IMG/VR virus record: IMGVR_UViG_3300018080_000120
Reading direction: 5' to 3' (one strand)
Origin: a virus
Lineage: Duplodnaviria; Heunggongvirae; Uroviricota; Caudoviricetes
Length of the DNA: 64,000 nucleotides
Shown: in pieces, positions 1 through 64,000 of the stretch
Numbering within the stretch: the stretch's first letter is position 1
Layout of the letters: the number at the start of each line of letters is the position of its first letter
Made by a program: the position numbers and the translations under genes
The notes under the pieces: generated by a model
What the model was told of the DNA's origin: nothing
Seen by the model: only the letters and a program-made list of their open reading frames with translations
Databases searched by the model: none

Positions 1-63
1 CGCGCAGGCGATATATGAAAAGCCACAGGTGCGGCTCGAGACCGTATCCATGGGAGGCGCAGT

Positions 64-255
64 ATGATATGTCCGAATTGTCTTCAACGTATTCGTCCGC
101 ACAGCCCAAATCAAAGAACTCTGAGGGGTGTGCCACAACATAAACGATGTCCAGGGCAAACGTCATATCGACAGATGCATCGCCAAAAGGTAACAGGCGA
201 CATCCAACACAAAGTCCGAGAGGCAAATAGACTCGGTGTTGCACTGGCAGCATAA
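64..255 (+). CDS. small ORF of uncertain reality in leader region
   Basis: ORF track only; no clear RBS; may be spurious or C-terminal fragment context. Confidence 0.2.
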   Translation: MICPNCLQRIRPHSPNQRTLRGVPQHKRCPGQTSYRQMHRQKVTGDIQHKVREANRLGVALAA

Positions 256-267
256 GAAAGGAGTCAA

Positions 268-789
268 ATGATGACGAAAGCAGAAGCAAAGATCGCATTT
301 CTTGAGATGGTGGCAAATACCCTCTTTTCGGTACTAAGAGGGTCGCAACTACCACCAATAGTTCATCCAAACATCAATAATGCAAACCATTTGGCACCGG
401 GGCGAATGTTCAAAGACGGAACGCTGAGGGGTTATGATATCGACGTGATATCCGATGGCGTGATAACGCAATTGAGATTTATTGAGCAAAACCCCAACAA
501 AACGGACGCATTCGGTAACCGGAGCACATATGCGATGATGGCATTGCAAGGACATCAAATCGTTTGGGCCATTGATCGCAGCACAAATAGATGGCTGGGC
601 CGGGTTCAGAACGGAAAATGGATTGCAAACGAGCCTCGCGCCTACTCGAACAGCCCCAAACAGGCGGTTGATCAGCATGGCTTGCAATATACCCAGTCAA
701 ACGGTCAGTGGGTAGACGAGTTGCAAAACATCGCACCAGGAGACATTCCGGGACATATTGAGCAGAGTGCCGAAGTTGAAGGTATATGA
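268..789 (+). CDS. hypothetical protein
   Basis: 173-aa ORF, RBS aaggag ~7 nt upstream, co-oriented operon. Confidence 0.55.
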   Translation: MMTKAEAKIAFLEMVANTLFSVLRGSQLPPIVHPNINNANHLAPGRMFKDGTLRGYDIDVISDGVITQLRFIEQNPNKTDAFGNRSTYAMMALQGHQIVWAIDRSTNRWLGRVQNGKWIANEPRAYSNSPKQAVDQHGLQYTQSNGQWVDELQNIAPGDIPGHIEQSAEVEGI

Positions 790-1127
790 AATTTGTAAAC
801 CAATACCATGGGATAGTCGAAAAGGTATCTCCGGATAAAACGAAGATTACCCTTCGACTTCCCAAAGGTGGACTTATCGAAGCTAAAAACGAAGGATTCG
901 AGGTTGGTGACCAAGTCTGCTTTTTAATGGATCCACTCGGGCGAAAAGTGATAAAAGTCACGCCAAAGATACTTGCGGATGTGCAGGTATTGATTGGCTC
1001 GAGTCCCGAACTACAAGGTGCTTTAATGGAAGTGCTGGAGGATGTGCGAGACGACGAGGATTTTAACGAGTTCGAATACGAACTAACGGAGTGGGAGGAG
1101 AACCATGGAGAATGTATTGTGGAGTAA
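786..1127 (+). CDS. hypothetical protein
   Basis: ATGA start/stop overlap with upstream gene; acidic C-terminus. Confidence 0.5.
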   Translation: MKFVNQYHGIVEKVSPDKTKITLRLPKGGLIEAKNEGFEVGDQVCFLMDPLGRKVIKVTPKILADVQVLIGSSPELQGALMEVLEDVRDDEDFNEFEYELTEWEENHGECIVE

Positions 1128-1680
1128 CCTGGGGACTGACGAATCCGGTGAGTTCGATAAATTCTATAATTATATGGAAAAGTCGGCAGAACCGGACTTG
1201 AAGTCTCTATTCACGCCGATACCAGTAGAAGACCCATATCTCCGAAAGGTGCTGATTGATGCTGCGGAGAAAATGGAGACTTTTCTGGAAAATCGAGCGA
1301 TCGACATAGGATATCGCGCCAGTCAGACGAGTGAACTCGGAATTGAGACTGACTATTTTCTGATGTCCAAAGGAGAGAATAAACCAATCATCCATGTGTT
1401 TAAATATCGCATGGATATGGAAAAATGGGCTTCCTGGTTGAAAGCTCATACTTACTTGGCGAATGAAGGCCCGTTCACAATAAGAAATCGGGGTATCCGG
1501 TTAACCTTCACAGGTGACAGCGCGGAAAAATACTCCAAACTGACGACAAGTATAAGTCGGAAAGGGTCTTCGTCGGTAGGGGATGACAACTTCCTCGACC
1601 TGAGAAATGCACCACCAACATTCGTTGTCCATAGGGACTATTTCAATAAAAAGGAATGGGTGGTTACTCAGGCAGGATAA
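1105..1680 (+). CDS. hypothetical protein
   Basis: 191-aa ORF overlapping upstream gene end (translational coupling). Confidence 0.5.
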   Translation: MENVLWSNLGTDESGEFDKFYNYMEKSAEPDLKSLFTPIPVEDPYLRKVLIDAAEKMETFLENRAIDIGYRASQTSELGIETDYFLMSKGENKPIIHVFKYRMDMEKWASWLKAHTYLANEGPFTIRNRGIRLTFTGDSAEKYSKLTTSISRKGSSSVGDDNFLDLRNAPPTFVVHRDYFNKKEWVVTQAG

Positions 1681-1846
1681 GAAATCCGCATTGCGGCTCA
1701 TCCCCGAATCTTTGGATGCTTTGCATAGTACCAAGGCCGTGCCGAGTGCCGATCGGTGCGTCGAGATACACTGGGTGCAAAGTAGGAAGGCTAATCATCA
1801 ATAACATTCCCAGACAAACATATTATTTCTTACGGAGGTATTTACT

Positions 1847-2503
1847 ATGGGAGAAATGCTATTTATCGGTACAGATTTAAGAGTTGCGAAAGACCCTGTT
1901 TTCATCCCCGGCGGAACCATTGAGGCCCCCAATCCGGACAAGAATCATGCCATGGTCACCCTGATGACCAACCGGAAGGTCGGAGATAAAGAGTATACAG
2001 ATGCCATCTCCGCCCATTTCTACGGAAAGTCCGCGTCCGTTGCTGCCAATTACCTGTGCAAGGGTAAACAGTGCAATCTTCGCGGTCGGCTTCAAGACTA
2101 TACCCAGGACACCGGCGTCGTAGACGCAAGTGGGAAGAAGATCATATACCGCAAGGTAGAGGTCATCGCCACGAAATTGGAACTGCTTGCAGACCCGATT
2201 TCCAAGATGGATGCAAACATCGCCGCCCTAAAACAGGCCGGTAGGCTCGTTGGTGACGTTACCGCCAAAGACATTCTGCCCCAGAAACACTCCATGGTCG
2301 AGTTCAATCCCGCAGCCGCCGCTTCCACAGGGAAGTATGCGCATGCGACAGTTTGGACGAAGGACCGGGGAACCTGGCAGGCCAATGGTCAGGCCGTTTC
2401 CACGCCCGCAGCCGGGGCTGACGAAGTCGCCCAGCTGAAGGCCCGCTTGGCCGCTCTGGAAGCCAATGGTGCCGCCGCTGGTAGTACCGCCTCGCCGTTC
2501 TAA
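1847..2503 (+). CDS. SSB-like OB-fold single-stranded DNA-binding protein (divergent, Ala/Gly-rich tail ending SPF)
   Basis: N-terminal pattern MLFIGT.LRVAKDP...TLMTNRK...YRKVEVIATKLELL resembles SSB OB fold; flexible A/G-rich C-tail; strong RBS ggaggt. Confidence 0.55.
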   Translation: MGEMLFIGTDLRVAKDPVFIPGGTIEAPNPDKNHAMVTLMTNRKVGDKEYTDAISAHFYGKSASVAANYLCKGKQCNLRGRLQDYTQDTGVVDASGKKIIYRKVEVIATKLELLADPISKMDANIAALKQAGRLVGDVTAKDILPQKHSMVEFNPAAAASTGKYAHATVWTKDRGTWQANGQAVSTPAAGADEVAQLKARLAALEANGAAAGSTASPF

Positions 2504-2544
2504 TACGGTCTGTGCTGAACCTTGGGGATACCCTGCCCATTATG

Positions 2545-2570
2545 GGTGGGGTTCCCCACCTTTTTTTGTT
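2545..2570 (+). terminator. rho-independent terminator
   Basis: GGTGGGG/CCCCACC stem followed by TTTTTTTGTTTTT directly after SSB-like gene stop. Confidence 0.6.
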
Positions 2571-2629
2571 TTTCTACCGAAAAATTTTACTATCTATCCC
2601 GTATTAATTTACTATATAGGAGTTAATCT

Positions 2630-3118
2630 ATGTTAAGTTCCGACTTTCCTTTTGCCGGATTTGTCTTAATTGTAGGATGCATTGTCTTTATTTGCTTGTG
2701 TCCTATTGTTGGAGTTCCGGTTATCTTGACCTGGCTGGTTTTGAACAATAAGGACCGGTTTCATGCGTTATTCTGTGAACCTAATGGCGGCGTTTCTATG
2801 GTTAGAACTTCTAAATTAAAGGAAATGGAGCAAGAATTGGAAGAAAAGGACGAATTTGTTGACCCCGTGGCGGAAAATTATAAGAAAGAGGTCGAAAGTC
2901 TGCTAAAACCGGGGTTTGATCAAAGCCCGGAGTGGCAAAAAGAGACGGAAGAGCTGCGAAAACAGCTAAAAGAAAGGCAAGAAAAGGCTAAAAAAGAAGA
3001 GAAGGAAGATTTAGAGCGCGAAAAGCGTGAAAAAGACGGATATACCGAAGAAATTAAGCAAAAAGTCGATGAAAAAGTCCAAAAAGTGCACTCTTCGTGG
3101 GTCTCCGGTTATTTTTAG
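2630..3118 (+). CDS. membrane-anchored protein with K/E-rich coiled-coil tail
   Basis: N-terminal hydrophobic segment then long lysine/glutamate-rich region. Confidence 0.55.
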   Translation: MLSSDFPFAGFVLIVGCIVFICLCPIVGVPVILTWLVLNNKDRFHALFCEPNGGVSMVRTSKLKEMEQELEEKDEFVDPVAENYKKEVESLLKPGFDQSPEWQKETEELRKQLKERQEKAKKEEKEDLEREKREKDGYTEEIKQKVDEKVQKVHSSWVSGYF

Positions 3119-3279
3119 TAGTGAAATTCCGATTTTTGAGCAATTTTGACGATTTTTTCAAGCAAAATACGATTTTTCGTCAAAAAACCGAATTCTTTTG
3201 AACAAAACGCTAATTTTTCGAAAATTTTGCTATTTTTAGCAAGCAAAATGACCATTTTTTCGATTTTGGGGGTAAAAAA
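3119..3279 (+). repeat. intergenic tandem array of ~7 degenerate ~20-22 bp units (GATTTTTY...CAAAAW)
   Basis: visible repeats: cgatttttgagcaattttgac / gattttttcaagcaaaatac / gatttttcgtcaaaaaacc / gaattcttttgaacaaaacgc / taatttttcgaaaattttgc / tatttttagcaagcaaaatgacc / attttttcgattttggg. Confidence 0.6.
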
Positions 3280-3281
3280 CC

Positions 3282-4034
3282 ATGGAAATATCAGCTCTGT
3301 CAAATAACCCATATGTTGTCAATATTTTTCCTGAACCAGAGAAAATTTCTGATATCAATGATGTGATCCAGAGCATTTTACCCTCGAACGACCTATTTGA
3401 CACAATCAGCGCCATTCAGAACGCTCAGATGGAACTTTTCCGCATTTCGGCGGGGGTAGATTATGGCAAAGCCAGTAGCCTGGATTATGTAAAATACCTG
3501 CAACAAGGAAATCCAAGAATAAAGGCTCTGGCCATGTCTATCGTTAGTCCGTGGGATAGTAATGACACCAAAATGTATAAACTGGAACAATGGGTCATTA
3601 ATAATATTGATTATGTATCTGACTGGGAAAATTATGGTCAGGATGAATACTGGGCTTACCCGACTCAAACTCTGGATCGCATGTCGGGGGATTGTGAAGA
3701 TGGCGCATTTTTACTCCATTCTCTTGCTCTTGCTGCTGGTGTTCCAGCTGAGAGGCTTCGAACTTATGGAGGTCTCGTTTTTAATCCCTATGGAACTCAA
3801 GCCGCTGGCCATGGTTGGACTTCATATCAAAGAGAATCAGATGATGAATGGATCGTAATGGACTGGTGTTATTGGCCAGAAGATTCTCCCGTCGGGGAAA
3901 GAACCCCTATGACGGAAGCTTTAAAATATATCGATGATTTCTTCTTCGTAAGTGCAAAAGAAGGAACAGTAGAAACTCCTTACTCAAATAGAGTGAGATA
4001 CGCAATGGGAGATCTCGTCAATATTTTCGCCTAA
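3282..4034 (+). CDS. transglutaminase-like cysteine protease/transglutaminase superfamily protein
   Basis: GDCEDGAFLLHSLALAAGVPAERLRTYGG (Cys core), GHGW (His), WIVMDW (Asp) = Cys-His-Asp triad of TGase-like fold. Confidence 0.7.
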   Translation: MEISALSNNPYVVNIFPEPEKISDINDVIQSILPSNDLFDTISAIQNAQMELFRISAGVDYGKASSLDYVKYLQQGNPRIKALAMSIVSPWDSNDTKMYKLEQWVINNIDYVSDWENYGQDEYWAYPTQTLDRMSGDCEDGAFLLHSLALAAGVPAERLRTYGGLVFNPYGTQAAGHGWTSYQRESDDEWIVMDWCYWPEDSPVGERTPMTEALKYIDDFFFVSAKEGTVETPYSNRVRYAMGDLVNIFA

Positions 4035-4264
4035 AATCGAAAAAGTGTAACAGTTTAGGGAATGTTCAGCCACCCCCCTATAAAATGGCGACCTCGATAT
4101 AACCCGGTAAAATTTGGTCTCCCCGGCTGGCAAAACCACATAATATATAATAATATCATAAACATACAAAATCAGGTATTTTACCATGAAAATAATACTT
4201 ACATTATGGCTGGTATTTACATTATACCATATAATATTAATATATATACATTAGGAGATAAACC

Positions 4265-4390
4265 ATGAAAGATAAAACAAGGGAAAATATAACCATAGGA
4301 TTTATTATTGGTACGGCTATGGTTATAATATTACTATATTTCTTTGGCGATATGGTGGTAGATTGGTTGTTCCACAAACTAATGTGCTGA
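4265..4390 (+). CDS. small hydrophobic protein (41 aa)
   Basis: RBS ttaggagataaacc-ATG; one TM segment; below ORF-track size cutoff. Confidence 0.35.
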   Translation: MKDKTRENITIGFIIGTAMVIILLYFFGDMVVDWLFHKLMC

Positions 4391-4649
4391 ACACCATATA
4401 AATGTAAAATACCCTATAGTTTATAGGAGGATAGAATGATCTGGAAATTATTCGATTATACTTGCATTTGCGTCATGGACCGATATATCGACGGCTGGTA
4501 TTGTTTGGTTGTCGATTATTGGCTTTGTTACATGTTTTATTGATCTATGGGAGAATAGACCATGAAAAAAGTAATGTTGTATGTTTGTATATATGTGGTT
4601 TCGTTGATGGCTTGCACGGCTTTATTTATATGGTTGGATATACTATGAT

Positions 4650-5133
4650 TTATATTTATATATATATGCCGATCAAATTTTCAGTTCCGCAAAAAATTTT
4701 CGATCGATAAGTTTGGTCGGCCGATCGATGAGAATGTGTGGTCGATCGATACCCTGACGCATACATATATATAAGTAAATATATCATAATAAAATACAAT
4801 ATCAATAACTTAAACCATTACAAACCATACTCAAACCCTACATTTCTAATACTACATATCAAATTGTCCAATCATATCTGGCGTTTATCCTATTACACTT
4901 CTATATATACCCCGTATTCTTTTACTCTACTCTATTATATAAAATAAGTAAATAAATCAAGTAGTTGAATAGGTCAAAAATGGTGTAAAAATACCATAAT
5001 AATATCAACTATTTGGCAGACGATAAATATACCATAAATAAGGCGAAAATACCGAAAAATAGGCATACATATATAAATATATATTAATAGATATTTAAAC
5101 TATTGCCATTATTATGTAAAAGGAGATAACTTT
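4650..5133. promoter_or_regulatory. AT-rich non-coding region with iterons (candidate origin/regulatory region)
   Basis: three CGATCGAT copies at ~4702, ~4723, ~4743 (~21 bp spacing); AAATACCATAA-like repeats at ~4985-5060; no convincing ORF. Confidence 0.4.
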
Positions 5134-5301
5134 ATGACAGAATGGTTGAATAGATTAACGATTCAATTAGCTGGAATCTACGACTATCTCGTGAGCTTAC
5201 CAAAGGAAATATATCACTGGTTTATATCTCTAAGCCCATTGGCTCAGATAGGATTAGTATTATTAATTATTGCTGCCATCATAATAATGCTTGACGAATA
5301 G
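5134..5301 (+). CDS. small membrane protein (55 aa)
   Basis: RBS aaaggagataac; hydrophobic C-terminal half; in-frame 168 nt. Confidence 0.4.
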   Translation: MTEWLNRLTIQLAGIYDYLVSLPKEIYHWFISLSPLAQIGLVLLIIAAIIIMLDE

Positions 5302-5335
5302 TCACTAATAAATAAAAAGGAGGTTTTATTCTATT

Positions 5336-5788
5336 ATGAAATTATTTAGTATTATACTTTGTATAAGTTTACTTTACATGATGATTCACCCCGCGGCGAT
5401 CGCAGCAGAGGGGAGCACCATTTTCTGTTTCGAATGTAGTTATCCATGTTGGAGTGATGCAAAAGGCAATCATGCCACTTCCAAAAAATATCCTATGGAA
5501 TTCAAATTCGTATGGAAACTGGGAGAACGTAATGCCACAATGATAGGAAACGTTGGAACAGCTGAAGTGGCTGCCATACAAAACGCTTGTGGTATCACGT
5601 TTGTTGAGATAACAAATACTGGGAATGTCACAGCAACCACGATTAATCTCGAACAAATAAAAGAAATTAAAAAGAATGGCATCTTACAATATGTAATAAC
5701 TGAATCAGTTCACAGCCGTAACACTATAATGCCAGATGGATATCAAACATGGTGCCAATATTACGGAACTTGTGTTATTAAAAGATAA
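5336..5788 (+). CDS. secreted Cys-containing protein with signal peptide
   Basis: N-terminal MKLFSIILCISLLYMMIHPAAIAA signal; RBS aaaaggagg. Confidence 0.55.
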   Translation: MKLFSIILCISLLYMMIHPAAIAAEGSTIFCFECSYPCWSDAKGNHATSKKYPMEFKFVWKLGERNATMIGNVGTAEVAAIQNACGITFVEITNTGNVTATTINLEQIKEIKKNGILQYVITESVHSRNTIMPDGYQTWCQYYGTCVIKR

Positions 5789-5888
5789 GAATGCAAAAAA
5801 ACATAGGTATATTAATAATAGTGATATTTATTATCCTATGGATAATTGAAGGATAAACTATTGCCATATTTGGAGAAAAGAGGAAAAT

Positions 5889-6215
5889 ATGAGACAAAAA
5901 AGGGCTATCTCAATACTCAATCGATTGAAACTAACGTGGGATGAGAAAGAACAGGAAATGTTAATAGATGACCCATTTCCGAAAATCTCAGCGGATGAAT
6001 ATGAAGACTTAATTCAAGGATGTGACATGAGTGGGTCTCCAGGTCATGATGAACAACAAATTCTAAATCTACTTAAGGCAGCCTATCCAGTAATTCCTTT
6101 CAATATAATTAAACAATTGGAAGGTAGAAAATTACAAGGATTCAGCTATGATCGAAAAAAAGGTGTACTTATAGATATATCAGAAGAAAAAGTATATAAG
6201 TATCCAGAAGAATAG
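5889..6215 (+). CDS. hypothetical protein
   Basis: 108-aa ORF with RBS ggagaaaagagg. Confidence 0.5.
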   Translation: MRQKRAISILNRLKLTWDEKEQEMLIDDPFPKISADEYEDLIQGCDMSGSPGHDEQQILNLLKAAYPVIPFNIIKQLEGRKLQGFSYDRKKGVLIDISEEKVYKYPEE

Positions 6216-6217
6216 TC

Positions 6218-6255
6218 TTTACCAGAAAACATTTTACCCCGCGGCGATCCGCGGG
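6218..6255 (+). promoter_or_regulatory. family-1 upstream element E1 (TTTACCAGAAAACATTTTACC box + CCCCGCGGCGATCCGCGGG hairpin)
   Basis: perfect 7-bp GC stem, CGAT loop, ends 11 nt before ATG 6267 within SD. Confidence 0.7.
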
Positions 6256-6266
6256 AGGAGGAGAAA

Positions 6267-6674
6267 ATGAGCTTAAAAAAATGGATAATAGTAGATTTTG
6301 ACTGCTATCATGGTTGTAATAATCCAGAATTTAATCCAGGATGTGATGAGTCTTCAATCCGAATCAAAATTGATGCAGATTTAAGCAAGGAATACGATTT
6401 GTTCAAAAAGTACATGAAGATACCTTGTCCTCGCTGTGGTAAAGTTGGCGAGCAGAAGAGAAGTGGTTGGTGGGAAGTATCAAATAATGGCAAAATGAAA
6501 GACTATGATGGGTCTTTCTTCACATCAGCACATGTCCAAGATTACACAATAGAAATGATGGAAGCAAAAATCCAAGAAATTGATCATTCAATAGAGGCGC
6601 TAAAGAGGGAAAGAAAGGCTTTTGAAAAGAAAAAGGAGTTAGTCACGGAATGGGTAGAAATTCATAGAAATTAA
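6267..6674 (+). CDS. hypothetical Cys-containing protein (paralog of 12190..12597)
   Basis: 135 aa; about 60% identity to 12190 product (MSLKKWIIVDFDCYHGCNNPEF...PCPRCGKVGE). Confidence 0.65.
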   Translation: MSLKKWIIVDFDCYHGCNNPEFNPGCDESSIRIKIDADLSKEYDLFKKYMKIPCPRCGKVGEQKRSGWWEVSNNGKMKDYDGSFFTSAHVQDYTIEMMEAKIQEIDHSIEALKRERKAFEKKKELVTEWVEIHRN

Positions 6675-6681
6675 AGAATTA

Positions 6682-6703
6682 TTCACTCGCGGGCGATCCG
6701 CGG
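6682..6703 (+). promoter_or_regulatory. family-1 upstream element E2 (TTCACTCGCGGGCGATCCGCGG)
   Basis: hairpin CGCGG-GCGATC-CGCGG 14 nt before ATG 6718. Confidence 0.65.
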
Positions 6704-6717
6704 CGAGGAGATAAAAT

Positions 6718-7170
6718 ATGAGAAATGAACAGGGCTGGATAGTTATAGCCGAAACAAAAGATATTCCAGATGGCAACTATCTTCTGTCGTGGTGGTTTGA
6801 TGGCACTGGAGCGTATCCGGTACAGATTAAGGATGGTAAGGTGGCGCCTTATACCAGCTTTCGGGAGCCACAACCACTTTCTGTATTTAACAATTATCAC
6901 CTGCTTGAAGATACAAAAGAGCGAACCGTGTTCTATGAGGTAAACTACGACAGTGCAACGAATGTAGGACCTGCCACAGCCTACGGATCCACTCACCAAA
7001 TAGGATACTATAGAACATTACTCAATGCGAAGAAAGCGGCGGAAAAACATCGTGGGGGTGAGAAGATAGAGTGGGCTCCAAGTGAGGATGCTCTGACATG
7101 TAGATATTATATCAAAGAACAGTCCCGCAATGTTAAATATGAAATAATAGCACATTTGTTTGATGATTAA
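6718..7170 (+). CDS. hypothetical protein (N-terminus duplicated as remnant at 9285)
   Basis: 150 aa; first ~17 aa nearly identical to 9285..9395 remnant. Confidence 0.6.
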   Translation: MRNEQGWIVIAETKDIPDGNYLLSWWFDGTGAYPVQIKDGKVAPYTSFREPQPLSVFNNYHLLEDTKERTVFYEVNYDSATNVGPATAYGSTHQIGYYRTLLNAKKAAEKHRGGEKIEWAPSEDALTCRYYIKEQSRNVKYEIIAHLFDD

Positions 7171-7186
7171 TTTTAAGGAGAATAAT

Positions 7187-7384
7187 ATGTTAGAAACATT
7201 GACCGGAAAGAGAAGATTCCGTAAAGGATTCTTTGGTAAGTTAATACTTCAAGTAGAAGTCACAGCAGAATTCGATACGGAGATATGTCCAGGAATAGGG
7301 GATATCGAGAGAAGAGAAGTTACTGGATATCGGGATGCAACTATTGAAGACTTAACCGTACATGATAATGTAAAAGGAGAATAA
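7187..7384 (+). CDS. hypothetical small protein
   Basis: RBS ttaaggagaataat-ATG; 65 aa. Confidence 0.5.
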   Translation: MLETLTGKRRFRKGFFGKLILQVEVTAEFDTEICPGIGDIERREVTGYRDATIEDLTVHDNVKGE

Positions 7385-7385
7385 A

Positions 7386-7505
7386 ATGCCAGAAGCATTA
7401 AAACAAATGATGTGGTGTGTATTTGGAATACTTGCAATTTATGTAGGCATATATCTTTTGTTTAGTATTCCTGTTATAGTATATAAACTTATAGAACGTT
7501 TATAA
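7386..7505 (+). CDS. small membrane protein (39 aa)
   Basis: RBS aaaaggagaataaa-ATG; single TM. Confidence 0.35.
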   Translation: MPEALKQMMWCVFGILAIYVGIYLLFSIPVIVYKLIERL

Positions 7506-7510
7506 GAGCT

Positions 7511-7546
7511 TTTACCAGAAAACATTTTACCCCGCGGCGATCCGCG
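7511..7546 (+). promoter_or_regulatory. family-1 upstream element E3 (TTTACCAGAAAACATTTTACCCCGCGGCGATCCGCG)
   Basis: second copy of extended box + hairpin, ends 12 nt before ATG 7559. Confidence 0.7.
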
Positions 7547-7558
7547 TTAGAGGTGATA

Positions 7559-7882
7559 ATGAAAGAACCAGAAATAATAAAAGAGTATCAAGTCAGAACT
7601 ATGCGAAAATGGGTAGAGTTAGGGCCAAATCGCAGATGTCCAAGATACTGGCGAGATATAATCTGCTCAAAATCAAGGAGATGCGTCTGCCTTAGAGATG
7701 TTGAAACCCCATGGTGCTGGGGATGTGCGGATTGTGAAAGATTTTTCCCAAAGGTAAGCCGTGGTATGAAGGAAAACAGTGATAACTTTCCTTGTCCTTG
7801 TGACTTATATGGCAAAGAGCAAGTTGTAAAAATGGCAAAAAAGTATATCAGAGGATGGGAAGAACAAAGTTATGAGCAATAG
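7559..7882 (+). CDS. Cys-rich small protein
   Basis: multiple Cys pairs (CPRYW...CVCLRDVETPWCWGCADC). Confidence 0.55.
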   Translation: MKEPEIIKEYQVRTMRKWVELGPNRRCPRYWRDIICSKSRRCVCLRDVETPWCWGCADCERFFPKVSRGMKENSDNFPCPCDLYGKEQVVKMAKKYIRGWEEQSYEQ

Positions 7883-7890
7883 CCTGATTA

Positions 7891-7911
7891 TTCACCCGCA
7901 GGCGATCCGCG
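7891..7911 (+). promoter_or_regulatory. family-1 upstream element E4 (TTCACCCGCAGGCGATCCGCG)
   Basis: degenerate hairpin 14 nt before ATG 7926. Confidence 0.6.
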
Positions 7912-7925
7912 TTAAGGAGGTGAGT

Positions 7926-8582
7926 ATGTATAAATATATAGTATTACTAATCAGTATGTTATGTCTGGTAGCATGTGCTCCTTCTTATGAAGAATTGTGT
8001 GAGAAACGTACTAAGATAGAAACTGAATTAGTGCTCTGGGCTAATTGTAGGAGTAGTTTCGCTCAGACATCTAATATGATACAGAAAATCCGCGAACTGG
8101 ATAAAATCACTGCTGAAATAGAGAAACACTATCCAGCCAAATGCCAGCAGGAATTAGAAGAGAATAAACCAAAAGTGGTAAAAACCTATGACAGTTTTAT
8201 AATAACTTCTGATGGATATGTTATCGAGGCAGATAAGAGAACATATTTCTACGAAGGATATGAGTATGGAAGGCGCTGTAGCTGTCTATTCGACGATCTA
8301 AGTGTATTATATGAGGACTACGACCTAAACGCCGTCCACGAGCTGGTCGCAACATATCCAAGGTGCTTCACACCTGTGAAAGCATGGACTCTTGGAGTAC
8401 TGTGTAATAAGCCAGAGAAACTGCCTGAAGGATATACATACTCAGGAATGCATAAAATAAGATTTAGCGGGTCATATAAAAAATACTATGCACATGCAAA
8501 ACAACTATTCATGTTCCAGACTTATCAAGAACCAAAACCCAAATATTTAGATATAGGAGAAGACTACGAGTTGGTAGAATAG
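7926..8582 (+). CDS. lipoprotein
   Basis: MYKYIVLLISMLCLVAC lipobox signal peptide. Confidence 0.55.
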   Translation: MYKYIVLLISMLCLVACAPSYEELCEKRTKIETELVLWANCRSSFAQTSNMIQKIRELDKITAEIEKHYPAKCQQELEENKPKVVKTYDSFIITSDGYVIEADKRTYFYEGYEYGRRCSCLFDDLSVLYEDYDLNAVHELVATYPRCFTPVKAWTLGVLCNKPEKLPEGYTYSGMHKIRFSGSYKKYYAHAKQLFMFQTYQEPKPKYLDIGEDYELVE

Positions 8583-8627
8583 TATATAACTATATATACC
8601 TAACTATTTTAGGCATTTAACACTCTA
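8581..8627 (+). repeat. family-2 upstream element A (AGTATATAACTATATATACCTAACTATTTT...)
   Basis: shares AAGTATRTATTACTAAYTATTT box with copies at 8891 and 9388. Confidence 0.5.
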
Positions 8628-8639
8628 TTGGAGGGCCAT

Positions 8640-8861
8640 ATGATTACACTGAAAGAAGGGGACATTTGCCCAGAATGTGAGAGGGGGCATTTAAAGCCAG
8701 CTGTGAAGGATATAAACTTTACATGTAAGGGTAAAGTGTTCTTTTCAGAAGAAAATATGGCCATACTACGCTGTGATCTATGTGACTATAAAACCTTTAG
8801 GGATAGGGCAAAAAGCGAAGAAATCGAAAAGGCCCTTATAGCGTTTCGAGAAAAGATGTAA
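8640..8861 (+). CDS. zinc-ribbon small protein
   Basis: CPECERG...CDLCDY; SD ggaggg 5 nt upstream. Confidence 0.55.
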   Translation: MITLKEGDICPECERGHLKPAVKDINFTCKGKVFFSEENMAILRCDLCDYKTFRDRAKSEEIEKALIAFREKM

Positions 8862-8890
8862 AAGGGCATAAATTGTATCTATGTATGTAT

Positions 8891-8951
8891 AAGTATATAT
8901 TACTAACTATTTGCTGAGCCATATCAGTGGTTTAGCAGTGATCAAGGAGGG
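8891..8951 (+). repeat. family-2 upstream element B (AAGTATATATTACTAACTATTT ... GTTTAGCAGTGATCAAGGAGGG)
   Basis: two conserved boxes; ends 5 nt before ATG 8957. Confidence 0.6.
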
Positions 8952-8956
8952 TCAGA

Positions 8957-9250
8957 ATGAAAGATACCAATTTCACGGTAGAAATAGATGTAGGTGATGG
9001 CAGAACCTTACACTTCAATACCGATCAGTTGAAGATAGACATCTATCAATTATCTGGTAAAGAACGGGTAAAGGCAATGCATATATTCGGTGTTGCAGAA
9101 GGGATTATACCAAGAGATCAGCCAGAACAGAAAGTTATGACACTTAAAGCTGAAGCTGTTTGTAAGCCTGATAGTGGTGTTGATGTACTTAAGAGAGGGC
9201 CTCATGGTAATAAGAATAGTGTTATAACCTTTAGTTCAAGTGAAATGTAA
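8957..9250 (+). CDS. hypothetical protein
   Basis: 97-aa ORF downstream of family-2 element. Confidence 0.5.
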   Translation: MKDTNFTVEIDVGDGRTLHFNTDQLKIDIYQLSGKERVKAMHIFGVAEGIIPRDQPEQKVMTLKAEAVCKPDSGVDVLKRGPHGNKNSVITFSSSEM

Positions 9251-9272
9251 TTCACCCGCGACCGATCCACAC
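9251..9272 (+). promoter_or_regulatory. family-1 upstream element E5, degenerate (TTCACCCGCGACCGATCCACAC)
   Basis: left arm conserved, right arm decayed; precedes gene remnant. Confidence 0.5.
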
Positions 9273-9284
9273 TAGGAGACAAAT

Positions 9285-9395
9285 ATGAGGAACGAACAAG
9301 GCTGGATAGTTATAGCCAAAACAGAAAATATACCACCAGTTGATTGCTTTCTACTGGGTAATGAAATCAACGAGTTCGTCAATCATGGTATATAA
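9285..9395 (+). pseudogene. truncated paralog (36 codons) of 6718..7170
   Basis: MRNEQGWIVIAKTENIP... matches MRNEQGWIVIAETKDIP...; DNA near-identical for ~50 nt then diverges to early stop. Confidence 0.5.
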
Positions 9396-9453
9396 GTATG
9401 TATTACTAATATTTTATAACGCCTTTTCGGGGCGTTAGCGGTGATCCAGGAGG
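9388..9453 (+). repeat. family-2 upstream element C (GGTATATAAGTATGTATTACTAATATTTT ... hairpin AACGCC-TTTTCGG-GGCGTT ... GCGTTAGCGGTGATCCAGGAGG)
   Basis: 6-bp perfect hairpin at ~9418-9436 embedded between the two boxes. Confidence 0.6.
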
Positions 9454-9458
9454 TCATT

Positions 9459-9668
9459 ATGGCAAGACAGCAATTTTTCTATTTATTAGAAATTGATGAT
9501 GAAGTTGAAAATGAGGTATTTTACAACACAAAACAAATAGTAGATCACATAGAAGAACAAGGACTGGTCAATGGAGATGAAGATGTACAGGTTTTGAAAG
9601 TAAAGCTCCATAAAGTTATTAAGCCTATTATAGAGAGAAAGATTACTATACCAGAGGATACAGAATAA
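9459..9668 (+). CDS. hypothetical acidic small protein
   Basis: ATG 6 nt after ccaggagg SD (ORF-track GTG 9441 also possible). Confidence 0.5.
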   Translation: MARQQFFYLLEIDDEVENEVFYNTKQIVDHIEEQGLVNGDEDVQVLKVKLHKVIKPIIERKITIPEDTE

Positions 9669-9676
9669 CCCGATAA

Positions 9677-9697
9677 TTCACCCACGACCGATTCGTG
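9677..9697 (+). promoter_or_regulatory. family-1 upstream element E6, compensatory variant (TTCACCCACGACCGATTCGTG)
   Basis: stem CACGA/TCGTG preserved by paired substitutions; 14 nt before ATG 9712. Confidence 0.65.
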
Positions 9698-9711
9698 AGA
9701 AAGAGGAGGAA

Positions 9712-9897
9712 ATGAAGTTATACTTTTTATTCAGAGTCAGTTTGCTAAGCACGACCAAGGATATTTGTAGGAAAGAGATGATGAAACCGGTGAGTGCCAG
9801 CACAGAGCAGAATGCAGTGAATAAACTCTTGCGTTACTTCGATTTTAATCACGAAGGCTGGAAAGTTGAAGAGATAGAAAACTGTACAATATCATAG
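9712..9897 (+). CDS. hypothetical small protein
   Basis: 61-aa ORF. Confidence 0.45.
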   Translation: MKLYFLFRVSLLSTTKDICRKEMMKPVSASTEQNAVNKLLRYFDFNHEGWKVEEIENCTIS

Positions 9898-9918
9898 CGT
9901 TAGCAGTGATCAAGGGGG
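9897..9918 (+). repeat. family-2 upstream element D (GCGTTAGCAGTGATCAAGGGGG)
   Basis: second box only; 7 nt before GTG 9926. Confidence 0.55.
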
Positions 9919-9925
9919 TAAGAAC

Positions 9926-10192
9926 GTGAACATTAAGAAAATAGGTAAATTTATCGAAATAGACCCAACACATTTGTTCTATAAAAAGTATACCATATGG
10001 AGTAATGGAGGCATGTTAGTAGATCGTCGTAAACCTACAAGGGTACAATCATATTTAGATGAATTGCCTCTTCTCTGGGAAGTACTTTTGAAAGCTGCAT
10101 ACTATGTAATTACATGGCCTATTGCAGCAGTTATTAAGTTCGTGTGGTACTTACTTACTGGTATATTTGTTCCTTCTAGGTTTTTAAGGTAG
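9926..10192 (+). CDS. hypothetical protein with C-terminal TM segment (GTG start)
   Basis: 88-aa ORF; hydrophobic C-terminus. Confidence 0.45.
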   Translation: MNIKKIGKFIEIDPTHLFYKKYTIWSNGGMLVDRRKPTRVQSYLDELPLLWEVLLKAAYYVITWPIAAVIKFVWYLLTGIFVPSRFLR

Positions 10193-10212
10193 GAAACAGG
10201 ACAACCTGATTA

Positions 10213-10234
10213 TTCACCCGCGCGAGGATTCGCG
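10213..10234 (+). promoter_or_regulatory. family-1 upstream element E7, compensatory variant (TTCACCCGCGCGAGGATTCGCG)
   Basis: stem CGCGA/TCGCG, loop GGAT. Confidence 0.65.
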
Positions 10235-10252
10235 AGAAAGGGAGGAAGGAGA

Positions 10253-10423
10253 ATGTTTAGACTATTCAAAAAAGACCCTCTAAAAAGGAAGCTAAGAAAG
10301 GCTAAAAGGGCAAAGAAGCAGGAAAGTAAAGCATATTGGAAAGCTGCCGAGGCAAGATGGAAAGAAGGACTTAGAATCGATGAATACATGGAGATGTGTA
10401 TACCGGCTGGAACTATGATTTAA
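10253..10423 (+). CDS. small basic protein (56 aa)
   Basis: strong SD gggaggaaggaga; follows E7; below ORF-track cutoff. Confidence 0.45.
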   Translation: MFRLFKKDPLKRKLRKAKRAKKQESKAYWKAAEARWKEGLRIDEYMEMCIPAGTMI

Positions 10424-10478
10424 ATCCACTACATAAAGCGTAATTCGCCCTGTGGTAACCAACAAGGAGGAGCAGATA

Positions 10479-10793
10479 ATGACAAAATCAGAAATTAACA
10501 GAGTAATGGAGAAAGTCAAACTTAATCCGATGCCTATTGATGAAAAGACAGGAAAACAGAATCCTTGGATATGCCCAAAATGTCAGGCTGAAGGCAAAGC
10601 AAAAGAAGAAATTCTGGATGAGAAAACTGAGTCTGCGGACTTCATGCTCGGAAATGAATCACTGTCGTACATAGAAATGGCGTGTGAATGTGGCTACGAG
10701 TGGTATATTATCTTGGAGTCAAAAGGCTGGACGGATGATGATGTTGCAGCGGAAGATATAATAAGCAAATTCATCCATGAAAAAGAAGAGTAA
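10479..10793 (+). CDS. zinc-ribbon protein
   Basis: CPKCQ...CECG; SD caaggagg. Confidence 0.55.
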   Translation: MTKSEINRVMEKVKLNPMPIDEKTGKQNPWICPKCQAEGKAKEEILDEKTESADFMLGNESLSYIEMACECGYEWYIILESKGWTDDDVAAEDIISKFIHEKEE

Positions 10794-10839
10794 GCAACAT
10801 TATTCATTCGTAGCTATCTGCGAAAAAGGAGGAAAAGAT

Positions 10840-11112
10840 ATGTCTGAGGAGAAAACAAGAGTAATTGACGGAGTCGAATATGAAGAAATGGGCCCTTACT
10901 GTGATATATGTGGGGCTCATATGGGTGAATACTATGATCCTAAGAAGGGATCTTTTATTAACCCGCACAATTATGATGAATACAGCAGCAATGTTTGCCC
11001 AGAATGCGGCCAGGAATATTCTTACGAAGAGGGTGATATGCCTATACTTGATGATGAAATGAAGGCTCTTATACTGGCGCATAACAAAGCGAAGCTCAAA
11101 GGAAAAGAGTAG
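10840..11112 (+). CDS. zinc-ribbon protein
   Basis: CDICG...CPECG; SD aaaggagg. Confidence 0.55.
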   Translation: MSEEKTRVIDGVEYEEMGPYCDICGAHMGEYYDPKKGSFINPHNYDEYSSNVCPECGQEYSYEEGDMPILDDEMKALILAHNKAKLKGKE

Positions 11113-11120
11113 GACAAATC

Positions 11121-11140
11121 TTTACCCGCGGCGATCCGCG
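11121..11140 (+). promoter_or_regulatory. family-1 upstream element E8 (TTTACCCGCGGCGATCCGCG)
   Basis: 13 nt before ATG 11154. Confidence 0.65.
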
Positions 11141-11153
11141 TTAGGAGGATAGA

Positions 11154-11498
11154 ATGATAAATCTTAAAGACTACATTTTAGACAGGATAGCGATTTCGTG
11201 CACTAACTTTCAACCATCGCTAACAGCAATGCGGCTTTTCGGAAGCTCGACCAGCTACGATAATATAGAATATGTATATATCTATAAAGATAACAAACGT
11301 GTGGGCAGCCTTAAGCTGTACTTCGAAGTGGATACTTTTAAAATAACCTTGGATAAAGGCCAGTTAGGTATGTTTAAAGGCAAATCGTATACTGGGCAGT
11401 ACGCCGATTTAACAGCTCTTGATGGAGTGGCCCAATGGCTTATTAAAGAAGCGGTTTCTGAGAACATCGACAAGGCCAAGCTCAAAGAAAAGAGATAA
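11154..11498 (+). CDS. hypothetical protein
   Basis: 114-aa ORF. Confidence 0.55.
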   Translation: MINLKDYILDRIAISCTNFQPSLTAMRLFGSSTSYDNIEYVYIYKDNKRVGSLKLYFEVDTFKITLDKGQLGMFKGKSYTGQYADLTALDGVAQWLIKEAVSENIDKAKLKEKR

Positions 11499-11540
11499 AC
11501 TCTTTATCTACTCAGCGATCCTCATAAAGGTGGTGAAACA

Positions 11541-11738
11541 ATGAACTTCGAAAAAATGAGAGAAACCTGTCCATCACATATTACAGAATATCATGGACAC
11601 TGGCATAAATGTAGATCTCGAATACATCGGGAGACTGCAAGAGGCCAGGTACTCTTTGATGTCTGTAGTAAGAAAAACTGTCCTTTTTTACATGTGTTAA
11701 GGCATGTGTTGGGATTTGTGAAGGAAAAAAGAGGATGA
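11541..11738 (+). CDS. His/Cys-containing small protein
   Basis: 65-aa ORF, SD aaaggtggtg. Confidence 0.45.
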   Translation: MNFEKMRETCPSHITEYHGHWHKCRSRIHRETARGQVLFDVCSKKNCPFLHVLRHVLGFVKEKRG

Positions 11739-11914
11739 TCTCAAAAGAACAATTATTACATATTGTGAGTGTTTGTCCAGATAAGATGCCATCAGAAAAA
11801 GAACTCAAAGATCTGTATGAGTGTCATCTTAGACAATGTAAACATCCAAAGGAAGAAGATGAGTACTGGCAAAGAGTAACGAATAGAGTTAATGATATAA
11901 TAAGAAAAAAGTAG
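11735..11914 (+). CDS. small protein (59 aa)
   Basis: ATGA overlap with upstream; SD aaaagagg. Confidence 0.4.
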   Translation: MISKEQLLHIVSVCPDKMPSEKELKDLYECHLRQCKHPKEEDEYWQRVTNRVNDIIRKK

Positions 11915-11916
11915 TT

Positions 11917-11953
11917 TTTACCAGAAAACGTTTTACCCCGCGGCGATCCGCGG
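11917..11953 (+). promoter_or_regulatory. family-1 upstream element E9 (TTTACCAGAAAACGTTTTACCCCGCGGCGATCCGCGG)
   Basis: third copy of extended box + perfect hairpin. Confidence 0.7.
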
Positions 11954-11966
11954 AGAGGAGGAGAGA

Positions 11967-12146
11967 ATGCTAGTAAAAATCAATTTGAAAGATGGGGAAG
12001 AACCTATACACGGATCATCATGGGATATCGATGAGCCTAGTGGCATGATAATACTGAGAGGAAAAACGCCAGCACCTGATGAGAAAGTATATGAATACAA
12101 TGTACCTATAGATAATATAGTGTATATCCAAGAATTGGAAGAATAA
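11967..12146 (+). CDS. small protein (59 aa)
   Basis: SD gaggaggagaga. Confidence 0.45.
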   Translation: MLVKINLKDGEEPIHGSSWDIDEPSGMIILRGKTPAPDEKVYEYNVPIDNIVYIQELEE

Positions 12147-12154
12147 CCAAATTC

Positions 12155-12176
12155 TTTACCGCGCGAGGATCCGCGC
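12155..12176 (+). promoter_or_regulatory. family-1 upstream element E10 variant (TTTACCGCGCGAGGATCCGCGC)
   Basis: stem GCGCG/CGCGC with GGATCC loop. Confidence 0.65.
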
Positions 12177-12189
12177 TGAGGAGAAGCAA

Positions 12190-12597
12190 ATGAGCTTAAA
12201 AAAATGGATAATAGTAGATTTTGACTGCTATCATGGTTGTAATAATCCGGAGTTTAAGATCGGCTGCGACGAATCCCTTATCCGTATTAAGATCGATGAC
12301 ACTTTGGCCATGAAGCATATGCTTGCCAAAAAATATATGAGAATGCCCTGCCCTCGTTGCGGTAAGGTTGGTGAGCACAAGAGATCTGGCTATTGGCTGG
12401 CTCCAGAAGATGGACAGATGGAAGATTACGATGGGACTACTTTCACTCCTGCGGACGTTCAGGACTACACAGCAGAAATGATGGAAGCGAAAATTTCAGA
12501 AATTGCCCACCTGATAAGCAACAAGAAGGAGGAACTGACAGCCCTTGAGAAAGAAAAGGAGTCTATAAAGGAATGGGTAGAAATTCATAAAAATTAA
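12190..12597 (+). CDS. hypothetical Cys-containing protein (paralog of 6267..6674)
   Basis: 135 aa, same length and register as 6267 product. Confidence 0.65.
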   Translation: MSLKKWIIVDFDCYHGCNNPEFKIGCDESLIRIKIDDTLAMKHMLAKKYMRMPCPRCGKVGEHKRSGYWLAPEDGQMEDYDGTTFTPADVQDYTAEMMEAKISEIAHLISNKKEELTALEKEKESIKEWVEIHKN

Positions 12598-12604
12598 AGA
12601 ACTA

Positions 12605-12626
12605 CCCACCCCGCGGCGATCTACGG
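12605..12626 (+). promoter_or_regulatory. family-1 upstream element E11, degenerate (CCCACCCCGCGGCGATCTACGG)
   Basis: left arm intact, right arm mutated. Confidence 0.5.
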
Positions 12627-12642
12627 AGAGGAGGCAAAAGAT

Positions 12643-12885
12643 ATGTATTTATCAGCCACGCCAGAAAATATGGAAATCGCACTGGCAATCACAAAGGAGC
12701 ATGGTGAAAACGCCAATGTGCAAATAATATCTCGTGATAAACTGAGCGCCTCCAACAAATCATTGAAAGCGCGTCATCCTGATGCAAAAGCTTTTATCTT
12801 TCTGAGCAACATAGATGTGGTATGTTTATGTACTCGGGAACTTGAAAAATATCTTGAAAAACTGGAGAAGGAGAAAGAAAAGTGA
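12643..12885 (+). CDS. hypothetical protein
   Basis: 80-aa ORF. Confidence 0.5.
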   Translation: MYLSATPENMEIALAITKEHGENANVQIISRDKLSASNKSLKARHPDAKAFIFLSNIDVVCLCTRELEKYLEKLEKEKEK

Positions 12886-13079
12886 TAGCAGTTTTTTTCA
12901 TTATAATTTTTGCCACAATGATGATAGCTTTAATGCAAGGAGTAGGATTATGTAATTTTATTACAAAATATGATTGGTCGCCTCTAAAAAGTGTGGTTAT
13001 AACTGTATTTGCTGCATTGGTAGATGGAGTTCTCATGACATGCCTTCTCTATGAAATATGTGGCATATCATTCTTTTAA
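12882..13079 (+). CDS. small membrane protein
   Basis: two TM segments; ATGA overlap. Confidence 0.45.
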   Translation: MIAVFFIIIFATMMIALMQGVGLCNFITKYDWSPLKSVVITVFAALVDGVLMTCLLYEICGISFF

Positions 13080-13088
13080 GGAAAATCT

Positions 13089-13415
13089 ATGATTAAAAAT
13101 CTATTATTATCAATAGTATTTGTTTTATACTGCGGCGCAAATGCTTTGGCGGCTGACAAATGGAATACTGAAGAAAAAGTTCTCTATGGAACTTTCATCG
13201 GATTACAGGCTTTAAACTACGGCAACACAAATGAAGCTTGTGAACAAGGCACGGAAGCAATGCCTCATATGAAGAAAATTCATGAGAAATATGGTTCAAC
13301 AGGTCTTGTTGTTTACAAAGTAGTTACCACAGCAGGTGTTGGTGTTGTAGCTCATTTTCTTCCGAAGCCTTATAGGAGATATTTCCTATGGGGGGGCAAA
13401 TTTCGTTGTTGGTAG
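13089..13415 (+). CDS. secreted protein with signal peptide
   Basis: MIKNLLLSIVFVLYCGANALA signal. Confidence 0.5.
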   Translation: MIKNLLLSIVFVLYCGANALAADKWNTEEKVLYGTFIGLQALNYGNTNEACEQGTEAMPHMKKIHEKYGSTGLVVYKVVTTAGVGVVAHFLPKPYRRYFLWGGKFRCW

Positions 13416-13477
13416 TTTTGTGATACATGATAATTTTGTTGCTGCACATTTCAAATGGTAGGAGGTTAAAAAACATA

Positions 13478-14272
13478 ATGAAAATTGCTGTTCTAAGCAA
13501 ACTGTTCGCTGAAGGGGTAGCACCAGTGGTAGGAAGGCCCTATGCAATAATTAGCATTACCGACCCAACATCGGATAGTGCTACATTCAAACCGAATGAG
13601 TATTGCAGGGGTGTCCTATTCTTAAAGTTTTACGATATTGACTTTACCGACCCGGAAAAAACTGATGACCAAGTTGCCGTGAAAAGAGATTATGGACACG
13701 GTCTATTCACGAATGAGCAAGCAAAACAAATAGTTGACTTTGTTGAAGAAATCAAAGACAAAGTGAAAATCATCATTTGTAATTGCGATGCTGGCATTTC
13801 TAGGTCATCAGGTGTTGGTGCTGCCATTCAGAAATATCTAACCGGCTCGGATAAAGAAATATTTAACGATAATCGATATCTGCCAAATATGTATGTATAT
13901 CGGAAAGTTCTAAATGAGTTTTACAAGGAGGAAATAACGATGCAAAAATTTCAACGAGGACAAAGAGTACGAATAACAGATAAAATGCCTTCTTCTATGT
14001 CGCATTTTGAATGTGACTGCGAAGCTATTGTAGAATATACTTATACTGAAAGATATCATGGAGGCGAAAATAATGATAAAGAATATTCTTTGTTTATTCT
14101 TGTGGAACCTGGTACAAAGCTCGTGAGTCTGGAAACTGGCGAAGTGAGTACCGATAGAGAAGGATACTCAATTTCTTGGTACAAAGAAGACCAACTTACA
14201 TTGGTAAACAAAGACCCAAAACCAGGCCTTGAAATTCTAAAAAGAGCTGGCAGAGAAATAACATGGAAATGA
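13478..14272 (+). CDS. dual-specificity/tyrosine phosphatase-like protein with C-terminal extension
   Basis: ICNCDAGISRSSGVGAAI = CX5R(S) P-loop (HCxAGxxRSG-like); SD ggtaggagg. Confidence 0.55.
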   Translation: MKIAVLSKLFAEGVAPVVGRPYAIISITDPTSDSATFKPNEYCRGVLFLKFYDIDFTDPEKTDDQVAVKRDYGHGLFTNEQAKQIVDFVEEIKDKVKIIICNCDAGISRSSGVGAAIQKYLTGSDKEIFNDNRYLPNMYVYRKVLNEFYKEEITMQKFQRGQRVRITDKMPSSMSHFECDCEAIVEYTYTERYHGGENNDKEYSLFILVEPGTKLVSLETGEVSTDREGYSISWYKEDQLTLVNKDPKPGLEILKRAGREITWK

Positions 14273-14583
14273 AAAAACGAGAATGGATGTACGTCCAGCA
14301 GCCAGCCGAATATGAAATGAGCTGTGACAAATGTGGTGGGGTTAATATCACATGGTCAGAATTCGAAGGTCATATCTGGTGTTACGACTGTGAAATAGAC
14401 ACACCAGGAAATGCTGGTGTCTTTGATGGCCCAATCCCTCTGGCCACAGCCGCTTTGCTCGGAATGAACTTCTCCATAGTCTACCTTGAAACTGGCAAGG
14501 TCGAAACACCGGTCGTAGAGCATGGCCGAATCGTGTGGAAGGAGATAGACTTAAAGAAAGGGAAAACAAATGGTCAGACTTAA
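14263..14583 (+). CDS. zinc-ribbon protein
   Basis: CDKCGG...CYDCE. Confidence 0.5.
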   Translation: MEMKKREWMYVQQPAEYEMSCDKCGGVNITWSEFEGHIWCYDCEIDTPGNAGVFDGPIPLATAALLGMNFSIVYLETGKVETPVVEHGRIVWKEIDLKKGKTNGQT

Positions 14584-15025
14584 ATATAAAAATACCTTCA
14601 TATATCTTACAAATGCAGAGCATATAAGCTTGCTGGCTCGATTCAATATTCTAAATTTTAAACCTCAGCACTATGTTTCTGGATGGCTAATAAACGAAAC
14701 GCCGTGCGTTTTGTGTAAAAAATACCGCAAGTATGATGGCGACATTCAGATTTGTCGTGAATGCCCATTTGATGGGATATTCGAAAAAGACAATTATGCT
14801 GTCTTCGGATGCATAACGGTTATGAAGGGCATTTTGAAAAAACTAGTATGTGGATTTAGTCCCTTCGATATTAGCGTAGAATCTATCAGCTTCCGCGAAT
14901 TTGAAAAAGATAAATGTACAAAGATTTTGGAGTTACTTACCAACTTTCTTAAAAGCGGTGTGAAAATTCCATTTTGGAGAAAAATTCCATTTCGGATAGA
15001 CCAAAAACCACAAAAAGGGAGATAA
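14570..15025 (+). CDS. Cys-rich hypothetical protein
   Basis: 151-aa ORF; CVLCKK...CRECP. Confidence 0.5.
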   Translation: MVRLKYKNTFIYLTNAEHISLLARFNILNFKPQHYVSGWLINETPCVLCKKYRKYDGDIQICRECPFDGIFEKDNYAVFGCITVMKGILKKLVCGFSPFDISVESISFREFEKDKCTKILELLTNFLKSGVKIPFWRKIPFRIDQKPQKGR

Positions 15026-15027
15026 AA

Positions 15028-15393
15028 ATGGGATTGGATGCAAATATTCTGTGTATTGGAAAATTTAGTGAGGATATCAAGAACGCTCTTGATTATTCCC
15101 ACAAAGATGATACTGAGGATGAGGATGCTTACGCAGATACAGCAGAGGGTACGATAGTAATTTCTCATCTTTGTAATTGCAATACAACTGACCAAAGTAT
15201 GCGATTGTCTGATGCTCTTGGTATAGAAGATCCTTGGGATTTCAACCAACATGCTTTTACTGAAGAAAGAGTGGACTGGGACGAACTGATTGAATTATCT
15301 GATAATTGTGCTGAATGGGATATTGATGATGTAAACTATTTACGGGATCTGCTTAACAAAGGATTCCTTTGTATTTATCAACCAAATGGATAG
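15028..15393 (+). CDS. acidic hypothetical protein
   Basis: SD aaagggagataaaa-ATG; D/E-rich. Confidence 0.5.
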   Translation: MGLDANILCIGKFSEDIKNALDYSHKDDTEDEDAYADTAEGTIVISHLCNCNTTDQSMRLSDALGIEDPWDFNQHAFTEERVDWDELIELSDNCAEWDIDDVNYLRDLLNKGFLCIYQPNG

Positions 15394-15404
15394 GGAGAAT
15401 GACT

Positions 15405-15704
15405 ATGCATAAATATATATCAATATTATTAATCAGTCTGTTTTGTGTGTCAGCATTCATTACTCCTCTGGCTGCTTATGAGCCACAAGTAGGGGAAGAG
15501 TTCAAAGTAATACTTAAAGTGGTTATATATACCAGAGATGGCGAGCGAGTTAATGAAATCCTTACAAACAACATAAGATTTCTTCGACAATGCTTGGAAG
15601 TGCATCCTAAAAGGACTCCTATAATCAATGGATTAGGACACACAATATACATACCATATTCAAATATAAAGGCAGTGATAGAGAGAAGAATTCATACCCA
15701 ATGA
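15405..15704 (+). CDS. secreted/membrane small protein
   Basis: signal-like MHKYISILLISLFCVSAFITPLAA. Confidence 0.5.
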   Translation: MHKYISILLISLFCVSAFITPLAAYEPQVGEEFKVILKVVIYTRDGERVNEILTNNIRFLRQCLEVHPKRTPIINGLGHTIYIPYSNIKAVIERRIHTQ

Positions 15705-16042
15705 TATACTATGAATACGATGATGGCTGGTACTTCCTATTAGATGAGACTCGGCAATGTCTTTGGTCTGGAAAAGAGATAGCTGTAGGATTTTCCTATG
15801 ACCCTGACGATGATCCCATTCCCGGCACTCTCCATAAGCACGGTAGTCCAGAAGCCATAAATAAGTGGGCTGCTGAGCAGCGTAAACTATTGAGTGCAGC
15901 TGGACTCCAGGATATGGCCAAAAGAATCATTGTAGTTTCCGGTCAGATTCCAGTTGAAGATCTGAATAAGATCATTTCTATCAGCGGATACGTCGGGATA
16001 TGGTACAAAAGAATGCAAGAAAAAAAGGAGCGTAATGAGTAA
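15701..16042 (+). CDS. hypothetical protein
   Basis: ATGA-coupled 113-aa ORF. Confidence 0.5.
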   Translation: MIYYEYDDGWYFLLDETRQCLWSGKEIAVGFSYDPDDDPIPGTLHKHGSPEAINKWAAEQRKLLSAAGLQDMAKRIIVVSGQIPVEDLNKIISISGYVGIWYKRMQEKKERNE

Positions 16043-16217
16043 AATAGGAGACACATTAAGATCCATGTGGAAGAAACTTGGAGAAGTTCCAGACTGCCCA
16101 GCATGTGGAGGAACAGGGGAGCCAACAGGCAGATATAAAAACTTGGCCGTCCAAGTATGGTGGAAAGGAAGGCTTGTCACTGTCTGCCATAATTGTGAAG
16201 GCCGAGGAAAAGTATAA
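16035..16217 (+). CDS. zinc-ribbon protein
   Basis: CPACGG...CHNCEG; SD aaaaaggag. Confidence 0.55.
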   Translation: MSKIGDTLRSMWKKLGEVPDCPACGGTGEPTGRYKNLAVQVWWKGRLVTVCHNCEGRGKV

Positions 16218-16269
16218 AAAGAAAGGAGTAAGTGATGAACAACCCATTAAAAGAAGTTATGGCAACTTT

Positions 16270-16824
16270 ATGAAAAACGTGCTTGAAGATTTTGAAAATG
16301 GTGAAGTATTCAATCTAAAAAAAGAAGAATCTCTATTTGGCCCTTCTGATACCCCCGCCGTGATCCTGCATAATCCCAAATATCCTCATAATGTTGGTGC
16401 AGTAGTTCGGGCTTTATCTTGCTTTGGTGGTAAAACCTTGGTTTTTACAGGCAACCGGGTTTCTTTAACTCCGCCGGAAAATAAGGGGTATCGCTTACCG
16501 AGAGAGGAAAGAATGAAGGGATACAAAGATGTCACCATGATCAATGATGACTACCCTTTCAATCGCTTTTCTAAAAATGTTATTCCGGTCGCAATAGAAG
16601 TAAGGCGTAATTCTACACCATTGCCTATTTTCGAGCACCCTGAAAATGCTGTCTATGTGTTTGGGCCTGAAGATGGTAGCATTCCACAGGTTATGCTCCA
16701 ACATTGTCAGAGATTCGTGGTGATTCCGTCCAAACACTGCTTAAATTTGGCAGCGGCGGTGAACGTTATTCTTTATGACAGAATATCAAAACTTAACATA
16801 CTTATAGAGGAGGACATAAGATGA
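16270..16824 (+). CDS. SpoU/TrmH-family (SPOUT) RNA 2'-O-methyltransferase
   Basis: PHNVGAVVRALSCFG, VYVFGPEDGSIP, VVIPSKHCLNLAAAVNVILYDR = SpoU motifs 1-3; start chosen after upstream zinc-ribbon gene (ORF track extends to 16078). Confidence 0.75.
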   Translation: MKNVLEDFENGEVFNLKKEESLFGPSDTPAVILHNPKYPHNVGAVVRALSCFGGKTLVFTGNRVSLTPPENKGYRLPREERMKGYKDVTMINDDYPFNRFSKNVIPVAIEVRRNSTPLPIFEHPENAVYVFGPEDGSIPQVMLQHCQRFVVIPSKHCLNLAAAVNVILYDRISKLNILIEEDIR

Positions 16825-17051
16825 GTGACAATGAGAAATTGATAGAAGAAGGAATGGAAACTTTGCGTTCTATGGCAAAATCAGCGGCTAGTAGCGTAGC
16901 CCCTTCTGCTGAAAGATTGAAAGCCGTCGCAGAATCGATTGACTGGTCAGTAGTTAGAACTCTCGAACTTGACTGGAAAACCGTGGAAGGCGAGCTTGTA
17001 CCAGTGCTCAAAATTGAAACCTATCCAAATGGAGAAGAAGTAGGATCGTAA
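16821..17051 (+). CDS. hypothetical protein
   Basis: 76 aa, ATGA overlap. Confidence 0.5.
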   Translation: MSDNEKLIEEGMETLRSMAKSAASSVAPSAERLKAVAESIDWSVVRTLELDWKTVEGELVPVLKIETYPNGEEVGS

Positions 17052-17052
17052 A

Positions 17053-17289
17053 ATGGGAAAAGTAACCCCATATGGTCTACAGTCGTGGAATTTGTGGAAC
17101 ATTTTCACAGGCCGAAAAAAATATACCATTTGTTGTGGGAAATGTCACCATGTTTACGAAGATAAACTAAACTTTCATTTAAATGACACCGCTTCCTCTA
17201 TTTGCCCAGGCTGTGGAAGCCAAAATGTGTGGTCTCATTCCAAATGGGCAGCTTACATGGAGCATGAACTGGAAAAAAGGAGCAAATAA
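17053..17289 (+). CDS. zinc-ribbon protein
   Basis: CCGKCHH...CPGCGS. Confidence 0.5.
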   Translation: MGKVTPYGLQSWNLWNIFTGRKKYTICCGKCHHVYEDKLNFHLNDTASSICPGCGSQNVWSHSKWAAYMEHELEKRSK

Positions 17290-17438
17290 TGAACAGATAC
17301 TTCATAGAGACGGACGGCAACACAGGCGTTCTGAGTGCAAAAAATATCATAGAAGCTCTTGAGCTCTTTGAGAAGTATTTCGGGCCTCTTGGGGATTCTG
17401 TGAGCGTGAAGACCGTCTACAATCAAAGGGGGGAATAA
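17289..17438 (+). CDS. small protein (49 aa)
   Basis: SD aaaaggagcaaata; fills gap exactly to next ATG. Confidence 0.4.
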   Translation: MNRYFIETDGNTGVLSAKNIIEALELFEKYFGPLGDSVSVKTVYNQRGE

Positions 17439-17720
17439 ATGTCCTGTATATTAAAAGATATGATCGAGCGGTATGTAAATGATCGAATACCTCAACTTCA
17501 GGCTGAAATAAAAGAGGTAACCACCAAACTTACAGAAACAACTATTGAATTGAGAACTGCAAAAAGTCAGATTGACCTTCTTAATCACCATCAAAAGATA
17601 AATACTAAAGAGAGGGACGAAATAGCCAAGGGATCTAAATGGTTAAAAATTAGTATATCTTTTTCTATTCTGGGAAATATTGCTCTTATTATAGTTTCAC
17701 TTTACCTTTATTTCTGCTGA
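17439..17720 (+). CDS. coiled-coil protein with C-terminal TM anchor
   Basis: 93 aa. Confidence 0.5.
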   Translation: MSCILKDMIERYVNDRIPQLQAEIKEVTTKLTETTIELRTAKSQIDLLNHHQKINTKERDEIAKGSKWLKISISFSILGNIALIIVSLYLYFC

Positions 17721-17753
17721 TAATATAAACGTTATGAGCATAGGAGATAAGAT

Positions 17754-18464
17754 ATGGAAAAGCATTATGAAACAACCGTGTTTGAAGGGAAAAAAGTAAA
17801 GCGTAGTGTATCTCTGGAAAACATAAAACGCATATCACGTTGGGGGAAAAACATACTAAGCTTAGGAAGAAAAAAGAAAAGGTCAATGGACAAAGGATGT
17901 GCTGTCTCCTTGTGTGGTCCCGCCATAGAGACCCATGTAAAAGAAATTCTTCCTTTACTCAGATGCAAATCCGAGTTGCTTGTAGCGGAATGGAGTAAAA
18001 AGACCATTGAAAAGGAAAATATGGTCGAACGTGTCAAATCAATCGGCGATGAGCGGGTAGTCTTTTATGTCGGAAACGTGTGGGACGGTATTCGACAGCA
18101 TTACCTTAAGAAAAAAGGGTGGAATCATAAACACGTTCTTTTTGATCTTGATTTTTGTAATACTGTTGATGAGCTATTGACCCAAAAGTTACAGATAGAG
18201 TTAAAGCATCTCGCAAGAAGTAAGTTACCCAGACGTCAAGGATTTTGGGTATTTCTCACTTTTTTACAGCGTGGAGATATGGATAAAGAATATTGGGATT
18301 TTGCTAATAAAGTGGGAAGAATTTTTCATGAGGCCGGGTGGCAAATAAGTTATCATCATATGTTGCCATACCGAGATGGGCATAAAGGTGCCCCAATGTG
18401 TAATATCGTATTTAGGTTCCATTGGGATTATAGTAAACAGAGGAGAAACAAAAATGATAGATGA
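17754..18464 (+). CDS. hypothetical protein
   Basis: 236-aa ORF, SD ataggagataag. Confidence 0.55.
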   Translation: MEKHYETTVFEGKKVKRSVSLENIKRISRWGKNILSLGRKKKRSMDKGCAVSLCGPAIETHVKEILPLLRCKSELLVAEWSKKTIEKENMVERVKSIGDERVVFYVGNVWDGIRQHYLKKKGWNHKHVLFDLDFCNTVDELLTQKLQIELKHLARSKLPRRQGFWVFLTFLQRGDMDKEYWDFANKVGRIFHEAGWQISYHHMLPYRDGHKGAPMCNIVFRFHWDYSKQRRNKNDR

Positions 18465-18681
18465 TAGAATAACACTAAGGATTTTGGGCAATGATGTAGA
18501 TCTTGATCATGGCTGTTGGAATTGCTCGGTAGGCAAAACTGGGCCTAAAGGAAAAGACGATACCTTTTGGACCGAAGATGGAGTTTGCGAGATCTGCCGT
18601 GGAACTGGATATGAGTTAACCGACAACGGCAAAAAGATCCTTGAATTCCTAAAGAGACATGTAGGCCGTTCTGATGTATGA
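18454..18681 (+). CDS. zinc-finger small protein
   Basis: CWNC...CEICRG; SD acagaggag. Confidence 0.5.
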   Translation: MIDDRITLRILGNDVDLDHGCWNCSVGKTGPKGKDDTFWTEDGVCEICRGTGYELTDNGKKILEFLKRHVGRSDV

Positions 18682-18785
18682 CAACCAGAAATATTTCCGT
18701 AGACAAAAACGATTAACATTAACCACCCAGCTTAAATATCACCTGGGCCAGGTCTGGCATACTTTGGGAAGAATATGGAGGTTCT

Positions 18786-19433
18786 ATGGGAAGCAAGACT
18801 GGTAATAAATATATAAGTATAGGGAAGTTTTCCCCAGATGAGGTTTTGCCATATGTGGTCTTTGGCGATGTTACTCATAAACTGAGGCAGAAGGGAATAA
18901 AGAGGTCTGACGATCAATGGAAAGCGGTATGTCAAAAAGAATACTGCGGTGTAATGGTCAATATGACTTCAATGCGATATCGGACATTTGCAACCAAAGG
19001 ATTGAAGTGCGTTCAATGCGGATTAGAGGGAAGCTATTTTTCTCTTGAGTCACACATATATAAAAGCGGTAATCGCTATTATCACTTCAATCTTTATGCC
19101 ATTGATAAAGTCGGCGATCCCGTCCTTATGACGAAGGATCATATTATTCCAAAATCTCTCGGGGGGAGAAATGATCTAAACAATCTCCAACCAATGTGTG
19201 TCCTTTGCAACCAAAGAAAAGGCCATAAAATAAATGACCAAAAGCGAGTAAGATCATTTACTGATTTGTTTGCAGAGGTAATTCGAAGTTTTCAACGGTC
19301 TGAAGAAGGAAGGATAACCACAGAGCTTCATTCGAAAGGGCTGTCTGGGCATGAGGCTGCGAGTGCTTTAAGGGAGATGGAAAGATCCGTCAAAAGATGG
19401 GAAAAACAATTAAATCGTCATATGAACAAGTGA
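18786..19433 (+). CDS. HNH endonuclease with N-terminal zinc ribbon
   Basis: DHIIPKSLGGRNDLNNLQPMCVLCNQRKG = HNH motif. Confidence 0.8.
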   Translation: MGSKTGNKYISIGKFSPDEVLPYVVFGDVTHKLRQKGIKRSDDQWKAVCQKEYCGVMVNMTSMRYRTFATKGLKCVQCGLEGSYFSLESHIYKSGNRYYHFNLYAIDKVGDPVLMTKDHIIPKSLGGRNDLNNLQPMCVLCNQRKGHKINDQKRVRSFTDLFAEVIRSFQRSEEGRITTELHSKGLSGHEAASALREMERSVKRWEKQLNRHMNK

Positions 19434-19436
19434 GGT

Positions 19437-19883
19437 ATGAAAATGGAAAAAGCAATAACCAAATTTAGAGGAGAACATGCTTTTCTCAGCAATTTCTTTG
19501 GCGCCGAAATCAGAATAGGCAATAATACTTATTCTACCAATGAGCATGCATTTCATGCCGCTAAATGTGTAGACCCCGCCCAGCACGTGCTTATTTTAAA
19601 CGCCAAAAGCCCCGCTGAGGCAAAGTCTATTGGTAAGGAAGTAACCTTAAAGCCAAATTGGCTCGAAATTCAAGACGAAATCATGTTCTTTATCAATATG
19701 GTTAAATACACCACTCACTTTGACCTAAAACAGAAATTGTTGGCCACTGGCAGCCGAGAGTTGGTTGAGGGCAACTGGTGGGGTGACACTTATTGGGGAG
19801 TCTGCAATGGAGCAGGTGAAAATCGCCTGGGCAAGATCCTTATGAGAATTCGATATATTATGGGAGGAGCAATAGGAGAATAA
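19437..19883 (+). CDS. NADAR (YbiA-like, DUF1768) family protein
   Basis: FRGEHAFLSNFF, STNEHAFHAAK, WGDTYWGVCNGAGENRLGKILMRIR match YbiA/NADAR signature. Confidence 0.8.
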   Translation: MKMEKAITKFRGEHAFLSNFFGAEIRIGNNTYSTNEHAFHAAKCVDPAQHVLILNAKSPAEAKSIGKEVTLKPNWLEIQDEIMFFINMVKYTTHFDLKQKLLATGSRELVEGNWWGDTYWGVCNGAGENRLGKILMRIRYIMGGAIGE

Positions 19884-19884
19884 A

Positions 19885-20103
19885 ATGGACACAGGTACAA
19901 TTATTTTAATTGTCGTATGTATTATCGCTGGTGGTGTCGCTGGTATAATCCTAGGTGCGATATGGGTATGCGTCTCGATATTAAATCTACTTATAGAGGG
20001 ATGGGCGTATAGCTACGGATATATCAATGTGCATGGGAAACCAACCTATATATACTCCATCTCAGACAAAAGAAGATGGGTCTGGAGGGCACCATGGAGT
20101 TAA
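19885..20103 (+). CDS. small membrane protein
   Basis: TM helix IILIVVCIIAGGVAGIILGAIWV. Confidence 0.5.
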   Translation: MDTGTIILIVVCIIAGGVAGIILGAIWVCVSILNLLIEGWAYSYGYINVHGKPTYIYSISDKRRWVWRAPWS

Positions 20104-20321
20104 AACATAAGAGTTTATGTCCGCAGTGCGAAAGAGGGCGTCTCTTCTATAATGTTAGAGATGTCGCGTTCGATTACAAAGGCGAACTACGCACGTTTCG
20201 AAGGGTAGGACTTCTATCTTGCAGCCTTATCGCTTGCGGTTGGGAAGGATTCGCTGACAGAAATAAAGCTCAGTATATAGAAAAGGAATTAACCAAATTT
20301 CGCAGAAAGGTAAACAAATAA
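20094..20321 (+). CDS. zinc-ribbon protein
   Basis: CPQCERG...; SD ggaggg 5 nt before ATG 20094. Confidence 0.5.
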   Translation: MELKHKSLCPQCERGRLFYNVRDVAFDYKGELRTFRRVGLLSCSLIACGWEGFADRNKAQYIEKELTKFRRKVNK

Positions 20322-20322
20322 A

Positions 20323-20550
20323 ATGGCTTTAATAAAAGTTAAATCAGACGAAAAGCTGTTCGACAGAATAAGAGATTTGTCTTATAAGATCCAAAATCTT
20401 GGTGGTATTGTTCAAAATGATATGGAGTTAGAAGCAGCTGAAGTGGTAAGAATCACTGAGACGGATTGGAATACTGCGATCAAGGAACTTTGGGACACTC
20501 GAACCGCCGTTCTGAGACACATAATTCAATGCAATGAGGAGATAGCATAG
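20323..20550 (+). CDS. hypothetical protein
   Basis: 75 aa. Confidence 0.5.
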   Translation: MALIKVKSDEKLFDRIRDLSYKIQNLGGIVQNDMELEAAEVVRITETDWNTAIKELWDTRTAVLRHIIQCNEEIA

Positions 20551-20551
20551 G

Positions 20552-20812
20552 ATGGTAGAAGGAAAATGTGTTTCCAGTGTGGACAGTTTCGGCAGACATA
20601 AATGGTCTACTAAGTTTAGCGCCGTACCAAAAATAGGTGATCGGGTTGAATCGATTGGCGGAGGTTGTAAGCTTGTAGTCTATTCCATAACTCATTGCGA
20701 AAAGGCCGTGAGAGGGATTTATGGAACAAAAGGGTTAATGGTAAGAAAATACGAGCATAAACCATATATAAAGGTGGGATTATGTCGAAATCTAAATGGA
20801 TCTCAGCAATAG
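20552..20812 (+). CDS. hypothetical protein
   Basis: 86 aa. Confidence 0.5.
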   Translation: MVEGKCVSSVDSFGRHKWSTKFSAVPKIGDRVESIGGGCKLVVYSITHCEKAVRGIYGTKGLMVRKYEHKPYIKVGLCRNLNGSQQ

Positions 20813-20902
20813 TAATAGCTGTGGTTATAATTGCTGCACATATTCTATTGATGACATATCTGCCTGAGAAATATACACAATTACCAGGAGGTATGATGTA
20901 AA

Positions 20903-21151
20903 ATGTTTTACAAGAGAGGAACAGTAATAAAAGCAAAAGACTTGCCAGATTGGGCCGGATATTTCCGTAAACAAAGGGGAACATATGTCTATTTGAGAAT
21001 ATCAAATGCTTCGGTTAAGCACCTTAGACTGGACAAAGATAAGATTCATGGTGTGTGTTTCAACGGAAATGTGACTTCTATCGACCCGGAGAAATTTATA
21101 GTAGTCTGTGATGTGCTTGATATGGCACGAAATGTTCAAGAAGTTCAATAA
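20903..21151 (+). CDS. hypothetical protein
   Basis: 82 aa. Confidence 0.5.
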   Translation: MFYKRGTVIKAKDLPDWAGYFRKQRGTYVYLRISNASVKHLRLDKDKIHGVCFNGNVTSIDPEKFIVVCDVLDMARNVQEVQ

Positions 21152-21186
21152 TACGAACTACGGCTCTTGCCCGGAAGGAGAGATGT

Positions 21187-21930
21187 ATGGAAGTAATGAA
21201 AAGAAACGAAAAAGGAGAAGTCGATCTGCCAGACGTGGATATGCAAATACGGATTCCAAAGGATAAATTGGCTTTGTCTTTATTCGCCAATAATCGGATA
21301 GGACATGGATTTCATTTCCGAGAAGATGGGTGGGTATATGTGGAAGGCGAGAGATCTCATAAATGGTTCACCCAAATACACAGTAACCAAGGCGGTGTTA
21401 ATGTGAATGTGTGGGAGCCTATCCTTAAAAACGTGTCGCTTATAGAAAAACGATATTCTCGGATGAAGAAACGCTATGATCGTTTTCTTAATGAAGTCTT
21501 TCGGCCAGTTTTCGAAAAATTAGGCGCGGTTGGCAGGGCACATGCTAAACCTACACATAAGTTTGATCATTATAAAGACCTTGATTGGTGGCTTTATACA
21601 ACTCATCCATATGAAGACACACACAGCGTAGGATTTGAGTGGGTAAAGAGGCCAAATAAGCCGGAGAATCTTGAAATTGGACAAGCTTATTATGAGCTTG
21701 ATAAAAGATTGATGCAATATAGTCGATATAAGTCCAAATTTCGAACCGCGCTGGCTGAATCCATTAAAAGGCTTCTTGCTAAAAATGCACCGAAAGAGGA
21801 AAATATCACACTCAAACTTGTGATCAACGACAAAATATTTTGGTATCTGTCGTATAAACAGCATAGGTATCTTGGCTGGAAAAAAATAGCTTGGCCGGAA
21901 GATCAAGTTAAACAACTGATAGTCGTATAG
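21187..21930 (+). CDS. hypothetical protein
   Basis: 247-aa ORF, SD ggaaggagagatgt. Confidence 0.55.
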   Translation: MEVMKRNEKGEVDLPDVDMQIRIPKDKLALSLFANNRIGHGFHFREDGWVYVEGERSHKWFTQIHSNQGGVNVNVWEPILKNVSLIEKRYSRMKKRYDRFLNEVFRPVFEKLGAVGRAHAKPTHKFDHYKDLDWWLYTTHPYEDTHSVGFEWVKRPNKPENLEIGQAYYELDKRLMQYSRYKSKFRTALAESIKRLLAKNAPKEENITLKLVINDKIFWYLSYKQHRYLGWKKIAWPEDQVKQLIVV

Positions 21931-21945
21931 AGGGGGAATAAAGAA

Positions 21946-22071
21946 ATGATAATTAAATCTATTTTCGTCTGTACCGCGGCAGGATTATTGACTGCGACCG
22001 CTGCTTTATATATTGGTGGAGCCGTTTTTATAGGTGGTCTTGCGGTTTACTATGTGATAACCAAAAAATAG
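21946..22071 (+). CDS. small membrane protein (41 aa)
   Basis: SD agggggaataaagaa; hydrophobic. Confidence 0.35.
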   Translation: MIIKSIFVCTAAGLLTATAALYIGGAVFIGGLAVYYVITKK

Positions 22072-22084
22072 AAAGGAGTTTCCA

Positions 22085-22267
22085 ATGGAAACAAAATGCA
22101 TTAATCAGTTAATTCGCCCAAAGACATCTGTGCCGGAATGGATTAGGCCAGATGGAGTTGGTGATTGTACTAAATGTAAGCCTTGCGAGAACAATCAACA
22201 TTGTGCGGGATACACACCAGTTCGTGTAGGAACCTTCACGATAAGGAGGAAAAAGAAAAATGGATAA
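22085..22267 (+). CDS. Cys-containing small protein
   Basis: 60 aa, CTKCKPCENNQHC. Confidence 0.45.
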   Translation: METKCINQLIRPKTSVPEWIRPDGVGDCTKCKPCENNQHCAGYTPVRVGTFTIRRKKKNG

Positions 22268-22427
22268 TAGGCCAAAAAGAATGATCCATTTCGTAGCCGG
22301 GGCAGCTATTGGTTTAATGTCTTTTATGTTTGGCATGATGGTAGTTGCAGACAACCATATCTTTCTCGGCGCACTCATTTTATTCGCTGGAGGAGTTGCA
22401 GCGCACTGGAATTTTAGGAGAATATAA
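22260..22427 (+). CDS. small membrane protein (55 aa)
   Basis: two TM segments, overlaps upstream stop. Confidence 0.4.
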   Translation: MDNRPKRMIHFVAGAAIGLMSFMFGMMVVADNHIFLGALILFAGGVAAHWNFRRI

Positions 22428-22428
22428 C

Positions 22429-22641
22429 ATGAGTCCATATTTTGCAGTAGCTCTGATATTCGAAACATGTGTTTTTACTCTTGCTTTGCTTGTCTCTCGT
22501 TATCTTGGCAAACAAGCTGATGCCTTTCTTAGAAAGCATAAATTTAATAAAGACACTGGTGATTTTTGGGAGTTTACTATTTCATATGTATTTCCAGCAT
22601 TTTGTTTTGCTTATGGAATGTTGCATTACGCGACTTCATAG
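22429..22641 (+). CDS. small membrane protein
   Basis: SD ttaggagaatataac-ATG; TM helices. Confidence 0.45.
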   Translation: MSPYFAVALIFETCVFTLALLVSRYLGKQADAFLRKHKFNKDTGDFWEFTISYVFPAFCFAYGMLHYATS

Positions 22642-22653
22642 GAGGATATAAAA

Positions 22654-22824
22654 ATGAGATGGGATATATTATTACTCATAGTATTGATCTATTTCGCTAT
22701 GGGCTGTACTTACGCTCAACAACTGTCCATGCGAAAAGAGAAAAGATCAGTGCGAAATAAAATGGTAATTGCATGGCTGCCAGCTTTCTTTAGCAAGCGA
22801 GTAGCCCGCTGGATCTATAAATAA
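22654..22824 (+). CDS. small membrane protein (56 aa)
   Basis: SD taggaggatataaaa. Confidence 0.4.
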   Translation: MRWDILLLIVLIYFAMGCTYAQQLSMRKEKRSVRNKMVIAWLPAFFSKRVARWIYK

Positions 22825-22836
22825 GGAGATTCTCAA

Positions 22837-23142
22837 ATGCACAACAGAATACGTATTCGTTGGATCGAGACTTCACTTATTCCTGAGCCTGAAATTGTGG
22901 GAGAAGTTGAAATCGCTGAAAATTTCAACGGAGTAGGTGAAAGCCCGCTAAGAAGATTCGTAATTACCAAAAAGCAAGGTTCTCTGACATCATCGGCTGC
23001 TCCTGGGCATGACTATCTGCCAAAGTTGACACAAGAAGAGCAGGATAGAATTGAAGCCATGGTAAGATGTTATTATGAAGGCGTTACTCATAACAAAGAA
23101 AGTATTTCCTGGATGGAGAAATCAGATGATAACGGTAGTTAA
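22837..23142 (+). CDS. hypothetical protein
   Basis: 101 aa. Confidence 0.5.
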   Translation: MHNRIRIRWIETSLIPEPEIVGEVEIAENFNGVGESPLRRFVITKKQGSLTSSAAPGHDYLPKLTQEEQDRIEAMVRCYYEGVTHNKESISWMEKSDDNGS

Positions 23143-23452
23143 CCGTAAATTCTATAAAGGCCCAGGTATCTATATTGGCCGACCCATGCCAAGGCTTGGA
23201 TTAAATGGAAGCCTTCTTGCTAATCAGTATAGAATCGGCAAGGATGGAACCCGCGATGAATGCTGCGATAAATATGAAATTTGGTTCAACTGGCGTCTTG
23301 AGAGCGACCCATCTTTTGTTGCCTACATTGATTCACTTGTGATAGGAGCAAAGGAAGGTAAAGATCTTATCTTTATATGCTGGTGTAAACCTGAGCGGTG
23401 CCATGGGGACTTTATCAAGTCATTCATTGAGAATAAATTATGGGGCAATTAA
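23126..23452 (+). CDS. DUF4326-family protein
   Basis: IYIGRPMPRLGLNGSLLANQYRIG...CWCKPERCHGDFI resembles DUF4326 signature (YIGR...GNPF..., C.C.P..CHGD). Confidence 0.6.
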   Translation: MITVVNRKFYKGPGIYIGRPMPRLGLNGSLLANQYRIGKDGTRDECCDKYEIWFNWRLESDPSFVAYIDSLVIGAKEGKDLIFICWCKPERCHGDFIKSFIENKLWGN

Positions 23453-23760
23453 AACGGCCAGCATGTGTGAGATGTGGAGTTTGTTGTATTGCTGCCACTT
23501 GTTATCTGGGAAAAGAATCATCGCGTACTGGCCTATGCGTTCACCTTAGAATAAATCAGCGGGAAGGATATACTACTTGCAAGCTGATCGAAAAATGGGG
23601 AATGCCGGATTCTTTTGGAAAAGGATGTGTCATTCGCCGAGATCCCGTGGTGTTTGAGGAATTTAGAAAGCTTGCAGAAACCAAAATAGGCCACAAACTC
23701 CCTGGAATAGGAGAACAAAGTGCAAAGAACAATAACTTTGAAAGTGCAAAAAATTATTGA
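23440..23760 (+). CDS. YkgJ-family (CxxCxxCC) putative zinc/iron-chelating protein
   Basis: CVRCGVCCIAATC motif. Confidence 0.5.
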   Translation: MGQLKRPACVRCGVCCIAATCYLGKESSRTGLCVHLRINQREGYTTCKLIEKWGMPDSFGKGCVIRRDPVVFEEFRKLAETKIGHKLPGIGEQSAKNNNFESAKNY

Positions 23761-23950
23761 CTCGGAGGACGAAAAAGACTACGAGTCAAAAAGAGATCTT
23801 CTGATTCGGCAGCTTCAGTCTTTAAGGCTTAATGTAACAGTAGAGGCTAAAGACGAAATTTATGACCTCGTAGAGCAATGTGAGAATTGCCCAGAGGAAA
23901 CTAAAGGCGTGCTTTGTTATATATGCGAGAACTTATCAGGAAGGGGATAA
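23720..23950 (+). CDS. hypothetical protein (GTG start)
   Basis: 76 aa; Cys pairs CENCPEE...CYIC. Confidence 0.45.
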   Translation: MQRTITLKVQKIIDSEDEKDYESKRDLLIRQLQSLRLNVTVEAKDEIYDLVEQCENCPEETKGVLCYICENLSGRG

Positions 23951-23953
23951 AAT

Positions 23954-24844
23954 ATGAAAGCTCAAAATTTAACAATCAGTATCCCGTGTGAGGGAAAATG
24001 TGATAAGAATTGTGAATATTGCATCAGTAAGATGACTGGTTATCTAAAGCCAGATCTATATATGATGAGAAGAAATCTTCCCAAAGTAAGGAATCTTCTG
24101 GAGAGAGCTGATGCAGCATTCGTTTTATTCACAGGCAAAAAAGAGCCTTTGCTCAATTTTGAAGTCCTGCTGGAATTTGCCAACTATTTCAAAGATTATC
24201 CTATAGAAATTCAAACAAATGGTCTCCGCCTCAACAAACATAGAGAGTGGATTCATTTCTTAGAGGGTGCAGGCGTAGATGTATTTGCTTTTTCAATCGA
24301 TGATATTAGACAGATGGAAAGATACAGGCTTATGTTTAAAGCAATAGCTGATGTAAATCTCACCACCCGAATTTGTTTGAATTTGACCAATAAAATTTCG
24401 ACAAATGTGAATTTCGAAGAAATCTTTTCTATCTGCAAATCGTATCCTGTTCAGCAACTACTAGTTCGAAATATAATGATACCTGACAAAATAGTGAACA
24501 CTGAGGAATCTCATAGGGCAGCACAATGGATAAAGAGCAATGTAGATCCAGTTCGATACTATGAAATGTATATGGAGTTTCTCAGACTATCAGGAATCGC
24601 TTATGCAGGAAGTGGCTATGGCACTCTTGATAAAATACTGGCTGATGTAGATAACCGGAGAACACATCTTGTACGAAAGCTGCCTCATGGTGCCTTAGTA
24701 TGGGACCATGAAGATATTGCTGTGAGTTTTTCAGACTATTGCATTCAAGAGGCAAATAATACAGAAGATATTCGAAGCTTGATCCTTCAGGATACTGGAC
24801 ATGTTGATACTTCCTGGGATAAGAAAGCAAGTCGATTATTTTAA
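23954..24844 (+). CDS. radical SAM domain protein
   Basis: CDKNCEYC = CxxxCxxC near N-terminus. Confidence 0.7.
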   Translation: MKAQNLTISIPCEGKCDKNCEYCISKMTGYLKPDLYMMRRNLPKVRNLLERADAAFVLFTGKKEPLLNFEVLLEFANYFKDYPIEIQTNGLRLNKHREWIHFLEGAGVDVFAFSIDDIRQMERYRLMFKAIADVNLTTRICLNLTNKISTNVNFEEIFSICKSYPVQQLLVRNIMIPDKIVNTEESHRAAQWIKSNVDPVRYYEMYMEFLRLSGIAYAGSGYGTLDKILADVDNRRTHLVRKLPHGALVWDHEDIAVSFSDYCIQEANNTEDIRSLILQDTGHVDTSWDKKASRLF

Positions 24845-24855
24845 GGAGATTTATA

Positions 24856-25104
24856 ATGTCTGAACCTGAGAAAATAGAGAAAGAAGAAAATCTCGGCTTG
24901 ATATATGCTGAATATAAAGCCAGAATCGTACAGCGCGATAAAAGTGGCAATATGATATCCATCTTCACTACCTGGCGGGAAGATTTCATTTCAAAGATGA
25001 TAGAAGGATCTAATCTCAGCTTTACCAAGGGAGAAAAATTCCATATCGAAATAGTTCCTGAAACAGAAGATTTTCAGCATATATCTGACGATTTAGATAT
25101 CTAA
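24856..25104 (+). CDS. hypothetical protein
   Basis: 82 aa. Confidence 0.5.
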   Translation: MSEPEKIEKEENLGLIYAEYKARIVQRDKSGNMISIFTTWREDFISKMIEGSNLSFTKGEKFHIEIVPETEDFQHISDDLDI

Positions 25105-25119
25105 TGGAGGAAATAAGAA

Positions 25120-26037
25120 TTGATTGAACTAAGCAAAGATTACGAAAGAATATATGATAACATAATCGATCACACAGGGCGCTATATACAAAAACATAAA
25201 TTGCAATCTGTAGTGATTGGGTTATCTGGTGGAATAGATAGCACTCTGACCGCAGCTCTTGCAGATGCTATAGCTTGGGATATTGATGTCCATCTGAGAA
25301 TAATCGGCGTAAGTATTCCTTCTATGACCAACCATCAGGCCGAAATAGAAAGGGCGAGAAAGACGGGCGAAGCTTTTTGTGATGAGCTTCATGTAATGGG
25401 CAAGGGATTCGGCACAAAGAGATATACTCTGGATTCCATTCTTAAAGCATTCACCTCTCGGCTAAAACCATATAACAAAATCTTCCCCATTCCTATCGCA
25501 ATCCGGAATAGAAGTTCTAGAATGCAAAAGGTTGGCCGAGGCAATTTGAAAGCTCGAATAAGAATGGCAATTCTTTATGACATTGCCCATCATCGTTCAG
25601 GTATGGTTTTATCTACTGATAACTATACTGAATATTTACTCGGCTTCTGGACCTTACATGGAGATGTCGGCGATTTTGGAATGTTTCAAAACTTATTCAA
25701 GACCGAAGTTTACGGGCTTGCTAAGTATGTTTCCACCCGCCTTGTGAAGAAAGGTTGGAAGAATAAAAAACTCCCTCTGCAAATTGAGGCGCTTAGGGAA
25801 GCTGCTTCAGCTATTCCAACGGATGGGCTTGGTCTTGGCAGCGATATGGATCAGATAGGAGCCTCGAATTATTATCAGGTTGACAAAGTCTTGTTGAAAC
25901 ATCTAAATGATGTTCCTATAGTTTCGCCTTATATAGCCGAGAGAATGACAGCCGATCGTATTATTAAAAGACACAAAAGTACGAATTATAAAAGGCATAA
26001 TCCATATAACATTCCAAGAGAGGGCTTATTGAAATGA
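25120..26037 (+). CDS. nadE: NH3-dependent NAD+ synthetase-like PP-loop ATPase (TTG start)
   Basis: GLSGGIDSTLTAALA PP-loop; TDNYTEYLLGFWTLHGDVGDFGMFQNLFKTEVYGLAKYV matches NadE region (GTDNKSE..GY.T.YGDG...P...L.K..V..LA). Confidence 0.65.
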   Translation: MIELSKDYERIYDNIIDHTGRYIQKHKLQSVVIGLSGGIDSTLTAALADAIAWDIDVHLRIIGVSIPSMTNHQAEIERARKTGEAFCDELHVMGKGFGTKRYTLDSILKAFTSRLKPYNKIFPIPIAIRNRSSRMQKVGRGNLKARIRMAILYDIAHHRSGMVLSTDNYTEYLLGFWTLHGDVGDFGMFQNLFKTEVYGLAKYVSTRLVKKGWKNKKLPLQIEALREAASAIPTDGLGLGSDMDQIGASNYYQVDKVLLKHLNDVPIVSPYIAERMTADRIIKRHKSTNYKRHNPYNIPREGLLK

Positions 26038-27221
26038 TAATCAAGAGCTTATTAGATAATGACACCTACAAATTTACCATGTGGCAAGCTGCACTACATC
26101 GATTTCCGGATGCAATGGTGCGATACAAATTTCATTGTCGCACTCCAGGTTTGGACCTCGGTAAATTTGCTGTTAGGGTGGTGGATGAGATAAATCACCT
26201 TTGCTCCTTAAGATTTCTGGGCGACGAGCTGGAATATTTGAGTAAATTACGATTCATTAAGCCTGATTTCGCTCAATTTCTCAAGCTATACCAATATGAT
26301 CCCCAGTTTGTAAAAGTCAATTCTCATAAGAGTTTTGAGAATAACGACTTAGAGATTGAAGTGGAAGGCCCGTGGGTTCATACCATTGGTTTCGAAGTTC
26401 CGATTCTGGCCATTGTCAGCGAGATATACAGCGAATCACAGAATCCAGACTGGGACCTTGGTAGAAATAAGCTTGACGAAAAAATAGAGCTGGTCAAAAG
26501 GCATGGCTTTCCTCAAACATTGACAACTACGGAACTCATTTTTCTATTTTCAGAATTTGGTGGTAGAAGAAGAGCAAGTTTCGATTGGCATGATTATGTG
26601 ATTCGATTATTATCTGTTACCTTGCCGGAAAATCTTGTTGGTACCAGCAACGTCTATTTTGCCAAGAAATACAATCTGAAAGCGATTGGAACTCAAGCTC
26701 ATGAATGGTTTCAAGCTCATCAACAGCTTGGCTATCGATTGATAGACTTTCAAAGAATGGCTTTGGAAAACTGGGCAAAAGAATATCGCGGAGATTTAGG
26801 AATTGCATTATCTGATACTGTTGGCGTGAATGCCTTTCTCAGAGATTTTGATATGTATTTTGCCAAACTCTACGATGGAAGCCGCCAGGATTCTGGATCT
26901 CCGTATTCATATTGTGAAAAAATGATACACCATTATGAAGGATTCAAAATATCTCCATTGTCGAAATTCGTAGTTCCGAGTAATGGTTTAACAATGAGAG
27001 AAGCCCTGAAAATTTACCATGAGTTTCGGCATCATATAAACATATCTTGTGGTATTGGAACTCATTTAACAAATGACCTTAACTATAAACCAGCACAGCT
27101 GGTTATGAAAATGGTTGAGTGTAACGGTCAGCCTGTCGCAAAGATAAGCGATGATCCAGCGAAGGGAATGTGTGAAGATCCCGAATATGTGGAACATCTA
27201 AAGAAAGCCTTTAGCCTTTAA
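26034..27221 (+). CDS. pncB: nicotinate phosphoribosyltransferase-like protein
   Basis: N-terminus LLDNDTYKFTMWQAALHRFPDAMVRYKF resembles PncB N-terminus; length ~400 aa. Confidence 0.65.
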   Translation: MIIKSLLDNDTYKFTMWQAALHRFPDAMVRYKFHCRTPGLDLGKFAVRVVDEINHLCSLRFLGDELEYLSKLRFIKPDFAQFLKLYQYDPQFVKVNSHKSFENNDLEIEVEGPWVHTIGFEVPILAIVSEIYSESQNPDWDLGRNKLDEKIELVKRHGFPQTLTTTELIFLFSEFGGRRRASFDWHDYVIRLLSVTLPENLVGTSNVYFAKKYNLKAIGTQAHEWFQAHQQLGYRLIDFQRMALENWAKEYRGDLGIALSDTVGVNAFLRDFDMYFAKLYDGSRQDSGSPYSYCEKMIHHYEGFKISPLSKFVVPSNGLTMREALKIYHEFRHHINISCGIGTHLTNDLNYKPAQLVMKMVECNGQPVAKISDDPAKGMCEDPEYVEHLKKAFSL

Positions 27222-27235
27222 CTAAGAGAGGGTTT

Positions 27236-27874
27236 ATGCCAACTAAATTACAATTAGAAGAGGAGATAGGAGAGTTAAGTAGGAGTAAAAATGATATTTT
27301 GCGAGCTCTTGAGTTGTATCGGAATTATATTACTCGCAAATTATATAATCGAAAAGATTTTTCGAAGTCTCATCGTAAGCGTGGGCATTATCCATTTATT
27401 CCATCTGGCAGCTGCGAAGTGCTTTCCTGGTTAGAAGGAACCGCTAAATATCTGAACGAGCGAGATGGTAATGAACCTAACGCAGGTTTATGGAGATATC
27501 GATTTTTAGATTGCGGGTGTGGTATAGGAAATATCGTAATGTTTGCATCCATTATGGGATTTAATTCAACTGGTATAGAGTACGACTTTCGAACCATTGC
27601 AATAGCTAGAGAACTTTTAGATGGCCGGGGAACAATAATAAAAGGCGATATTACAGCCTTCCATAATTATGCTAAATATGATGTGATCTATTATTATCAG
27701 CCAATGACTGATCATGGACTGATGGATAAGTTTCAACAAAAATTGATAAAAGATCTGAAGGTTGGTGCTATCATTTTGCCAAATGGAATCACCAAACCGA
27801 TACGGGAAAGTGGGAAGTTTAAAAAGATATTAACTGGTGACCACTACTATGCTTATGAGAAAGTGAGTAAATAA
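27236..27874 (+). CDS. class I SAM-dependent methyltransferase
   Basis: FLDCGCGIGNIVMFAS = motif I. Confidence 0.65.
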   Translation: MPTKLQLEEEIGELSRSKNDILRALELYRNYITRKLYNRKDFSKSHRKRGHYPFIPSGSCEVLSWLEGTAKYLNERDGNEPNAGLWRYRFLDCGCGIGNIVMFASIMGFNSTGIEYDFRTIAIARELLDGRGTIIKGDITAFHNYAKYDVIYYYQPMTDHGLMDKFQQKLIKDLKVGAIILPNGITKPIRESGKFKKILTGDHYYAYEKVSK

Positions 27875-27875
27875 A

Positions 27876-28082
27876 ATGGAACAATCTCAATATAAAGATG
27901 ATGCAGATTTAGCCAAAATATATCTGGAGAAAACAAAAGATCCAGATCTGCCGGAAAATTATACATGGGATAACTTCTTTGATGAAGTAGGAGTACCAAA
28001 AGAAGCTCGTAGTGATTTTGCGGCAGCAGCAATATTAAAACAGGCAAAGGAAATAGAAAAGCAGGAGAACAGTAATGACTAA
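27876..28082 (+). CDS. hypothetical protein
   Basis: 68 aa. Confidence 0.45.
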   Translation: MEQSQYKDDADLAKIYLEKTKDPDLPENYTWDNFFDEVGVPKEARSDFAAAAILKQAKEIEKQENSND

Positions 28083-28398
28083 TTTAATGTTTACTCCCCA
28101 GGATGGTCGAAAAAAATTCGAAATCGGTCAAACAGTGTGGTATCTCGATCATTTTAACTGCATTGTAAAGGAAGGTAGATTTGTCGGATATATAGAGCGT
28201 GACATCAAATGTGAAGACACAGTTTATGTCAGAGATGTAAAAAGCGGATTGGATCGTATTATGGAAGCCTGGACATTTGATACACCTGAGAAAGCTCATA
28301 AATGTTGTATAAAATATATCGAAAGACAAATGGATCAAAAGCAGTCAGAATTGAAAGCTTTAAGGAAAAAGCTTGCAGACTATCAGGTTTTACAATAG
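28075..28398 (+). CDS. hypothetical protein
   Basis: 107 aa. Confidence 0.5.
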   Translation: MTNLMFTPQDGRKKFEIGQTVWYLDHFNCIVKEGRFVGYIERDIKCEDTVYVRDVKSGLDRIMEAWTFDTPEKAHKCCIKYIERQMDQKQSELKALRKKLADYQVLQ

Positions 28399-28405
28399 GG
28401 AGTAG

Positions 28406-28543
28406 ATGGCAAAAGTAATTGATATTACCAAGCGTATCGAAAGGAAGAAAAAGGAAGATGAAGAAAAGGCTGCAAGGAGAAGAGCCATTGATCATATAAT
28501 AGATGAGGCAAATCGTTACTGGGGCGATGAGGAGGAGGAATAA
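28406..28543 (+). CDS. small charged protein (45 aa)
   Basis: SD gggagtag; below track cutoff. Confidence 0.35.
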   Translation: MAKVIDITKRIERKKKEDEEKAARRRAIDHIIDEANRYWGDEEEE

Positions 28544-28722
28544 TGAGTCTTTGTGACATAGAGGACAGCGAAAGAGTAGCTGAATGCTGCTCATGTGGTA
28601 GAATGATGCCTGCACATCAAATAGTAATCTGTGAATATTGTGCAAGCACTTTTTGCATAATTTGTGCTGGCCTGTCAGAACCAGATGCAATAGCACGATG
28701 TAAAAATTGTAGGGGGTTTTAA
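28543..28722 (+). CDS. zinc-finger small protein (59 aa)
   Basis: CCSCG...CEYC...CAGL...CKNC; ATGA coupling. Confidence 0.45.
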   Translation: MSLCDIEDSERVAECCSCGRMMPAHQIVICEYCASTFCIICAGLSEPDAIARCKNCRGF

Positions 28723-28724
28723 CG

Positions 28725-29075
28725 ATGAGATTACTTATATTTAAAATTTCTGAAAAGGCGCATTGGGAAGATGGAATGATTGTGGTCGCGGCAGAAAATT
28801 TTGATGACGCGATAGATGTCCTAAAAAACATAACAGATAAGGATATGCATCAGGACGGAGACGAGAACAGCCGCTTCTTTGAGGGCGATGATATGTCTGT
28901 TTATAAAAGTGAAGAAGAAGTTCCTGAAAAAGGAGAGGATTGTTGGGTTCTTCATACAGTCATCGATAATCTACATTGGTGTGATGAGCCTAAATCTGGT
29001 ATGAATCACCGACATCTCCAATGTGTTCACAGATCCAAACGCGGTTTTATAGCCGGAGTTTATTACGAGGTATAA
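28725..29075 (+). CDS. hypothetical protein
   Basis: 116 aa. Confidence 0.5.
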   Translation: MRLLIFKISEKAHWEDGMIVVAAENFDDAIDVLKNITDKDMHQDGDENSRFFEGDDMSVYKSEEEVPEKGEDCWVLHTVIDNLHWCDEPKSGMNHRHLQCVHRSKRGFIAGVYYEV

Positions 29076-29076
29076 A

Positions 29077-29214
29077 ATGGAAGAAAAAATAAAATATAAT
29101 AGCCATACGAAATCACCATATTATTGGCCAATTTTTGGCCAACGCCACAAAGATATCGAAAATACCTTAATGATAGGTTTGATCAGCTTTTTTCTATCTT
29201 TGGTAATCTTATAA
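29077..29214 (+). CDS. small membrane protein (45 aa)
   Basis: hydrophobic C-terminus. Confidence 0.3.
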   Translation: MEEKIKYNSHTKSPYYWPIFGQRHKDIENTLMIGLISFFLSLVIL

Positions 29215-29229
29215 GAACGGAGGAAAAGA

Positions 29230-29367
29230 ATGTATTCCAAAGACGAATATTTCGTAGAATTATGTGCTTTGTCTGAGCGCCCAGCCAGCGATAATCCAAA
29301 TCCGCCGCACGAGCTCACTGACGAAAAGGGCGATAAAGAAACAGAAATAGAGGAGGATATATCATGA
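29230..29367 (+). CDS. small acidic protein (45 aa)
   Basis: SD acggaggaaaaga; ATGA overlap with next gene. Confidence 0.35.
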   Translation: MYSKDEYFVELCALSERPASDNPNPPHELTDEKGDKETEIEEDIS

Positions 29368-29723
29368 TACAATATGTAAGAAAAGGGAAAAACAGATTTC
29401 CAATTGGTGTATTGGTTGCCAAATTGGATGATGATGGCCGGATTGTAGTAGGCCATAGTAAGTGGTGTCAGAGCAGAGACAAATATGACAAAATGGAAGG
29501 TATTAGGATTGCTGATTCAAGAGCCGATCTTGACAGTAAATCTCCTCCGGCTTTGTCTATTCTTAAAGCGTATGGAAAGTTTTTAGAACGCGCTTTGAAA
29601 TATTACAAAGGCGCATCACTTTCTTTTAACACGCAAGAGGCTTTTGTCAGAGCCACTAAAAAGCTCGAAGCTGTTAAAGAGGAACATGCTGCTGAAAAAG
29701 CAAATTATGCGATGGAAGTATAA
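29364..29723 (+). CDS. hypothetical protein
   Basis: 119 aa. Confidence 0.5.
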   Translation: MIQYVRKGKNRFPIGVLVAKLDDDGRIVVGHSKWCQSRDKYDKMEGIRIADSRADLDSKSPPALSILKAYGKFLERALKYYKGASLSFNTQEAFVRATKKLEAVKEEHAAEKANYAMEV

Positions 29724-29725
29724 GA

Positions 29726-29932
29726 ATGACGGCCAGAAAATTACCAACAATCGAAAAGTGGGGAGAAACTTACTACATAGATCATCGGTTAGGTGAATTG
29801 AGAAATGTGGAAAATCCATGGGACGTTGTAAATATTGATAATTGTCCTGATGAAGAAGAATTCTTTAACATTATGATGGACGCTGTATCCATAGAAAAAC
29901 ATGAAGACACTGAACTCAATAAATGGGGGTAA
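29726..29932 (+). CDS. hypothetical protein
   Basis: 68 aa. Confidence 0.45.
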   Translation: MTARKLPTIEKWGETYYIDHRLGELRNVENPWDVVNIDNCPDEEEFFNIMMDAVSIEKHEDTELNKWG

Positions 29933-29934
29933 AT

Positions 29935-30366
29935 ATGCTGTTAGCTGTTTACGGAAGTTTTCGAAAAGGTGAAAGCCGTGCCCACGTTCTCGATGAATTG
30001 AGAGCAAAGGGTAAATCAGAACTCGCTGAAATTCCAGGAGTTAAACTGTATGTCATGGGTTATGTGCCTGGTGCAAAGGTAACATATGATCTTGACGATA
30101 AAGCGGTGGTTGAACTGATATATGCACATCTTTCTAAGAAGGAAACAGAAGATCTTCTGGAAGAGCTGGACCGCATTGAAGGTGTCAAGCACGGCTTGTA
30201 CCAGAGAAATTATATCATAACTCAATTAGGCGAGGCTCTTATTTACACATTCTGTGGTTCGGTAGAAGGATCTGTAGAGATAACCGATTGGCATGAATGG
30301 CAAGGTAGAAGCGAAAGAGAAAAAAGAAAAGCCGTAAGAAATCTTGATGGCAGAGCAATAATGTAG
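29935..30366 (+). CDS. gamma-glutamylcyclotransferase (GGCT/AIG2)-like protein
   Basis: MLLAVYGSFRKGESRAHVL (YGSLxxG motif), LEELDRIEG...YQRNYI (catalytic Glu region). Confidence 0.6.
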   Translation: MLLAVYGSFRKGESRAHVLDELRAKGKSELAEIPGVKLYVMGYVPGAKVTYDLDDKAVVELIYAHLSKKETEDLLEELDRIEGVKHGLYQRNYIITQLGEALIYTFCGSVEGSVEITDWHEWQGRSEREKRKAVRNLDGRAIM

Positions 30367-30377
30367 GAGGGTTTCTA

Positions 30378-30572
30378 ATGGAAATACCAAAGAGACCATT
30401 AACATTTGAAGAAGTACTTGAGAAATATGGCAACACTCAAGTATACTTTTGCTACAATTGCTGGACGAGTTCTACTCTTACGAAATCATTTGGGCTGCCA
30501 AAATGCTATAACTGTGGCATGGAGATGTCCGTGATTACGTTGAAAGAGCTGGCTGAAAGGATGAGCAAATAA
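30378..30572 (+). CDS. zinc-ribbon protein
   Basis: CYNCW...CYNCG. Confidence 0.5.
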   Translation: MEIPKRPLTFEEVLEKYGNTQVYFCYNCWTSSTLTKSFGLPKCYNCGMEMSVITLKELAERMSK

Positions 30573-30928
30573 TGGACCCTATTGAACTCGCTTTAGGTGA
30601 TAATCGGGATCCCGAGAATGATAAAATAAAGGTAGAAGTTATAGAATTTACTGATCGCAAAATAGGCATGCGGATTGGTAGAACTATAAAGACTGACGAT
30701 GTAAAATATGAGTTCGTTAAATTCGATCTGATGTTTGATGGGACAATTCCAGATGGTTCAGATCATTTTCGAGCCTATGATCAAGTGTTTCGGGATCTTT
30801 TTAAGGAGATGTCTATTCGTGAAGCGGTTGTTCGGGCCATTGGAAATAACAGCAAAGTCATGGGCCAAGTGGTCGAATTATTGAAAAAGGCCATCAATCT
30901 GGAGGAAATAAATGCCAGTAGCGTGTAG
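30572..30928 (+). CDS. hypothetical protein
   Basis: 118 aa. Confidence 0.5.
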   Translation: MDPIELALGDNRDPENDKIKVEVIEFTDRKIGMRIGRTIKTDDVKYEFVKFDLMFDGTIPDGSDHFRAYDQVFRDLFKEMSIREAVVRAIGNNSKVMGQVVELLKKAINLEEINASSV

Positions 30929-31085
30929 TAAATGTGGAACTGTAATATTATTGTCGGAATCAGTGATATGTGCTGAGTGTGGCACGGTTTATTGCAAGAA
31001 CTGTGCTAAAGACCTGAATCTTTTTGTGAGTGAGGACGGGAGTTATTCGGTGGATCACTGTTCGAACTGCGGCATTGCCGCTTAG
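30912..31085 (+). CDS. zinc-ribbon small protein (57 aa)
   Basis: CSKCG...CAECG...CSNCG. Confidence 0.4.
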   Translation: MPVACSKCGTVILLSESVICAECGTVYCKNCAKDLNLFVSEDGSYSVDHCSNCGIAA

Positions 31086-31118
31086 AGAAGCTAGATCTAA
31101 AAGAAAGGAGGGACATTC

Positions 31119-31538
31119 ATGGTTAGATTGCTCAATTTTGGGATGGGTATCCCGGCATGGATAAATTTGCTTGTTATCTTAGTCGCTGTTGCGCTAGCTG
31201 TATGGATTGGATATGCAATATATGCATTGATTCTTGATCCGAACAACTGGAAGCTACGGGTAAAGCCCATTGTCTTTCGAGTTTTAATACTCGCCGTTTT
31301 TCTATGGGCCACTCTGACGGCTTTTGGTCCAGGTACCCCAGCGCCGCCGATGCCTTCAGACATTGGTGCAATGAAGCTTATCGAAAAAGCTCCAGATGAA
31401 AAGTCTCTTTCTGAAATTCAGAAAGAAGCTGCTGAGAAACGTGATGAATTTCTCAAGGCACAAGACAGAGGCTTTCAAAAGGAAAAAGAGGAAGCCGACA
31501 AGTACATCGATGAAGCACTCAAAAAATATGCCGACTAA
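31119..31538 (+). CDS. membrane protein with coiled-coil tail
   Basis: two TM helices then K/E-rich tail. Confidence 0.55.
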   Translation: MVRLLNFGMGIPAWINLLVILVAVALAVWIGYAIYALILDPNNWKLRVKPIVFRVLILAVFLWATLTAFGPGTPAPPMPSDIGAMKLIEKAPDEKSLSEIQKEAAEKRDEFLKAQDRGFQKEKEEADKYIDEALKKYAD

Positions 31539-31579
31539 TATAGTTGGTAAATAAAAAAAGAGAAGGAGAAAAGAAGACT

Positions 31580-32461
31580 ATGAAAAGTATCAAAAGATTT
31601 TTATCCGCAATTGTAGTTACCGCATGTATGTTTCTTGTAATGGGATGTACCGAGCGCGTTCCGCCTGGGTACGTTGGTATGGTTATGGAGCCCGACGGTC
31701 TGACAGGTATCGTCTGTCAGCCTGGTAATCACCAATGTTACAATCGTGACAAAATGGCCCTTATTGAGATGGTTGAAGTCACCAAGACAGAAAAGATGGC
31801 AGTTTTGTGTACCGACGATCTCAATATGAAGTTTGACCTGAAGATTCGTTCAAGGCTAAAAACGCAGGATAGCAAAAGCGTTATGGCCGTGTTGAATCGG
31901 CAAGGCTCAAAGATCAAGTGGGACGGTGCCTCCGGTATTTTACCGTTTGATGCACTATATGTGACTTATGTTCAGGGGCCGGCCCGGTCCATCGCAAGGG
32001 GCATAGTATCAAAATATGAAACGACTGCCATCCGAGGCGCTCGAAAAGAAATCGAGAAATCGATAGCCACAGAATTGCTGGAGGCCGTCAAAGGAACTCC
32101 TGTTGAAATCACGATGGTTGTGACCTCCAATCTGGATTACCCCGACGTTATAACTAAAGCCATGGAAAAGAAGAGAACCCGGGAGATCGAGATCCAAGAG
32201 GAAAAGGCCAAACAGGCCATGGAATTGCTGAAGGCTGATAACCGGCTCAAGGTTGCCAATAAGTTGAAGGTTACGAGAACCGCTGAGGCGGAAGCAGAAG
32301 CCGTGTACAATCGCATCATGGGCAAATCCCTGACTGATAGGTACCTCAAGTTGAGAGAGGTCGAGGCCAGACTCGAGCTGTACAAGAATATCAAGGATAA
32401 GGACAAGATCGTCATTACAGACGGTGGAACGGCCACACCCTTGGTAAATCTCGGTAAATAA
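31580..32461 (+). CDS. lipoprotein
   Basis: MKSIKRFLSAIVVTACMFLVMGC lipobox. Confidence 0.55.
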   Translation: MKSIKRFLSAIVVTACMFLVMGCTERVPPGYVGMVMEPDGLTGIVCQPGNHQCYNRDKMALIEMVEVTKTEKMAVLCTDDLNMKFDLKIRSRLKTQDSKSVMAVLNRQGSKIKWDGASGILPFDALYVTYVQGPARSIARGIVSKYETTAIRGARKEIEKSIATELLEAVKGTPVEITMVVTSNLDYPDVITKAMEKKRTREIEIQEEKAKQAMELLKADNRLKVANKLKVTRTAEAEAEAVYNRIMGKSLTDRYLKLREVEARLELYKNIKDKDKIVITDGGTATPLVNLGK

Positions 32462-32486
32462 TCCGGCCCCAGTTGTAAGACTATTA

Positions 32487-32516
32487 GTGGCCTCTTAACT
32501 GAGGCCACTTTTTTTA
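32487..32516 (+). terminator. rho-independent terminator
   Basis: GTGGCCTC-TTAACT-GAGGCCAC then TTTTTTT. Confidence 0.75.
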
Positions 32517-32530
32517 TTTTGGAGGAAAAA

Positions 32531-33091
32531 ATGAAAAGGTTAGCTGCAATTTTTATAATTTTGATATTTCCGATGTCAGCCTTCTGTTTTGACGATGTTA
32601 GTGTTGGCTTGTTTAGTGGAGGTCAGATATCTTTCAATGATCACTGGCGAAATCATCATCATAATTACAGACTTGAAGAATTATCTGTGAGTCTCGGCAA
32701 ATATCTGGATGAAAGAAAGAAATGGAAGATAGAATGTGAGTTTCTAACGGGATTTTTCACAGATAGATATCAAAATTATATCAAAAGTTGCAGATCATTA
32801 GGATTTAATCTTCATCTAAAAAGAGAGTTTTATTCCATCTCTGTTTTCACTCCTTATATTGGAACTTATGGAGGATTGGCAATTCTAAGTCCTCACAATA
32901 ATCAATCTAATTTTGAAAATTCTGGAGCACTTGGAACCTTTGGTGGATATGCCGGTTTCAAGTTTCCGATATCAGATTACCAACATGTCTCAGTTGCATT
33001 TCGAATAATGCATACTTCTGATCCTTTTAATACAGGAGATCTTGGCAGAAATCACCAAGGAATTTCAGTCCGTATGTCCTGGGAGTTTTAA
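32531..33091 (+). CDS. secreted outer-membrane-like protein
   Basis: signal peptide MKRLAAIFIILIFPMSAFC; C-terminal ...WEF aromatic terminus typical of beta-barrel OMPs. Confidence 0.5.
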   Translation: MKRLAAIFIILIFPMSAFCFDDVSVGLFSGGQISFNDHWRNHHHNYRLEELSVSLGKYLDERKKWKIECEFLTGFFTDRYQNYIKSCRSLGFNLHLKREFYSISVFTPYIGTYGGLAILSPHNNQSNFENSGALGTFGGYAGFKFPISDYQHVSVAFRIMHTSDPFNTGDLGRNHQGISVRMSWEF

Positions 33092-33092
33092 A

Positions 33093-33689
33093 ATGCTGAT
33101 GAACTATTTTGTAAAAAACAAAGAAGACCTTTTGGACTATATGAAACATGTCCGCGAATCGCATGGAGGACCAGATCGCCTCATATATATAGATATGCCA
33201 ACCATCCCGTATAAATTTCCATGTTTTATAGGGCATATCGCCGATTATGTCTCGGCAACAATGGGGCCTCTTGGAGATGAAAGATTTAAGATAAAATTAT
33301 CTTTTGTAACGGTTCATAGAGATTTAGCCAAGACTCTGATATATCCTACTAATTCCAAAATTCCTTCTAAATATGGTAAAGGTCAATATCCATGGTTTCC
33401 TTTTCCGTGTAAAACACCTGATGAGTTAATTGATCTCAAACACAGTCATGAGCATCATTTCTCTCAGGTCTTTGGGCAGGAAGTATTAGAATCCCCAATA
33501 AATCTTGATAGCGTTCCGTGTTTAGTGAGATCTCTTCCTCATCGAACAGTGGTAGCTGCATATAAAAATGACATCATCAATCCTCACGGATTGGTTTATA
33601 AAGTAAAATTCTTTCAATTGAGCGAACATCAGGCCAAAGGCTTAGTTTACTATTTCAAAAATAAGAAAGGTGAGAGTAATTTTTTATGA
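33093..33689 (+). CDS. hypothetical protein (tandem paralog 1)
   Basis: HRDLAKTLIYP / LVYKVKFFQLSEHQAKGLVYYFKNKKG shared with next gene. Confidence 0.55.
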   Translation: MLMNYFVKNKEDLLDYMKHVRESHGGPDRLIYIDMPTIPYKFPCFIGHIADYVSATMGPLGDERFKIKLSFVTVHRDLAKTLIYPTNSKIPSKYGKGQYPWFPFPCKTPDELIDLKHSHEHHFSQVFGQEVLESPINLDSVPCLVRSLPHRTVVAAYKNDIINPHGLVYKVKFFQLSEHQAKGLVYYFKNKKGESNFL

Positions 33690-34330
33690 TTAGTAAATTG
33701 ATATACACCGAAGCAGAATTTGATGACTATGCCACATCCATATACAACAAGGAAAGGGAGGATGCAAGAATGATACTATATCATCCTTTCGCTATTCCTA
33801 AGAAATTCCCTATTCTTGTAGATTCGTATATAAGATATAGTGTGTCACCAGCTGTGAGTGCAGCTATTGCAGAAGGAGCAGTAGCTGTCAATCCATTTAA
33901 CAAAATAGTCAGTTTTATTTGGGTAGACAGAAATTTGGCAAAATGTTTGGTTTATCCAAAAACAAATCCGATCAAACTGAAATACACTGATGATTCATAT
34001 AATAAGTGGTCCAGCTATATAGCCAAGAGTGACGAAAATGTGGAATATTATAGAGTGGTATCAATGAATAACTTCATACATCAAAATCCAGGTGAAGCGT
34101 GTTTCCAAACTCCACCTCTTTATGGTGAAACGCCATGTCTTATAACGCATCGCGTTTATCAATCTGTCAACTCACTATATATATCAGCGGATAACCCGTT
34201 AGGATTATTGACCAGAGTTCATTTTTTTCAAGTGAACCTGAATGCTGCAAGAAATTTGGTCTATTACAATAAGAATCAGAAGAAGAAAATTGAAGAGGAA
34301 AAGTACCAGTCATTTTGGGGTATTCTATGA
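33686..34330 (+). CDS. hypothetical protein (tandem paralog 2)
   Basis: DRNLAKCLVYP / LLTRVHFFQVNLNAARNLVYYNKNQKK. Confidence 0.55.
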   Translation: MISKLIYTEAEFDDYATSIYNKEREDARMILYHPFAIPKKFPILVDSYIRYSVSPAVSAAIAEGAVAVNPFNKIVSFIWVDRNLAKCLVYPKTNPIKLKYTDDSYNKWSSYIAKSDENVEYYRVVSMNNFIHQNPGEACFQTPPLYGETPCLITHRVYQSVNSLYISADNPLGLLTRVHFFQVNLNAARNLVYYNKNQKKKIEEEKYQSFWGIL

Positions 34331-34455
34331 AAGCAAAAACAATAAAGAAAATACAAAACATAGCCAGATGGATATTAACTGCTGCCGCTCTTTATGTATT
34401 GGTTAATGGTATAATAGTGGGAAGCGTGTTGTTTTCCATGTGGGGAAATGGATAA
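34327..34455 (+). CDS. small membrane protein (42 aa)
   Basis: ATGA overlap; TM helix. Confidence 0.3.
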   Translation: MKAKTIKKIQNIARWILTAAALYVLVNGIIVGSVLFSMWGNG

Positions 34456-34622
34456 AATTATGTTCACAATTTGCTTTGTTCACGACATGTATGGCCGGAC
34501 TATTGGGTTGAAAATTTACTTTACCCCGGTTTCGGTACCGGCAACAATATGGCGGTACAAACATATATATAGTAATATAATACGAAAGGACGGCAGGTAC
34601 GTCAAAATATAGGAGGTGCATT

Positions 34623-34847
34623 ATGGATGAAATGACAATGTATTGTATATTTTGGCTCACAATTTTCGGAATTGTTATTGCATCGTTAATCTATTCCTAT
34701 AAATCGAAGAGAGCCGAAATATCTGTCATCGTGAGAGAAAAAGCAAGGGTGGCAAGAGTATCAGTTAAATGTAAGGTAGATCATGCGAATAATGTACAAA
34801 ACACCCTTAAGACAATTTTCAAAGAATCAGATATCAGTATAACCTAA
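34623..34847 (+). CDS. small membrane protein
   Basis: SD aggaggtgcatt; N-terminal TM. Confidence 0.5.
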   Translation: MDEMTMYCIFWLTIFGIVIASLIYSYKSKRAEISVIVREKARVARVSVKCKVDHANNVQNTLKTIFKESDISIT

Positions 34848-34883
34848 GGTGCGGCTCATGCCCGCTAATGGAGGGATAATAAA

Positions 34884-35777
34884 ATGAAAGTAGGATTAGC
34901 CCTGGGAGCAGGTGGAGCAAGAGGTCTTGCTCATCTTGGCGTATTAAAATTATTAGAAGAGGAAAAGATTCCAATTAGTCAAATCACAGGATCTTCAATT
35001 GGTTCTGTAGTTGCCGCAGCCTATGCTCAAAAGCCAGATGCTAACCGATTAATAGAAGGATTGAAGAGATTGGTAAGTCATGGTGCTTTCGATAAGTTAG
35101 GTTTGGATTATTTGAAACCCGGCGCCGAATTATCTCTTTTGCGGCAGATAGCTGAGAACGTCAAGAAAAGGATCGTCATAAATCTTGCATATAATAAGAA
35201 AGCTTTTCTGAAAAGAGAAGACCTCAGATCTGTATTGAGCAAAATTTTAGAAAACAAAAATATAGAAGACTGTAGAATTTCTCTTGGCATTGCCTCGACC
35301 GATTTGAAAACAGGCGATACTTATATGTTTCATAAAGGAAACATTATTGAAGCAGCGATGGCTAGTTGTGCCGTTCCCGGATTTCTTTCCCCCTTCGAGA
35401 TCGGCCACAAATTGTTATCGGATGGCGGAGTTAGCTGTCCAGTCCCCGTTCAATTTTTGAACACGGACTTAAAAATTGCAGTGGAAGTTGGAGTGCGAGA
35501 GCATTTTCCTCTGAGAAATCTCAATATCATAGAGATAATAGATTGCTCGAGCGGAATAATGATAAGAAAGCTGGCCGCTTTAATGGCAAGGACAGCGGAT
35601 ATTGCAATTTATCCCGATACCAAAGACGTGCATTGGTCTGATTTTCATAGAGCAGACGAACTAATTAGAGCTGGTTATATTGCTGCAGGTAGAGCTCTGC
35701 CTAAAATTAAGGAAGCTTTACGAAAACCTTCGTGGCTGGAGAGGCTTTTACACAAGAAAAGGACTTGGGTAGTATGA
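34884..35777 (+). CDS. patatin-like phospholipase
   Basis: GAGGARGLAHLGVL (oxyanion GGxR), GSSIGS (GxSxG serine), LSDGGV (catalytic Asp DGG). Confidence 0.85.
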   Translation: MKVGLALGAGGARGLAHLGVLKLLEEEKIPISQITGSSIGSVVAAAYAQKPDANRLIEGLKRLVSHGAFDKLGLDYLKPGAELSLLRQIAENVKKRIVINLAYNKKAFLKREDLRSVLSKILENKNIEDCRISLGIASTDLKTGDTYMFHKGNIIEAAMASCAVPGFLSPFEIGHKLLSDGGVSCPVPVQFLNTDLKIAVEVGVREHFPLRNLNIIEIIDCSSGIMIRKLAALMARTADIAIYPDTKDVHWSDFHRADELIRAGYIAAGRALPKIKEALRKPSWLERLLHKKRTWVV

Positions 35778-36208
35778 AAGTAATTATCGCTGGTAGTCGA
35801 AGTATAAAAGATTATGCTTTTGTTAGACAAATTCTAAATCATGTATGCCAAATCTATTCAATAATTCCGTCTGAAATAGTCTCTGGAAAGGCGAAAAGGG
35901 GAATAGATAAATTAGGTGAAAGATGGGCGGAAGAAAATGGAGTCCCCGTTAAACCATTTCCTGCGGATTGGGATAATCTGGCAGCTCCTGGTGCAGTTGT
36001 AAGAACTAACAACTTTGGTAAACAATATAACGTGAGAGCTGGATATGACCGCAATCAGGAAATGGCAGAATATGGTGATGTTCTGATCGCTATATGGGAT
36101 GGTGTCAGTAATGGTACTAAGGATATGGTTGAAAGAGCAAGAAAAGAAGGTCTAATAGTCTTTCTTTATAACACATCCATTGACGAATGGAAAATTTGGA
36201 GTGTATAA
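35774..36208 (+). CDS. SLOG-superfamily (DUF2493/YspA-like) protein
   Basis: MKVIIAGSRSI..., GKAKRGIDKLGERWA, AGYDRNQEMAEYGDVLIAIWDGVSNGTKDMVERA match DUF2493 pattern (GSR, G.D, RN..M, WDG.S.GT). Confidence 0.55.
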   Translation: MKVIIAGSRSIKDYAFVRQILNHVCQIYSIIPSEIVSGKAKRGIDKLGERWAEENGVPVKPFPADWDNLAAPGAVVRTNNFGKQYNVRAGYDRNQEMAEYGDVLIAIWDGVSNGTKDMVERARKEGLIVFLYNTSIDEWKIWSV

Positions 36209-36375
36209 TGGGCTTGTATAATGCAGTAGATCCGATCGATTGCCCAGTTTACCGGGGACAGTGTGAGGATTGTGGACTTAGCATCTTTGAGATGCCAGAT
36301 GGAACGTTAAGGGTGAAAGGAACCCCTCCACCTGACCATCTTTGTACTTTATCAAGAGAGGATCAAGAAAAATGA
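36208..36375 (+). CDS. small Cys-containing protein
   Basis: track ORF 36187..36375; start ambiguous (36187 or 36208). Confidence 0.4.
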   Translation: MGLYNAVDPIDCPVYRGQCEDCGLSIFEMPDGTLRVKGTPPPDHLCTLSREDQEK

Positions 36376-36563
36376 GAAGGCACAAACACTGTGGGAAAGT
36401 GGCTGAAATGCTGCAAAAGGCAGATAAAGGGAGAAAGAAACCTTGGATGCCAAGAGGTGGAGACCCTATACCAGCAAGCAGAGCCCACAAACCAAAGAAA
36501 GGGGCGTACAACCGCAAAAAAGAAAGAAATATTTCGAGATTTTTGGAGGATGATTATGGATAG
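36372..36563 (+). CDS. small basic protein
   Basis: K/R-rich 63 aa; ATGA overlap. Confidence 0.4.
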   Translation: MRRHKHCGKVAEMLQKADKGRKKPWMPRGGDPIPASRAHKPKKGAYNRKKERNISRFLEDDYG

Positions 36564-36738
36564 AGTAGGCGAATGGTTAATGGGAACTTTAATAGTGGTT
36601 GGTATCATAATATCAGTAGCTCTTTTCGGAACCACTTGTTTGATAGGAGCAGTTTTATTACTCGCGGTTATTTTGTTTCTTTTTCGGCCAATTTTGTCAA
36701 TTGTGCTCATCATACTTCTCATAGCTCTAATACGTTGA
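36556..36738 (+). CDS. small membrane protein
   Basis: SD ttggaggatgatt-ATG; two TM helices. Confidence 0.45.
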   Translation: MDRVGEWLMGTLIVVGIIISVALFGTTCLIGAVLLLAVILFLFRPILSIVLIILLIALIR

Positions 36739-36745
36739 GGTTAAA

Positions 36746-37057
36746 ATGACAATAGCAATCACTAAAAGAATGCTTGAGACATACAATGTCGATAGCGGAA
36801 AAATTCATAAAGATCGCCGAACCGCTGAACTGGAATTTGAATTTACAATGAAAAGTTCAATGCAAAGACTGCCAGATCTTAGGGTATTCTCTACTTTCAC
36901 AGTGGATGATGAATTTCTTACTCGAATTCATACTGATGCGAGTGGATTCATTATGAGGGAGGGCGTTAGAAAAATTCTTAAAGAAAAGTTAAATGAGGTT
37001 TTATTACACTGGGTCTATAGAGGAATGGAACTAGTGTTAAGGCGTCAAGAAGGATAA
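36746..37057 (+). CDS. hypothetical protein
   Basis: 103 aa. Confidence 0.5.
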   Translation: MTIAITKRMLETYNVDSGKIHKDRRTAELEFEFTMKSSMQRLPDLRVFSTFTVDDEFLTRIHTDASGFIMREGVRKILKEKLNEVLLHWVYRGMELVLRRQEG

Positions 37058-37075
37058 GGAGGAGCTAAGGGGCAA

Positions 37076-37249
37076 ATGTCGGCTTTTGTCTGCGAAGAGT
37101 GCAGACTAATATCGGATAATGGAGATAAGTGTTCATCTTGTAGCAGTAAGAGACTACTTCGCATAACTTCGATGAACATAGGAAAAGTAATCGATAACCC
37201 ATATCAACAAATGTGTATCCGTATGGATCACACAATTGACAAAGAATAG
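37076..37249 (+). CDS. zinc-ribbon small protein (57 aa)
   Basis: CEEC...CSSC; SD aaggaggagctaagg. Confidence 0.4.
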   Translation: MSAFVCEECRLISDNGDKCSSCSSKRLLRITSMNIGKVIDNPYQQMCIRMDHTIDKE

Positions 37250-37261
37250 AGGAGGAATAAG

Positions 37262-37570
37262 ATGAAAAGATTTTTAACGATTTTGTTTGTATCACTATTT
37301 ACATTTGGTTTGATGGCCCCGGCCAGCGCTGCCACAGGAACGAATGTAATTGTTCCTCTGGAAGAATTGGATGACATGACTCGAAATAAGGTCATCAAAA
37401 AGATCAAGATAAAACAGCTTAATGACAAAGGGAAGCCTATTACCACTGAGGTAAAATATATAAAACGATATGAGTTCAAGGACAGTGCATGCAGGTCGGT
37501 ATCTGCGGCATGTCACGCTCTAGCCTTTATTGCTTTGAATATCACTACCATTAGCTTGTTGGTAGGGTAA
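37262..37570 (+). CDS. secreted protein with signal peptide
   Basis: MKRFLTILFVSLFTFGLMAPASA. Confidence 0.5.
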   Translation: MKRFLTILFVSLFTFGLMAPASAATGTNVIVPLEELDDMTRNKVIKKIKIKQLNDKGKPITTEVKYIKRYEFKDSACRSVSAACHALAFIALNITTISLLVG

Positions 37571-37571
37571 A

Positions 37572-37745
37572 ATGAGTCACGATTGTAAAAATTGCGGAAA
37601 CGCATGTAAATTGAGGCCACTTGACGACCTTACTCCATTAGAATTATGGCATATTATGGAAGGATTCGATGACATATATCCATATGTTCAGATTGGATGG
37701 AGTGCAATGCAAACGCCAATGATGGCATTTCCAGAGGAGGAGTAG
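37572..37745 (+). CDS. Cys-containing small protein (57 aa)
   Basis: CKNCGNAC; overlaps alternative start of next ORF. Confidence 0.3.
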   Translation: MSHDCKNCGNACKLRPLDDLTPLELWHIMEGFDDIYPYVQIGWSAMQTPMMAFPEEE

Positions 37746-38149
37746 AGCGGCGCTCTCCTTGTCTAATGGCTTTAACAATAGAGCATATAGAGGATTGCCA
37801 ACACTATCTTGGAAAAGCATATGCTGCAGTTCACTCATTTCTCGATCAGTATGCACATGATTTTCCGGTCGAACATTTTGTCGATTATCACCGGACTTTT
37901 TTGCACAATTCCTATGGTGTGGCAATCCTAAAAGCATTTTTTGGGGAGGGCGGTGAAAAAGCCGCCCTTATTCATCTATATCGAGATTATTTCGAAGGGC
38001 CTATCACGCATTTACCTTTAGAGGTAGTGCTGGAGAGGGCTCGTAAATCTCTAATATGGTGGAATACAATGCAGCATAGTTATTCACCCCAACCACATAT
38101 TTTAAGAGGTTGGGAAGGACAAAGTCTGTGCTATTTAGCATTTAAGTAA
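37697..38149 (+). CDS. hypothetical protein (start uncertain, possibly 37766)
   Basis: 150-aa track ORF. Confidence 0.45.
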   Translation: MECNANANDGISRGGVERRSPCLMALTIEHIEDCQHYLGKAYAAVHSFLDQYAHDFPVEHFVDYHRTFLHNSYGVAILKAFFGEGGEKAALIHLYRDYFEGPITHLPLEVVLERARKSLIWWNTMQHSYSPQPHILRGWEGQSLCYLAFK

Positions 38150-38158
38150 GGAGGCAAA

Positions 38159-38587
38159 ATGCCAGTAATAGTATTCAATAAAAGGACGGGCAAATATCTT
38201 CAAAGACATTCGGGGTCTTTTAATAAAAAAGTCCGAGATATGCGATGGAAATTGGGGAAGAAGATCTGCGAAATATTTGGACCAGCTCCCTCGTGGTATG
38301 GAGGAATGAGTGAGAGTGCTCGAGAAGAGTATGAGAAGTATCATGTTAAAGTACGGCAATTTTGTGAAGATTCCATCTTCAACGCAGAACCAGGAGATGC
38401 TCGAGTTTATGCCACCGAGAGTTCAGCGAAAACATCAGTTGGAGTATGGAATAAACCATTTAAAGATCGTGTTTACAAATTGCCAGATCATCTGGAAATA
38501 CATGAAATAAAGGAATCGTTCGTTTGCGTGATGAGACCAGATGGCAGTTCAAACTGCGATGATGAGGAAGAAAATGAGCGAAGCTAA
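38159..38587 (+). CDS. hypothetical protein
   Basis: 142 aa, SD taaggaggcaaa. Confidence 0.55.
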   Translation: MPVIVFNKRTGKYLQRHSGSFNKKVRDMRWKLGKKICEIFGPAPSWYGGMSESAREEYEKYHVKVRQFCEDSIFNAEPGDARVYATESSAKTSVGVWNKPFKDRVYKLPDHLEIHEIKESFVCVMRPDGSSNCDDEEENERS

Positions 38588-38876
38588 ATGGGTTGTTAAA
38601 AAAGAGTGGACTACCGAGGAAGATTGTGAAGAGATGCTCGAAGAATATGGCCATGATCCAGATGACTATGAAATGGATGATTTCCAGGAAATAGAAATCT
38701 CCGTTGTCAGAAACAATAACATTCATGGCCTTAGATCTTATGGATGGGCTGGTGTAGATAAGATAATTTTATTCAGTGATGAGAGCTTCGATGAAGAAGT
38801 AACTCAGGAAACAATTGACTGGTGTGTTAAAGTGGCAGAAGCAGTTGCCAAAACTCTTAACAAGAAAGGTTTATAA
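38574..38876 (+). CDS. acidic hypothetical protein
   Basis: D/E-rich. Confidence 0.5.
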   Translation: MSEAKWVVKKEWTTEEDCEEMLEEYGHDPDDYEMDDFQEIEISVVRNNNIHGLRSYGWAGVDKIILFSDESFDEEVTQETIDWCVKVAEAVAKTLNKKGL

Positions 38877-38878
38877 AA

Positions 38879-39214
38879 ATGCCAGAAAATAAAAAGAAAA
38901 CAACAACAATGGATGTAAGACAAGTAAAAGCGAAACTTATCAAAGATGCGGGTCGCATTGTACAATTGGATCAGCTGTGTGCGATGACAAAGGATAAAGA
39001 GCTGTCTGAAAAGATGAAGCTTGCCAGTGAAACCGCCATAAATGCGATTGCAGCAGTACTAATTCTAACGCCTGATATAATTGAGTTGCCCTACAGCATG
39101 GAAGAGCTGAAAAGCAGTTCTAAGATTATGATAGTCGAGAGTAAAGAAGAAGGTCAGGATAAACTCGCAGCGCTTCAAAGAAATCTAACTCTCGGCCAAG
39201 GAGGCAACGCGTAA
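38879..39214 (+). CDS. hypothetical protein
   Basis: 111 aa. Confidence 0.5.
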   Translation: MPENKKKTTTMDVRQVKAKLIKDAGRIVQLDQLCAMTKDKELSEKMKLASETAINAIAAVLILTPDIIELPYSMEELKSSSKIMIVESKEEGQDKLAALQRNLTLGQGGNA

Positions 39215-39224
39215 GGAGTAAGCC

Positions 39225-40637
39225 ATGAATTTTGCAAAGGCTCTACAAGAAAATCGAGTTCTTCAAGAAGCAACTTCTATTTTGAGTAAAATAGAGCAGG
39301 CCGGATATTCTGCTTTTATCGTTGGTGGGGCAGTCCGTGATTTACTAATGGGTAAGGAAATAGATGATGTTGATTTAACCACCAATTGTCCAGTAAAAAT
39401 CCTCGAAGAAATGTTTATTACCTATGACATTGGCAGATCAAAAGATTTTGGTATCTTGTCTATAGTTGGGGATCATGGAACTTATGAAACTGCTCAATTC
39501 CGAACTGATGGTAAATATGAGGATGGTAGAAGACCTAAAGATGTCAAAATAGCAGGCACTTTTCGAGAAGATTCTTTCCGGCGAGATTTTACCGTCAACG
39601 CTATGGGTATAGATAAGAAAGGAAATCTTTTTGATTACGTTGGCGGAAGAGGTGATATTTATTGTCGAAGAATTCGTGCGGTTGGAAATCCAGTAGTGAG
39701 ATTTACGGAAGATCATCTGCGAATGATAAGAGCTCCGAGGTTTGCTTCTAAAACAGGCTTTTCCATCGAAAGGAGTACTCGAATAGCCATAAGAAGGCTG
39801 TTCAAACTAATAAATAATATCACACCTGAAAGAATCCGCTTGGAAATCATAAAAGCTGCAAAGCTTGGTGGAAAAAGATTTGCCAATTTCATTCTTCAGC
39901 TCGACAATTTGAAACTTTTGTCTCGAATTTTACCAGAAGTCCATAATCTAAAATATTTCGAGCACAATCTCCGCCATCATCCTGAGGGAAAAGACGTGCT
40001 TACTCATGTTATTCGGTGTTTGGAAGTCAGTGATGGTGTTGACTATCTTTCACTACTAAGCATTCTGTTTCATGACATAGGAAAAGGGACTTCTTGGCAA
40101 GAAAAAGGTGGTGGGTTTCCCCCAAGTTATCATCGACATGAACGAGCGAGTGCAGACCTCACTCAAGGAATATGTGAGAGGCTGAAATTCAGTCTTTACG
40201 AAACTCGAGCTATGGTTTTTGCCGTCAAAAATCACATGAAGTTTTTTGAAATGTGTGATATGAAGCCATCCAAAATAGCTCGGCTTGTGAACGAGGAACA
40301 TTTCGATATTCTTAAAAGAGTGGCATATGCTGACCAATTTTCTCGTGGCGAAGAATTCATGTATTACAATCAATTCGACAAGTATTTAGCAAAAGCTCTC
40401 AAGCTGAAAAACCAGTGGGAAAACAAAACAGTGGACCACAAATTGAAATTGGTTGATGGCAAGAGGATCATGGAATTGCTGGATATTGATCCCGGCCCAA
40501 TAGTGGGAGAGATCAAAAACGAAGTGGAAGAATATATAATTGATAACTCTATAAACCCAGACGATAAGGAGAAGATAGATGAAATAATTCTGTCTATTGG
40601 AGGGAAAAATGAAAAGCATACTAAGATCGATTCTTGA
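39225..40637 (+). CDS. cca: CCA-adding enzyme / tRNA nucleotidyltransferase with C-terminal HD domain
   Basis: FIVGGAVRDLLMGKEIDDVDLTT (class II NTase head GGxVRD...DxD), FRRDFTVNAM (RRD motif), LFHDIGK (HD). Confidence 0.9.
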   Translation: MNFAKALQENRVLQEATSILSKIEQAGYSAFIVGGAVRDLLMGKEIDDVDLTTNCPVKILEEMFITYDIGRSKDFGILSIVGDHGTYETAQFRTDGKYEDGRRPKDVKIAGTFREDSFRRDFTVNAMGIDKKGNLFDYVGGRGDIYCRRIRAVGNPVVRFTEDHLRMIRAPRFASKTGFSIERSTRIAIRRLFKLINNITPERIRLEIIKAAKLGGKRFANFILQLDNLKLLSRILPEVHNLKYFEHNLRHHPEGKDVLTHVIRCLEVSDGVDYLSLLSILFHDIGKGTSWQEKGGGFPPSYHRHERASADLTQGICERLKFSLYETRAMVFAVKNHMKFFEMCDMKPSKIARLVNEEHFDILKRVAYADQFSRGEEFMYYNQFDKYLAKALKLKNQWENKTVDHKLKLVDGKRIMELLDIDPGPIVGEIKNEVEEYIIDNSINPDDKEKIDEIILSIGGKNEKHTKIDS

Positions 40638-41019
40638 TATGTTGAAAGCGGCTCTTAAACTTGTGCGAACTTTTATACGGCTGTTATTCAAAGCTGTTTA
40701 TCTGTCTCTAAGGAACAGAATTTACAAATTGTTAGCGCGTTTTCTCATGAGCAAGTATTTTCTGTTCCTGGCGAAAATCTATTATTCAACAAAATGGGTC
40801 ATACCATATAATAGAGCTAAAGTCTGTATGGCTTATCGCTTGTACGAAGGCAGCGAACTTTATCGGCAGCGGTGCATTCAAGTAAACCCGCATTTTGCTG
40901 AAGAGTCCTTTATAACTTGCAAGGGATATAACTATTTCAGGCACAAACTTACTAAGATGGACAAGTTGAAAGCTTTGGTAATTCCTTTCAATTATTGCTC
41001 GCCGCCACAGGAGGATTGA
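40609..41019 (+). CDS. hypothetical protein
   Basis: SD ggaggg 5 nt upstream; track ORF from 40597. Confidence 0.5.
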   Translation: MKSILRSILDMLKAALKLVRTFIRLLFKAVYLSLRNRIYKLLARFLMSKYFLFLAKIYYSTKWVIPYNRAKVCMAYRLYEGSELYRQRCIQVNPHFAEESFITCKGYNYFRHKLTKMDKLKALVIPFNYCSPPQED

Positions 41020-41023
41020 TATT

Positions 41024-41227
41024 ATGTCAAAAGACTTGGTCGTCATTGATCCCAAAGTAATAGCAAAAACAATGGTAGATAAATTTGAATTCGACTTTGA
41101 TCAATTAAGAGAAAATGAGTGTGATGGTTGGTCTGATGCAATAATAGACGCTATGCAATATCTTTATGACATCGAAACAAAGGTTTACGAGCAGATGAAA
41201 TCGATATATCTCGGGAGTGGAAAATGA
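41024..41227 (+). CDS. hypothetical protein
   Basis: 67 aa. Confidence 0.45.
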   Translation: MSKDLVVIDPKVIAKTMVDKFEFDFDQLRENECDGWSDAIIDAMQYLYDIETKVYEQMKSIYLGSGK

Positions 41228-41412
41228 TAGAAATAGACGGAAAGATTCATGATAAATATTGTCCATTTCATCATATGCCTTATTTCTCTGGAGATGGATG
41301 TCCTAATTGCCGTAAATTAAGTCCTTCTGTAAAAGAAAAGATTCCTTTAGCAATTCGTATGTCAAATAAAGAAAAGAGGCTTAAAGATGTTCAGGAAGTA
41401 TCCGGAAATTGA
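41224..41412 (+). CDS. zinc-ribbon protein
   Basis: CPFHH...CPNC. Confidence 0.45.
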   Translation: MIEIDGKIHDKYCPFHHMPYFSGDGCPNCRKLSPSVKEKIPLAIRMSNKEKRLKDVQEVSGN

Positions 41413-42355
41413 GAATACTTACAATAGAAAGTTCATAGATAAGTTTATCTATTTGTATCCACAACTTCTTAAGGCACATTATGTGATCTATGAGAAGCTA
41501 CATGGTAGTAATGTACAAATTATCGTTCCCAGTAATGGAGATTTTCAGTTAGGTAAGCGCCACAGTCTAATTGAACCCAATGAAAACTTTTATGGTATAT
41601 GGGATACTATAAAACGTTATTCTCAGCCTATAAACAAAATCTCTGAATATGTGAAGAGATGTGGTTATTCCTATATGAATTACTACTGCGAGTATTTTGG
41701 TGGCGATGGTGAAAGAGAGCCAAGGATCCAAAAAGGAGTAATTTACAACCCTCTACAACAGATTAGATTTTTCGCTGTGGCGATTGAGGGTAGACTTCAG
41801 CCGCCCATAGTTCTTGAAGATATTTTTGACCATTTAGGGCTGAAAGAATTGTTAGTACCAAAAATAGGTATAATAGAAGGCTTGGATGCTGCTTTACATA
41901 TAGATGTAAATATGACTACTTTAATTAATCCTTACATTGAGGATAACTTTTTGGAAGGTGTGGTCATCCAGCCTCATACCAGAACTTTCGTAGATAAAAC
42001 TGGTAAACGTTTCCTTCTGAAGAAAAAACATCCGAAGTTTGAAGAAAGGGGAAAAAGGAAGAAATCAAAGCCAGTAGTTAATGATTTAGACGAAAAGATC
42101 ATTGGTCGGCTTCATGAGATATTTCTTGGATATCTAAATGAAAATAGGCTGCAAGGAACATTTTCTAAGGTCGGAGAAATTCAGGACAAATCCGAGATGA
42201 GCAAGTACATCGAATTTACGATAAAAGATGCCATCAAAGATTTTGAAAAAGATTTCGGCGATGAAATGGATGAAGCTGGGTATAGCCGCTTAGAAAGGAA
42301 GCGTATCTACAAAGGGGCAGGAGTTATTGTGGAAATGCTTAAGCAATATTTATAG
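41387..42355 (+). CDS. ATP-dependent RNA ligase (Rnl2-like)
   Basis: EKLHGSNVQI = ligase motif I (KxHGxN as in T4 Rnl2 KIHGTN); NFLEGVVIQP (motif IV), FLLKKKHPKF (motif V). Confidence 0.7.
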   Translation: MFRKYPEIENTYNRKFIDKFIYLYPQLLKAHYVIYEKLHGSNVQIIVPSNGDFQLGKRHSLIEPNENFYGIWDTIKRYSQPINKISEYVKRCGYSYMNYYCEYFGGDGEREPRIQKGVIYNPLQQIRFFAVAIEGRLQPPIVLEDIFDHLGLKELLVPKIGIIEGLDAALHIDVNMTTLINPYIEDNFLEGVVIQPHTRTFVDKTGKRFLLKKKHPKFEERGKRKKSKPVVNDLDEKIIGRLHEIFLGYLNENRLQGTFSKVGEIQDKSEMSKYIEFTIKDAIKDFEKDFGDEMDEAGYSRLERKRIYKGAGVIVEMLKQYL

Positions 42356-42364
42356 GAGAGAACA

Positions 42365-42655
42365 ATGAAAAGAGCAGAAAAATCAATTCCAAGATTTAGT
42401 GGTACATTGTGGAAAACAAAGATATTTTTCAAAGCATTTTGGAAACATATTATTACGGGTATATTAATACTTCTATTTTTTCTGTGGACACTTGTGAGCA
42501 TTGTTCATAGCATTTCGTCTATTAATAGACAAGATGTCATCGATGGCTCAGCCCGAGCTGTGGTAAAAACTGAAAAATTCTTTGAAGATCTAAAAACAAA
42601 AGTAGATGAATTAAGAAAGGAGAAAAACGATGCAGATAAAAACTATGGGAAGTAG
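42365..42655 (+). CDS. membrane protein
   Basis: TM helix ITGILILLFFLWTLVSIV. Confidence 0.5.
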   Translation: MKRAEKSIPRFSGTLWKTKIFFKAFWKHIITGILILLFFLWTLVSIVHSISSINRQDVIDGSARAVVKTEKFFEDLKTKVDELRKEKNDADKNYGK

Positions 42656-43259
42656 AAGTAAAATGGCGATACTGTGCATATCATACCTGGTATTAATTCT
42701 GACCATTTCGCTCAATTTAGGATGTGCAGGCATGCAATATCAGGCTCCGCAATTGACCACAAAGTCTTGTTCGGAGCTATTTTCGTGGGTAAAGAGTGTC
42801 ATGCCACCGGTTTTCGACGAGGGTTTTGATGAAGTTCCTGAGGTTTACATAGTAAGCCGTGACGAGATAAGAGAAAGGATGGCCGATGCAATAGACAGTG
42901 ATCCGCTGTTCAAAAAGTGGGTAGAAAAATATGGTCGCAAAAGTGCAGAAGAAATGCGCGCTGCTACAATCGAAAACGTCGTCACTCTCTGTCATATGAC
43001 AACATTGAAAATATATGTGGTTGATGGCTTAAGTCCATGCCAAACTGAAACCCAAATTGCCTATGGAATGGCTTACTATCTCATGGTTTCCAAGTATGGA
43101 AGAGGAGATGATTTGTCTTTTGGCCAAGCTTTGATGAGACGGATGTATTATGGAAGAATATCCACCATCATAAAGATGGCTTATTTTCGAACTTTTTGTG
43201 TGAAAGTGGAGACTTCTAAGGAGCCTTCGAAAGAAGCGGGAGAAGGCGATTACATATAA
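42630..43259 (+). CDS. lipoprotein/secreted protein
   Basis: signal MAILCISYLVLILTISLNLGC. Confidence 0.5.
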   Translation: MQIKTMGSRSKMAILCISYLVLILTISLNLGCAGMQYQAPQLTTKSCSELFSWVKSVMPPVFDEGFDEVPEVYIVSRDEIRERMADAIDSDPLFKKWVEKYGRKSAEEMRAATIENVVTLCHMTTLKIYVVDGLSPCQTETQIAYGMAYYLMVSKYGRGDDLSFGQALMRRMYYGRISTIIKMAYFRTFCVKVETSKEPSKEAGEGDYI

Positions 43260-43459
43260 TGGTTGTTTGCGCAAAATGCCACAAAAGGGATTTGTTTACC
43301 ACGCAATGTAAAAGACCTTTAGAAAATCATTCAATTATGATAGCTCCATCGAAATTGGCTGATGGGTGCGACATGTGTGGAAAAAAAGGCAAACTTTACA
43401 TATGTTTGGAATATAACAAAATAAAAAGAGAAACAAATGAAAACATTTATTGCTCATAG
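43259..43459 (+). CDS. zinc-ribbon protein
   Basis: CAKCH...CDMCG. Confidence 0.45.
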   Translation: MVVCAKCHKRDLFTTQCKRPLENHSIMIAPSKLADGCDMCGKKGKLYICLEYNKIKRETNENIYCS

Positions 43460-43468
43460 GAGATCAAT

Positions 43469-44782
43469 GTGTTTGTAATACCGCCCGGATTACTTATAAA
43501 TAGTAATGTAAATGACATAATATTGCCACTAGATTATTTTGGCATACATCTTGAGGATTTCATTGCCAAGCCTATTAAAGTCTGGATGAATAGAGCTCTT
43601 GATATCGAACCGGAATGTTTTGGACAATTAATGAACCTGGCAAATCTGCCGTTCATTCATTCTCATGTATCTCAGATGGCTGATGGTCATAAGGGATATG
43701 GTATGTCTATTGGCGGTGTAATTGCCACAAAAGATGTGATAATTCCTAACGCAGTAGGAAAAGACGTTGGGTGTGGTATGTTGGCTTTCATGTTGACTAA
43801 TCTAACTTTAGATGATATTATGCCCCGAAGAGAAGACATTGTTGCAGAAATTCTCAAAAAGATCCCGGTTGGTTTTGATCACAGAAAGAATCCTTTCCGA
43901 ATGAAAGGATACATCATGACCAAAATAAAGAAGGAGATATTAGAGAGAAGCGCAATAAATGGTATCGGCCATCCCAAAAAGCCTGAGCCTCCTGTTTTTG
44001 GAAAGGAAAAGGAAAGAATAGAATATCAAACTGCAACCCTTGGCGGAGGGAATCATTTTATTGAAATTCAGAAAGACGAAGAAGGCCATCCCTGGATAAT
44101 GATTCATTCAGGAAGTCGTAATTTTGGCTCCAGAGTATGTGGTTATTACGACAAAATTGCCGCAGATATAAATGATAAATACTATTCTCAAGTGCCAAGA
44201 AAATGGGAGCTTGCATTCATACCGAGAGAAGATCCTTTGTTCAATTATTATTGGTATGACATGCAATGTGCTTTGTATTTTGCCTATCTAAATAGGTTAT
44301 ATATGCATTTTGTGATTGTGGAAGATGTATTACCTGCCATATTCGGCAAAAGGACAGGATATACTGCACCTATTAATATCCATCATAACTATGCGTCTCT
44401 TGAAAATCACTTCGGGAAAAATGTGTTCGTCCACCGGAAAGGTGCGACCCAAGCAAAGAAAGGACAAACTTGCATAATACCTGGATCAATGGGTACAAAT
44501 AGTTATATTGGAAAAGGTTTGGGGAACAAAGATTCATTCGAATCTTGTTCTCATGGATCTGGTAGGGCTCTTCCTCGCAATAAGGCTTTGAAGAAGTTTA
44601 CCAAAGAACAAGTTCTTGCTTATTACAAAGAAAGAGATATTGTGCTGGGTGTTAAGGATCTTGAAAAGATCGCAGCTGAATGTGATTGGGCTTACAAAGA
44701 TATCAAGGACGTAATGAAAAATCAGGAAGACCTTGTAAAAATTGTCCATGAACTGACACCAGTTGCAGTCGTCAAGGGATAA
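43469..44782 (+). CDS. rtcB: RtcB-family RNA ligase
   Basis: IPGSMGTNSYIGKG, CSHGSGR, VFVHRKGAT, GGGNHFIE match RtcB conserved motifs. Confidence 0.85.
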   Translation: MFVIPPGLLINSNVNDIILPLDYFGIHLEDFIAKPIKVWMNRALDIEPECFGQLMNLANLPFIHSHVSQMADGHKGYGMSIGGVIATKDVIIPNAVGKDVGCGMLAFMLTNLTLDDIMPRREDIVAEILKKIPVGFDHRKNPFRMKGYIMTKIKKEILERSAINGIGHPKKPEPPVFGKEKERIEYQTATLGGGNHFIEIQKDEEGHPWIMIHSGSRNFGSRVCGYYDKIAADINDKYYSQVPRKWELAFIPREDPLFNYYWYDMQCALYFAYLNRLYMHFVIVEDVLPAIFGKRTGYTAPINIHHNYASLENHFGKNVFVHRKGATQAKKGQTCIIPGSMGTNSYIGKGLGNKDSFESCSHGSGRALPRNKALKKFTKEQVLAYYKERDIVLGVKDLEKIAAECDWAYKDIKDVMKNQEDLVKIVHELTPVAVVKG

Positions 44783-44808
44783 GATTAACCTTTAACTGAG
44801 AAGAGGGA

Positions 44809-45270
44809 ATGTATTACACATACGATGAGGCTTTGAATAGAATAGAAGAATTCATGATGAAAAGTGGTCTTCGATATTTCTGTACGAAGGTTTGTAAAGG
44901 CGCTTGCTGTTCTGGTTGTTATGAAAGTGATAAGGCATGCCATAAAAATGAAGGCCGGAGATTATCATGTTCCATTTTTCTTTGCTTGCAATTGGTCAGT
45001 ATAGCATTTTCTTCCGAAGAAAGAAATGAGTTTCTCGAAGTGAAAGGCCATTGCTTAGATGTGATTGACAGGAATTTAACAAAAGGCAGTCAATATTTTG
45101 ATGTACATACAAAGACATTACAGAACAAATGTAAATTTAATTCTGCTGTAATAGACAAACTGGAACAAATAAATACTTCCAAAGTCAAATATAAAGTAAT
45201 GAGTATGAGAGCACTTCTTAATAGGATGGCTGAGCGCGCTCTATGGAAGAAGAGAAAAAATGAAGCATAA
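44809..45270 (+). CDS. Cys-rich hypothetical protein
   Basis: CKGACCSGCYESDKACH. Confidence 0.5.
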   Translation: MYYTYDEALNRIEEFMMKSGLRYFCTKVCKGACCSGCYESDKACHKNEGRRLSCSIFLCLQLVSIAFSSEERNEFLEVKGHCLDVIDRNLTKGSQYFDVHTKTLQNKCKFNSAVIDKLEQINTSKVKYKVMSMRALLNRMAERALWKKRKNEA

Positions 45271-45826
45271 AATAATAACATTAATGATAATAGCGGCAAT
45301 TATTTATTCTTCTGCCGCTGCCGCACAAAACCTGGAAGTGATTGTGCCTGATTATAAAGTCAGTGCTTTAACACAGGCTATTATTGATTTACATCCAAAG
45401 ATAGATTCGGTGATTGCAAATAAAATTGCTTATTGTGTTATGTCAGAGTGTACAAAGAAAGATCTTGAACCCGCACTCATAACTGCATTAATTTACGTTG
45501 AATCCACTTTTAATCCACTGTCAGAAAGCAAAAAGGGAGCATGTGGATTAATGCAAGTTCGATACTCAATTTGGAAAGAAACTGACATTCTGATTAAGAA
45601 CAACGTAACTTCACGAGATCAATTATTTTGGATAGAAGCCAATATAAAGTGTGGAACAGACATCTTTCTAAGATATTATGAAAGGGCGGAAGGGGATATA
45701 GGCAAAGCTTTATACAGATATAATACTGGCAAAAGCTTGCCTGGTAAAACTAAACCTACAAAGATAAGGTATATAAATAAGGTGGTATATACTGCCTATA
45801 TTATTTTGTCAAAAATAGGAGGTTAA
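45260..45826 (+). CDS. lytic transglycosylase (SLT domain) with signal peptide
   Basis: ESTFNPLSESKKGACGLMQV = SLT catalytic motif (E-S...GLMQ). Confidence 0.85.
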   Translation: MKHKIITLMIIAAIIYSSAAAAQNLEVIVPDYKVSALTQAIIDLHPKIDSVIANKIAYCVMSECTKKDLEPALITALIYVESTFNPLSESKKGACGLMQVRYSIWKETDILIKNNVTSRDQLFWIEANIKCGTDIFLRYYERAEGDIGKALYRYNTGKSLPGKTKPTKIRYINKVVYTAYIILSKIGG

Positions 45827-45832
45827 GAAAGG

Positions 45833-47122
45833 GTGATGAATTTCGGAAACTTAAACAGAAAGTTATTAAGGAAGGTTTGGGAAAGGGAGATGGAATTTGC
45901 TATGTTAGGAGGAGACCCTGAGTTCTTTGTTGCAAATAAAAAGGGCAAAATTCTTCCAGCGGACAAATTTCTTCCAAGTAAATATAAACCTTACAAGGTA
46001 AATGCGATAAGTGATTCAAAAGACAAAGAATGGCAAAAGAATCGCATTTATTTTGATGGCATTCAAGCCGAAATGGCGGTAGCGCCATGTACTTGTAGAG
46101 AAGATTTGCTATCTAATTTCTATAATTGCTTGAGAGGGGCAGAAAGAAAGATTGGAACCAACCAGATAATTCTGAAGCCTTCGGTTAAAGTTGATTTCAA
46201 AACCATCGAAGAGGCTGACCCCGAAGCGAGGATATTTGGGTGTGACCCTGATTTTAATGCGTATACCCTTACTCAGAATACTCCAGAAATGGATGCTTCT
46301 CGTCATCCATATCGATATGCTGGCGGGCACATTCATCTTGGTATAATTAAAAACTATCTTGAAGAGATCCCAGAAAATCAACGCGTGATAGCAATGGAGC
46401 CTGAAGGGCATATTCGTCTCGTGAAGTTCCTGGATGTTATGGTTGGTATTCCTGCTTTGTTGCTTGATAATGTACCTGGATCAAAGAGGAGAAGATCAAA
46501 ATACGGTAAGGCTGGTTGTTTCAGACCAACACCATACGGTATAGAATATAGAACTTTGAGCTGTTGGTGGCTTAAGTCGCCCATTACTGCGTCCTTAGTT
46601 TATGGCCTCGCAAGAATGGCATGGAGTCTGTGCATACAAAAGCTGGACGAAGAAGTAAGAGAAGCCGCAGGATGCGCTGAGGAGGATATCAGAGGAATTC
46701 TTGATTCTGGTGATGTAAAAGCTGCCACAAAATTGTGGGAAAATCATTTAGGTCCTCATATAGCTGGTATGTATAGTGAAAGTGAAAATCCCCTGCATAT
46801 AGGAGCATTCACTTCTCCCGATTATGCTTATTTGGACCCCAAATGGGAACCGTTAAAAGGAAGTAGACCCAGTCTTCTAGCTGGTAGAGCGTTAGACCCA
46901 AAAGAGGATGGCCTTCCAGTCTTCACTCTTGCAGCTTTTGAATATATGAGGAAGAACGGAATTCACAGTGTCATAAATGAAGATGTCAAGACAGAATGGG
47001 ATATAGATCAGAGAAGAGCTTTAGAAGCTCCAAACAGCGGAATGGTTGAAGGCTTATATGAAAAGCTACGCTTTCATCCAGATTTCCATAAATTCCAAGA
47101 ATCTTTTCTTGGAGCATTTTAA
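45833..47122 (+). CDS. glutamine-synthetase-like amidoligase superfamily protein (paralog A)
   Basis: LGGDPEFF N-terminal metal-binding acidic motif, YAGGHIHLGI (HxH), shared with 62027 product (GCDPEFFL, FHIHFGLP, ELRP). Confidence 0.4.
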   Translation: MMNFGNLNRKLLRKVWEREMEFAMLGGDPEFFVANKKGKILPADKFLPSKYKPYKVNAISDSKDKEWQKNRIYFDGIQAEMAVAPCTCREDLLSNFYNCLRGAERKIGTNQIILKPSVKVDFKTIEEADPEARIFGCDPDFNAYTLTQNTPEMDASRHPYRYAGGHIHLGIIKNYLEEIPENQRVIAMEPEGHIRLVKFLDVMVGIPALLLDNVPGSKRRRSKYGKAGCFRPTPYGIEYRTLSCWWLKSPITASLVYGLARMAWSLCIQKLDEEVREAAGCAEEDIRGILDSGDVKAATKLWENHLGPHIAGMYSESENPLHIGAFTSPDYAYLDPKWEPLKGSRPSLLAGRALDPKEDGLPVFTLAAFEYMRKNGIHSVINEDVKTEWDIDQRRALEAPNSGMVEGLYEKLRFHPDFHKFQESFLGAF

Positions 47123-47140
47123 TTTCAGGGAGGATAAGAG

Positions 47141-47410
47141 ATGAAAAGAGTGATAGTAGGACTATTAACAAAAGGTCAGGTGCTCACGGTAGGAGAAACG
47201 GCTTATCAGGGCCTCGTAATAAAAACCATCCAATATCGGCAAAATGGGCAGGATAAAATAAATGTTGGTACTCCAGGATATCGTGTTGAGATGGCCGATG
47301 AAAACACTTCATTGAATTTGTTCGTGCCAGAAAGAGATACAGAAGGTGCTCTGTTTATTGAGGAGAAAACCAAAAAGGGGGATGAAGTGGAGGTAGCCAG
47401 TGCAGATTGA
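47141..47410 (+). CDS. hypothetical protein
   Basis: 89 aa. Confidence 0.5.
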   Translation: MKRVIVGLLTKGQVLTVGETAYQGLVIKTIQYRQNGQDKINVGTPGYRVEMADENTSLNLFVPERDTEGALFIEEKTKKGDEVEVASAD

Positions 47411-48155
47411 TAAAAAACACAATGTAGTTATTTTAAACAATGACTATTTATATGCAGGGCCGTTCGAAGATTCTGCGAATATCTCATTTCATATAGACGA
47501 TATTGTTCCTGGTAAAACAGACCTGGTTCTTTTTACAGGCGGCGCTGATGTCCATCCAATGCTCTACAAAGGAAGAGACTGTGGCATCTCAGCGACCAAT
47601 ATTGGAAGGGATGGTAAAGAAAGGCACATCTTTAACTTTTGTAAAAAGCATGGAATAAAAATGACCGGAATCTGTAGGGGATTTCAGTTCCTAAATGTAA
47701 TGTGCGGCGGGTTCATGTATCAGCATATAAATAATCATGGTGGCTGTTGCCATCCAGTGAAATTTCACGATGCAGAATTTATCGTGACTAGCACTCACCA
47801 TCAGTTGGTGGGTCTTGGAGAAGGATCTATTCCTATGGCATGGTCATCGGAACGAAGATCTAACGTGTATTATGGTCCTCAAGGAAATAAGGTTTCTCCG
47901 CCAGAAAGAGAGATGGAGGCTGCAATATTTCCTGAAGAAATGGCGATGGGTGTGCAGTACCATCCCGAGATGATGTATATCAATGAAGAAGGTAGAATAC
48001 ATTACGAAAAGATGATAAATGACTTTATCTGTTTAGAGATGAGTGATTTTGTCCAAAAATACACCAAAATCAATGGAGGAAAAAGATGGCTCCAAAAGAT
48101 ACGGAAGGCGATGTCAAGAACGAAGCCATTGAGGTTGTCTCAGAAGAGCAATTAA
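47400..48155 (+). CDS. class I glutamine amidotransferase-like / gamma-glutamyl hydrolase (peptidase C26, COG2071) protein
   Basis: GICRGFQFLNVMCGG (nucleophile Cys), VTSTHHQLV, GVQYHPE (His-Glu). Confidence 0.85.
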   Translation: MQIDKKHNVVILNNDYLYAGPFEDSANISFHIDDIVPGKTDLVLFTGGADVHPMLYKGRDCGISATNIGRDGKERHIFNFCKKHGIKMTGICRGFQFLNVMCGGFMYQHINNHGGCCHPVKFHDAEFIVTSTHHQLVGLGEGSIPMAWSSERRSNVYYGPQGNKVSPPEREMEAAIFPEEMAMGVQYHPEMMYINEEGRIHYEKMINDFICLEMSDFVQKYTKINGGKRWLQKIRKAMSRTKPLRLSQKSN

Positions 48156-48880
48156 CCGAGGAAAGTAAGAAGGTAGATGTATTAGATTCTAACTTTCCTC
48201 TATTTAAAAGACTTAGAGAGGAAGCTCCAGGTACCCATAAACATACTCAAACATTAATGAGTATGATAGACAATGTTTGTGCAGCTTTGGGGATAGAAGG
48301 CAGATCTTTAAAAATGGCTGCCATGTATCACGACATTGGTAAACTTTGGGCACCAACAATCTTCTCTGAAAACCAAATTATGGATGAGAATGTGCATGAT
48401 GGATTAGAACCTTGGGTAAGCTATCATTTGTTAACTCGGCATGTCTCTGATTCAGTTACCATTCTTATGGCCAATGATTTTCCCAGCGAGGTGATAAAAA
48501 TAGTCAGCCAACATCATGGTAAATCCATTCTAAAAGCCATCTATGACAAAGCTGTAAAGGCGAAAGGCCGGAAAAGAATAAAAATACCTATGAATGATTT
48601 CCGGTACAAAACCGAAAAGCCCTCCTCTTTAGAATCACTGATTCTAATGCTATGCGATAGCATTGAAGCAAGATCGAGAGCAGTTTACGGCGAACAGAAG
48701 AAAAATGTTGACCCGGCTGTTTTTGTGCTGGATACTTTCAATAGCATTATGGCAGATGGTCAGTTTGATGAGGTTGAAATAAGACTAGGGCATATCAATA
48801 TAATTCAAGAAGCTTTGATATCTGATGTTGGTGCCAATTATCACAAAAGGGTAGAATTTCCTGGAGATAAAAAGCTTTAA
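48086..48880 (+). CDS. HD-domain phosphohydrolase
   Basis: HTQTLMS...AAMYHDIGK...QHHGKS...LMLCDSIEA = H..HD..H..D pattern; 70-nt overlap with upstream gene. Confidence 0.65.
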   Translation: MAPKDTEGDVKNEAIEVVSEEQLTEESKKVDVLDSNFPLFKRLREEAPGTHKHTQTLMSMIDNVCAALGIEGRSLKMAAMYHDIGKLWAPTIFSENQIMDENVHDGLEPWVSYHLLTRHVSDSVTILMANDFPSEVIKIVSQHHGKSILKAIYDKAVKAKGRKRIKIPMNDFRYKTEKPSSLESLILMLCDSIEARSRAVYGEQKKNVDPAVFVLDTFNSIMADGQFDEVEIRLGHINIIQEALISDVGANYHKRVEFPGDKKL

Positions 48881-48892
48881 AGGAGTGAAATT

Positions 48893-49396
48893 ATGTTTGG
48901 CTTAGGAATGAACCTACAACACATCGCGCAAATGAAAGCTCGTAATTTATTGGAATCTGTGAGGAAAGATGAAAAGCAGATAATCAAATATTCTGATGTG
49001 ATTTTAGACATTGGTGACCTTAAAGCATTTAAAGCTCAATGGATATATTTGCTTTTCGCTTATGACGGACAACAGACCGATATGATCGGATGTACTCGCA
49101 AAGAAGACATCGATGAATACGCTGAACATTTCAAAATATTTTCCAACGGTGAAGATCATAAAACTCTTTTGAAATGTTTCCCATTAGATCCTCTCAATCT
49201 GCCATATGAAATTAATATAGGCAAAAATTATAAGATATGGCTTCTTTGCCAAGATTGGTATATAGAGGCATGGGACACGATAAAACAGGTAACCAATGTT
49301 ATTGAATCGATGGTGCAAGACAACTCTACCGCCATAATAGATGATTTTGCGATACTCTTTGGATGCGAAGAAAATTACCCAATTAAAGAGGAGTAG
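48893..49396 (+). CDS. hypothetical protein
   Basis: 167 aa. Confidence 0.5.
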   Translation: MFGLGMNLQHIAQMKARNLLESVRKDEKQIIKYSDVILDIGDLKAFKAQWIYLLFAYDGQQTDMIGCTRKEDIDEYAEHFKIFSNGEDHKTLLKCFPLDPLNLPYEINIGKNYKIWLLCQDWYIEAWDTIKQVTNVIESMVQDNSTAIIDDFAILFGCEENYPIKEE

Positions 49397-49398
49397 AA

Positions 49399-49962
49399 AT
49401 GGCGCGAGAAAAATTTCCTATTGTAAACGATAGGGACGAAATCATTTCATTCACTAATGATAAAAAAATGCTTCATTGTCTAAACATGTCTCATCGCGCT
49501 ATACATATCTTCGTGGAAACTTATGGTGGCAGGTTTATACTTCAAAAGAAAGGCAAAGGAACAGAAAACGAAGGAAAATGGAGTTCTGCTGTCTCTGGAC
49601 ATGTAAGAATTGGCGAGTTTTATCGAGGCGCAGCTGTGCGAGAGATGGAAGAGGAGCTCGGCCTGGAAATTTATTCAGAAGAGCTTGATTATATTGGCAA
49701 ACTCAAGGCTTCTCCAGAAACTGGATATGAATTCATTGAACTCTATATCTATCTTGCCGATAATTCTGAATTAGGTCAAATAAAGCCTTCATCGGAAGAA
49801 ATTGAAGAGTTGGTTATATGTCCTTTAGAAGATATAAAAAAGGATGTTGTGAAAGATAGGGGCATATATTCGGTTCCTTTTTTAATGCTGTTCGATATGT
49901 TTTTAAAATCTGAATATTACAGACTTTCAAAAGGAGTTCAAAAGAAATGCGGAAAGACCTAG
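49399..49962 (+). CDS. Nudix hydrolase
   Basis: GHVRIGEFYRGAAVREMEEELGL = Nudix box GX5EX7REUXEEXGU. Confidence 0.8.
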   Translation: MAREKFPIVNDRDEIISFTNDKKMLHCLNMSHRAIHIFVETYGGRFILQKKGKGTENEGKWSSAVSGHVRIGEFYRGAAVREMEEELGLEIYSEELDYIGKLKASPETGYEFIELYIYLADNSELGQIKPSSEEIEELVICPLEDIKKDVVKDRGIYSVPFLMLFDMFLKSEYYRLSKGVQKKCGKT

Positions 49963-50411
49963 TAGAAAATATATATAATCTCAACAAAGAGCTGGTGGGC
50001 AAAAATGCTTACATTATCATAAGTGATAACTCCATAATTGCTGCAACTTCTAAATATGATTTAAATAACTATTTAGAAGAAGATGAATGTGTTCTCACGC
50101 CAGACCTTGGAGACGAACTTACCGAAGCAAAAATTATATATGGCTACGTTTTTGATATTGAAGAATTGCCATACGAACTGCCTAAAGAAATAGAAGATAA
50201 GAGTATGTTTTTGTTAATAGATTCAACTCAACAATCGATTGCGGTTTATGAATGTAGCTCAATTGAAGAAGCAACAGGTTGGGTTGAATTTCACATTGAA
50301 GATGAGGGGCTTGACATTGAAGATTTTGCTCTAATAGTGGGAGAAGAGCTGTCTTTTAATTTAACTGTTACAGAAACAGGGTCACATATAAGCCCATTGA
50401 TCTTTAAATAG
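49947..50411 (+). CDS. acidic hypothetical protein
   Basis: 154 aa D/E-rich. Confidence 0.5.
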   Translation: MRKDLVENIYNLNKELVGKNAYIIISDNSIIAATSKYDLNNYLEEDECVLTPDLGDELTEAKIIYGYVFDIEELPYELPKEIEDKSMFLLIDSTQQSIAVYECSSIEEATGWVEFHIEDEGLDIEDFALIVGEELSFNLTVTETGSHISPLIFK

Positions 50412-50421
50412 GAGATTGGAA

Positions 50422-50802
50422 ATGCCAGATAATGTAAAAGTAACGGCTAAGCGTGGTTATGGATGCTATGAAAAAACTACTGAAAGAACTGGCAGATTGA
50501 TAGGTCTTGCAAATGAAAAAGAATGCCGAGCAATAATAAACTTGAAAGACGGCGCAAGACGAGCATCTACTCATGGCAATAAATCAATAGATGATATCTA
50601 TGATGATCCACATATATATGAATCTCGATTTGTCTTGGTTTTTAGAGAAGCCGGGTTGCAAAAACTGTTTATTTCTCCAAAGATAAGATCAAAGATGAGT
50701 GATACACTTCAAAAAGGATTTATATGCTGTGATGACAGCCGATACGTATTCGAGATGATTGAAGAAAAGGAGAAAAAACAGGAGGAAAAATGTATTTTAT
50801 AA
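50422..50802 (+). CDS. hypothetical protein
   Basis: SD taggagattggaa. Confidence 0.5.
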   Translation: MPDNVKVTAKRGYGCYEKTTERTGRLIGLANEKECRAIINLKDGARRASTHGNKSIDDIYDDPHIYESRFVLVFREAGLQKLFISPKIRSKMSDTLQKGFICCDDSRYVFEMIEEKEKKQEEKCIL

Positions 50803-51935
50803 AACCTCTCCAGAAAATTGAAGTGGTGGAAAGCGATAAAATATGTAAGCCTGGGAGTATCGGATATATTGCTGCTATCGATGTTGGAGTTCGATTCAAT
50901 ACTAACAGACTTTCGATAGTATTCACTCGATTCGGAAAAGGCGGAAAGAACCGGCTGTCTAACATAAGTTTGGTTCAAAACATTCTGGATGTAAGTTTTA
51001 TTGAGGATGAAGGGCTGCAGAATTCTTTGAAAGTGTGCATACAAGGATATGGCCCTGTAAGAAAGGCCTCCATTGTAAAACCAATACCACATTCCAAAAA
51101 CCTATTGACTATGGATACGTGGGATTTCATGGGATATATTTCAGCTTTTTCTATATTGCTCGATAAAATGAAGTATAGAAGAAATATAGACGGACATTTC
51201 CATGGCCCGACTTATTTTCATGGTGGTAAACTGGTAGAAGAGAGAATGGAAGACATACCCATAGAATTTCTTGGATATGCTTTATGTGGCAAAATGGGTA
51301 GACCGCCTCTGAATACCTTTCTGTATAACTATTTCAAGACAAAAAAGCATCGTCAGTGGTGGCTGGAAAAAATGTATAAATACTATGCCATGAATTTAAG
51401 AGCTCACGTCATTGACAAAATGCGAATTCTTAAAAATACGTTCACCAAGACTAGATTACAATTCAGCGATTGTTTGGGTCTAAAAGCATCTCAATTTATT
51501 AAGCTGGACCCACATTTTGAAATAAAAGGTATGAATGATTTGGCATTTTATAATTTCAAAACACCACCATTGAACAGGGTTCCAACGCCAAGGCCTCAGC
51601 CTGGGAGACGGGCCTATCCAAGAGTGCGGCAGGCTCAAAATCAAGGCTTTATCACTGTTAATATGGAACCCCAACAACTCGGATATGCTTTCGAAAATGG
51701 TCCGGTAGAGGCTCATCCAGCTGAAAATGCTATTCAGGAAGAAGTCCCATCTGTACTTCCAGTCAATCCTCAAATTGTGATAGATGGAATCGATGTTGAA
51801 CTTGTAAGACAGCTTCCATCCCGGCCAAGAAATGGAGATAGATTTAATATAACAGACGTGGAAGGTACTCGACGTACGTATGTATATGACATGGCAATGA
51901 GAGCATACATAAAAACCAGGCCAATCGGAGAATAA
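50790..51935 (+). CDS. hypothetical protein sharing N-terminal domain with next gene; candidate RNAP-associated
   Basis: IEVVESDKICKPGSIGYIAAID vs next gene IIVVESSVSKNGHPNVGDIGYLD. Confidence 0.5.
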   Translation: MYFIKPLQKIEVVESDKICKPGSIGYIAAIDVGVRFNTNRLSIVFTRFGKGGKNRLSNISLVQNILDVSFIEDEGLQNSLKVCIQGYGPVRKASIVKPIPHSKNLLTMDTWDFMGYISAFSILLDKMKYRRNIDGHFHGPTYFHGGKLVEERMEDIPIEFLGYALCGKMGRPPLNTFLYNYFKTKKHRQWWLEKMYKYYAMNLRAHVIDKMRILKNTFTKTRLQFSDCLGLKASQFIKLDPHFEIKGMNDLAFYNFKTPPLNRVPTPRPQPGRRAYPRVRQAQNQGFITVNMEPQQLGYAFENGPVEAHPAENAIQEEVPSVLPVNPQIVIDGIDVELVRQLPSRPRNGDRFNITDVEGTRRTYVYDMAMRAYIKTRPIGE

Positions 51936-51947
51936 AGGAGATCCATC

Positions 51948-53063
51948 ATGATTCAGCGAGGAAAAAGAATAATAGTCGTTGAAAGCTCTGTCTCAAAGAA
52001 CGGGCATCCTAATGTCGGCGATATTGGTTATTTGGATAATGCTTATTTATTTCCTAAACAGAGATTTATTTTAGCAGATGCTTTCTTTTATCAATACAAG
52101 AAAGATGCTACGAAATCTAAAACCCGGCTTGAGAAGAAAGTGTTTATAATAGATCTCAATATGAACAAATCTCTAAAGAATAAAATCCAGAAATCAGGCA
52201 TTTCTAAAAAATATTTTTCAGACAATAATAATGTCATTAACTTAACCGCAGTGGGATTTGATCCACACAGCGAGTTCCATGACACTTCTCCTCAGATATT
52301 TGATCACTGTGGTTTATGGACCTCTTCAAATTTAAATCCTGTAAAAATTCCTTTTGTCCATATTGCAGATGCAAATTGTATAACTTTACAAAGGGAAAAA
52401 ATTTCTGAAATAGATAAAATCAGTGCTTGGTTTGCTTGTTTCGAAGAGGTGTTTCGCAAATCTCGTCGTACAATGATATCTAAAGAAGCACATAATGTTG
52501 TGTCTTCTTGTATAGAAAAACATGTAAAAAAAGTTCACAACAGTAAAGGCGTTATAAAATATACTGTAAACAAAATATCTCCCGTAAGAATAGCCCTTGA
52601 AAGTTCTAGAAGCTTTGTGAAAAGTGTTAGATTTTTGGAAATTATTCTTGACATGGAATTCGAGAGGTACAGAAAATCAATTTTTAATTGGCCAAGAGAG
52701 AACGATCTGAGTAAATTGGCCATAGTATGGAATAAATCGTCTATATTTGAAACTAATAGAATAAGCAATGTAATATTCTATGATATAAGTATATCAGAGG
52801 CCGCAATTGCAATTAAAGTTCTCCGGTTTTCATTATTTCGTGCCCTTTTCGTATCACCAAATACATATAGAGCTTTTAGCCCTTTCGAAAATTTTCTTAT
52901 AATTAACAATCAGTTAAGCCTTTTTAAATCACACGCAGACTTTGCGATATTTTGCGAATTCTGTGATAAAGTTAAGTCGTCTGCTAATCAGAGCAGTGCG
53001 GCTCTTACCCGTATTCTCGATAGGTTGGCCGAACTTGAATCGAAAAGGTCCAACTCGAAGTAA
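51948..53063 (+). CDS. hypothetical protein (paralogous N-terminus to 50790 product); candidate RNAP-associated
   Basis: 371-aa ORF immediately upstream of RNAP gene. Confidence 0.5.
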   Translation: MIQRGKRIIVVESSVSKNGHPNVGDIGYLDNAYLFPKQRFILADAFFYQYKKDATKSKTRLEKKVFIIDLNMNKSLKNKIQKSGISKKYFSDNNNVINLTAVGFDPHSEFHDTSPQIFDHCGLWTSSNLNPVKIPFVHIADANCITLQREKISEIDKISAWFACFEEVFRKSRRTMISKEAHNVVSSCIEKHVKKVHNSKGVIKYTVNKISPVRIALESSRSFVKSVRFLEIILDMEFERYRKSIFNWPRENDLSKLAIVWNKSSIFETNRISNVIFYDISISEAAIAIKVLRFSLFRALFVSPNTYRAFSPFENFLIINNQLSLFKSHADFAIFCEFCDKVKSSANQSSAALTRILDRLAELESKRSNSK

Positions 53064-53090
53064 CCTCAAAATCTAAATAAGGAGGCGAAG

Positions 53091-56000
53091 TTGGGAGAAA
53101 ACATTCAAGGCAGGACAGAGAGTTTGGTTAATGACATAAAATGTGAATTTAACCGACAAAAGGAATATCTTAAGTCCAATGCTGAAATGGATCTTCAAGT
53201 CGCTGATGATCTGCTGAAGATAACTTTTAGCGACGGTAATATCTCTCAAACTCTTTCTATTCCTCTTCCTACTATAAATGAGAAAGGACTTAATCTCCTA
53301 AACAATAACGATGTAACCAGAGTGATGTGTGATTATTGGTTGGAGAGAGAACAAAAACGCTTGAATTATCACGATGTTATCCGAGTGATATTGTGTGGTG
53401 AAATAAATGAAGTAATGCCACATAGGTCAAGTATGGGATCTCTTCTGAGTCGAGTAATAAAAGCATTTAGTCAGAACGCAGTACCATATATGGTCAATTC
53501 TATTCAGCGACTCGTCAGTGAAATTGTCAACGTAATGCCGCTTCATGAAACGGACATGAATAGTTGGGCAATGAATCATCGATTGATAATTATAGACCCA
53601 TTATTTAACGCCCTAACTGATCCAAATGACAGGCTTGAATATCAAGTCGAAAAGAACAAAAAGTATTATAAAAAGTTTGGATGGAGTACAATCGGCCTAT
53701 CTGAAGGAGTCTTGTCCGATAAAAACTTCATTCTAACAACTGATCTTAGAAAACTGACTCCATATGGATGGTATCATAATCCGCAGAGAAATCTTTATTC
53801 CACTCTTGGAATGAAAGGTGATGAGCTTCCAAAAGTAAGATCTCGATCTGAACACGAGCTCATCAAAAGAGGTATTCAACGAAAAGGATGGAATCTTGTC
53901 ACTGCAATAATTGACACTCCATTGGTATTTGAAGACCAAATTCTGGTTGACAAAAGACATGCTGGTCTTTTTCATACTGTGGAAAAAAGATTTGTCGTTT
54001 ATGGCGATAAAATAATGATTAAAAAGGGCGACAAAATTTCTACAGACGGCGTTCTCGGGATATCTAATGACAATGAAAAAGTTCGGATGACATTGAAATG
54101 CGATGAAGCTGAAATTACAGATGTCAAGAAAGAACTGGCAAATGTCGGCGGCGAAGAAGTGGTAACGACTGTTATTAAGGTCAAAGGTAAAAGATATTTC
54201 CGGGATGGCACCAAGTTTTCCAATCTTCATGGAAATAAAGGAATTGTTCGTATGGTAGATCTCGGTTATGCAATAGACCCGAGAGATGGAAAGAAAGTCC
54301 CGATTGATGTTATGATTTCTGCCACATCCATTAACAAAAGAGCCAACTTCGGTCAAATACTGGAAGCTCTGTCCAGCAATCTTATTCCTGAGGATGCAGA
54401 GTATTTGATAATAGAAGATGATCATCAAACTAATAGAACAAAAGTGGAAAATGCTCTGGAAACTGCTGGATTTCCAAAAGATGGTACGTGGATGATTGAT
54501 ACTTATTGCGGTGAACATTCTGCAATAGTTGGCAAAATGTTTTGGGGAGTGACCAAAGATCCAGAAGACCAATTGTGGGAGGGTAATCGAACTCTTGTTA
54601 CAGATAATCGAGAATTGAGAACTTCTGGGCTCAAATTTAGCCATGTTGAATTTAAGGCTCTTACGACTCGGTTTGGCCCTCAAAACGCTGTCACTAAAGA
54701 AATACTTTCGCATGCTCAAGGCATGGAAGTTCTTCACGATGAGATAAAGATTTTGAAATCTGCTCATGGAGAACTGCCAGACAACCTTCCTGAAATAGAT
54801 GCTTCTAATGTGGATTTTGTAGATAATAGCAAAGGGATATTTCACACCGCGACGGAAGTTGCTGGAACAGTTGTGGATGAGAGCTTCATGCCTGATGGAT
54901 TCATTCTTAAATTACCTTGTGATTTTCAGGCAATTGTGAATAAAAAGAACCCTGACCATTTCACTTGTGGAATGCCTCAGGAAATAATTGACCCTGAAGA
55001 AAAGAATGTATATCAATATAATAAAATATTTATACCAAATGCTTTGCTTCGTAGATGTTGGAGGCATCCATCTGGTAAATGGGGACTGAGTGTAACGGGG
55101 TCCCTTATAAATCGAATTATAGAATGGTGCCATCGATTCAAAGCAAGCGGTGATGTAAATGACCAAGTGGTCTTAATGAGAGTAATTGCCAGCTATTTTC
55201 GCAATATTGCAAAAATGATGGGGTCCAAAACTGGCGAATTGAGTACTTATGGAATGGCCGTCCGATATCCTTATTCTACTCGAGCAACTGCTGCACTATC
55301 TGATAATTTGCCAAGAGACACAATCGAAATTCATAGGGACATGGCGAACCTATTGAAGGTTAAGACTGGTGATATAGTCATAGCTGAAAGATTTCCCTGT
55401 CTTGGATTTATGTCCATTCGACCACAGTTTGTTAGAGTAACAGACGATCCGCAATGCAAATATGTGATAAGAGTGAGTGGAAATAGTCTGGTATCCATGA
55501 ATCTGGATTTTGATGGAGATACTCTATTTCTCGCAAGTCTTCATACTCCACAAGCAAAAGAAGCGATGCGAAAGGAATTGACTAATTCGAATACATTGTG
55601 CAAACAAGTAATCGAACAAATGAATGCAAAGAAAGTGCCTCAAACAAAGGAAATGAATCTGGATGGCTTCGAAATTCGAGTCTTTCCGCCGCCAACTAAT
55701 GAAGAACATGCTCAAATAGTGAGAAATGCGACTGGTGTGAAAAGCCATACCGGGCCGGTTATCGCACTTGCTTATAATCTCATGCGGATAGTAGAAAGAA
55801 ATGTGCCTTATTCTGATAATACTCAGCATGTTAATCTTGAGGTTCTTCTTGACTTCCTTGGTAATACTGTTTTTAAACAGAAACATGGTATTAAATCCTT
55901 GCAGGAAGAGGCAACAGATGCCATATGCTTGGCCGATGCGGAAAGAATGGTTGAGCTGGGATTTGAAAGAAGCCCAAGTGAATTATTGTGCAGATTGATT

Positions 56001-56390
56001 AAAGAAGAAGCGAAGTCGATTGGAGTAAAGGACCTAAAATGGTATTATAAAACAGCAAAGGAAAGAGGCTGGAGTAAGATAATAAATCTTATCGTCAGAA
56101 AGAAGAATAAAGTATACTTTGCTACTCGATCTACTCTCGGCCCCTTTAATCTGCTGGAGCATCTAAAAGTAGGTCCCGCTGATTTGCCAAGTTTTATGTT
56201 GAGTTTGATTCTAAGAAAAGAGACAGAAGATATCGAAGAAAAGCTCAATCTAAGGAAATTCGAAAGAGCGGAAAAGCATCGAGAAGCTGTGCTTTCTGCA
56301 TTCAAGGGCGTCTATAGAATAATGTCGGACTATATTGATAATATGATGACGCCTAAACCACAAGCAATGAGCGGCTCTTGCTCGGCCTAG
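53091..56390 (+). CDS. single-polypeptide two-barrel DNA-dependent RNA polymerase (fused beta-like and beta-prime-like catalytic modules; TTG start)
   Basis: beta-type: KFSNLHGNKGIVRMV and PIDVMISATSINKRANFGQILEAL (cf. GRHGNKGV...[22 protein letters not shown]); beta-prime-type: ERFPCLGFMSIRPQ and MNLDFDGDTLFLASLHT (cf. NADFDGDQM); SD aaggagg. Confidence 0.8.
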   Translation: MGENIQGRTESLVNDIKCEFNRQKEYLKSNAEMDLQVADDLLKITFSDGNISQTLSIPLPTINEKGLNLLNNNDVTRVMCDYWLEREQKRLNYHDVIRVILCGEINEVMPHRSSMGSLLSRVIKAFSQNAVPYMVNSIQRLVSEIVNVMPLHETDMNSWAMNHRLIIIDPLFNALTDPNDRLEYQVEKNKKYYKKFGWSTIGLSEGVLSDKNFILTTDLRKLTPYGWYHNPQRNLYSTLGMKGDELPKVRSRSEHELIKRGIQRKGWNLVTAIIDTPLVFEDQILVDKRHAGLFHTVEKRFVVYGDKIMIKKGDKISTDGVLGISNDNEKVRMTLKCDEAEITDVKKELANVGGEEVVTTVIKVKGKRYFRDGTKFSNLHGNKGIVRMVDLGYAIDPRDGKKVPIDVMISATSINKRANFGQILEALSSNLIPEDAEYLIIEDDHQTNRTKVENALETAGFPKDGTWMIDTYCGEHSAIVGKMFWGVTKDPEDQLWEGNRTLVTDNRELRTSGLKFSHVEFKALTTRFGPQNAVTKEILSHAQGMEVLHDEIKILKSAHGELPDNLPEIDASNVDFVDNSKGIFHTATEVAGTVVDESFMPDGFILKLPCDFQAIVNKKNPDHFTCGMPQEIIDPEEKNVYQYNKIFIPNALLRRCWRHPSGKWGLSVTGSLINRIIEWCHRFKASGDVNDQVVLMRVIASYFRNIAKMMGSKTGELSTYGMAVRYPYSTRATAALSDNLPRDTIEIHRDMANLLKVKTGDIVIAERFPCLGFMSIRPQFVRVTDDPQCKYVIRVSGNSLVSMNLDFDGDTLFLASLHTPQAKEAMRKELTNSNTLCKQVIEQMNAKKVPQTKEMNLDGFEIRVFPPPTNEEHAQIVRNATGVKSHTGPVIALAYNLMRIVERNVPYSDNTQHVNLEVLLDFLGNTVFKQKHGIKSLQEEATDAICLADAERMVELGFERSPSELLCRLIKEEAKSIGVKDLKWYYKTAKERGWSKIINLIVRKKNKVYFATRSTLGPFNLLEHLKVGPADLPSFMLSLILRKETEDIEEKLNLRKFERAEKHREAVLSAFKGVYRIMSDYIDNMMTPKPQAMSGSCSA

Positions 56391-56432
56391 TGGAAAGTAA
56401 GAGCTGTTAAATAAATTTTTAGGAGGTTCTAT

Positions 56433-56798
56433 ATGTTAGACTATAGTAAGAGCGTATTCGTAGGAAAGGTAGATAATGCTCCACAAATTAATCAAAATGC
56501 CCAGGGCAGGAAACAAGCATTTTTTCATCTGATAGTTAACAACCGGGTGAGAGATGCTAATGGAAACTGGGTAGATAAATTTGTCAAAGCGCCTATTTAT
56601 GCCACGGATAAAAAGGCCGATATCATTGAGCAATATGTTGTAAAAGGACATCAATTGCTTATCGAAGCGAGATATCAAAGTTGGGAGGCAAATGGTCAAA
56701 TGCAGCACGCTTTTGAGTTGTTAGGCGTGACTTTGGGATATAAGCCCAAGCAAGACAATGCAGGGGGACAGCCTCCTAAAGATGATATTCCGTTCTAA
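56433..56798 (+). CDS. ssb: single-stranded DNA-binding protein
   Basis: OB-fold pattern VFVGKVDNAPQI...QAFFHLIVNNRVRD...YVVKGHQLLIEARYQSWEANGQ and canonical acidic C-terminal tail DDIPF. Confidence 0.85.
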   Translation: MLDYSKSVFVGKVDNAPQINQNAQGRKQAFFHLIVNNRVRDANGNWVDKFVKAPIYATDKKADIIEQYVVKGHQLLIEARYQSWEANGQMQHAFELLGVTLGYKPKQDNAGGQPPKDDIPF

Positions 56799-56832
56799 TT
56801 AGCTCATCATCTCTCTCTCACTCATCGTTAAA

Positions 56833-56869
56833 GGGGGTGTGGATATTCTCTGCACCCCCGAATTTTTTT
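56833..56869 (+). terminator. rho-independent terminator
   Basis: GGGGGTG...CACCCCC stem then GAATTTTTTT. Confidence 0.7.
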
Positions 56870-56881
56870 GGAGAAGAAGAT

Positions 56882-57460
56882 ATGAAAATAATGAAAACTT
56901 ATAAAGTTCAATCCAGTCGCAATTTATTTCTTACTGGAGATGAGCACTATTTCCATAAACTAATACTTCGTTTAAGACAATTTTCCACAATGGAAGAGAT
57001 GAATGAGACTCTTATATCGAATAACAACGAAGTGGTTAGAGATAAGGATCTTGTAGTTCATCACGGAGATTTCTCTTTAGGAACCGTGAAGCAGACTGAA
57101 GAAATATTAAGACGACTGAAAGGCCACCATATCATAATTCCTGGCGATCATGATGCTATTCTGGGACAACTAAACAAGAGTGGATTATTTGAATTGCGCT
57201 CTCCAATCTTTAAGATGCAGAGAGATGATATCCAACTAATCGGCTGCCATTATTGCTTAAGAACGTGGCCAAGATCGCATTATAACAGCTGGCATACTTT
57301 TGCCCATTCTCATGGCAGATTATTGCCAGTTGGTAAATCACATGATGTGGGAGTCGATAATAATTATTTCCGACCGATTTCTTTTGCTCAGTTGATCGAG
57401 ATAATGGAGAAAAGATTGGACAACGAAAATTTTATAAAGCAGGAGGATCGAAAAAGATGA
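56882..57460 (+). CDS. calcineurin-like metallophosphoesterase
   Basis: LTGDEHYFH, VVHHGDFS, IIIPGDHD resemble phosphoesterase motifs I-III; start after terminator. Confidence 0.5.
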   Translation: MKIMKTYKVQSSRNLFLTGDEHYFHKLILRLRQFSTMEEMNETLISNNNEVVRDKDLVVHHGDFSLGTVKQTEEILRRLKGHHIIIPGDHDAILGQLNKSGLFELRSPIFKMQRDDIQLIGCHYCLRTWPRSHYNSWHTFAHSHGRLLPVGKSHDVGVDNNYFRPISFAQLIEIMEKRLDNENFIKQEDRKR

Positions 57461-57954
57461 GTAATGCTCAGCAAAAAGCGTATGTTGAAAAAGGAATAGG
57501 CAAAGACCGTTGTGTTGCACTGGGTGAAGATATTGAATTGGCTGATGCTGAAGCAGCTGAAATAATACCAGCGCCTGATAAAGTCCCAACACTTGAAGAA
57601 AGAGTCGCTAATTTGGAACAAATGTTATCCCATCTCACCCTATCGCTTGATAGTCTTTATGAAATGTTCAAGCCAATTCGAAACCGCTTGCAAGGCAAAG
57701 TTGATCATGCAGTCAATAATAAGTTTCGAGAGGTAAAATCTGAAAACAAGATTCCCGAAGGAACAATATTGACAGGTAAATCAAAAGGTTTGTCATATTA
57801 TCTAACGGTAAGAGATGGCGGATTCTATATTGGTGATGTGAAACATGGAAGTTTATCAGCCGCCGCAGAAAAAGTGAGCGGTGTAAGAAGAAGCGGTTTA
57901 ACATTTTGGCATTTTACAGATGGCAAAACAGTGAAAGAAAAGTTTTCAGAATAA
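57457..57954 (+). CDS. hypothetical protein
   Basis: 165 aa. Confidence 0.5.
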   Translation: MSNAQQKAYVEKGIGKDRCVALGEDIELADAEAAEIIPAPDKVPTLEERVANLEQMLSHLTLSLDSLYEMFKPIRNRLQGKVDHAVNNKFREVKSENKIPEGTILTGKSKGLSYYLTVRDGGFYIGDVKHGSLSAAAEKVSGVRRSGLTFWHFTDGKTVKEKFSE

Positions 57955-57967
57955 AGGAGTCCCGAAA

Positions 57968-58666
57968 ATGGGTAAATCTCACGAAGAATGTGGAGACGCT
58001 TTAACAAATCTATTTTTAAAGAGGGTTTGTAAGCTATGTGGAATATGCGAAGCTCCGGATAATCCAGAGTTCTGTACTTTGTTCTGTCATGCCGATTGTA
58101 TGAAGTTTTTCAAAGATATTGTAGTAACCGCTGCCATGCTAAAAAGGTCTGATCCTGAAAAATTCGAAAGAATTCGTAGTTTTGAGGGATTTTGCGCCTT
58201 GCATTGTAAAATATGTCCTTTTCGAGGGCCAGATTGTTCTGGACTAAGACAAAGGGTTGAATGCTATCAACATTTCCTTGAACAGTCATCGACGGTTGAT
58301 GTGGGCGAAGAAATAGATAAAGCTAGATTGTATGAAAAGTGGAGCGGCATCGATCTGGACACGATTCCTAAATTGGAAAAGGATGCAAATGCAGTGTCCA
58401 AAAACGCCAGAAAGAGAATAACCAAAAAAGCAAAAAATGCCAAAAAAGACGCAACAACAATAATAGAAGGGATAAGAAAAGGAAAGAATAAAAAACACAA
58501 GCCTAAAGTAAAAAATAGAGGTAAAAAGAAAGATATATCAACAACATTCTTTTACAATGAAGAAGATGAAGGATGGAAAGAGTTGATAAATAAATATTTG
58601 GAGATCACCACACCGAATGAGGATAATAATAGACAATCGGATAAAACTGCTGGATCTACCACCTGA
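57968..58666 (+). CDS. Cys-rich protein with K-rich basic tail
   Basis: multiple CxxC pairs then KKAKNAKKD...KNKKHKPKVKNRGKKK. Confidence 0.5.
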   Translation: MGKSHEECGDALTNLFLKRVCKLCGICEAPDNPEFCTLFCHADCMKFFKDIVVTAAMLKRSDPEKFERIRSFEGFCALHCKICPFRGPDCSGLRQRVECYQHFLEQSSTVDVGEEIDKARLYEKWSGIDLDTIPKLEKDANAVSKNARKRITKKAKNAKKDATTIIEGIRKGKNKKHKPKVKNRGKKKDISTTFFYNEEDEGWKELINKYLEITTPNEDNNRQSDKTAGSTT

Positions 58667-60020
58667 AATAAATGAATGGTTAATCAACGAACTGACTTTT
58701 AGCAATCCAAAATACGAAGAAGCAGTAAAATATGGCCGATATACGAGAAATATTCCAGAATTTCTAAAATTATATTCAAAAACGCCGAATGGTCTGTTCG
58801 TTCCCCGTGGATTTTTGCAAAAAATCGAAAAAAGGTTATTTGGAAAAGGGCATAATATTGAAATCGTTGATAGTCGAGTATTAAACGATCCAATAGACGT
58901 AGATTCTCTTATTAGTTTGCGTCCATACCAAGAACCAGCAAAATATGATTTATTGGAAAATCCGAATGGTATGCTCATCGCTCCTGCCGGATCTGGCAAA
59001 ACAGTTCTCGGATTAGATGTTTTTGCGACTCTCCGCCAAAAGCTGTTGTGGCTGACCCATACAAAAAGATTAGCTGGACAAGTGATAGACCGAATTTTAG
59101 GTTCTGAAGAAAATCCTCCGCTTTTGGGCAATATCACCAAAGACGACATAGGAATGCTCGGAAGTGGTAAATGGAAAATTGGCAACAAAGCGACAATAGG
59201 AATAATTCAGACTTTAGTACGTAGATTGGAAATGTTGCCAGAAATTGGTCGAGAATTCGGATTAGTCATAGTCGATGAAGCACACCATGTTCCAGCAAGC
59301 ACCTTTTTGAAGGTTTTAGGTTATTTTTCCGCTTATCACTTATATGGATTGACAGCTACTCCATATCGCCGAGACAAACTTGAGAACATCATGTTTGCTA
59401 CCCTTGGCGGTAAAAACGCGGAAATTCAAAGATATTCAGTCAAAAAGGAAAAAGGAATAATCACTCCAAAAGTGATCGTAAAGGAAGTCCCCGCACCAAT
59501 TCACGAAGGTAATGATTTCCAATATATCCTTCGAGAGTTGTTGATACCAAATGAACACCGGCTTCTTTTAATAGGAATAGACGTTATAAATGAAGCTCAT
59601 GCCGGAAATTGCTGTATCGTGATAAGTCTGCGAAAAGAGTATTGCGAAATGCTCCATGACATAATAAAAAGAGCATGGGACAAAACTGGCATTGCAACAG
59701 GCGATTATTCCGACAAACATAATAATGCCCAGGTGGAAAAACTGGAAAATGGGGAAATAACAGTTTTAGTAACAACTTTCGAATTGCTTGGTGAAGGGTT
59801 TGACGTTAAAAAGTTAAATCGCGGATTTCTCGCTCTACCGTTCAGAGAGAAAACAAGGGTGGAGCAGGCGGTTGGCCGAATTCAGAGAACTTGCCCTGGT
59901 AAGAAAGATGCGTTTATCTACGATTATGTCGATTCAAATATCGGAATTTTAAAGAATCAATTCCGTCATAGAGCCTATACCTACAAAAAGTTGGGTATGG
60001 AAATAATAGTAGGGGGATAG
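58617..60020 (+). CDS. superfamily-2 DEAH-box helicase
   Basis: LIAPAGSGKT (Walker A), VIVDEAHH (DEAH), GLTATPYRRD (motif III), QAVGRIQR (motif VI). Confidence 0.8.
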   Translation: MRIIIDNRIKLLDLPPEINEWLINELTFSNPKYEEAVKYGRYTRNIPEFLKLYSKTPNGLFVPRGFLQKIEKRLFGKGHNIEIVDSRVLNDPIDVDSLISLRPYQEPAKYDLLENPNGMLIAPAGSGKTVLGLDVFATLRQKLLWLTHTKRLAGQVIDRILGSEENPPLLGNITKDDIGMLGSGKWKIGNKATIGIIQTLVRRLEMLPEIGREFGLVIVDEAHHVPASTFLKVLGYFSAYHLYGLTATPYRRDKLENIMFATLGGKNAEIQRYSVKKEKGIITPKVIVKEVPAPIHEGNDFQYILRELLIPNEHRLLLIGIDVINEAHAGNCCIVISLRKEYCEMLHDIIKRAWDKTGIATGDYSDKHNNAQVEKLENGEITVLVTTFELLGEGFDVKKLNRGFLALPFREKTRVEQAVGRIQRTCPGKKDAFIYDYVDSNIGILKNQFRHRAYTYKKLGMEIIVGG

Positions 60021-60022
60021 AA

Positions 60023-60232
60023 ATGAAAGAAGATTTCGAAAAATATAAAAATTCAAATTTTGCGAAGTGCCCTTTATGTAATTCACGTATAATAGGCACA
60101 CGTGCTCCTTTTAAAAGACGGGGCAAAGACGAAGTTACATGGCAAATGCATTGTTTTTTATGTGGACATTATTGGCATGAAATATACAAAATGGTGGATA
60201 TTGAATTCTTTTCTGATGAAGAAGAGAAGTAA
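60023..60232 (+). CDS. zinc-ribbon protein
   Basis: CPLCN...CFLCGH. Confidence 0.5.
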   Translation: MKEDFEKYKNSNFAKCPLCNSRIIGTRAPFKRRGKDEVTWQMHCFLCGHYWHEIYKMVDIEFFSDEEEK

Positions 60233-60234
60233 TT

Positions 60235-60420
60235 ATGCCTAAATTTCAAGTGGTGAGAGTATGGGATGTTGAGGTAAAAAATGCTCCAGACGCAGTTGCA
60301 AAGACTAGGAACTGGAAACACCATACAACTCGTGCTTACAAAAAAGGCGGAGAAATGGAAAAGCAAGAAAAATCCGCCTTATTGAAAGCACTTGACATAA
60401 TAATAGGTGAAGAAATATAA
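60235..60420 (+). CDS. hypothetical protein
   Basis: 61 aa. Confidence 0.45.
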   Translation: MPKFQVVRVWDVEVKNAPDAVAKTRNWKHHTTRAYKKGGEMEKQEKSALLKALDIIIGEEI

Positions 60421-60461
60421 CTACCGTGGTCAAACGGAAAAAGGAGGAGAAAAAAAACAAA

Positions 60462-60932
60462 ATGAAAGATTCCAAAAAAATGACACAAGGCCAAAAAAGT
60501 TACTTGGTGACAAGAATCAATGGTATCATGGAAGAAAAGATAAAGGGAATTGTGGAAGAGTATGGGTATTCTGTACTTCCCCATCAGCCACCGCCGGGAT
60601 GGCCGAAGGATCATGTTGTAGATGGTGAAATTATTAAAGCGGTTATAAAGGGCAAAGTAGGTCTTTTACCTAAGAAGAAAGTAATAGAAAACCTTAAGAA
60701 AAAGGTTACCACTCCTGGCCACCTGATATTAAACAATGCAGATTTTCTCGATATGGAAGCAGTAAAACTTTTCAATATCAGCAGACGCACTGAAAATCTT
60801 GTCAAGTACAACAAAGTGGCAAAAAGAGTGAAGGCCTTGAAGGATGCTGCTCTCGCTTTAAAAGATAAAATAATGTTTGATGGAGAGGTAGCTCCAAAAC
60901 TTCTCGCAGACTTCGAAGCACAAGAATTCTAA
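60462..60932 (+). CDS. lysine-rich hypothetical protein
   Basis: strong SD aaaaaggaggag; track ORF from GTG 60426. Confidence 0.5.
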   Translation: MKDSKKMTQGQKSYLVTRINGIMEEKIKGIVEEYGYSVLPHQPPPGWPKDHVVDGEIIKAVIKGKVGLLPKKKVIENLKKKVTTPGHLILNNADFLDMEAVKLFNISRRTENLVKYNKVAKRVKALKDAALALKDKIMFDGEVAPKLLADFEAQEF

Positions 60933-60939
60933 GATCATC

Positions 60940-61125
60940 ATGGTCGAGAGAAAAAATCGGAGGGAAAAAATAAAAATGATATTAATCAATGGTCCTTATG
61001 AGGGTCATCCTTCCAATCCAGAAGGAAAGACTATCATTGTCACTGAAAACAATGGTACCACCCATGCAATGACAGAGGATGAATTTATCTTATATCTTCA
61101 AGGGAGAAAAGATGGGATCATATAA
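60940..61125 (+). CDS. hypothetical protein
   Basis: 61 aa. Confidence 0.45.
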   Translation: MVERKNRREKIKMILINGPYEGHPSNPEGKTIIVTENNGTTHAMTEDEFILYLQGRKDGII

Positions 61126-61996
61126 TGTAGCGTGTTCCGTTTCAAACATAAGCATTGGGCCGGGGGAGAGGATAGCGTATTTTCCATTAAGACCTAACCA
61201 ATATGCAAAAGGATTTGAAGGTGGGCCAGCGGACGGTAATAATACACTCATACATACTAATTGTTACTATTATCCTGTAACTTTGCCTATTTTTGGTACC
61301 TACGATGACTATGGCGGAATAGAAAACATTGAAAAGAATTTAAACACTTATATTCTTGAGAAGTATTTCGGGCAAGTAATTGAAGTCATTGCGAATATAC
61401 ATCGCGGAGAAGGTATCCCGAAAATAACTTCCGGAATGTTTGTTCACCGGGATATTTTTGACACTCTCGTCAATAAATGTGCAAAGGTAGATGAATTCGG
61501 AAGAAAACACATCTTAATGTATAATAGTTCTGAGAAGAATATAGATAAAGAGTTGTCACGAGAGTTCGATGAATTCGCTGCATCCATTCGAAAAGCGAAG
61601 GAAAGAGAAGCAGAATTTTCTTCACAGCTGAAAGAGAAAACTCGCCTTGGCTGGGAAATATGGATTGAAAATTGGAAAATATTCAACTTTCGAGACTATC
61701 CTGTGTTCCGTGACATTTATCTACCGCATATAGAAAACGGAGATCTAAAACAACAGCTAATACAATTCGTGAAGTTTGAAACGGGTTTATTCGCAACAAA
61801 TAACTTTTATTTTCCAGCGATGAATGGATACCAATGTGGAAATGTCTACGCCAGCAGATATCTATATCAGAAAGCATATAAAATGATGCGAAACGAAGTT
61901 TATTCTCGGCGCTGGAGAAATTTTTTTAAAGATCCAATTGATATGTTCATATGGAGAAATAAAAGGCGACTAAAGAAGTTGATAGGAAAGGGGTAA
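61112..61996 (+). CDS. hypothetical protein
   Basis: SD agggagaaaag-ATG. Confidence 0.5.
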   Translation: MGSYNVACSVSNISIGPGERIAYFPLRPNQYAKGFEGGPADGNNTLIHTNCYYYPVTLPIFGTYDDYGGIENIEKNLNTYILEKYFGQVIEVIANIHRGEGIPKITSGMFVHRDIFDTLVNKCAKVDEFGRKHILMYNSSEKNIDKELSREFDEFAASIRKAKEREAEFSSQLKEKTRLGWEIWIENWKIFNFRDYPVFRDIYLPHIENGDLKQQLIQFVKFETGLFATNNFYFPAMNGYQCGNVYASRYLYQKAYKMMRNEVYSRRWRNFFKDPIDMFIWRNKRRLKKLIGKG

Positions 61997-62026
61997 AAGG
62001 AGGCAAGAGGTGAAAGCGAGGTAAAA

Positions 62027-63235
62027 ATGAAGCTTAAAATTAAGGCATCGAAACTGATGTCTAAGAATAAATCTGTCTTGGGATCAATGGAAGATAGGTT
62101 GATTCGTATTCCAGCAGGTCTAAGAGAAGAATTAAATATCAGAACAGGATCTTTTTTGAGACTGAAACAAAAGGGTGGTAGAGAAGCGGTTTTACAGGTT
62201 ATGATTTCTTATCTCGAAGATGCGCTTGAAGATGAAATGCAGGCTTATGTAAGTAAGGACACACATAATTTATTAAAGCTGTCCAAAATAAGTCTGGTAG
62301 ATCCAGCTGATGATATTTTAGTTGGGTGTGACCCCGAATTCTTTTTAGTTGACCTAAAGACAGGTAGAACCCGACCTGCATCCCATTTCTTTCCATATGT
62401 AGGAAAGTTGGGGAGTGATTGTGGTTTGGCAGAACTTCGACCAAGACCAGCTTATTATGAAAAAGATTTAACAGCAAATCTATTAGAGTTAATGGATAAA
62501 GCTTACAAACGTATAGCTGATAGAGTTCTGTATCGAAAAGAAGATCTTGCAATGATAGCTGCATCGCACTTGAATGAAGCATCAGCAGGATTTCATATTC
62601 ATTTTGGTCTGCCCTCAATATTATTAGATGAATCGGATATATCAGGTAAGTTACTGAAAAATATGTCTTATATATTAGATTATTATGTAGGCATTCCGGC
62701 AATTATGCCTGAAGGATCAGAGGACTGTAGAAGAAGGGTATCTGGTTATAGTCAGTATGGAAAACCAGGCGATGTAAGAGCAGATCGCATAACATTGGAA
62801 TATAGAGTTCCCGGCGGACATTTGCTAAGACATCCAGTTCTAACTGCTGGTTTATTAGGTATAGGTGTAGTTGTAATGAAAGATATGCTGAGTCGGATAA
62901 AATTATATTCAAATGAATATAGAAACAAAAATATATTCTATGAATATGACCAGTTAAGAGATTTATATCCTAATTTACCAGATCGGGTGGAGATTTACAA
63001 AAGCATAGTGTCTCCAGATACAAAAAACGCAATTCGTCATTTGGATAATATAGTTGATGATTTATCTAAAATGATAGGATTTTCTGAAAACTCAGAAGCC
63101 GTCTTGAATTATTTTAAATATGTATTATCTTATATAAGAGGAGAGAAAAAGTTCGGCGGCAATTTAGCAATCAATTGGAGGTTATTTGATGAGAAACAAC
63201 CGGAACAAGTGGCGTTTTTACAATCCGCCTTCTAA
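62027..63235 (+). CDS. glutamine-synthetase-like amidoligase superfamily protein (paralog B)
   Basis: VGCDPEFFLVD, AELRPRP, AGFHIHFGLP; paralog of 45833 product. Confidence 0.4.
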   Translation: MKLKIKASKLMSKNKSVLGSMEDRLIRIPAGLREELNIRTGSFLRLKQKGGREAVLQVMISYLEDALEDEMQAYVSKDTHNLLKLSKISLVDPADDILVGCDPEFFLVDLKTGRTRPASHFFPYVGKLGSDCGLAELRPRPAYYEKDLTANLLELMDKAYKRIADRVLYRKEDLAMIAASHLNEASAGFHIHFGLPSILLDESDISGKLLKNMSYILDYYVGIPAIMPEGSEDCRRRVSGYSQYGKPGDVRADRITLEYRVPGGHLLRHPVLTAGLLGIGVVVMKDMLSRIKLYSNEYRNKNIFYEYDQLRDLYPNLPDRVEIYKSIVSPDTKNAIRHLDNIVDDLSKMIGFSENSEAVLNYFKYVLSYIRGEKKFGGNLAINWRLFDEKQPEQVAFLQSAF

Positions 63236-64000
63236 ACCAGAACTTTCAGCGGAAGAAGTGAGATATTGGAAACAATCACTGAAAAAATTGCTGAAAGTCG
63301 GCATGGAATTTGAGTTCAATCTGCCAGAGCAAAAGAAAGGTGGATGTAAAGGAGATAACATTGATTGTGTGTGCTTAAATATAAAGAAAGGGTGCTGGGA
63401 AATTTGTCAGAGACTACCAGTTTGTAGAAAGATAAAATCCTATGACACATGTGATAATAAAAAGAAGACATGTACACCTGAAAAATGTGAGTCTTGCAAG
63501 AGTTTCAAGTTCAAATGTTTAGGAACAACATGTGCAGATTTTTGTAGTATGTGTTTCGCATGTGAAGAATTTGCCAAAAACTGCGAAAAATGCCCGAAAA
63601 GATTCGATCCCAACAAAGATCCGCGCCAGATAAGAGAAAATCTGGTCAAATATTTTGAACCAAGTCATAACTATGGACTTGTTAGCCCGTCTGGCGTTGT
63701 TGAAGTCAAAGAGGATGGGTCTTTGAAAGGTGACCGTGGGGCCGAAATCATAACTGTTGGTAGAAGAGTGGACTATTGGGAATTCTACGGCATGGCAAAG
63801 AACATCATTGATAGATTGACCGCTGACGGCGGATATCTAAATGAGAGATGTGGTTCTCATATGCATCTTTTGACCAGTTATTATGGTGAACATGATACTG
63901 GTGGTAGAGGAATGAATGAGATGGAAAAAGACATGCCAGAAATAATACTGGCCAATTTCCATCAGTTGTGTCGAAGATATCAAAATGCCATAACCTGGAT
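63189..64000 (+). CDS. amidoligase-like protein with Cys-rich insert (partial, continues beyond window)
   Basis: VGMEFEFNLPE (E-x-E N-terminal motif of GS-like amidoligases), CGSHMHLL (HxH), long CxxC-rich insert; not in ORF track because no stop in window. Confidence 0.45.
   Translation, partial: MRNNRNKWRFYNPPSKPELSAEEVRYWKQSLKKLLKVGMEFEFNLPEQKKGGCKGDNIDCVCLNIKKGCWEICQRLPVCRKIKSYDTCDNKKKTCTPEKCESCKSFKFKCLGTTCADFCSMCFACEEFAKNCEKCPKRFDPNKDPRQIRENLVKYFEPSHNYGLVSPSGVVEVKEDGSLKGDRGAEIITVGRRVDYWEFYGMAKNIIDRLTADGGYLNERCGSHMHLLTSYYGEHDTGGRGMNEMEKDMPEIILANFHQLCRRYQNAITW

Follow-up and report, generated by a model that had tools for sequence, protein, structure and literature searches.

What holds a row of evenly spaced A and T runs in place between two genes of a phage? 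The question is raised by a 163-nt spacer at positions 3119-3281 of the window, the 64,000-nt stretch of viral DNA analysed here, which extends from the stop codon of one gene (3116-3118) to the ATG of the next (3282). The window belongs to an uncultivated jumbo-phage-like genome, and the genes it encodes are those of a lytic jumbo phage. A sequence-only reading had described the spacer as a tandem array of about 20-bp units and had offered several protein-binding roles for it. We find that the array is very probably curved DNA that has been selected and acts at the DNA level. For the locus as a whole, we lean toward a curved element that is kept by selection and most likely sets transcription of the protease gene directly downstream.

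A weak sequence repeat with a sharp helical period

The spacer is filled by a degenerate tandem array. Its core (3130-3281, no strand assigned) comprises seven units of about 20 bp that together carry 16 A4-6/T4-6 tracts. The units lie head-to-tail at 3130-3149, 3150-3169, 3170-3188, 3189-3209, 3210-3229, 3230-3251 and 3252-3273, are 19-22 bp long and follow the rough consensus CGATTTTT-N3-4-(G)CAAAA(T)-N1-2. Mean pairwise identity between units is 0.61 (range 0.41-0.82), compared with 0.47 ± 0.02 and a maximum of 0.52 in shuffled arrays, which confirms the tandem arrangement first described. A T-run followed by CAAAA had been ascribed to every unit; a clean CAAAA is found in four of the seven only.

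Judged as a sequence repeat, the array is weak. Self-match autocorrelation of the spacer gives z scores of 2.8 at lag 20 and of 4.2 and 4.1 at lags 40 and 41, peaks that rank between the 99th and 99.9th percentile when set against the best lags of 2000 dinucleotide-shuffled sequences. Tandem Repeats Finder, suggested earlier as a check, does report periods of 10 and 20 bp, as two partial rows whose scores of 35 and 47 fall under the program's default threshold of 50. We found no excess of unit-motif copies outside the array in the window and no second copy of the element within the 64 kb or the 10 kb further upstream, making it single-copy over at least 74 kb. The motif GTGAAAWTTCC, common to the array and a curved coding stretch near 14960, was rejected as array-related: its occurrences elsewhere are all in coding DNA, and their numbers are unremarkable.

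The sharpest regularity in the spacer is about 10.15 bp, one helical turn, rather than 20 bp. The 16 tracts are spaced 10.1-10.2 bp apart with T-tracts alternating with A-tracts, and the 20-bp "unit" as well as the array's many inverted repeats follow from this alternation at one helical turn. Periodicity is present beyond AT-richness, the absence of which would have undercut the original description. The AA/TT Fourier power of the array, a parameter-free quantity independent of the wedge values used below, is 7.6-8.0 at 10.0-10.25 bp and lies above all 1000 shuffles, whose maximum is 2.76. A null that keeps tracts and linkers and changes only their order places the window array in the top 0.25% (P = 0.0025), and the range over block-shuffle nulls is P = 0.0025 to 0.037. 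Tract centres are in phase (Rayleigh R = 0.78-0.86, n = 17-27).

Helical phasing is confined to this part of the window. When 150-bp segments are scored for 10-bp periodicity, the array reaches 7.34 and the adjoining 3' end of the upstream coding sequence (CDS) comes second at 4.09; third place is 2.8, and the remaining 64-kb window has no 10-11 bp periodicity and a flat baseline of about 0.23. TpA makes up only 4 of the array's 143 steps, and few TpA steps are expected in rigid A-tract DNA, unlike an unwinding element. The array thus carries A/T runs of at least 4 nt that stay in phase at 10-11 bp over several turns, one of the two features by which we assigned it to phased A-tract DNA; the other is predicted curvature far over background.

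Predicted curvature

Wedge models predict that the array is strongly curved. We used three dinucleotide models (Bolshoy-Trifonov, De Santis and AA-wedge), whose output depends on the parameter values entered, and the code reproduced its controls: phased A-tracts were curved and out-of-phase tracts straight, and in Hagerman's classical pair (A4T4CG)n was curved and (T4A4CG)n straight. With these values, the predicted end-to-end/contour ratio of the array is 0.38-0.46, far over background: the window averages 0.94 (sd about 0.045), and the runner-up stretch scores 0.63-0.70. Ranked among all 140-bp stretches of the window, the array comes first for curvature in two models and falls in the top 0.03% in the third. 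The path predicted for it is a nearly planar, slightly left-handed arc with a summed axis deflection of 245-290 degrees, close to the curvature of ideal synthetic constructs.

Conservation of tracts and spacing

Three lineages of the locus are available for comparison. Exact copies occur in several metagenomes (L001, L002, L006 and L007), and two lineages are diverged from them: L003 (duplicated by L011), with a protease 88% identical, and L004, with a protease 81% identical. Protein searches with the protease, the 162-aa protein encoded upstream and a nearby SSB-like protein returned no further lineages, nor did scans of IMG/VR, and a DNA-pattern scan of metagenomes gave only the duplicate of L003.

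The architecture of the array is constant across these lineages. All three keep seven units, so that the variation in copy number for which the sequence-only reading had advised looking is absent among them. AA/TT power is 7.1-7.6 at 10.0-10.25 bp in the three, and the wedge models predict a curvature ratio of 0.41-0.48. Spacer identity between lineages is 0.75-0.78, about 23% of positions differing, and the array shows one 1-nt indel in about 160 bp rich in slippage-prone homopolymer runs. The only larger change is an insertion of 21 bp, equal to two helical turns, which L004 has outside the array, immediately behind the stop codon.

Substitutions are distributed unevenly between tracts and linkers. 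Identity is 86-96% in tract columns and 64-69% in linker columns (Fisher P = 4e-4), and tracts also differ in conservation from A/T positions within linkers (P = 0.015), both statistics being drawn from three fairly close lineages with few independent events. Linker identity is about equal to that of four-fold synonymous sites in the flanking genes (0.54-0.82). Tracts and spacing are thus conserved while linkers drift neutrally, which argues that selection acts on the tracts and their spacing and not on the bases between them. Beyond the tracts, the flanking bases CAAAAT and CCGAATT are invariant. The palindrome TTTCGAAA, once singled out for its dyad symmetry, is not kept in relatives. We also rejected inheritance of the curvature with the protease gene from cellular DNA, since the closest cellular context (L005) has no such signal.

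Probable extension into the upstream gene

The phased signal probably begins about 150 nt before the spacer, inside the upstream CDS from about 2959. The array had been described as filling the spacer; the phasing probably runs past that boundary. The probable extension (2959-3118, no strand assigned) occupies the 3' end of the 162-aa CDS and contains about 11 A-tracts with roughly 10.2-bp phasing, at spacings of 9-12 bp or about 30 bp, which brings the total over spacer and gene tail to about 27 tracts.

Codon choice contributes to this periodicity in two of the three lineages. In the window, the CDS tail exceeds the expectation from synonymous-codon shuffles (P <= 0.003). In L003 it does so at P = 0.04 for the last 180 nt, and fewer than 1 in 1000 shuffles match it for the last 300 nt; in L004 the tail does not exceed its synonymous-codon shuffles. 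Part of the periodicity is due to the protein sequence itself. CDS tail and spacer are in phase at 10.15-10.2 bp in all three lineages, a comparison that is sensitive to the exact period and draws on lineages that are not independent, for which reasons we grade the extension as probable. Combined power over 2970-3281 (312 bp) is 10.0-10.7 in the window and 7.2-7.8 in L003 and L004. Array and CDS tail together are predicted to deflect the axis by 470-540 degrees, about 1.3-1.5 turns.

These comparisons bear on a neutral origin, in which the array would be the relic of a tandem duplication, an old 20/40-bp minisatellite with curvature as a functionless by-product. Its strongest autocorrelation does lie at 40/41 bp, and a 37-nt pair in the array recurs at 81 bp, suggesting growth by duplication; near-perfect 20-bp T4-N6-A4 arrays on 45 IMG/VR contigs further suggest that such structures arise readily in AT-rich viral DNA. 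However, the tracts are conserved well over both linkers and synonymous sites, copy number is constant with almost no indel at about 23% spacer divergence, phase coherence goes beyond the reordered-block nulls, and the codon choice of the neighbouring CDS adds periodicity in two lineages. We consider a functionless relic improbable and prefer a curved element maintained by selection.

Genes around the array

The array separates a gene found only in this phage clade from a gene for a putative protease. The upstream gene (2630-3118, + strand) encodes a protein of 162 aa that has a transmembrane segment at its N-terminal end and a helical tail that is acidic and rich in Lys and Glu. It matches no Pfam family, its PHROG matches are marginal only (E about 0.001-0.006), and its homologues come from the same phage clade only. 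Binding of the array by this membrane/coiled-coil protein had been suggested, but the acidic soluble part (pI 5.2) makes it a poor candidate. A basic 63-aa CxxC protein encoded at 64-255 is another candidate binder.

The downstream gene (3282-4034, + strand) encodes a 250-aa transglutaminase-like cysteine protease, assigned by Pfam matches to Transglut_core / Peptidase_C93 (E 1.3e-9 and 1.8e-7). Close homologues occur in the phage clade only, the next being cellular proteins at about 57% identity. The array directly adjoins the Shine-Dalgarno sequence and ATG of this gene: a Shine-Dalgarno-like GGGGG (3269-3273, + strand), invariant in the three lineages, lies within the last unit, 8 nt before the ATG.

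Together with the array, the two genes appear to form a transcription unit of their own. Two genes upstream of the array is an SSB-like gene, which is followed by an intrinsic terminator (2544-2570, + strand) with a GC hairpin and T7; its conservation in L003 and L004 sets the 162-aa gene, the array and the protease-like gene apart as one unit. We found no terminator between the 162-aa gene and the protease-like gene.

The wider gene content points to a bacterial virus with an RNA polymerase subunit of its own. Genes in the window are almost all on the + strand and encode an RNA polymerase beta-like subunit, RtcB, a CCA-adding enzyme and an RNA ligase, together with NAD salvage enzymes, a helicase and HNH endonucleases. 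The phage further has genes for an SLT lytic transglycosylase and, just upstream of the window, for a peptide deformylase; both indicate a bacterial host, and on this ground we rejected an archaeal-histone positioning sequence as an account of the array. BLAST against 50,697 phage records and plasmids gave no nucleotide match to the window, and tblastn with the RNA polymerase subunit gave no match among the 50,697 phage records. From its genes, the phage probably uses its own polymerase, and with a polymerase subunit of its own its promoters may be unrecognisable.

Coding, RNA and recombination readings

The spacer does not appear to code for protein. Its two open reading frames, of 65 aa on the minus strand and 53 aa on the plus strand, hit stops in L003 and L004.

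A role for the spacer as RNA is quite improbable. In that case the array would be an A/U-rich intercistronic leader, acting as an enhancer through ribosome stand-by or S1 binding, or bound cooperatively by an RNA-binding repressor. The lack of a terminator between the genes means that transcripts of the upstream gene probably run through the spacer, and the Shine-Dalgarno sequence is embedded in the last unit. An inverted repeat, ATTTTGCY-N10-RGCAAAAT (3224-3249, no strand assigned; RNAalifold columns 106-131 of alignment A4), is kept in all three lineages, L004 having one compensatory change (T-A to C-G). From its sequence it could be a hairpin or a dyad operator, and it would be the operator in the RNA reading. 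Yet the fold energy of the spacer equals that of shuffles (z 0.14), an Rfam search found no match at E <= 1, and there is no net covariation: the RNAalifold consensus has a covariation term of +0.46, with 1 of 46 pairs covarying or compensatory. On these grounds a structured cis-regulatory RNA was rejected. Moreover, a period of 10.15 nt is the repeat of the double helix and has no rationale in single-stranded RNA, and the phasing runs on into the coding region.

A recombination site is highly improbable. Phased bends could aid intasome assembly at an attP-like site, and in one recurrent IMG/VR family a closely similar 20-bp array of phased T and A tracts does lie with a tRNA cluster on one side and a tyrosine integrase gene on the other. 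Here, by contrast, the window holds no tRNA, no arm-type repeats were found near the array, and no integrase appears among the neighbours or the strongest family matches listed for the 91 window proteins. The genes encoded are those of a lytic jumbo phage.

The general proposal of a periodic, DNA-level array that serves as an architectural or multimeric docking site is supported by helical phasing, by the conservation of tracts over linkers and by the lack of a conserved ORF and of RNA structure.

A possible transcriptional element or unique wrapping site

Curved DNA has typical sites of action. Curved segments occupy loop apices and wrap on proteins, and they are typical of regions preceding promoters and of places where nucleoid-associated proteins bind. 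This siting favours an architectural role in transcription. In supercoiled phage DNA, the curved segment would sit at the apex of a loop or wrap on a protein surface, presenting a row of narrow minor grooves along one face, and the array would be an architectural cis-element for the transglutaminase-like protease gene directly downstream. Two routes to such an effect can be envisaged. The array may wrap or recruit RNA polymerase at a weak promoter inside it or at its end, in the manner of an upstream curved activator or UP-like element. Alternatively, it may nucleate a nucleoid or phage protein that reads curvature or the minor groove and gates expression. Both a stack of UP elements and a nucleation site for nucleoid proteins, raised in the sequence-only reading, are plausible.

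Promoter evidence within the array is slight. A weak sigma-70-like candidate at 3146-3173 (+ strand), TTGACG-16-TACGAT, has 9 of 12 matches. Its counterpart at the same aligned place in L004 is TTGATA-18-GATTAT and it has no counterpart in L003, so that no promoter is positionally conserved across the three lineages; the number of sigma-70-like sites equals the shuffle expectation. A general phage promoter motif in the array was rejected, the early-type motifs and hairpin cassette of other genes being absent there. The strongest part of the array lies downstream of the candidate promoter, and the array reaches the Shine-Dalgarno sequence, a position that fits a simple upstream activator poorly. 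A transcription-regulatory role for the curved element, taken as a claim in its own right, is therefore one we advance tentatively, with nearly as much weight for it as against it.

The single copy of the element in at least 74 kb fits an origin, a packaging site or an organising centre as well as it fits gene-specific regulation. The array might accordingly be a unique protein-wrapping cis site with a function outside transcription: an origin, pac, a partition site or a nucleation site for genome organisation. It would be occupied every 20 bp by a dimeric protein, from phage or host, that coats or wraps the curved DNA. Several features suit such a site. The 20-bp pairs of T-tract and A-tract have pseudo-dyad symmetry and the array many inverted repeats; CAAAAT and CCGAATT are invariant beyond the tracts; an SSB-like gene lies two genes upstream; a period under 10.5 bp suits left-handed wrapping; and the geometry is like that of lambda ori and plasmid parC.

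The genes and sequence around the array speak against this. Units are only 61% alike, and selection falls on tracts and not on a specific core. Among the neighbours and strongest listed families there is no initiator, ParA, ParB, ParM, TubZ, terminase or integrase. We found no DnaA boxes in 2400-5400 and no IHF sites in the array, which is TpA-poor and hard to melt; there is no change in GC skew and no similarity to plasmids or cultured phages. Two specific forms of the idea, both proposed from the sequence at the outset, are not supported. Classical iterons are unlikely because the units are so degenerate, both Tandem Repeats Finder scores are so low, only A/T tracts and no sequence-specific core are conserved, and no Rep-like initiator family appears among the neighbours or the first 25 families, those listed for the 91 proteins. 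A partition centromere is likewise unlikely: the flanking genes encode a TM/coiled-coil protein and a transglutaminase-like protease, and no partition NTPase or adaptor was found among the neighbours or strongest matches of the 91 proteins. We judge a non-transcriptional wrapping site unlikely.

A more far-reaching version takes in the extension as well. Spacer and codon-embedded CDS tail would then form a left-handed DNA "spool" of about 320 bp, phased at 10.15 bp, as the single wrapping site of the clade. A phage or host architectural protein would assemble there for replication, packaging or genome organisation, at a site defined by its shape and not its base sequence. We regard this as speculative and distinctly unlikely, and return to the selected curved element, acting most likely on the protease gene, as our preferred reading.

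The locus is informative under either function. To our knowledge, there are few clear examples in which selection acts on DNA shape alone. In this spacer the linkers drift and the tracts and their spacing are preserved, the pattern may reach into the codon choice of a neighbouring gene, and the clade has no cultured relative. If the array controls the protease-like gene, it offers a handle on regulation in a phage whose promoters may be unrecognisable. If it is instead the genome's only wrapping site, it would locate an origin or organising centre, features that are poorly understood in jumbo phages. It is also a compact natural sequence of about 150 bp with a predicted bend of about 270 degrees, and could serve as a reagent for DNA mechanics.

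Comparison with known systems

Promoter-associated curved DNA is the nearest known counterpart of our preferred reading. Phased A-tracts form curved DNA upstream of promoters in Alu156 of Bacillus phage SP82, in plc of Clostridium perfringens and at the rrnB P1 UP element. Like these, the array has 4-6-nt A/T tracts at the helical period, is intergenic and directly upstream of a gene, is poor in TpA and has a strong predicted static bend; its succession of T-tract and A-tract also resembles the halves of the UP-element consensus. It differs in scale and position, with 16 tracts (about 27 with the CDS tail) compared with the 3-6 typical of promoter curved DNA, and in reaching the Shine-Dalgarno sequence and invading the upstream coding region.

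Comparable tract density is found outside promoters. The bent region of trypanosomatid kinetoplast minicircles consists of dense phased A-tracts, and it is comparable to the array in tract density and number and in a predicted arc that is nearly circular. Its tracts all have the same orientation, whereas those of the array alternate between T and A, and the biological system is a different one. Bacterial genomes contain A-tract clusters genome-wide, with A-tract periodicity concentrated in intergenic DNA (PMC516772, PMC3940949). Unlike those clusters, the array is singular in a genome otherwise without 10-11 bp periodicity, and its period of 10.15 bp differs from the roughly 11 bp typical of bacterial genomes.

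Known wrapping sites share the geometry of the array and differ in sequence and gene context. Lambda ori contains four dyad-symmetric O-protein sites of about 19 bp at a spacing of about 20 bp and is intrinsically bent; like it, the array has a period of about 20 bp, pseudo-dyad units and a static bend in a phage genome. However, the array has units 61% alike with no conserved sequence-specific core, no initiator gene around or adjacent to it and no adjoining TpA-rich unwinding element. The parC sites of R1 and pSK41 and the tubC site carry repeats of 10-12 or 20 bp that are wrapped by ParR or TubR into a superhelix. Like the array, they consist of repeats in helical phase that occupy a spacer ahead of genes; the units of the array are degenerate by comparison, and no genes for a partition NTPase or adaptor were found with it. 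Protein p6 of phi29 reads periodic bendability instead of base sequence and controls both replication and transcription (PMC10899789). Its sites have a 12/24-bp period, a right-handed wrap and a location at the genome ends, whereas the array has a 10.15-bp period, a slightly left-handed curve and an internal position.

T/A-alternating arrays recur in viral genomes. Scanning IMG/VR with an exact six-tract pattern (T4-N6-A4 three times), we found 45 matching contigs (L012-L056). Most of their arrays repeat a 20-bp unit in tandem almost perfectly, in AT-rich DNA of phages or giant viruses, and those of one family, that of L018, lie between a tRNA cluster and a tyrosine integrase gene, an attP-like setting. 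The matches share with the window array the T4-N6-A4 alternation at 10 bp and an intergenic location, and the octamer AAGCAAAA is common to the window array and the L018 family. They are mostly young, with 3-7 near-perfect copies, whereas the window array is old, degenerate and held in phase. Phased T/A arrays thus appear to be a recurrent device or by-product in viral genomes, in more than one functional context. Within this range, the window array is an unusually strong and long case of an already known kind of DNA, curved by phased A-tracts.

A site downstream of the protease gene

An AT-rich, mostly non-coding region (GC 0.32) follows the transglutaminase-like protease gene. It lies directly 3' of that gene at window 4100–5130 and is conserved in the diverged lineage L003 (5760–7190). 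Within it we found a 21-bp repeat beginning CGATCGATAAG (4701–4751), a cluster of GATC sites and three matches to the IHF consensus (4800, 4955 and 5003), and several metagenome contigs have their end point there. As a possible origin, genome end or cluster of early promoters, this region would be more promising than the array. Closer to the protease gene, on its 3' side, stands another conserved sequence, TAACAGTTTAGGGRATGTTCAGCCACCCC (window 4045–4080; L003 5898–5930), for which Rfam returned no match.

The motif TATAAGTATRTATTACTAA is a candidate early promoter of this phage. Intergenic regions hold four matches where 0.06 are expected. The motif lies at window 8888–8906 and 9391–9409, and positions 5072 and 8585 carry weaker copies; the array holds none. 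Another motif, the conserved CTATTGCCAT, occurs at about 5100–5110 and 5860–5870 in the window and at about 7165 in L003, and may act either as a promoter or as a translational operator. Three start codons are preceded by it, at a gap of about 25–30 nt.

The upstream side and edges of the array

A strong intrinsic terminator, formed by a GC hairpin and T7, stands 3' of the SSB-like gene and is kept in all three lineages compared (window 2544–2570; L003 4250–4290; L004, the other diverged lineage, 717–755). That gene belongs to a 5-kb island of higher GC, 0.45–0.51 versus 0.38–0.43, visible at 7000–12000 of L006, a metagenome contig with an exact copy of the locus. The island starts at a 238-aa gene about 2.2 kb upstream of the first base of the window and extends to window 2800, leaving the array barely past its downstream edge. 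Some 3 kb upstream of the array, a 63-aa ORF (64–255) encodes a very basic product with a pI of 11.5 and a CxxC motif, possibly a small zinc-ribbon nucleic-acid-binding protein.

Just 3' of the 162-aa gene's stop codon, L004 carries a 21-bp insertion between AGTG direct repeats (1308–1328). Because the insertion is two helical turns long, it shifts the array only slightly in phase relative to the end of the coding sequence. In an ENA assembly of the same phage, contig L007 ends 84 nt into the array (6834–6917); the array may break short-read assemblies.

Similar and dissimilar sequences

Exact six-tract arrays of the T4-N6-A4 pattern occur in 45 IMG/VR viral contigs, mostly as near-perfect 20-bp tandem repeats (for example L018 5330–5420 and L056 9024–9165). 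In a 13-contig family, the array has tRNA-His/Lys/Gln genes on one side and a tyrosine integrase on the other and is adjoined by CCAACACGAAAT direct repeats, a setting that looks like an attP region.

With the array's own neighbourhood set aside, the second most curved stretch of the window is 14926–15025, the 3' end of ORF 14570–15025. It contains the direct repeat GAAAA(A)TTCCATTT(T/C)GGA, which encodes KIPFWRKIPFR; its likeness to the first unit of the array looks coincidental.

A cassette with a 6-bp GC hairpin, TTTACC-CCGCGG-CGAT-CCGCGG, immediately precedes the Shine-Dalgarno sequence in many small genes on the + strand. Three near-exact copies (6233–6254, 7526–7547 and 11932–11953) compare with zero expected, and looser copies lie immediately 5' of the ATGs at 6718, 9712, 11154, 12190 and 12643. 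The cassette resembles the PeSL (promoter-early stem-loop) elements known from T4-like phages.

Follow-up and report, generated by a model that had tools for sequence, protein, structure and literature searches.

The non-coding core (~4640–5133) of an AT-rich island near the left end of the window, by which we mean the whole stretch of 64,000 nucleotides of phage DNA analysed here, looks like one conserved control element, either a replication origin or a transcription switch, and sequence alone does not decide between the two. The best reading of the core is that of a unique protein-binding cis element with a known kind of layout, in which phased copies of a short palindromic box stand beside the easiest-melting DNA of the window. 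An initial annotation had proposed an origin or a major regulatory hub. Since the architecture is real, conserved and unique in the window, the part of this proposal that calls for a functional cis-acting element is supported by conserved phased sites next to AT-rich DNA; the claim of an origin goes further than these features do.

The island had been outlined as a coding-poor stretch of 1.3 kb (4035–5335). This description holds for 4035–4185 and 4649–5133, the only truly non-coding parts, but not for 4186–4648, where four tiny hydrophobic ORFs with ribosome-binding sites are conserved in the relatives L003 and L004. A transglutaminase-like gene (3282–4034, plus strand) lies directly to the left. 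Right after its stop codon comes a plus-strand block of 40 nt (TCGAAAAAGTGTAACAGTTTAGGGAATGTTCAGCCACCCC, 4037–4076), which is nearly invariant in the window, L003 and L004 and occurs once within the window; its flanks either cannot be aligned or carry insertions of 130 nt and ~340 nt. A consensus scan found a sigma-70-like promoter candidate, P1 (CTGGCA-16-AATAAT, 4127–4154, plus strand), upstream of the micro-ORF operon. Its TATAAT (4146–4151) is kept at the homologous place in L003 and L004, and judged by this consensus match the promoter-like site may serve the operon.

All four micro-ORFs are on the plus strand. The first (22 aa, MKIILTLWLVFTLYHIILIYIH, 4186–4254) has homologous ORFs with synonymous changes in L003 and L004. 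The second (41 aa, 4265–4390) follows a good ribosome-binding site, is called as a gene on L001–L004 and shows coding-type substitutions relative to L003 (9/2/16 by codon position). The third (35 aa as read, 4436–4543) is frameshifted with respect to its L003 homologue, the L003-like frame being open from 4455 to 4565; L001 and L002 carry the sequence of the window. For the fourth (28 aa, 4562–4648), a hydrophobic ORF of similar size is present at the same place in L003. Rightward of the non-coding core, the nearest gene is a plus-strand membrane-type ORF of 55 aa (5134–5301); it follows a good ribosome-binding site, and gene calling on L001 finds it too. Thus, the ORFs at 4265 and 5134, initially considered the only credible ones, are indeed called as genes, but those at 4186, 4436 and 4562 have to be added. 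The island had also been placed between divergent functional blocks. This is refuted, because all credible genes, counted from 6.7 kb ahead of the window to its right end, are on the plus strand, so that nothing diverges at the island.

The box array consists of three copies of (T/C)CGATCGA(T) at 4700–4708, 4721–4729 and 4742–4750. Three evenly spaced copies about 21 bp apart had been reported, and the spacing turned out to be exactly 21 bp. The 8-mer that had been taken for a palindrome, CGATCGAT (4701–4708, 4722–4729 and 4743–4750), is not one; the palindromic box is TCGATCGA, found at 4700 and 4742, with the middle copy reading CCGATCGA. In L003 all three copies are TCGATCGA. A degenerate box 0 (CGATCAAA; CGATCGTA in L003) is located at 4670–4677, 31 bp upstream of box 1, and this distance is identical in L003. 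The box spacings of 31, 21 and 21 bp are all near whole helical turns, and GATC is present in every box. The box units have only (G)TCGATCGA(T) in common, the two within-array spacers being ~54% alike by hand count. A repeat search showed that the boxes are framed by AT-rich inverted arms, 4641–4668 on the left and its partner 4764–4791 on the right.

Several observations set this array apart from its surroundings. CGATCGAT is one of just two 8-mers in the window that are present three times at equal spacing, and none of 100 Markov shuffles contained a phased 8-mer triple. The array is also the sole Tandem Repeats Finder match with a score of at least 50 in the 64-kb window (77% matches, 2.4 copies). 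One further copy of CGATCGAT occurs in the 64 kb, at 36233, apparently within a small coding frame, and no other cluster of the box motif was found in ~70 kb, a pattern more in keeping with a unique cis site than with a global regulator. The L003 boxes (8304, 8325 and 8346) keep the spacing of the window, and between the two sequences changes affect 2 of 27 box positions versus 8 of 24 spacer positions (p=0.03).

The AT-rich tract noted next to the boxes was borne out as well. According to a thermodynamic proxy, the least stable duplexes of the 64 kb are all in the island, whether measured over 50 bp (starting at 4765 and 5065), 100 bp (4146 and 4765) or 400 bp (4761). The least stable 50-bp duplex (4765–4814) begins 15 bp from box 3 and, together with the right AT-rich arm, belongs to the most conserved non-coding block, 4751–4830. 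This block is 7.5% divergent from L003, whereas the third codon positions of the neighbouring gene have diverged by 31% (Fisher p=4e-6 for 4740–4830 against these positions). It evolves about four times slower than synonymous sites and is under purifying selection. Farther right, the 22-mer CAAATTGTCCAATCATATCTGG (4860–4881) is identical in L003, its flanking stretch being 54% divergent. The consensus WATCAANNNNTTR is matched six times in the 64 kb, of which three matches fall in the island within 216 bp (4800, 4955 and 5003). These are candidate IHF sites by consensus. Two of them, both on the plus strand, are kept in L003: TATCAATAACTTA (4800–4812), whose bases are also those of the −35 hexamer of a leftward promoter candidate, and TATCAACTATTTG (5003–5015), which is inside the invariant TAATATCAACTATTT.

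The conservation of the core rests on one comparison, because only two independent sequences of it are available, the window and L003, the one informative relative. Searches for further relatives covered a wide range of data. DNA searches of a phage collection, near and distant, revealed no homologues of the island, and neither did scans of GTDB genomes; IMG/VR scans with the flanking proteins and the conserved DNA returned nothing related. A metagenome scan with the box pattern produced at least 119 loci, with none related among the matches listed. Homologue searches with the two downstream proteins recovered the query itself only, the RNA polymerase protein had no match when searched against phages, and the neighbouring proteins had no informative match among PDB sequences. 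The transglutaminase-like gene was tried as an anchor and rejected, since its ~55%-identity homologues are in bacterial contexts (L005, L025, L026) or in L024, a more distant, rearranged phage in which no island follows the same gene.

The right part of the core is compositionally unusual. On the plus strand, 4751–4950 contains 9 G versus 44 C, and its GC skew of −0.76 departs by ~6.7 sd from the mean of the window (+0.157, sd 0.136); nowhere else in the 64 kb is C favoured over G so strongly. The tract includes a G-free run of 90 nt (4776–4865), twice the length of any other in the 64 kb, and the 150 nt from 4781 hold 5 G versus 37 C. In L003 the G-poor bias is retained (−0.67) even where the sequence diverges. 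In the minimum-energy fold of plus-strand RNA, the tract is unpaired.

The core is without a coding or structured-RNA signal. ORF 4738–4947, previously dismissed as a low-complexity translation, is indeed non-coding: it is open in both lineages, but its substitutions relative to L003 are spread evenly over codon positions (17/14/15), in contrast to the neighbouring gene (26/11/78), and it stays open because G-free sequence can form TAA stops only. We also rejected a minus-strand ORF of 36 aa (4766–4656; 6/9/8 by codon position), which lacks a ribosome-binding site, and the plus-strand frame that reads the boxes as Ser-Ile-Asp (4/4/3, hand count in the L003 alignment), which lacks a start codon. 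No match reached the Rfam gathering score, no tRNA or tmRNA was detected, and the 484-nt core folds with a z-score of −1.3 on both strands.

The most likely function of the core, which we put forward tentatively, is an iteron-plus-unwinding-element origin. The core would act as a single-copy cis element to which a dimeric sequence-specific protein binds co-operatively, occupying the three good TCGATCGA boxes and the degenerate one. These would lie on one helix face, framed by the inverted arms and abutting the easiest-melting DNA of the window. Box binding would then open the adjacent 4760–4815 tract, possibly with help from a host protein that bends DNA and from transcription initiated at the conserved leftward promoter-like site, and replication would start there. 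What argues for such an origin is the combination of a phased array, conserved in boxes and spacing and forming a single cluster, with the least stable duplex directly beside it, a slow-evolving block, IHF-consensus matches that cluster in the island, GATC in each box, and DNA that is protein-coding on neither strand and has no conserved inner RNA pairings.

This layout resembles that of known origins. At ori-lambda, pSC101, F oriS and P1 oriR, several binding sites about two helical turns apart are located by an AT-rich tract of ~50 bp. Like the island, these iteron origins and R6K gamma have 3–5 phased sites on one DNA face beside a ~50-bp AT-rich unwinding tract; IHF-type bending sites and GATC sites are common in them, and the element is single-copy. 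They differ in that their iterons span 17–22 bp, whereas the island has a palindromic core of 8–10 bp, and in that no adjacent or enclosing initiator gene was recognised at the island, no DnaA box with up to one mismatch was found in it, and it has no skew signal. In addition, the island, unlike iteron origins, flanks its boxes left and right with inverted AT-rich arms. Another parallel is provided by lactococcal phage origins of the c2/sk1 type, which occupy the gap between diverging early and late gene clusters of small genomes and whose function was shown by plasmid replication assays. They too are the main non-coding AT-rich region, with direct and inverted repeats and a promoter for a non-coding transcript, although in the island this promoter is only a candidate. 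Their divergent clusters and small genomes distinguish them from the island, which has no sequence similarity to them.

Other findings speak against an origin. The initial annotation had suggested looking for a GC-skew inflection, but the cumulative skew rises without one over ~70 kb, in a stretch that starts 6.7 kb before the window and reaches 59 kb beyond the island on its right, with a local dip only. The island contains no DnaA box with up to one mismatch. No initiator (Rep/O-type), helicase loader, primase or polymerase was recognised by Pfam, PHROGs or PDB sequences in proteins on either side of the island or within the 6.7 kb upstream of the window, and no initiator-type gene was among the 25 most-matched of 28 Pfam families in the rest of the window. 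The only replication-type genes recognised were two SSB-like genes and one distant DEAD/ResIII helicase, most neighbours being proteins of unknown function. Only 8–10 bp of each 21-bp unit are conserved, fewer than in classical iterons. The leftward promoter-like site overlaps the low-stability DNA and the first IHF-like match, a coincidence that would explain both without an origin. Finally, the absence of the island after the same gene in L024, as well as the single comparison behind its conservation, weighs against this reading.

Nearly as likely as an origin is a transcription switch or insulator where two modules meet, and we regard it as possible that the boxes are operators for a repressor-type dimer controlling a leftward promoter at 4805–4778. 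This sigma-70-like candidate (4778–4805, minus strand; TTGATA-16-TATATT with TG, 10/12) has its predicted start near 4771 and reads through the boxes. It might fire against the genome-wide direction, sending a non-coding transcript across the boxes into the 3′ end of the micro-ORF operon, and it might act through antisense RNA or collision with rightward polymerases; box occupancy would decide whether upstream transcription reaches the next cluster. The site is the top promoter-like match in both the window and L003, at homologous positions, and the conserved block 4751–4830 spans roughly −60 to +20 of it, with the boxes at about +21 to +100. Still, a 10/12 match plus TG turns up in ~4% of shuffled cores, and matches of at least 10/12 are common genome-wide and not commoner on the coding strand (11 on plus, 14 on minus), so as a promoter the leftward site is suggestive only. 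Boxes with an 8-bp palindrome are typical of dimeric repressors, and transcriptional features lie on both sides. On the left are the promoter-like site and the micro-ORF operon. On the right, a plus-strand promoter-like site (5088–5115) containing ACTATTGCCAT (5099–5109) precedes the start codon at 5134 by ~30 nt; an exact second copy of this 11-mer, at 5857, stands at a similar distance (~30 nt) ahead of the start codon at 5889, and ATTGCCAT within the first site is kept in L003. Moreover, a hairpin motif is present in 8 copies versus 0.06 expected, all between 5390 and 12625, showing that a differently regulated gene cluster begins just right of the island, and GC content falls from 45–48% to ~38% around it. 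Tripartite operators of the lambda OR/OL type, whose sites are bound co-operatively by dimers, are similar in having three partly palindromic sites 21–24 bp apart that overlap or adjoin AT-rich promoter DNA, in the island a candidate promoter, at a transcription-unit boundary. However, their box core is 17 bp rather than 8 bp, they lie between two divergent promoters whereas the island boxes are downstream of the sole strong promoter-like site, and the island has no flanking repressor- or Cro-like gene, with no integrase or lysogeny module recognised in the window. A literature search on TCGATCGA operators returned nothing relevant. A switch is further disfavoured because no gene is downstream of the leftward promoter and no regulator gene is adjacent: the flanking proteins (tiny membrane peptides, the 55-aa membrane protein and a 150-aa protein with a signal-peptide-like N-terminus) have no DNA-binding domain match. 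In a large phage, one would also expect a regulator to act on at least two target clusters, at odds with the single cluster in ~70 kb. Somewhat more doubtful is the idea that the G-poor tract 4751–4950 is a Rho-utilisation site, at which rightward transcription of the micro-ORF operon would stop within untranslated RNA. This reading covers the tract only and is compatible with either an origin or a switch. The tract matches the usual description of a rut site (at least ~80 nt of untranslated, C-rich, G-poor, unstructured RNA downstream of an ORF) and, like lambda tR1, follows the last gene of an operon: it starts ~100 nt past the last stop codon (4648), and no intrinsic terminator was found after the operon. 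Its extreme bias, its long G-free run, the retention of the bias in L003 where the sequence is 54% divergent and its unpaired state in the plus-strand fold all agree with such a role. On the other hand, this evidence is compositional, C content is modest at ~22%, and known sites differ from a 200-nt tract in which several blocks are conserved in sequence, not merely in composition. The phage also encodes its own RNA polymerase, and host polymerase may or may not transcribe this region. We consider improbable a symmetric origin or switch of a type not known from phages, in which a lone counter-directional promoter would prime or license opening at the arm-framed boxes, and the conserved G-free tract would not be a passive spacer but a functional unstructured nucleic-acid platform (for example a helicase or Rho loading zone, or an RNA decoy).

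The remaining explanations are less probable again. It is quite improbable that the element encodes a minus-strand small non-coding RNA of ~120 nt (~4771 to ~4650), closed by the AT-rich arms, with the boxes equally improbably forming two hairpin stems, box 3 with box 2 and box 1 with box 0. The 146-nt element 4640–4785 does beat its shuffles on both strands in the window and L003 (RNA z −2.6 to −4.0, DNA z −1.9 to −2.8), minus-strand 4640–4772 folds at z −3.3 (window) and −4.0 (L003), the stem has its 5′ arm beginning at the predicted start of the leftward promoter, and a hairpin of box 3 with box 2 is predicted for both lineages. Yet the plus strand is nearly as foldable (z −2.6 and −2.9), as expected of any DNA inverted repeat; the inner pairings differ between lineages, with no compensatory change seen. 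The element has no terminator and no Rfam match, the core as a whole reaches z −1.3 on both strands, and RNA stems depend on complementarity, for which a palindrome repeated four times at exact two-turn spacing is not needed. A genome end, concatemer junction or packaging signal, with the region holding a terminal repeat boundary or terminase-binding boxes, is very improbable, and the same is true of the specific models of T7-type ends, a P1 pac layout of GATC boxes plus IHF site, or a T5 injection-stop region. The co-directional genes, the four GATC-containing boxes beside IHF-consensus matches, the breaks of four independent assemblies within or near the island (L002 at 4749, L004 at ~4390, L003 at ~5150 and L001 at 5636) and the fact that, of seven differences separating the window from the near-identical L002, six lie at 4367–4686 could all be taken in its favour. 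But the contigs end at four separate points and not at a single terminus, the window contig and L001 run straight through, AT-rich, strain-variable DNA breaks short-read assemblies trivially, and no terminase was detected among the 25 most-matched of 28 Pfam families in the 110 scanned ORFs of the window. P1 pac shares short GATC-containing box clusters beside an IHF site, but there two clusters flank the IHF and cleavage sites within the terminase gene, whereas the island has one cluster, no second GATC-box set beyond the IHF-like site and no terminase gene nearby. Least probable of all, verging on implausible, is that the boxes are a functionless relic of heptad-repeat coding sequence. Many TCGATCGA arrays of 21-bp period listed in public scans are seven-residue repeats in high-GC coding sequence, or perfect tandem repeats, and the L028 and L107 arrays encode IDRF/IDRL heptads. 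Against this, start codons and codon-position bias are both lacking in every frame across the boxes, the boxes are more conserved than the spacers, and the adjoining block is under strong purifying selection.

The lineage is without a cultured relative, and hardly any replication or regulatory genes can be recognised in it, which makes the island the best available handle on where its replication starts or how its expression is switched. If the boxes mark an origin, as we tentatively prefer, a 500-bp fragment would offer both a direct assay (amplification during infection) and a bait for the initiator; if they mark a transcription switch, they would define the border of the hairpin-marked gene cluster. 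More generally, AT-rich 'non-coding islands' of phage contigs can hide real micro-genes, and repeats of 21-bp period elsewhere in public data are often coding heptads.

The AAATACC-type repeats described at 4985–5060 are present on the plus strand (4989 and 5047, with AAATATACC at 5025), but as a second functional repeat family they are weak and were rejected: AAATACC has 17 copies in the window versus 10 expected, and each copy is altered in L003. ATATCAA and TATAAGTA were likewise rejected as island-specific motifs, being enriched genome-wide on both strands and also inside genes.

The AT-rich island at 4035–5335 carries a strictly periodic array: CGATCGAT is found at 4701, 4722 and 4743, at a spacing of exactly 21 bp. 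The even spacing reported in the initial annotation thus holds, and it recurs in L003, our main comparison relative. The repeat was also called a palindrome; this applies to TCGATCGA, the reading of all three boxes in L003, but not to CGATCGAT itself. The latter has one further copy in 64 kb, apparently within a small coding frame. Just two 8-mers in the window form equally spaced triples, and no such triple arose in 100 Markov shuffles; among tandem repeats in the window, the box array alone scores at least 50. Between the window and L003, differences affect 8 of 24 positions in the spacers but 2 of 27 in the boxes (p=0.03). A degenerate box (4670–4677; CGATCAAA in the window, CGATCGTA in L003) lies 31 bp upstream in both, and with spacings of 31, 21 and 21 bp the four boxes therefore share one helix face. 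GATC is present inside every box. The array is genuine, conserved and present in a single copy, a putative binding element.

Box arrays from public scans were rejected as analogues: most are coding heptads of high GC content, perfectly repeated tandem units or Bacillus-like IDRF heptad peptides. Two Bacillus-like metagenome contigs, L028 (141–344) and L107 (110–240), have TCGATCGA arrays with 21-bp spacing beside a NERD-domain gene; these translate as heptad-repeat peptides with IDRF or IDRL each seven residues, a caution that boxes with a 21-bp period often belong to coding sequence.

We next turn to the surroundings of the boxes, where conservation, as for the boxes themselves, is judged from one pairwise comparison, that of the window with L003. 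Within it, 4751–4830 shows 7.5% divergence, whereas third codon positions in the neighboring gene show 31%, and 4740–4830 evolves more slowly than those positions (Fisher p=4e-6). The AT-rich tract described earlier is well founded: the 50 bp of lowest duplex stability in the entire window lie inside the conserved block 4751–4830, and the lowest-stability 400-bp window is 4761–5160, ~4 sd off the mean. AT-rich inverted arms (4641–4668 and 4764–4791) flank the boxes on either side. In the window and in L003 alike, both strands of the 146-nt element here (4640–4785) fold better than shuffled sequences (RNA z −2.6 to −4.0, DNA z −1.9 to −2.8). The inner pairings differ between the two, and the folding looks like a DNA property rather than conserved RNA. 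The strand composition is equally unusual, as 4751–4950 contains 44 C versus 9 G (skew −0.76; window mean +0.157, sd 0.136), the G-free run 4776–4865 is twice the length of any other, and the G-poor bias is kept in L003 even at 54% sequence divergence. Other conserved segments are an invariant 22-mer (4860–4881) and TAATATCAACTATTT (5000–5014).

The promoter, IHF and Rho statements made here are consensus or composition matches. On the minus strand, a leftward promoter-like site (4805..4778, TTGATA-16-TATATT with TG) ranks top among such matches and occupies a homologous position in the window and L003; matches of this quality are common here, and equally frequent on coding and non-coding strands. 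Three of the six IHF-consensus matches in the window are at 4800, 4955 and 5003; two are conserved, and the one at 4800 overlaps the −35 hexamer of the leftward site. The promoter-like motif ACTATTGCCAT has exactly two copies, each ~30 nt ahead of a start codon (5134, 5889). The previously noted AAATACC repeats are weakly enriched, but all copies are changed in L003.

The whole island is covered by only one independent relative, L003, whose transglutaminase-like protein is 88% identical; L004 (81% identical) spans only the first 450 nt, and L002, a 99.8% identical strain, stops at 4749. The window and L002 differ at seven places, six of them within 4367–4686 (320 nt of the island), and the final base of L002 is G against T at 4750, in agreement with the L003 variant CGATCGAG. 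Strain variation and assembly breaks seem to concentrate in the island.

The description of the island as 1.3 kb of coding-poor DNA needs correction. Its core (4649–5133) is truly non-coding, but the left 600 nt hold four tiny hydrophobic micro-ORFs, each with a ribosome-binding site: 4186–4254, 4265–4390 (41 aa), 4436–4543 and 4562–4648. Upstream are a 40-nt block (4037–4076) kept in all three lineages and a promoter-like consensus match (4127–4154) with TATAAT retained. Counterparts exist in L003 and L004, and substitutions in the 41-aa micro-ORF (9/2/16 by codon position) are of coding type. The third micro-ORF (4436–4565) is shifted by one base against its homologue in L003, and the L003-like frame stays open to 4565, where it overlaps the next start codon; the frameshifted sequence occurs in three assemblies and is therefore a real pseudogene or recoding site. 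ORF 4738–4947, dismissed as non-coding in the initial annotation, is open in both lineages because the stretch is nearly G-free and TAA is the sole possible stop; its counts of 17/14/15 bear out the dismissal. A minus-strand 36-aa frame (6/9/8) and a plus frame reading the boxes as Ser-Ile-Asp (4/4/3 by hand count in alignment A1, no start codon) were likewise rejected as genes.

To the right lie eight copies of the hairpin motif CCCGCGG-CGAT-CCGCGGG versus 0.06 expected, all on the plus strand and confined to 5390–12625, so that a separate gene cluster has its left border at the island. A ribosome-binding site follows immediately on seven of the eight copies; candidate roles for the motif are hairpin-type promoter, RNA processing site or translational operator. 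Three of the copies, exact or nearly so (6218, 7511, 11917), have TTTACCAGAAAACATTTTAC in front. The genes at 6267 and 12190, each with the motif ahead, start alike (ATGAGCTTAAAAAAATGGATAATAGTAGATT, encoding MSLKKWIIVD) and are apparently paralogues inside the cluster.

What might the element do? The island had been proposed as a replication origin or regulatory hub. Phased boxes adjoin the most meltable DNA, the cluster is unique in ~70 kb and under strong purifying selection, IHF-type matches are clustered and each box has GATC; these features match the known layout of iteron origins. On the other side, the expected GC-skew inflection is missing: cumulative skew keeps climbing over the whole span from 6.7 kb before the window through to the window's right end, with no more than a local dip at the island. 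The island has no DnaA box at up to one mismatch, and no initiator, primase, polymerase or HU/IHF genes were recognised among the proteins flanking the island, upstream, or among the 25 of 28 Pfam families listed for the window; most neighbors are proteins without assigned function. Nor does an island follow the transglutaminase-like gene in the distant relative L024, which has many genes in common in a different order. We tentatively rank first an iteron-plus-unwinding-element origin, possibly activated by the leftward promoter.

Close behind comes a possible transcription switch or insulator at the module border, since a single leftward promoter with downstream operators could account for the poorly stable duplex, for the IHF-like match at 4800 and for how far the conserved block reaches. 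For the G-poor tract the best explanation, if still a doubtful one, is an unstructured, Rho-utilisation-like RNA segment ending micro-ORF transcripts, which would be compatible with either origin or switch. A minus-strand small RNA is unlikely, because the 146-nt element folds on both strands with lineage-specific inner pairings. A genome end or packaging site is slightly less likely again; the Logan contig L001 is identical to window 1–5636 and reads on 6.7 kb leftward through more plus-strand genes, so the island lies away from the assembly edge. A coding relic, given the even codon-position counts in the core, is the least credible reading.

The window derives from an uncultured large phage, with every credible gene on the plus strand. 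Its 1,099-aa ORF (53091–56390, plus strand) matches both Rpb2 domain 6 (beta-type) and Rpb1 domain 2 (beta-prime-type) and would be a fused, minimal multisubunit-type RNA polymerase. Other genes encode RtcB, a CCA-adding enzyme, an Rnl2-type RNA ligase, NAD-salvage enzymes and two SSB-like proteins. The sequenced-phage collection gave no match to the window DNA or, by tblastn, to the RNA polymerase protein. L147 (Logan SRR21285571), a 99.5% identical strain, lacks 1.8 kb (30479–32287; three genes, including a Band-7/lipoprotein-like one), and over 16349–17639 its identity falls to 88% left of 17639 before becoming unalignable; the lineage is therefore mosaic.

Adjoining the island on the left is a transglutaminase-like cysteine protease gene (3282–4034) with ~200 homologues at 45–57% identity. 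Some stand in clearly bacterial contexts (L025 and L026, Deltaproteobacteria-type, and L005), which suggests acquisition from a host-like bacterium and hints at host range. The 163-bp gap upstream (3119–3281) holds a second periodic array, built of about seven units of 20 bp (CGATTTTT..GCAAAAT); CGATTTTT itself is exact at 3130, 3150 and 3170, and A/T tracts recur in phase at ~10-bp intervals. The pattern, kept in L003 (6390–6540) and L004 (1330–1480), suggests curved DNA or another binding array. GC content is 45–48% between ~2.7 kb before the window start and ~3100, and ~38% rightward; this ~6-kb block (L001 4000 to window 3100) has GC skew near zero, against +0.15 elsewhere, and holds an SSB-like gene and several proteins without assigned function. 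Upstream of the window, a small zinc-ribbon-like ORF in a gap of 320 nt has a direct copy of CCCGGGCAAGATGTGGTA on either side (L001 5148–5165 and 5378–5395). Across the whole window, TATAAGTA occurs 13 times on both strands versus 2.5 expected, and its plus-strand copies at 8888 and 9391, both intergenic, have the longer motif TATAAGTATNTATTACTAA in common.

Follow-up and report, generated by a model that had tools for sequence, protein, structure and literature searches.

A GC-rich hairpin element repeated before the start codons of small phage genes

The element array

The window, that is, the whole 64-kb stretch of DNA analysed, comes from a large uncultured phage and carries near one end a family of short GC-rich hairpin elements placed between small genes. 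Direct reading, a Hamming scan, a repeat finder and a covariance model, run with filters off, gave 14 copies and a decayed relic, which span 5385-12645 and are all on the + strand; the earlier count of about 11 copies, made from the sequence alone, was too low, as it had overlooked the relic and three degenerate copies (10444, 10803, 11503). The copies are given below; the box of each starts at the first coordinate of its line, except in the three long forms, for which it is stated.

5385-5411, + strand: relic, TTCACCCCGCGGCGATCGCAGCAGAGG, inside the ORF at 5336-5788; right arm lost; 19.5 bits, E = 0.07
6218-6266, + strand: c01, long form, box at 6233, upstream box TTTACCAGAAAACATTTTACC; 7-bp stem CCCGCGG/CCGCGGG, loop CGAT, then the SD; ATG at 6267; -14.5 kcal/mol
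6682-6717, + strand: c02, box TTCACT; stem (T)CGCGG/CCGCG(G), 5-nt loop GCGAT; ATG at 6718
7510-7558, + strand: c03, long form, box at 7526; 5-bp stem; ATG at 7559; left parent of the hybrid copy in variant L157
7891-7925, + strand: c04, box TTCACC; stem CGC(A)GG/CCGCG with a bulged A; ATG at 7926
9251-9284, + strand: c05, box and CGATCC retained, stem lost (0 kcal/mol)
9285-9396, + strand: gene downstream of c05, a truncated 36-aa paralogue of the gene at 6718-7170
9677-9711, + strand: c06, stem CACGA/TCGTG, two compensated pairs relative to the consensus; ATG at 9712
10213-10252, + strand: c07, stem CGCGA/TCGCG, loop GGAT; ATG at 10253
10444-10478, + strand: c08, degenerate, TTCGCC and TGTGG-TAA-CCAACA; ATG at 10479; 35.2 bits
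10803-10839, + strand: c09, AU-richer 7-bp stem TTCGTAG/CTGCGAA with several compensated pairs, loop CTAT; ATG at 10840
11121-11153, + strand: c10, box TTTACC; 5-bp stem; ATG at 11154; right parent of the L157 hybrid
11503-11540, + strand: c11, degenerate, box TTTATC and CGATCC retained, stem lost; ATG at 11541; 31.6 bits
11917-11966, + strand: c12, long form, box at 11932; 6-bp stem; ATG at 11967; 49.3 bits
12155-12189, + strand: c13, stem GCGCG/CGCGC, loop AGGATC; ATG at 12190
12605-12642, + strand: c14, box CCCACC; weakened stem CCGCGG/CTACGG; ATG at 12643; absent from L157

The element is about 35 nt long, or about 50 nt in the three long copies, and its parts follow the order TTYACC box, GC stem of 5-7 bp, loop that keeps GAT, SD and ATG, the consensus TTYACC-CGCGG-CGAT-CCGCG lying 5' of the SD. 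The repeat finder recovered the extension of the long copies, TTTACCAGAAAAC(A/G)TTTTACC, as one family (D5), just as the sequence-only reading had described it. Likewise, the placement that it had proposed, between a stop codon and the next SD and close to the start, held for all intact copies (14/14): each occupies an untranslated spacer on the gene strand, with the 3' end of its stem 12-18 nt before the ATG and the end of the hairpin 0-5 nt from the SD. Of the eight copies measured, seven have 33-35 nt between the start of the box and the ATG, and c07 has 40 nt, whereas the distance from the stop codon to the box varies between 0 and 20 nt; therefore, the module belongs to the downstream gene.

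As for composition, the core is 85% GC in the consensus copy and 70% on average over the copies, against 38.9% for the window, in agreement with the earlier description of a GC-rich element in a low-GC genome. The spacers of the array measure 41-63 nt, compared with medians of 10 nt elsewhere in the window and 9 nt in the relative L031. Chance as the source of the copies is ruled out, because ACCCGCGGCGATCCGCG at up to three mismatches had five matches for 0.01 expected.

Conservation of pairing and of sequence

The stem is kept by compensatory changes, and its pairing is under selection. Twelve of the 14 copies fold, and in an arm-swap test the native arms reached -86.7 kcal/mol versus -67.0 ± 6.7 kcal/mol for swapped ones (p = 0.002). 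In the MAFFT register, five of the six stem pairs had changed on both sides, a result reached by 6 of 500 shuffles. The variant stems noticed at the outset, CACGA/TCGTG (9677), CGCGA/TCGCG (10213) and GCGCG/CGCGC (12155), were all found again, and the copy at 10803 adds TCGTAG/CTGCGA to them. Foreign arms weaken the fold of two of these copies: c06 folds at -5.1 with its own arms and at -1.3 on average with foreign ones, and c09 at -6.5 and -1.5, respectively.

In addition to pairing, the loop and the box are conserved as primary sequence. In the alignment, the A of the loop is invariant (14/14) and its GAT is kept in 12/14; T6, T7, A9 and the loop T are conserved in at least 90% of the copies, while the arms vary, and CGATCC persists in c05 and c11 despite the loss of their stems. 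Hence, the original proposal of selection on a hairpin and not on primary sequence was right in its first half and wrong in its second, since the loop GAT and the box TTYA vary less than the arms. The pattern fits recognition of the loop and its flank by sequence, combined with recognition of the stem by shape. Regarding the strand, wobble pairs do not single one out; the summed folding energy was -111.9 kcal/mol for the antisense and -91.9 kcal/mol for the sense, and as the antisense folds slightly better, a hairpin at the DNA level is possible.

Distribution in the genome and in relatives

The covariance model, with filters off, detected no further copy in the 64 kb or in the 10 kb beyond the window end, and no match occurred elsewhere in the 64 kb on either strand; the strand bias reported earlier thus holds for all 14 copies, and the scattered positions and orientations that would have contradicted it were not found in 74 kb. 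The motif is restricted to one 7-kb block of the 74 kb examined, therefore it is not a general promoter of this phage genome. Nor is the element required for the expression of small genes, since the cassettes specific to L157 and several genes of the array carry none.

The element is a lineage-specific insertion, which the more distant relatives examined lack: the covariance model (R1) found no copy in their contigs L015, L016, L030, L031, L032 and L033. Megablast and tblastn revealed no similarity of the phage to any phage in the reference collection. Rfam gave no match at the gathering score across the window, CRISPR repeat families included, and no relevant match at E <= 10 in the region 5800-13000. 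A genome scan yielded single matches in GC-rich genomes, with no multi-match locus among the 120 matches listed.

Recombination at the copies

The recombination junctions of natural variants are located within copies or next to them, and whole gene blocks have been gained or lost by the variants through recombination at the modules. Variant L157 has a hybrid copy made of the left part of c03 and the right part of c10, joined within their shared 20-nt core, and it lacks the 3.6 kb with 11 ORFs that separates the two in the window; its homology to the window resumes at 12637, and c14 is missing there. Two further junctions involve a pair of paralogous genes that share one tract:

6267-6325, + strand: 59-nt tract at the 5' end of a 135-aa gene, identical to 12190-12248
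12190-12248, + strand: the matching 59-nt tract in the second paralogue, identical to 6267-6325

The two paralogues are about 72% identical overall, yet this tract, which adjoins c01 and c13, is identical, and it is the crossover tract of both L029 and L157. Their exchanges are reciprocal: L029 combines c01 with a 12190-type gene, and L157 combines c13 with a 6267-type gene. The copies serve as crossover points in their quality of dispersed direct repeats, independently of any regulatory function, and blocks of cassette genes are deleted, inserted or exchanged at or beside them between co-occurring phage variants.

Possible role of the element

The explanation that we favour, tentatively and from sequence comparisons, is a cis-acting 5' leader hairpin read by a sequence-specific factor, which is also a recombination point. 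The element would be a portable leader module associated with the start of small early ORFans, composed of a single-stranded UUYACC box, a stem of 5-7 bp, a loop that keeps GAU, the SD and the AUG; an RNA-binding protein or an endoribonuclease would recognise the hairpin together with the conserved loop and 5' flank. Transcription through the array could be supplied by other, promoter-like boxes, AT-rich and 25 nt long, at 5072, 8585, 8888 and 9391 (repeat finder, D12), which agrees with this explanation. Because the hairpin ends 0-5 nt from the SD, binding or cleavage would set the translation of the downstream cistron, its stability, or both, and some 14 early genes would then be under one shared post-transcriptional control. 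The action at the RNA level, the existence of a trans-acting factor and the direction in which it works are all inferences. The ORFs of the array and the neighbouring genes yielded no candidate for the binding protein or nuclease, and the array ORFs had no Pfam match above threshold. Motifs conserved at a constant distance upstream of phage genes have frequently proved to be promoters, which counts against a role in the mRNA.

The main rival, possible even if we consider it unlikely, is a promoter with a leader hairpin for a phage-encoded RNA polymerase, either the fused beta/beta' enzyme of 53091-56390 or a virion polymerase whose gene lies outside the window. Initiation would be directed by the TTYACC box, perhaps with the hairpin; the transcript would begin at the hairpin or immediately before it, and the hairpin would then protect its 5' end. 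Alternatively, as in N4, the polymerase would recognise the hairpin in the DNA. Such a promoter would account for a conserved and oriented motif at a fixed distance from 14 gene starts, and the window does encode a divergent polymerase that has the catalytic domains of beta (Rpb2_6) and beta' (Rpb1_2) in one chain. P23-45 offers a precedent, in that its two polymerases have promoter motifs of an AT-rich and a GC-rich kind, which cluster at the early genome end (PMC10770324); here too, AT-rich boxes and GC-rich elements occur within the same 9 kb. The conservation pattern of the element also matches that of the N4 early hairpin promoters (PMC4496689). However, its confinement to the 7-kb block argues against this role, as does the lack of enrichment of the box by itself in front of other genes (TTYACCC: 13 occurrences on +, 15 on -). 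In addition, no comparable motif before each gene was seen in the small-gene arrays of relatives with a homologous polymerase family, a transcript start placed as in N4, about 11 nt from the loop centre, would fall inside or after the SD, and the window showed no T7-like virion polymerase, the beta/beta' fusion being the sole polymerase identified among the window ORFs searched. A sigma-70 promoter was rejected: the scan for sigma-70-like sites returned 39, versus 39.2 expected from shuffles, with none at any copy, and the stem ends so close to the SD that there is no room for a promoter between them.

The remaining explanations are less probable. A selfish or neutral dispersed repeat, similar to a miniature mobile element, would spread with the cassettes and promote recombination with no regulatory role; the variant junctions in or beside copies, the more distant relatives devoid of the element, and the decay of c05, c11 and the relic at 5385 agree with it, and we still regard it as improbable, given that compensatory stem changes and a box and loop more conserved than the arms denote a folded, recognised object under selection, that all copies share a single orientation and a fixed register with the SD, and that terminal inverted repeats, target-site duplications and a transposase were not seen. 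An action on the upstream cistron or on the polymerase, as a partial terminator, a pause site or a REP-like barrier to 3' exonucleases that would stabilise the message before it, is a little more doubtful still: a stable GC hairpin does follow every stop codon, and in P23-45 seven unusual terminators at the early genome end share a conserved 26-nt motif (PMC10770324), which offers a precedent, but the element keeps a tight distance to the SD and ATG downstream and a loose one to the preceding stop codon, and neither a U tract nor a + strand terminator-like site was present at any copy. For the lack of a U tract after the hairpin, an intrinsic (rho-independent) terminator was rejected at every copy. 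Occlusion of the SD appears very unlikely; there, pairing between the SD and the pyrimidine box (UCACC or CUUU) would be clamped by the GC hairpin and opened by a ribosome terminating upstream, coupling the two translations. The box does pair with the SD region in the minimum-free-energy folds of c01, c03, c04, c07, c10 and c13; nevertheless, the z-scores of the full module are modest, and the mean unpaired probability of the SD is 0.48 behind the copies versus 0.51 in 120 other genes (p = 0.84); hence, there is no obvious gating of the SD by the hairpin alone. Finally, mimicry of a host repeat, namely a CRISPR repeat (as an RNA anti-CRISPR) or a REP element, is hardly credible. CRISPR repeats of the GTTCAC-stem-loop kind resemble the element loosely in layout, and the copies are located among small early genes, but the copies differ from one another, and both the Rfam search, even at E <= 10, and the single matches listed in the genome scan speak against it.

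Returning to the leader hairpin, it is conceivable, though not likely, that it is the recognition site of a phage machine undescribed for this lineage, be it a hairpin-dependent promoter or a sequence-specific protein that binds or cleaves the hairpin. The promoter version would bring N4-like logic to an unrelated enzyme family, the beta/beta'-type phage RNA polymerases; the protein version would process or gate, Cas6-like but on mRNA, a regulon of about 14 early ORFan messages. With either, the recognition site would double as an exchange point for gene cassettes.

Comparison with known systems

The early operon of T7 has intercistronic hairpins processed by RNase III, with long irregular duplexes suited to this enzyme. 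The element shares with them the presence of a conserved hairpin in each early polycistronic spacer, just upstream of the next ribosome-binding site, but its stems are too short for RNase III.

The early promoters of N4 are GC-rich hairpins with conserved loop and stem bases, whose other stem positions need only pair; they occur in three copies, have a 3-nt loop, and are used by a giant T7-like virion polymerase (PMC4496689). The element is similar for its GC-rich hairpin of 5-7 bp, its conserved loop bases, its free but paired stem positions and its location at the early genome end; it differs for the loop of 4-6 nt, for its 14 copies, one before each gene, and for the start of transcription, which the N4 geometry would set inside the SD.

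The SAS of Cluster K mycobacteriophages is a 13-bp asymmetric sequence, GGGATAGGAGCCC, with the SD inside it and 3-7 bp between it and the start codon; the associated ESAS has 17-bp arms whose departures from the consensus do not support RNA pairing, and the function of both, which sit before non-structural genes, is thought to concern translation initiation (PMC3203893). The likeness consists of oriented repeats found just upstream of the starts of non-structural genes and nowhere else, 11-19 in number and lineage-specific, in a single orientation, here + in 14/14 with 33-40 nt from box to ATG. In contrast to SAS, the conserved part of the element is 5' of the SD and does not match the SAS consensus, and its arms of 5-7 bp, unlike those of ESAS, show compensatory changes.

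The parallel that had been suggested at the outset is with the PeSL (promoter-early stem-loop) cassettes of T4-like phages, reportedly described by Arbiol in 2010. These consist of a stem-loop, an AT-rich region, the -35 and -10 boxes of a sigma-70 promoter, and then the SD (Comeau 2014, PMC4122927). The resemblance stands as far as behaviour is concerned: in each case a short composite motif recurs between the small ORFans of a hyperplastic block, both end at the 3' side with the SD and start codon of the downstream ORF, and both lie at the junctions of insertions, deletions and replacements between close relatives, here exemplified by the c03/c10 hybrid of L157. It fails on anatomy, because PeSLs have a sigma-70 promoter between stem-loop and SD where the hairpin of the element abuts the SD, and are led by a terminator-like stem-loop, whereas here the box precedes a GC-rich stem with a conserved loop and no U tract. 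In conclusion, the element is PeSL-like in behaviour, but it is not a PeSL by anatomy.

Copies of the element and their placement

Direct reading, a Hamming scan, a repeat finder and a covariance model agree on 14 copies of the element and one relic in the 64-kb window; the family described in the sequence-only reading is borne out, while its count of about 11 was too low. The copies, c01 to c14 in order, and the relic are placed as follows:

6233, 6682, 7526, 7891, 9251, 9677, 10213, 10444, 10803, 11121, 11503, 11932, 12155 and 12605, + strand: starts of the TTYACC box in the 14 copies
5385-5411: relic copy, inside ORF 5336-5788

The + strand carries every copy, and every intact one in the window precedes a start codon, as had been claimed; likewise, the repeat finder (family D5) recovers the extra upstream box TTTACCAGAAAACRTTTTACC in the three copies said to have it, at 6218, 7510 and 11917. 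The covariance model search of the window, run with filters off, gave no further match at E < 0.3 anywhere in the 64 kb, and the 17-mer core, when ≤3 mismatches are allowed, is present 5 times where 0.01 is expected.

Spacers holding an intact copy measure 41-63 nt and are filled by it, the median spacer being 10 nt in the rest of the window and 9 nt in a relative. In most copies, 33-35 nt separate the start of the box from the ATG (40 nt in c07), whereas the interval between the preceding stop codon and the box varies from 0 to 20 nt; hence, the module belongs to the downstream gene. As for the relic, a former leader module seems to have become part of a coding region, where it now encodes a portion of a putative N-terminal signal peptide, MKLFSIILCISLLYMMIHPAAIAAEG, judged by eye.

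Anatomy and selection

The consensus of the MAFFT alignment of the copies is AATTATTCACCC-CGCGG-CGAT-CCGCG-..-AGGAGG-..-ATG, in which T, T and A of the box and A and T of the loop are invariant or nearly so, and the stem arms vary more than these positions; 12 of the 14 copies form a hairpin of 5-7 bp. A fixed-column count on this alignment found 61% of cells paired and five of the six stem pairs changed on both sides, a value reached by 6 of 500 shuffles; this count is only suggestive because loop length and register differ among the copies, and for that reason it was replaced by a register-free test, in which right arms were exchanged among copies and the folding energies summed. The native sum was -86.7 kcal/mol against -67.0 ± 6.7 for the permutations (p = 0.002), and the diverged c06 and c09 folded well only with their own arms; therefore, the pairing is selected, and the loop and box are also selected in sequence. 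The sequence-only reading was right that selection acts on a hairpin, and wrong that it spares the primary sequence, given the near-invariant box and loop positions.

Conservation of this kind suggests that a specific factor reads a folded object. A dyad operator does not fit, since compensatory changes would bring no benefit there. Regarding the strand, G-U wobble pairs give no assignment and the antisense strand folds slightly better, so a hairpin at the DNA level is possible.

Natural variants and recombination

Near-identical variants of this phage are represented by three contigs from other samples, two of which record exchanges in the array. L029 (ENA) joins window 5651-6325 to 12249-13462: it retains c01 and then runs into a paralogue of the 12190 type, with the crossover in a 59-nt tract identical between two paralogues that are otherwise ∼72% identical. 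These genes, 6267-6674 and 12190-12597, encode 135-aa zinc-ribbon-like proteins (69% identical) and have the same 59-nt 5′ end; a second pair inside the array consists of the 150-aa gene 6718-7170 and a truncated 36-aa copy, 9285-9396, behind the decayed c05.

L157 (Logan) has the arrangement reciprocal to that of L029, c13 being followed by a gene of the 6267 type. It also carries a hybrid copy made of the left part of c03 and the right part of c10, with the crossover inside their shared core of ∼20 nt, and it lacks the 3.6 kb between them (window 7547-11137, 11 ORFs); the block 11138-12248 is 100% identical to the window, so the mosaic boundaries are sharp. Homology restarts directly 3′ of c14 (window 12637), a copy that L157 does not have; further breakpoints, at window 7373 and 6593, lie away from copies. 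The hybrid copy has a private C-to-A change, which makes an assembly chimera of window-type reads less likely. Left of the array, L157 has wholly different genes (1-6815; SNase-like, AAA_5, COOH-NH2 ligase), and at 8364-10760 it has a 2.4-kb insert of small cysteine-rich ORFs devoid of the element; gene content around the array is thus highly fluid between co-occurring strains.

The role in recombination is the best-supported part of the proposed mechanism: direct repeats of 20-50 nt, with the adjoining identical tract, would serve as crossover points at which cassettes are deleted, inserted or exchanged, a role also proposed for the PeSLs (promoter-early stem-loop cassettes) of T4-like phages (PMC4122927).

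Comparison with relatives

Homologues of the 135-aa array gene, with 54-65% identity, occur on six contigs of more distant relatives (L015, L016, L030, L031, L032 and L033), whose small genes are ∼9-12 nt apart or overlap. The covariance model, built from the copies as the sequence-only reading had advised, was run on the window and on these relatives: copies are confined to the array, and none was found in the six contigs. This absence, together with the short spacers, indicates that the element is a lineage-specific insertion into spacers otherwise holding just an SD. L031 has a repeat of its own, AAAAGTATACGGGCTATAAA, directly ahead of the SD of two genes (15748-15783 and 16604-16648); start-associated repeats of differing sequence may recur across this phage group.

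Genome setting

The window has a GC content of 38.9%, with essentially all plausible genes on the + strand, and resembles none of the 50,697 deposited phage records at the nucleotide or protein level. As is typical for large phages, it encodes a CCA-adding enzyme, RtcB, NAPRTase, two phiEco32-like COOH-NH2 ligases and a helicase, in addition to NAD synthase, a radical-SAM protein, NADAR, an HNH endonuclease and a SpoU methylase. The RNA-repair and NAD-salvage functions (CCA-adding enzyme, RtcB ligase, NAPRTase, NAD synthase and the two phiEco32-type ligases) are encoded at 39225-40637, 43469-44782, 26034-27221, 25120-26037, 45833-47122 and 62027-63235.

A 1099-aa protein (53091-56390) combines Rpb2_6 (β) and Rpb1_2 (β′) domains in a single chain. 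More than 400 homologues come from metagenomes, where their contigs reach 327 kb; the protein has no match in the phage collection and, in the PDB, weak matches to bacterial β subunits only. It may represent an undescribed family of fused phage RNA polymerases.

Long AT-rich non-coding stretches (3118-3282, 4034-4265 and 4710-5134) are followed just downstream by the array, and genes are tightly packed from 13 to 64 kb, a layout that suggests the start of an early region. Other repeats found in this part of the window are:

3118-3282: 163-nt non-coding stretch made up of imperfect repeats of ∼37-40 nt (ATTTTTGAGCAATTTTGACGATTTTTTCAAGCAAAAT and similar), two copies being 81 nt apart
4701-4750: three CGATCGAT repeats at exact 21-nt spacing (4701, 4722, 4743), adjoining a 420-nt AT-rich non-coding region
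4100-5060: repeated (G)TAAAATACC motifs, close to the CGATCGAT repeats
5072-5096, 8585-8609, 8888-8912 and 9391-9415, + strand: 25-nt AT-rich box TATAAGTATATATTACTAACTATTT, weaker at 4760 and 5808
8914-8950, 9417-9453 and 9882-9918: second start-associated motif, GTTAGCRGTGATCMAGGRGG, abutting the SD of three genes

The region of CGATCGAT and (G)TAAAATACC may be an origin, or a further array to which proteins bind. The AT-rich box occurs on the + strand only and between 4.7 and 9.4 kb only, 50-70 nt ahead of the start codons at 5134, 8640, 8957 and 9459, and is probably the early promoter class of the phage. Two of the three GTTAGCRGTGATCMAGGRGG motifs come after such boxes; this motif contains the GCGGYGATCC found in the main element's left arm and loop, and resembles a form of that element without the right arm.

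Candidate identities and function

Several known identities were examined and set aside. A promoter scan for sigma-70 gave as many hits as shuffles and none at any copy, and no copy has the U tract of an intrinsic terminator on the + strand. Nor is the element a general promoter of the genome, as the model matches neither the other 57 kb of the window nor the 10 kb past its end, and the TTYACCC box by itself shows no enrichment ahead of other genes. An SD-occluding clamp or translational coupling finds no backing in SD accessibility, 0.48 behind copies against 0.51 in 120 other genes (p = 0.84); the box does pair with the SD in some predicted folds. Translational bypassing, in the style of T4 gene 60 or mitochondrial byp, did not stand up to inspection: no downstream ORF lacks an SD and ATG of its own, a landing on the take-off codon (GAA) at c01, the sole copy checked, would miss the downstream frame, and relatives carry homologues of the 135-aa gene as independent genes. 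Integron attC was set aside by inspection as well: attC sites are far longer than the element, and no R′/R″-like core sites or integrase were noticed. The cyanobacterial HIP1 palindrome, considered because of GCGATCGC in the relic, occurs once in the window and is not enriched.

Rfam gave no match at gathering score across the window and no relevant one at E ≤ 10 in 5800-13000; array and polymerase queries found nothing in the phage collection, whether by near match or at the protein level, and IMG/VR scans with the motif and two proteins returned single chance matches or no relatives. A metagenome scan with TTTACCC[N]GCGGCGATCCGCG gave 9 matches, all by chance, on contigs of 49-70% GC. Among the 120 matches listed in a genome scan with ACCCNGCGGCGATCCGCGG, mostly from high-GC taxa, all were single and no locus had several, so a host REP or CRISPR origin has no support. 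Pfam and PHROGs searches of the array and neighbouring ORFs gave no lead to a trans-acting factor.

As for function, the reading tentatively favoured is that the leader of each cassette gene would carry a cis-acting RNA hairpin, recognised by a sequence-specific protein or nuclease. It is preferred because the copies are always untranslated and locked to the SD, because the stem covaries around a conserved loop and flank, and because separate AT-rich promoter-like boxes (5072, 8585, 8888 and 9391) are available for transcribing the array. The main rival, considered less likely, would make of each copy a promoter plus leader hairpin for a phage polymerase; in its favour, N4 promoters, whose loop has 3 nt against 4-6 nt in the element, display the same conservation pattern (PMC4496689), and phage P23-45, whose two polymerases are of the same broad two-barrel class, has AT-rich and GC-rich promoter classes for them (PMC10770324).

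Significance and comparison with known systems

The element would mark a block of early ORFans that is regulated in common and shuffled rapidly; host-takeover and anti-defence functions usually reside in genes of this class. The phage comes from an uncultured lineage of large phages whose fused RNA polymerase is unusual. Should the recognising factor be found, the 35-nt module could serve as a compact, portable expression-control part and as a signature for spotting early regions in metagenomic phage contigs.

RNase III sites lie between T7 early genes, in a similar layout, but the stems of the element are too short for RNase III. The start-associated repeats of Cluster K mycobacteriophages (SAS/ESAS) have the same placement and orientation, whereas the element differs in sequence, in arm length and in the pairing covariation shown (PMC3203893). 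With PeSLs, the likeness put forward in the sequence-only reading is partial: the element departs from them in two anatomical respects and agrees in two positional or behavioural ones, as crossovers fall in or beside copies, and neither a sigma-70 promoter nor a U tract is present. The idea of a regulatory motif that doubles as a recombination point is in this way extended to a phage unrelated to the T4-like ones and to a motif built differently, with evidence at base-pair resolution from co-occurring natural variants. In conclusion, the element is best filed with those start-associated regulatory repeats of phage hyperplastic regions that also act as recombination points; the family is clean and structured, and it has been caught shuffling genes in an uncharted phage lineage.
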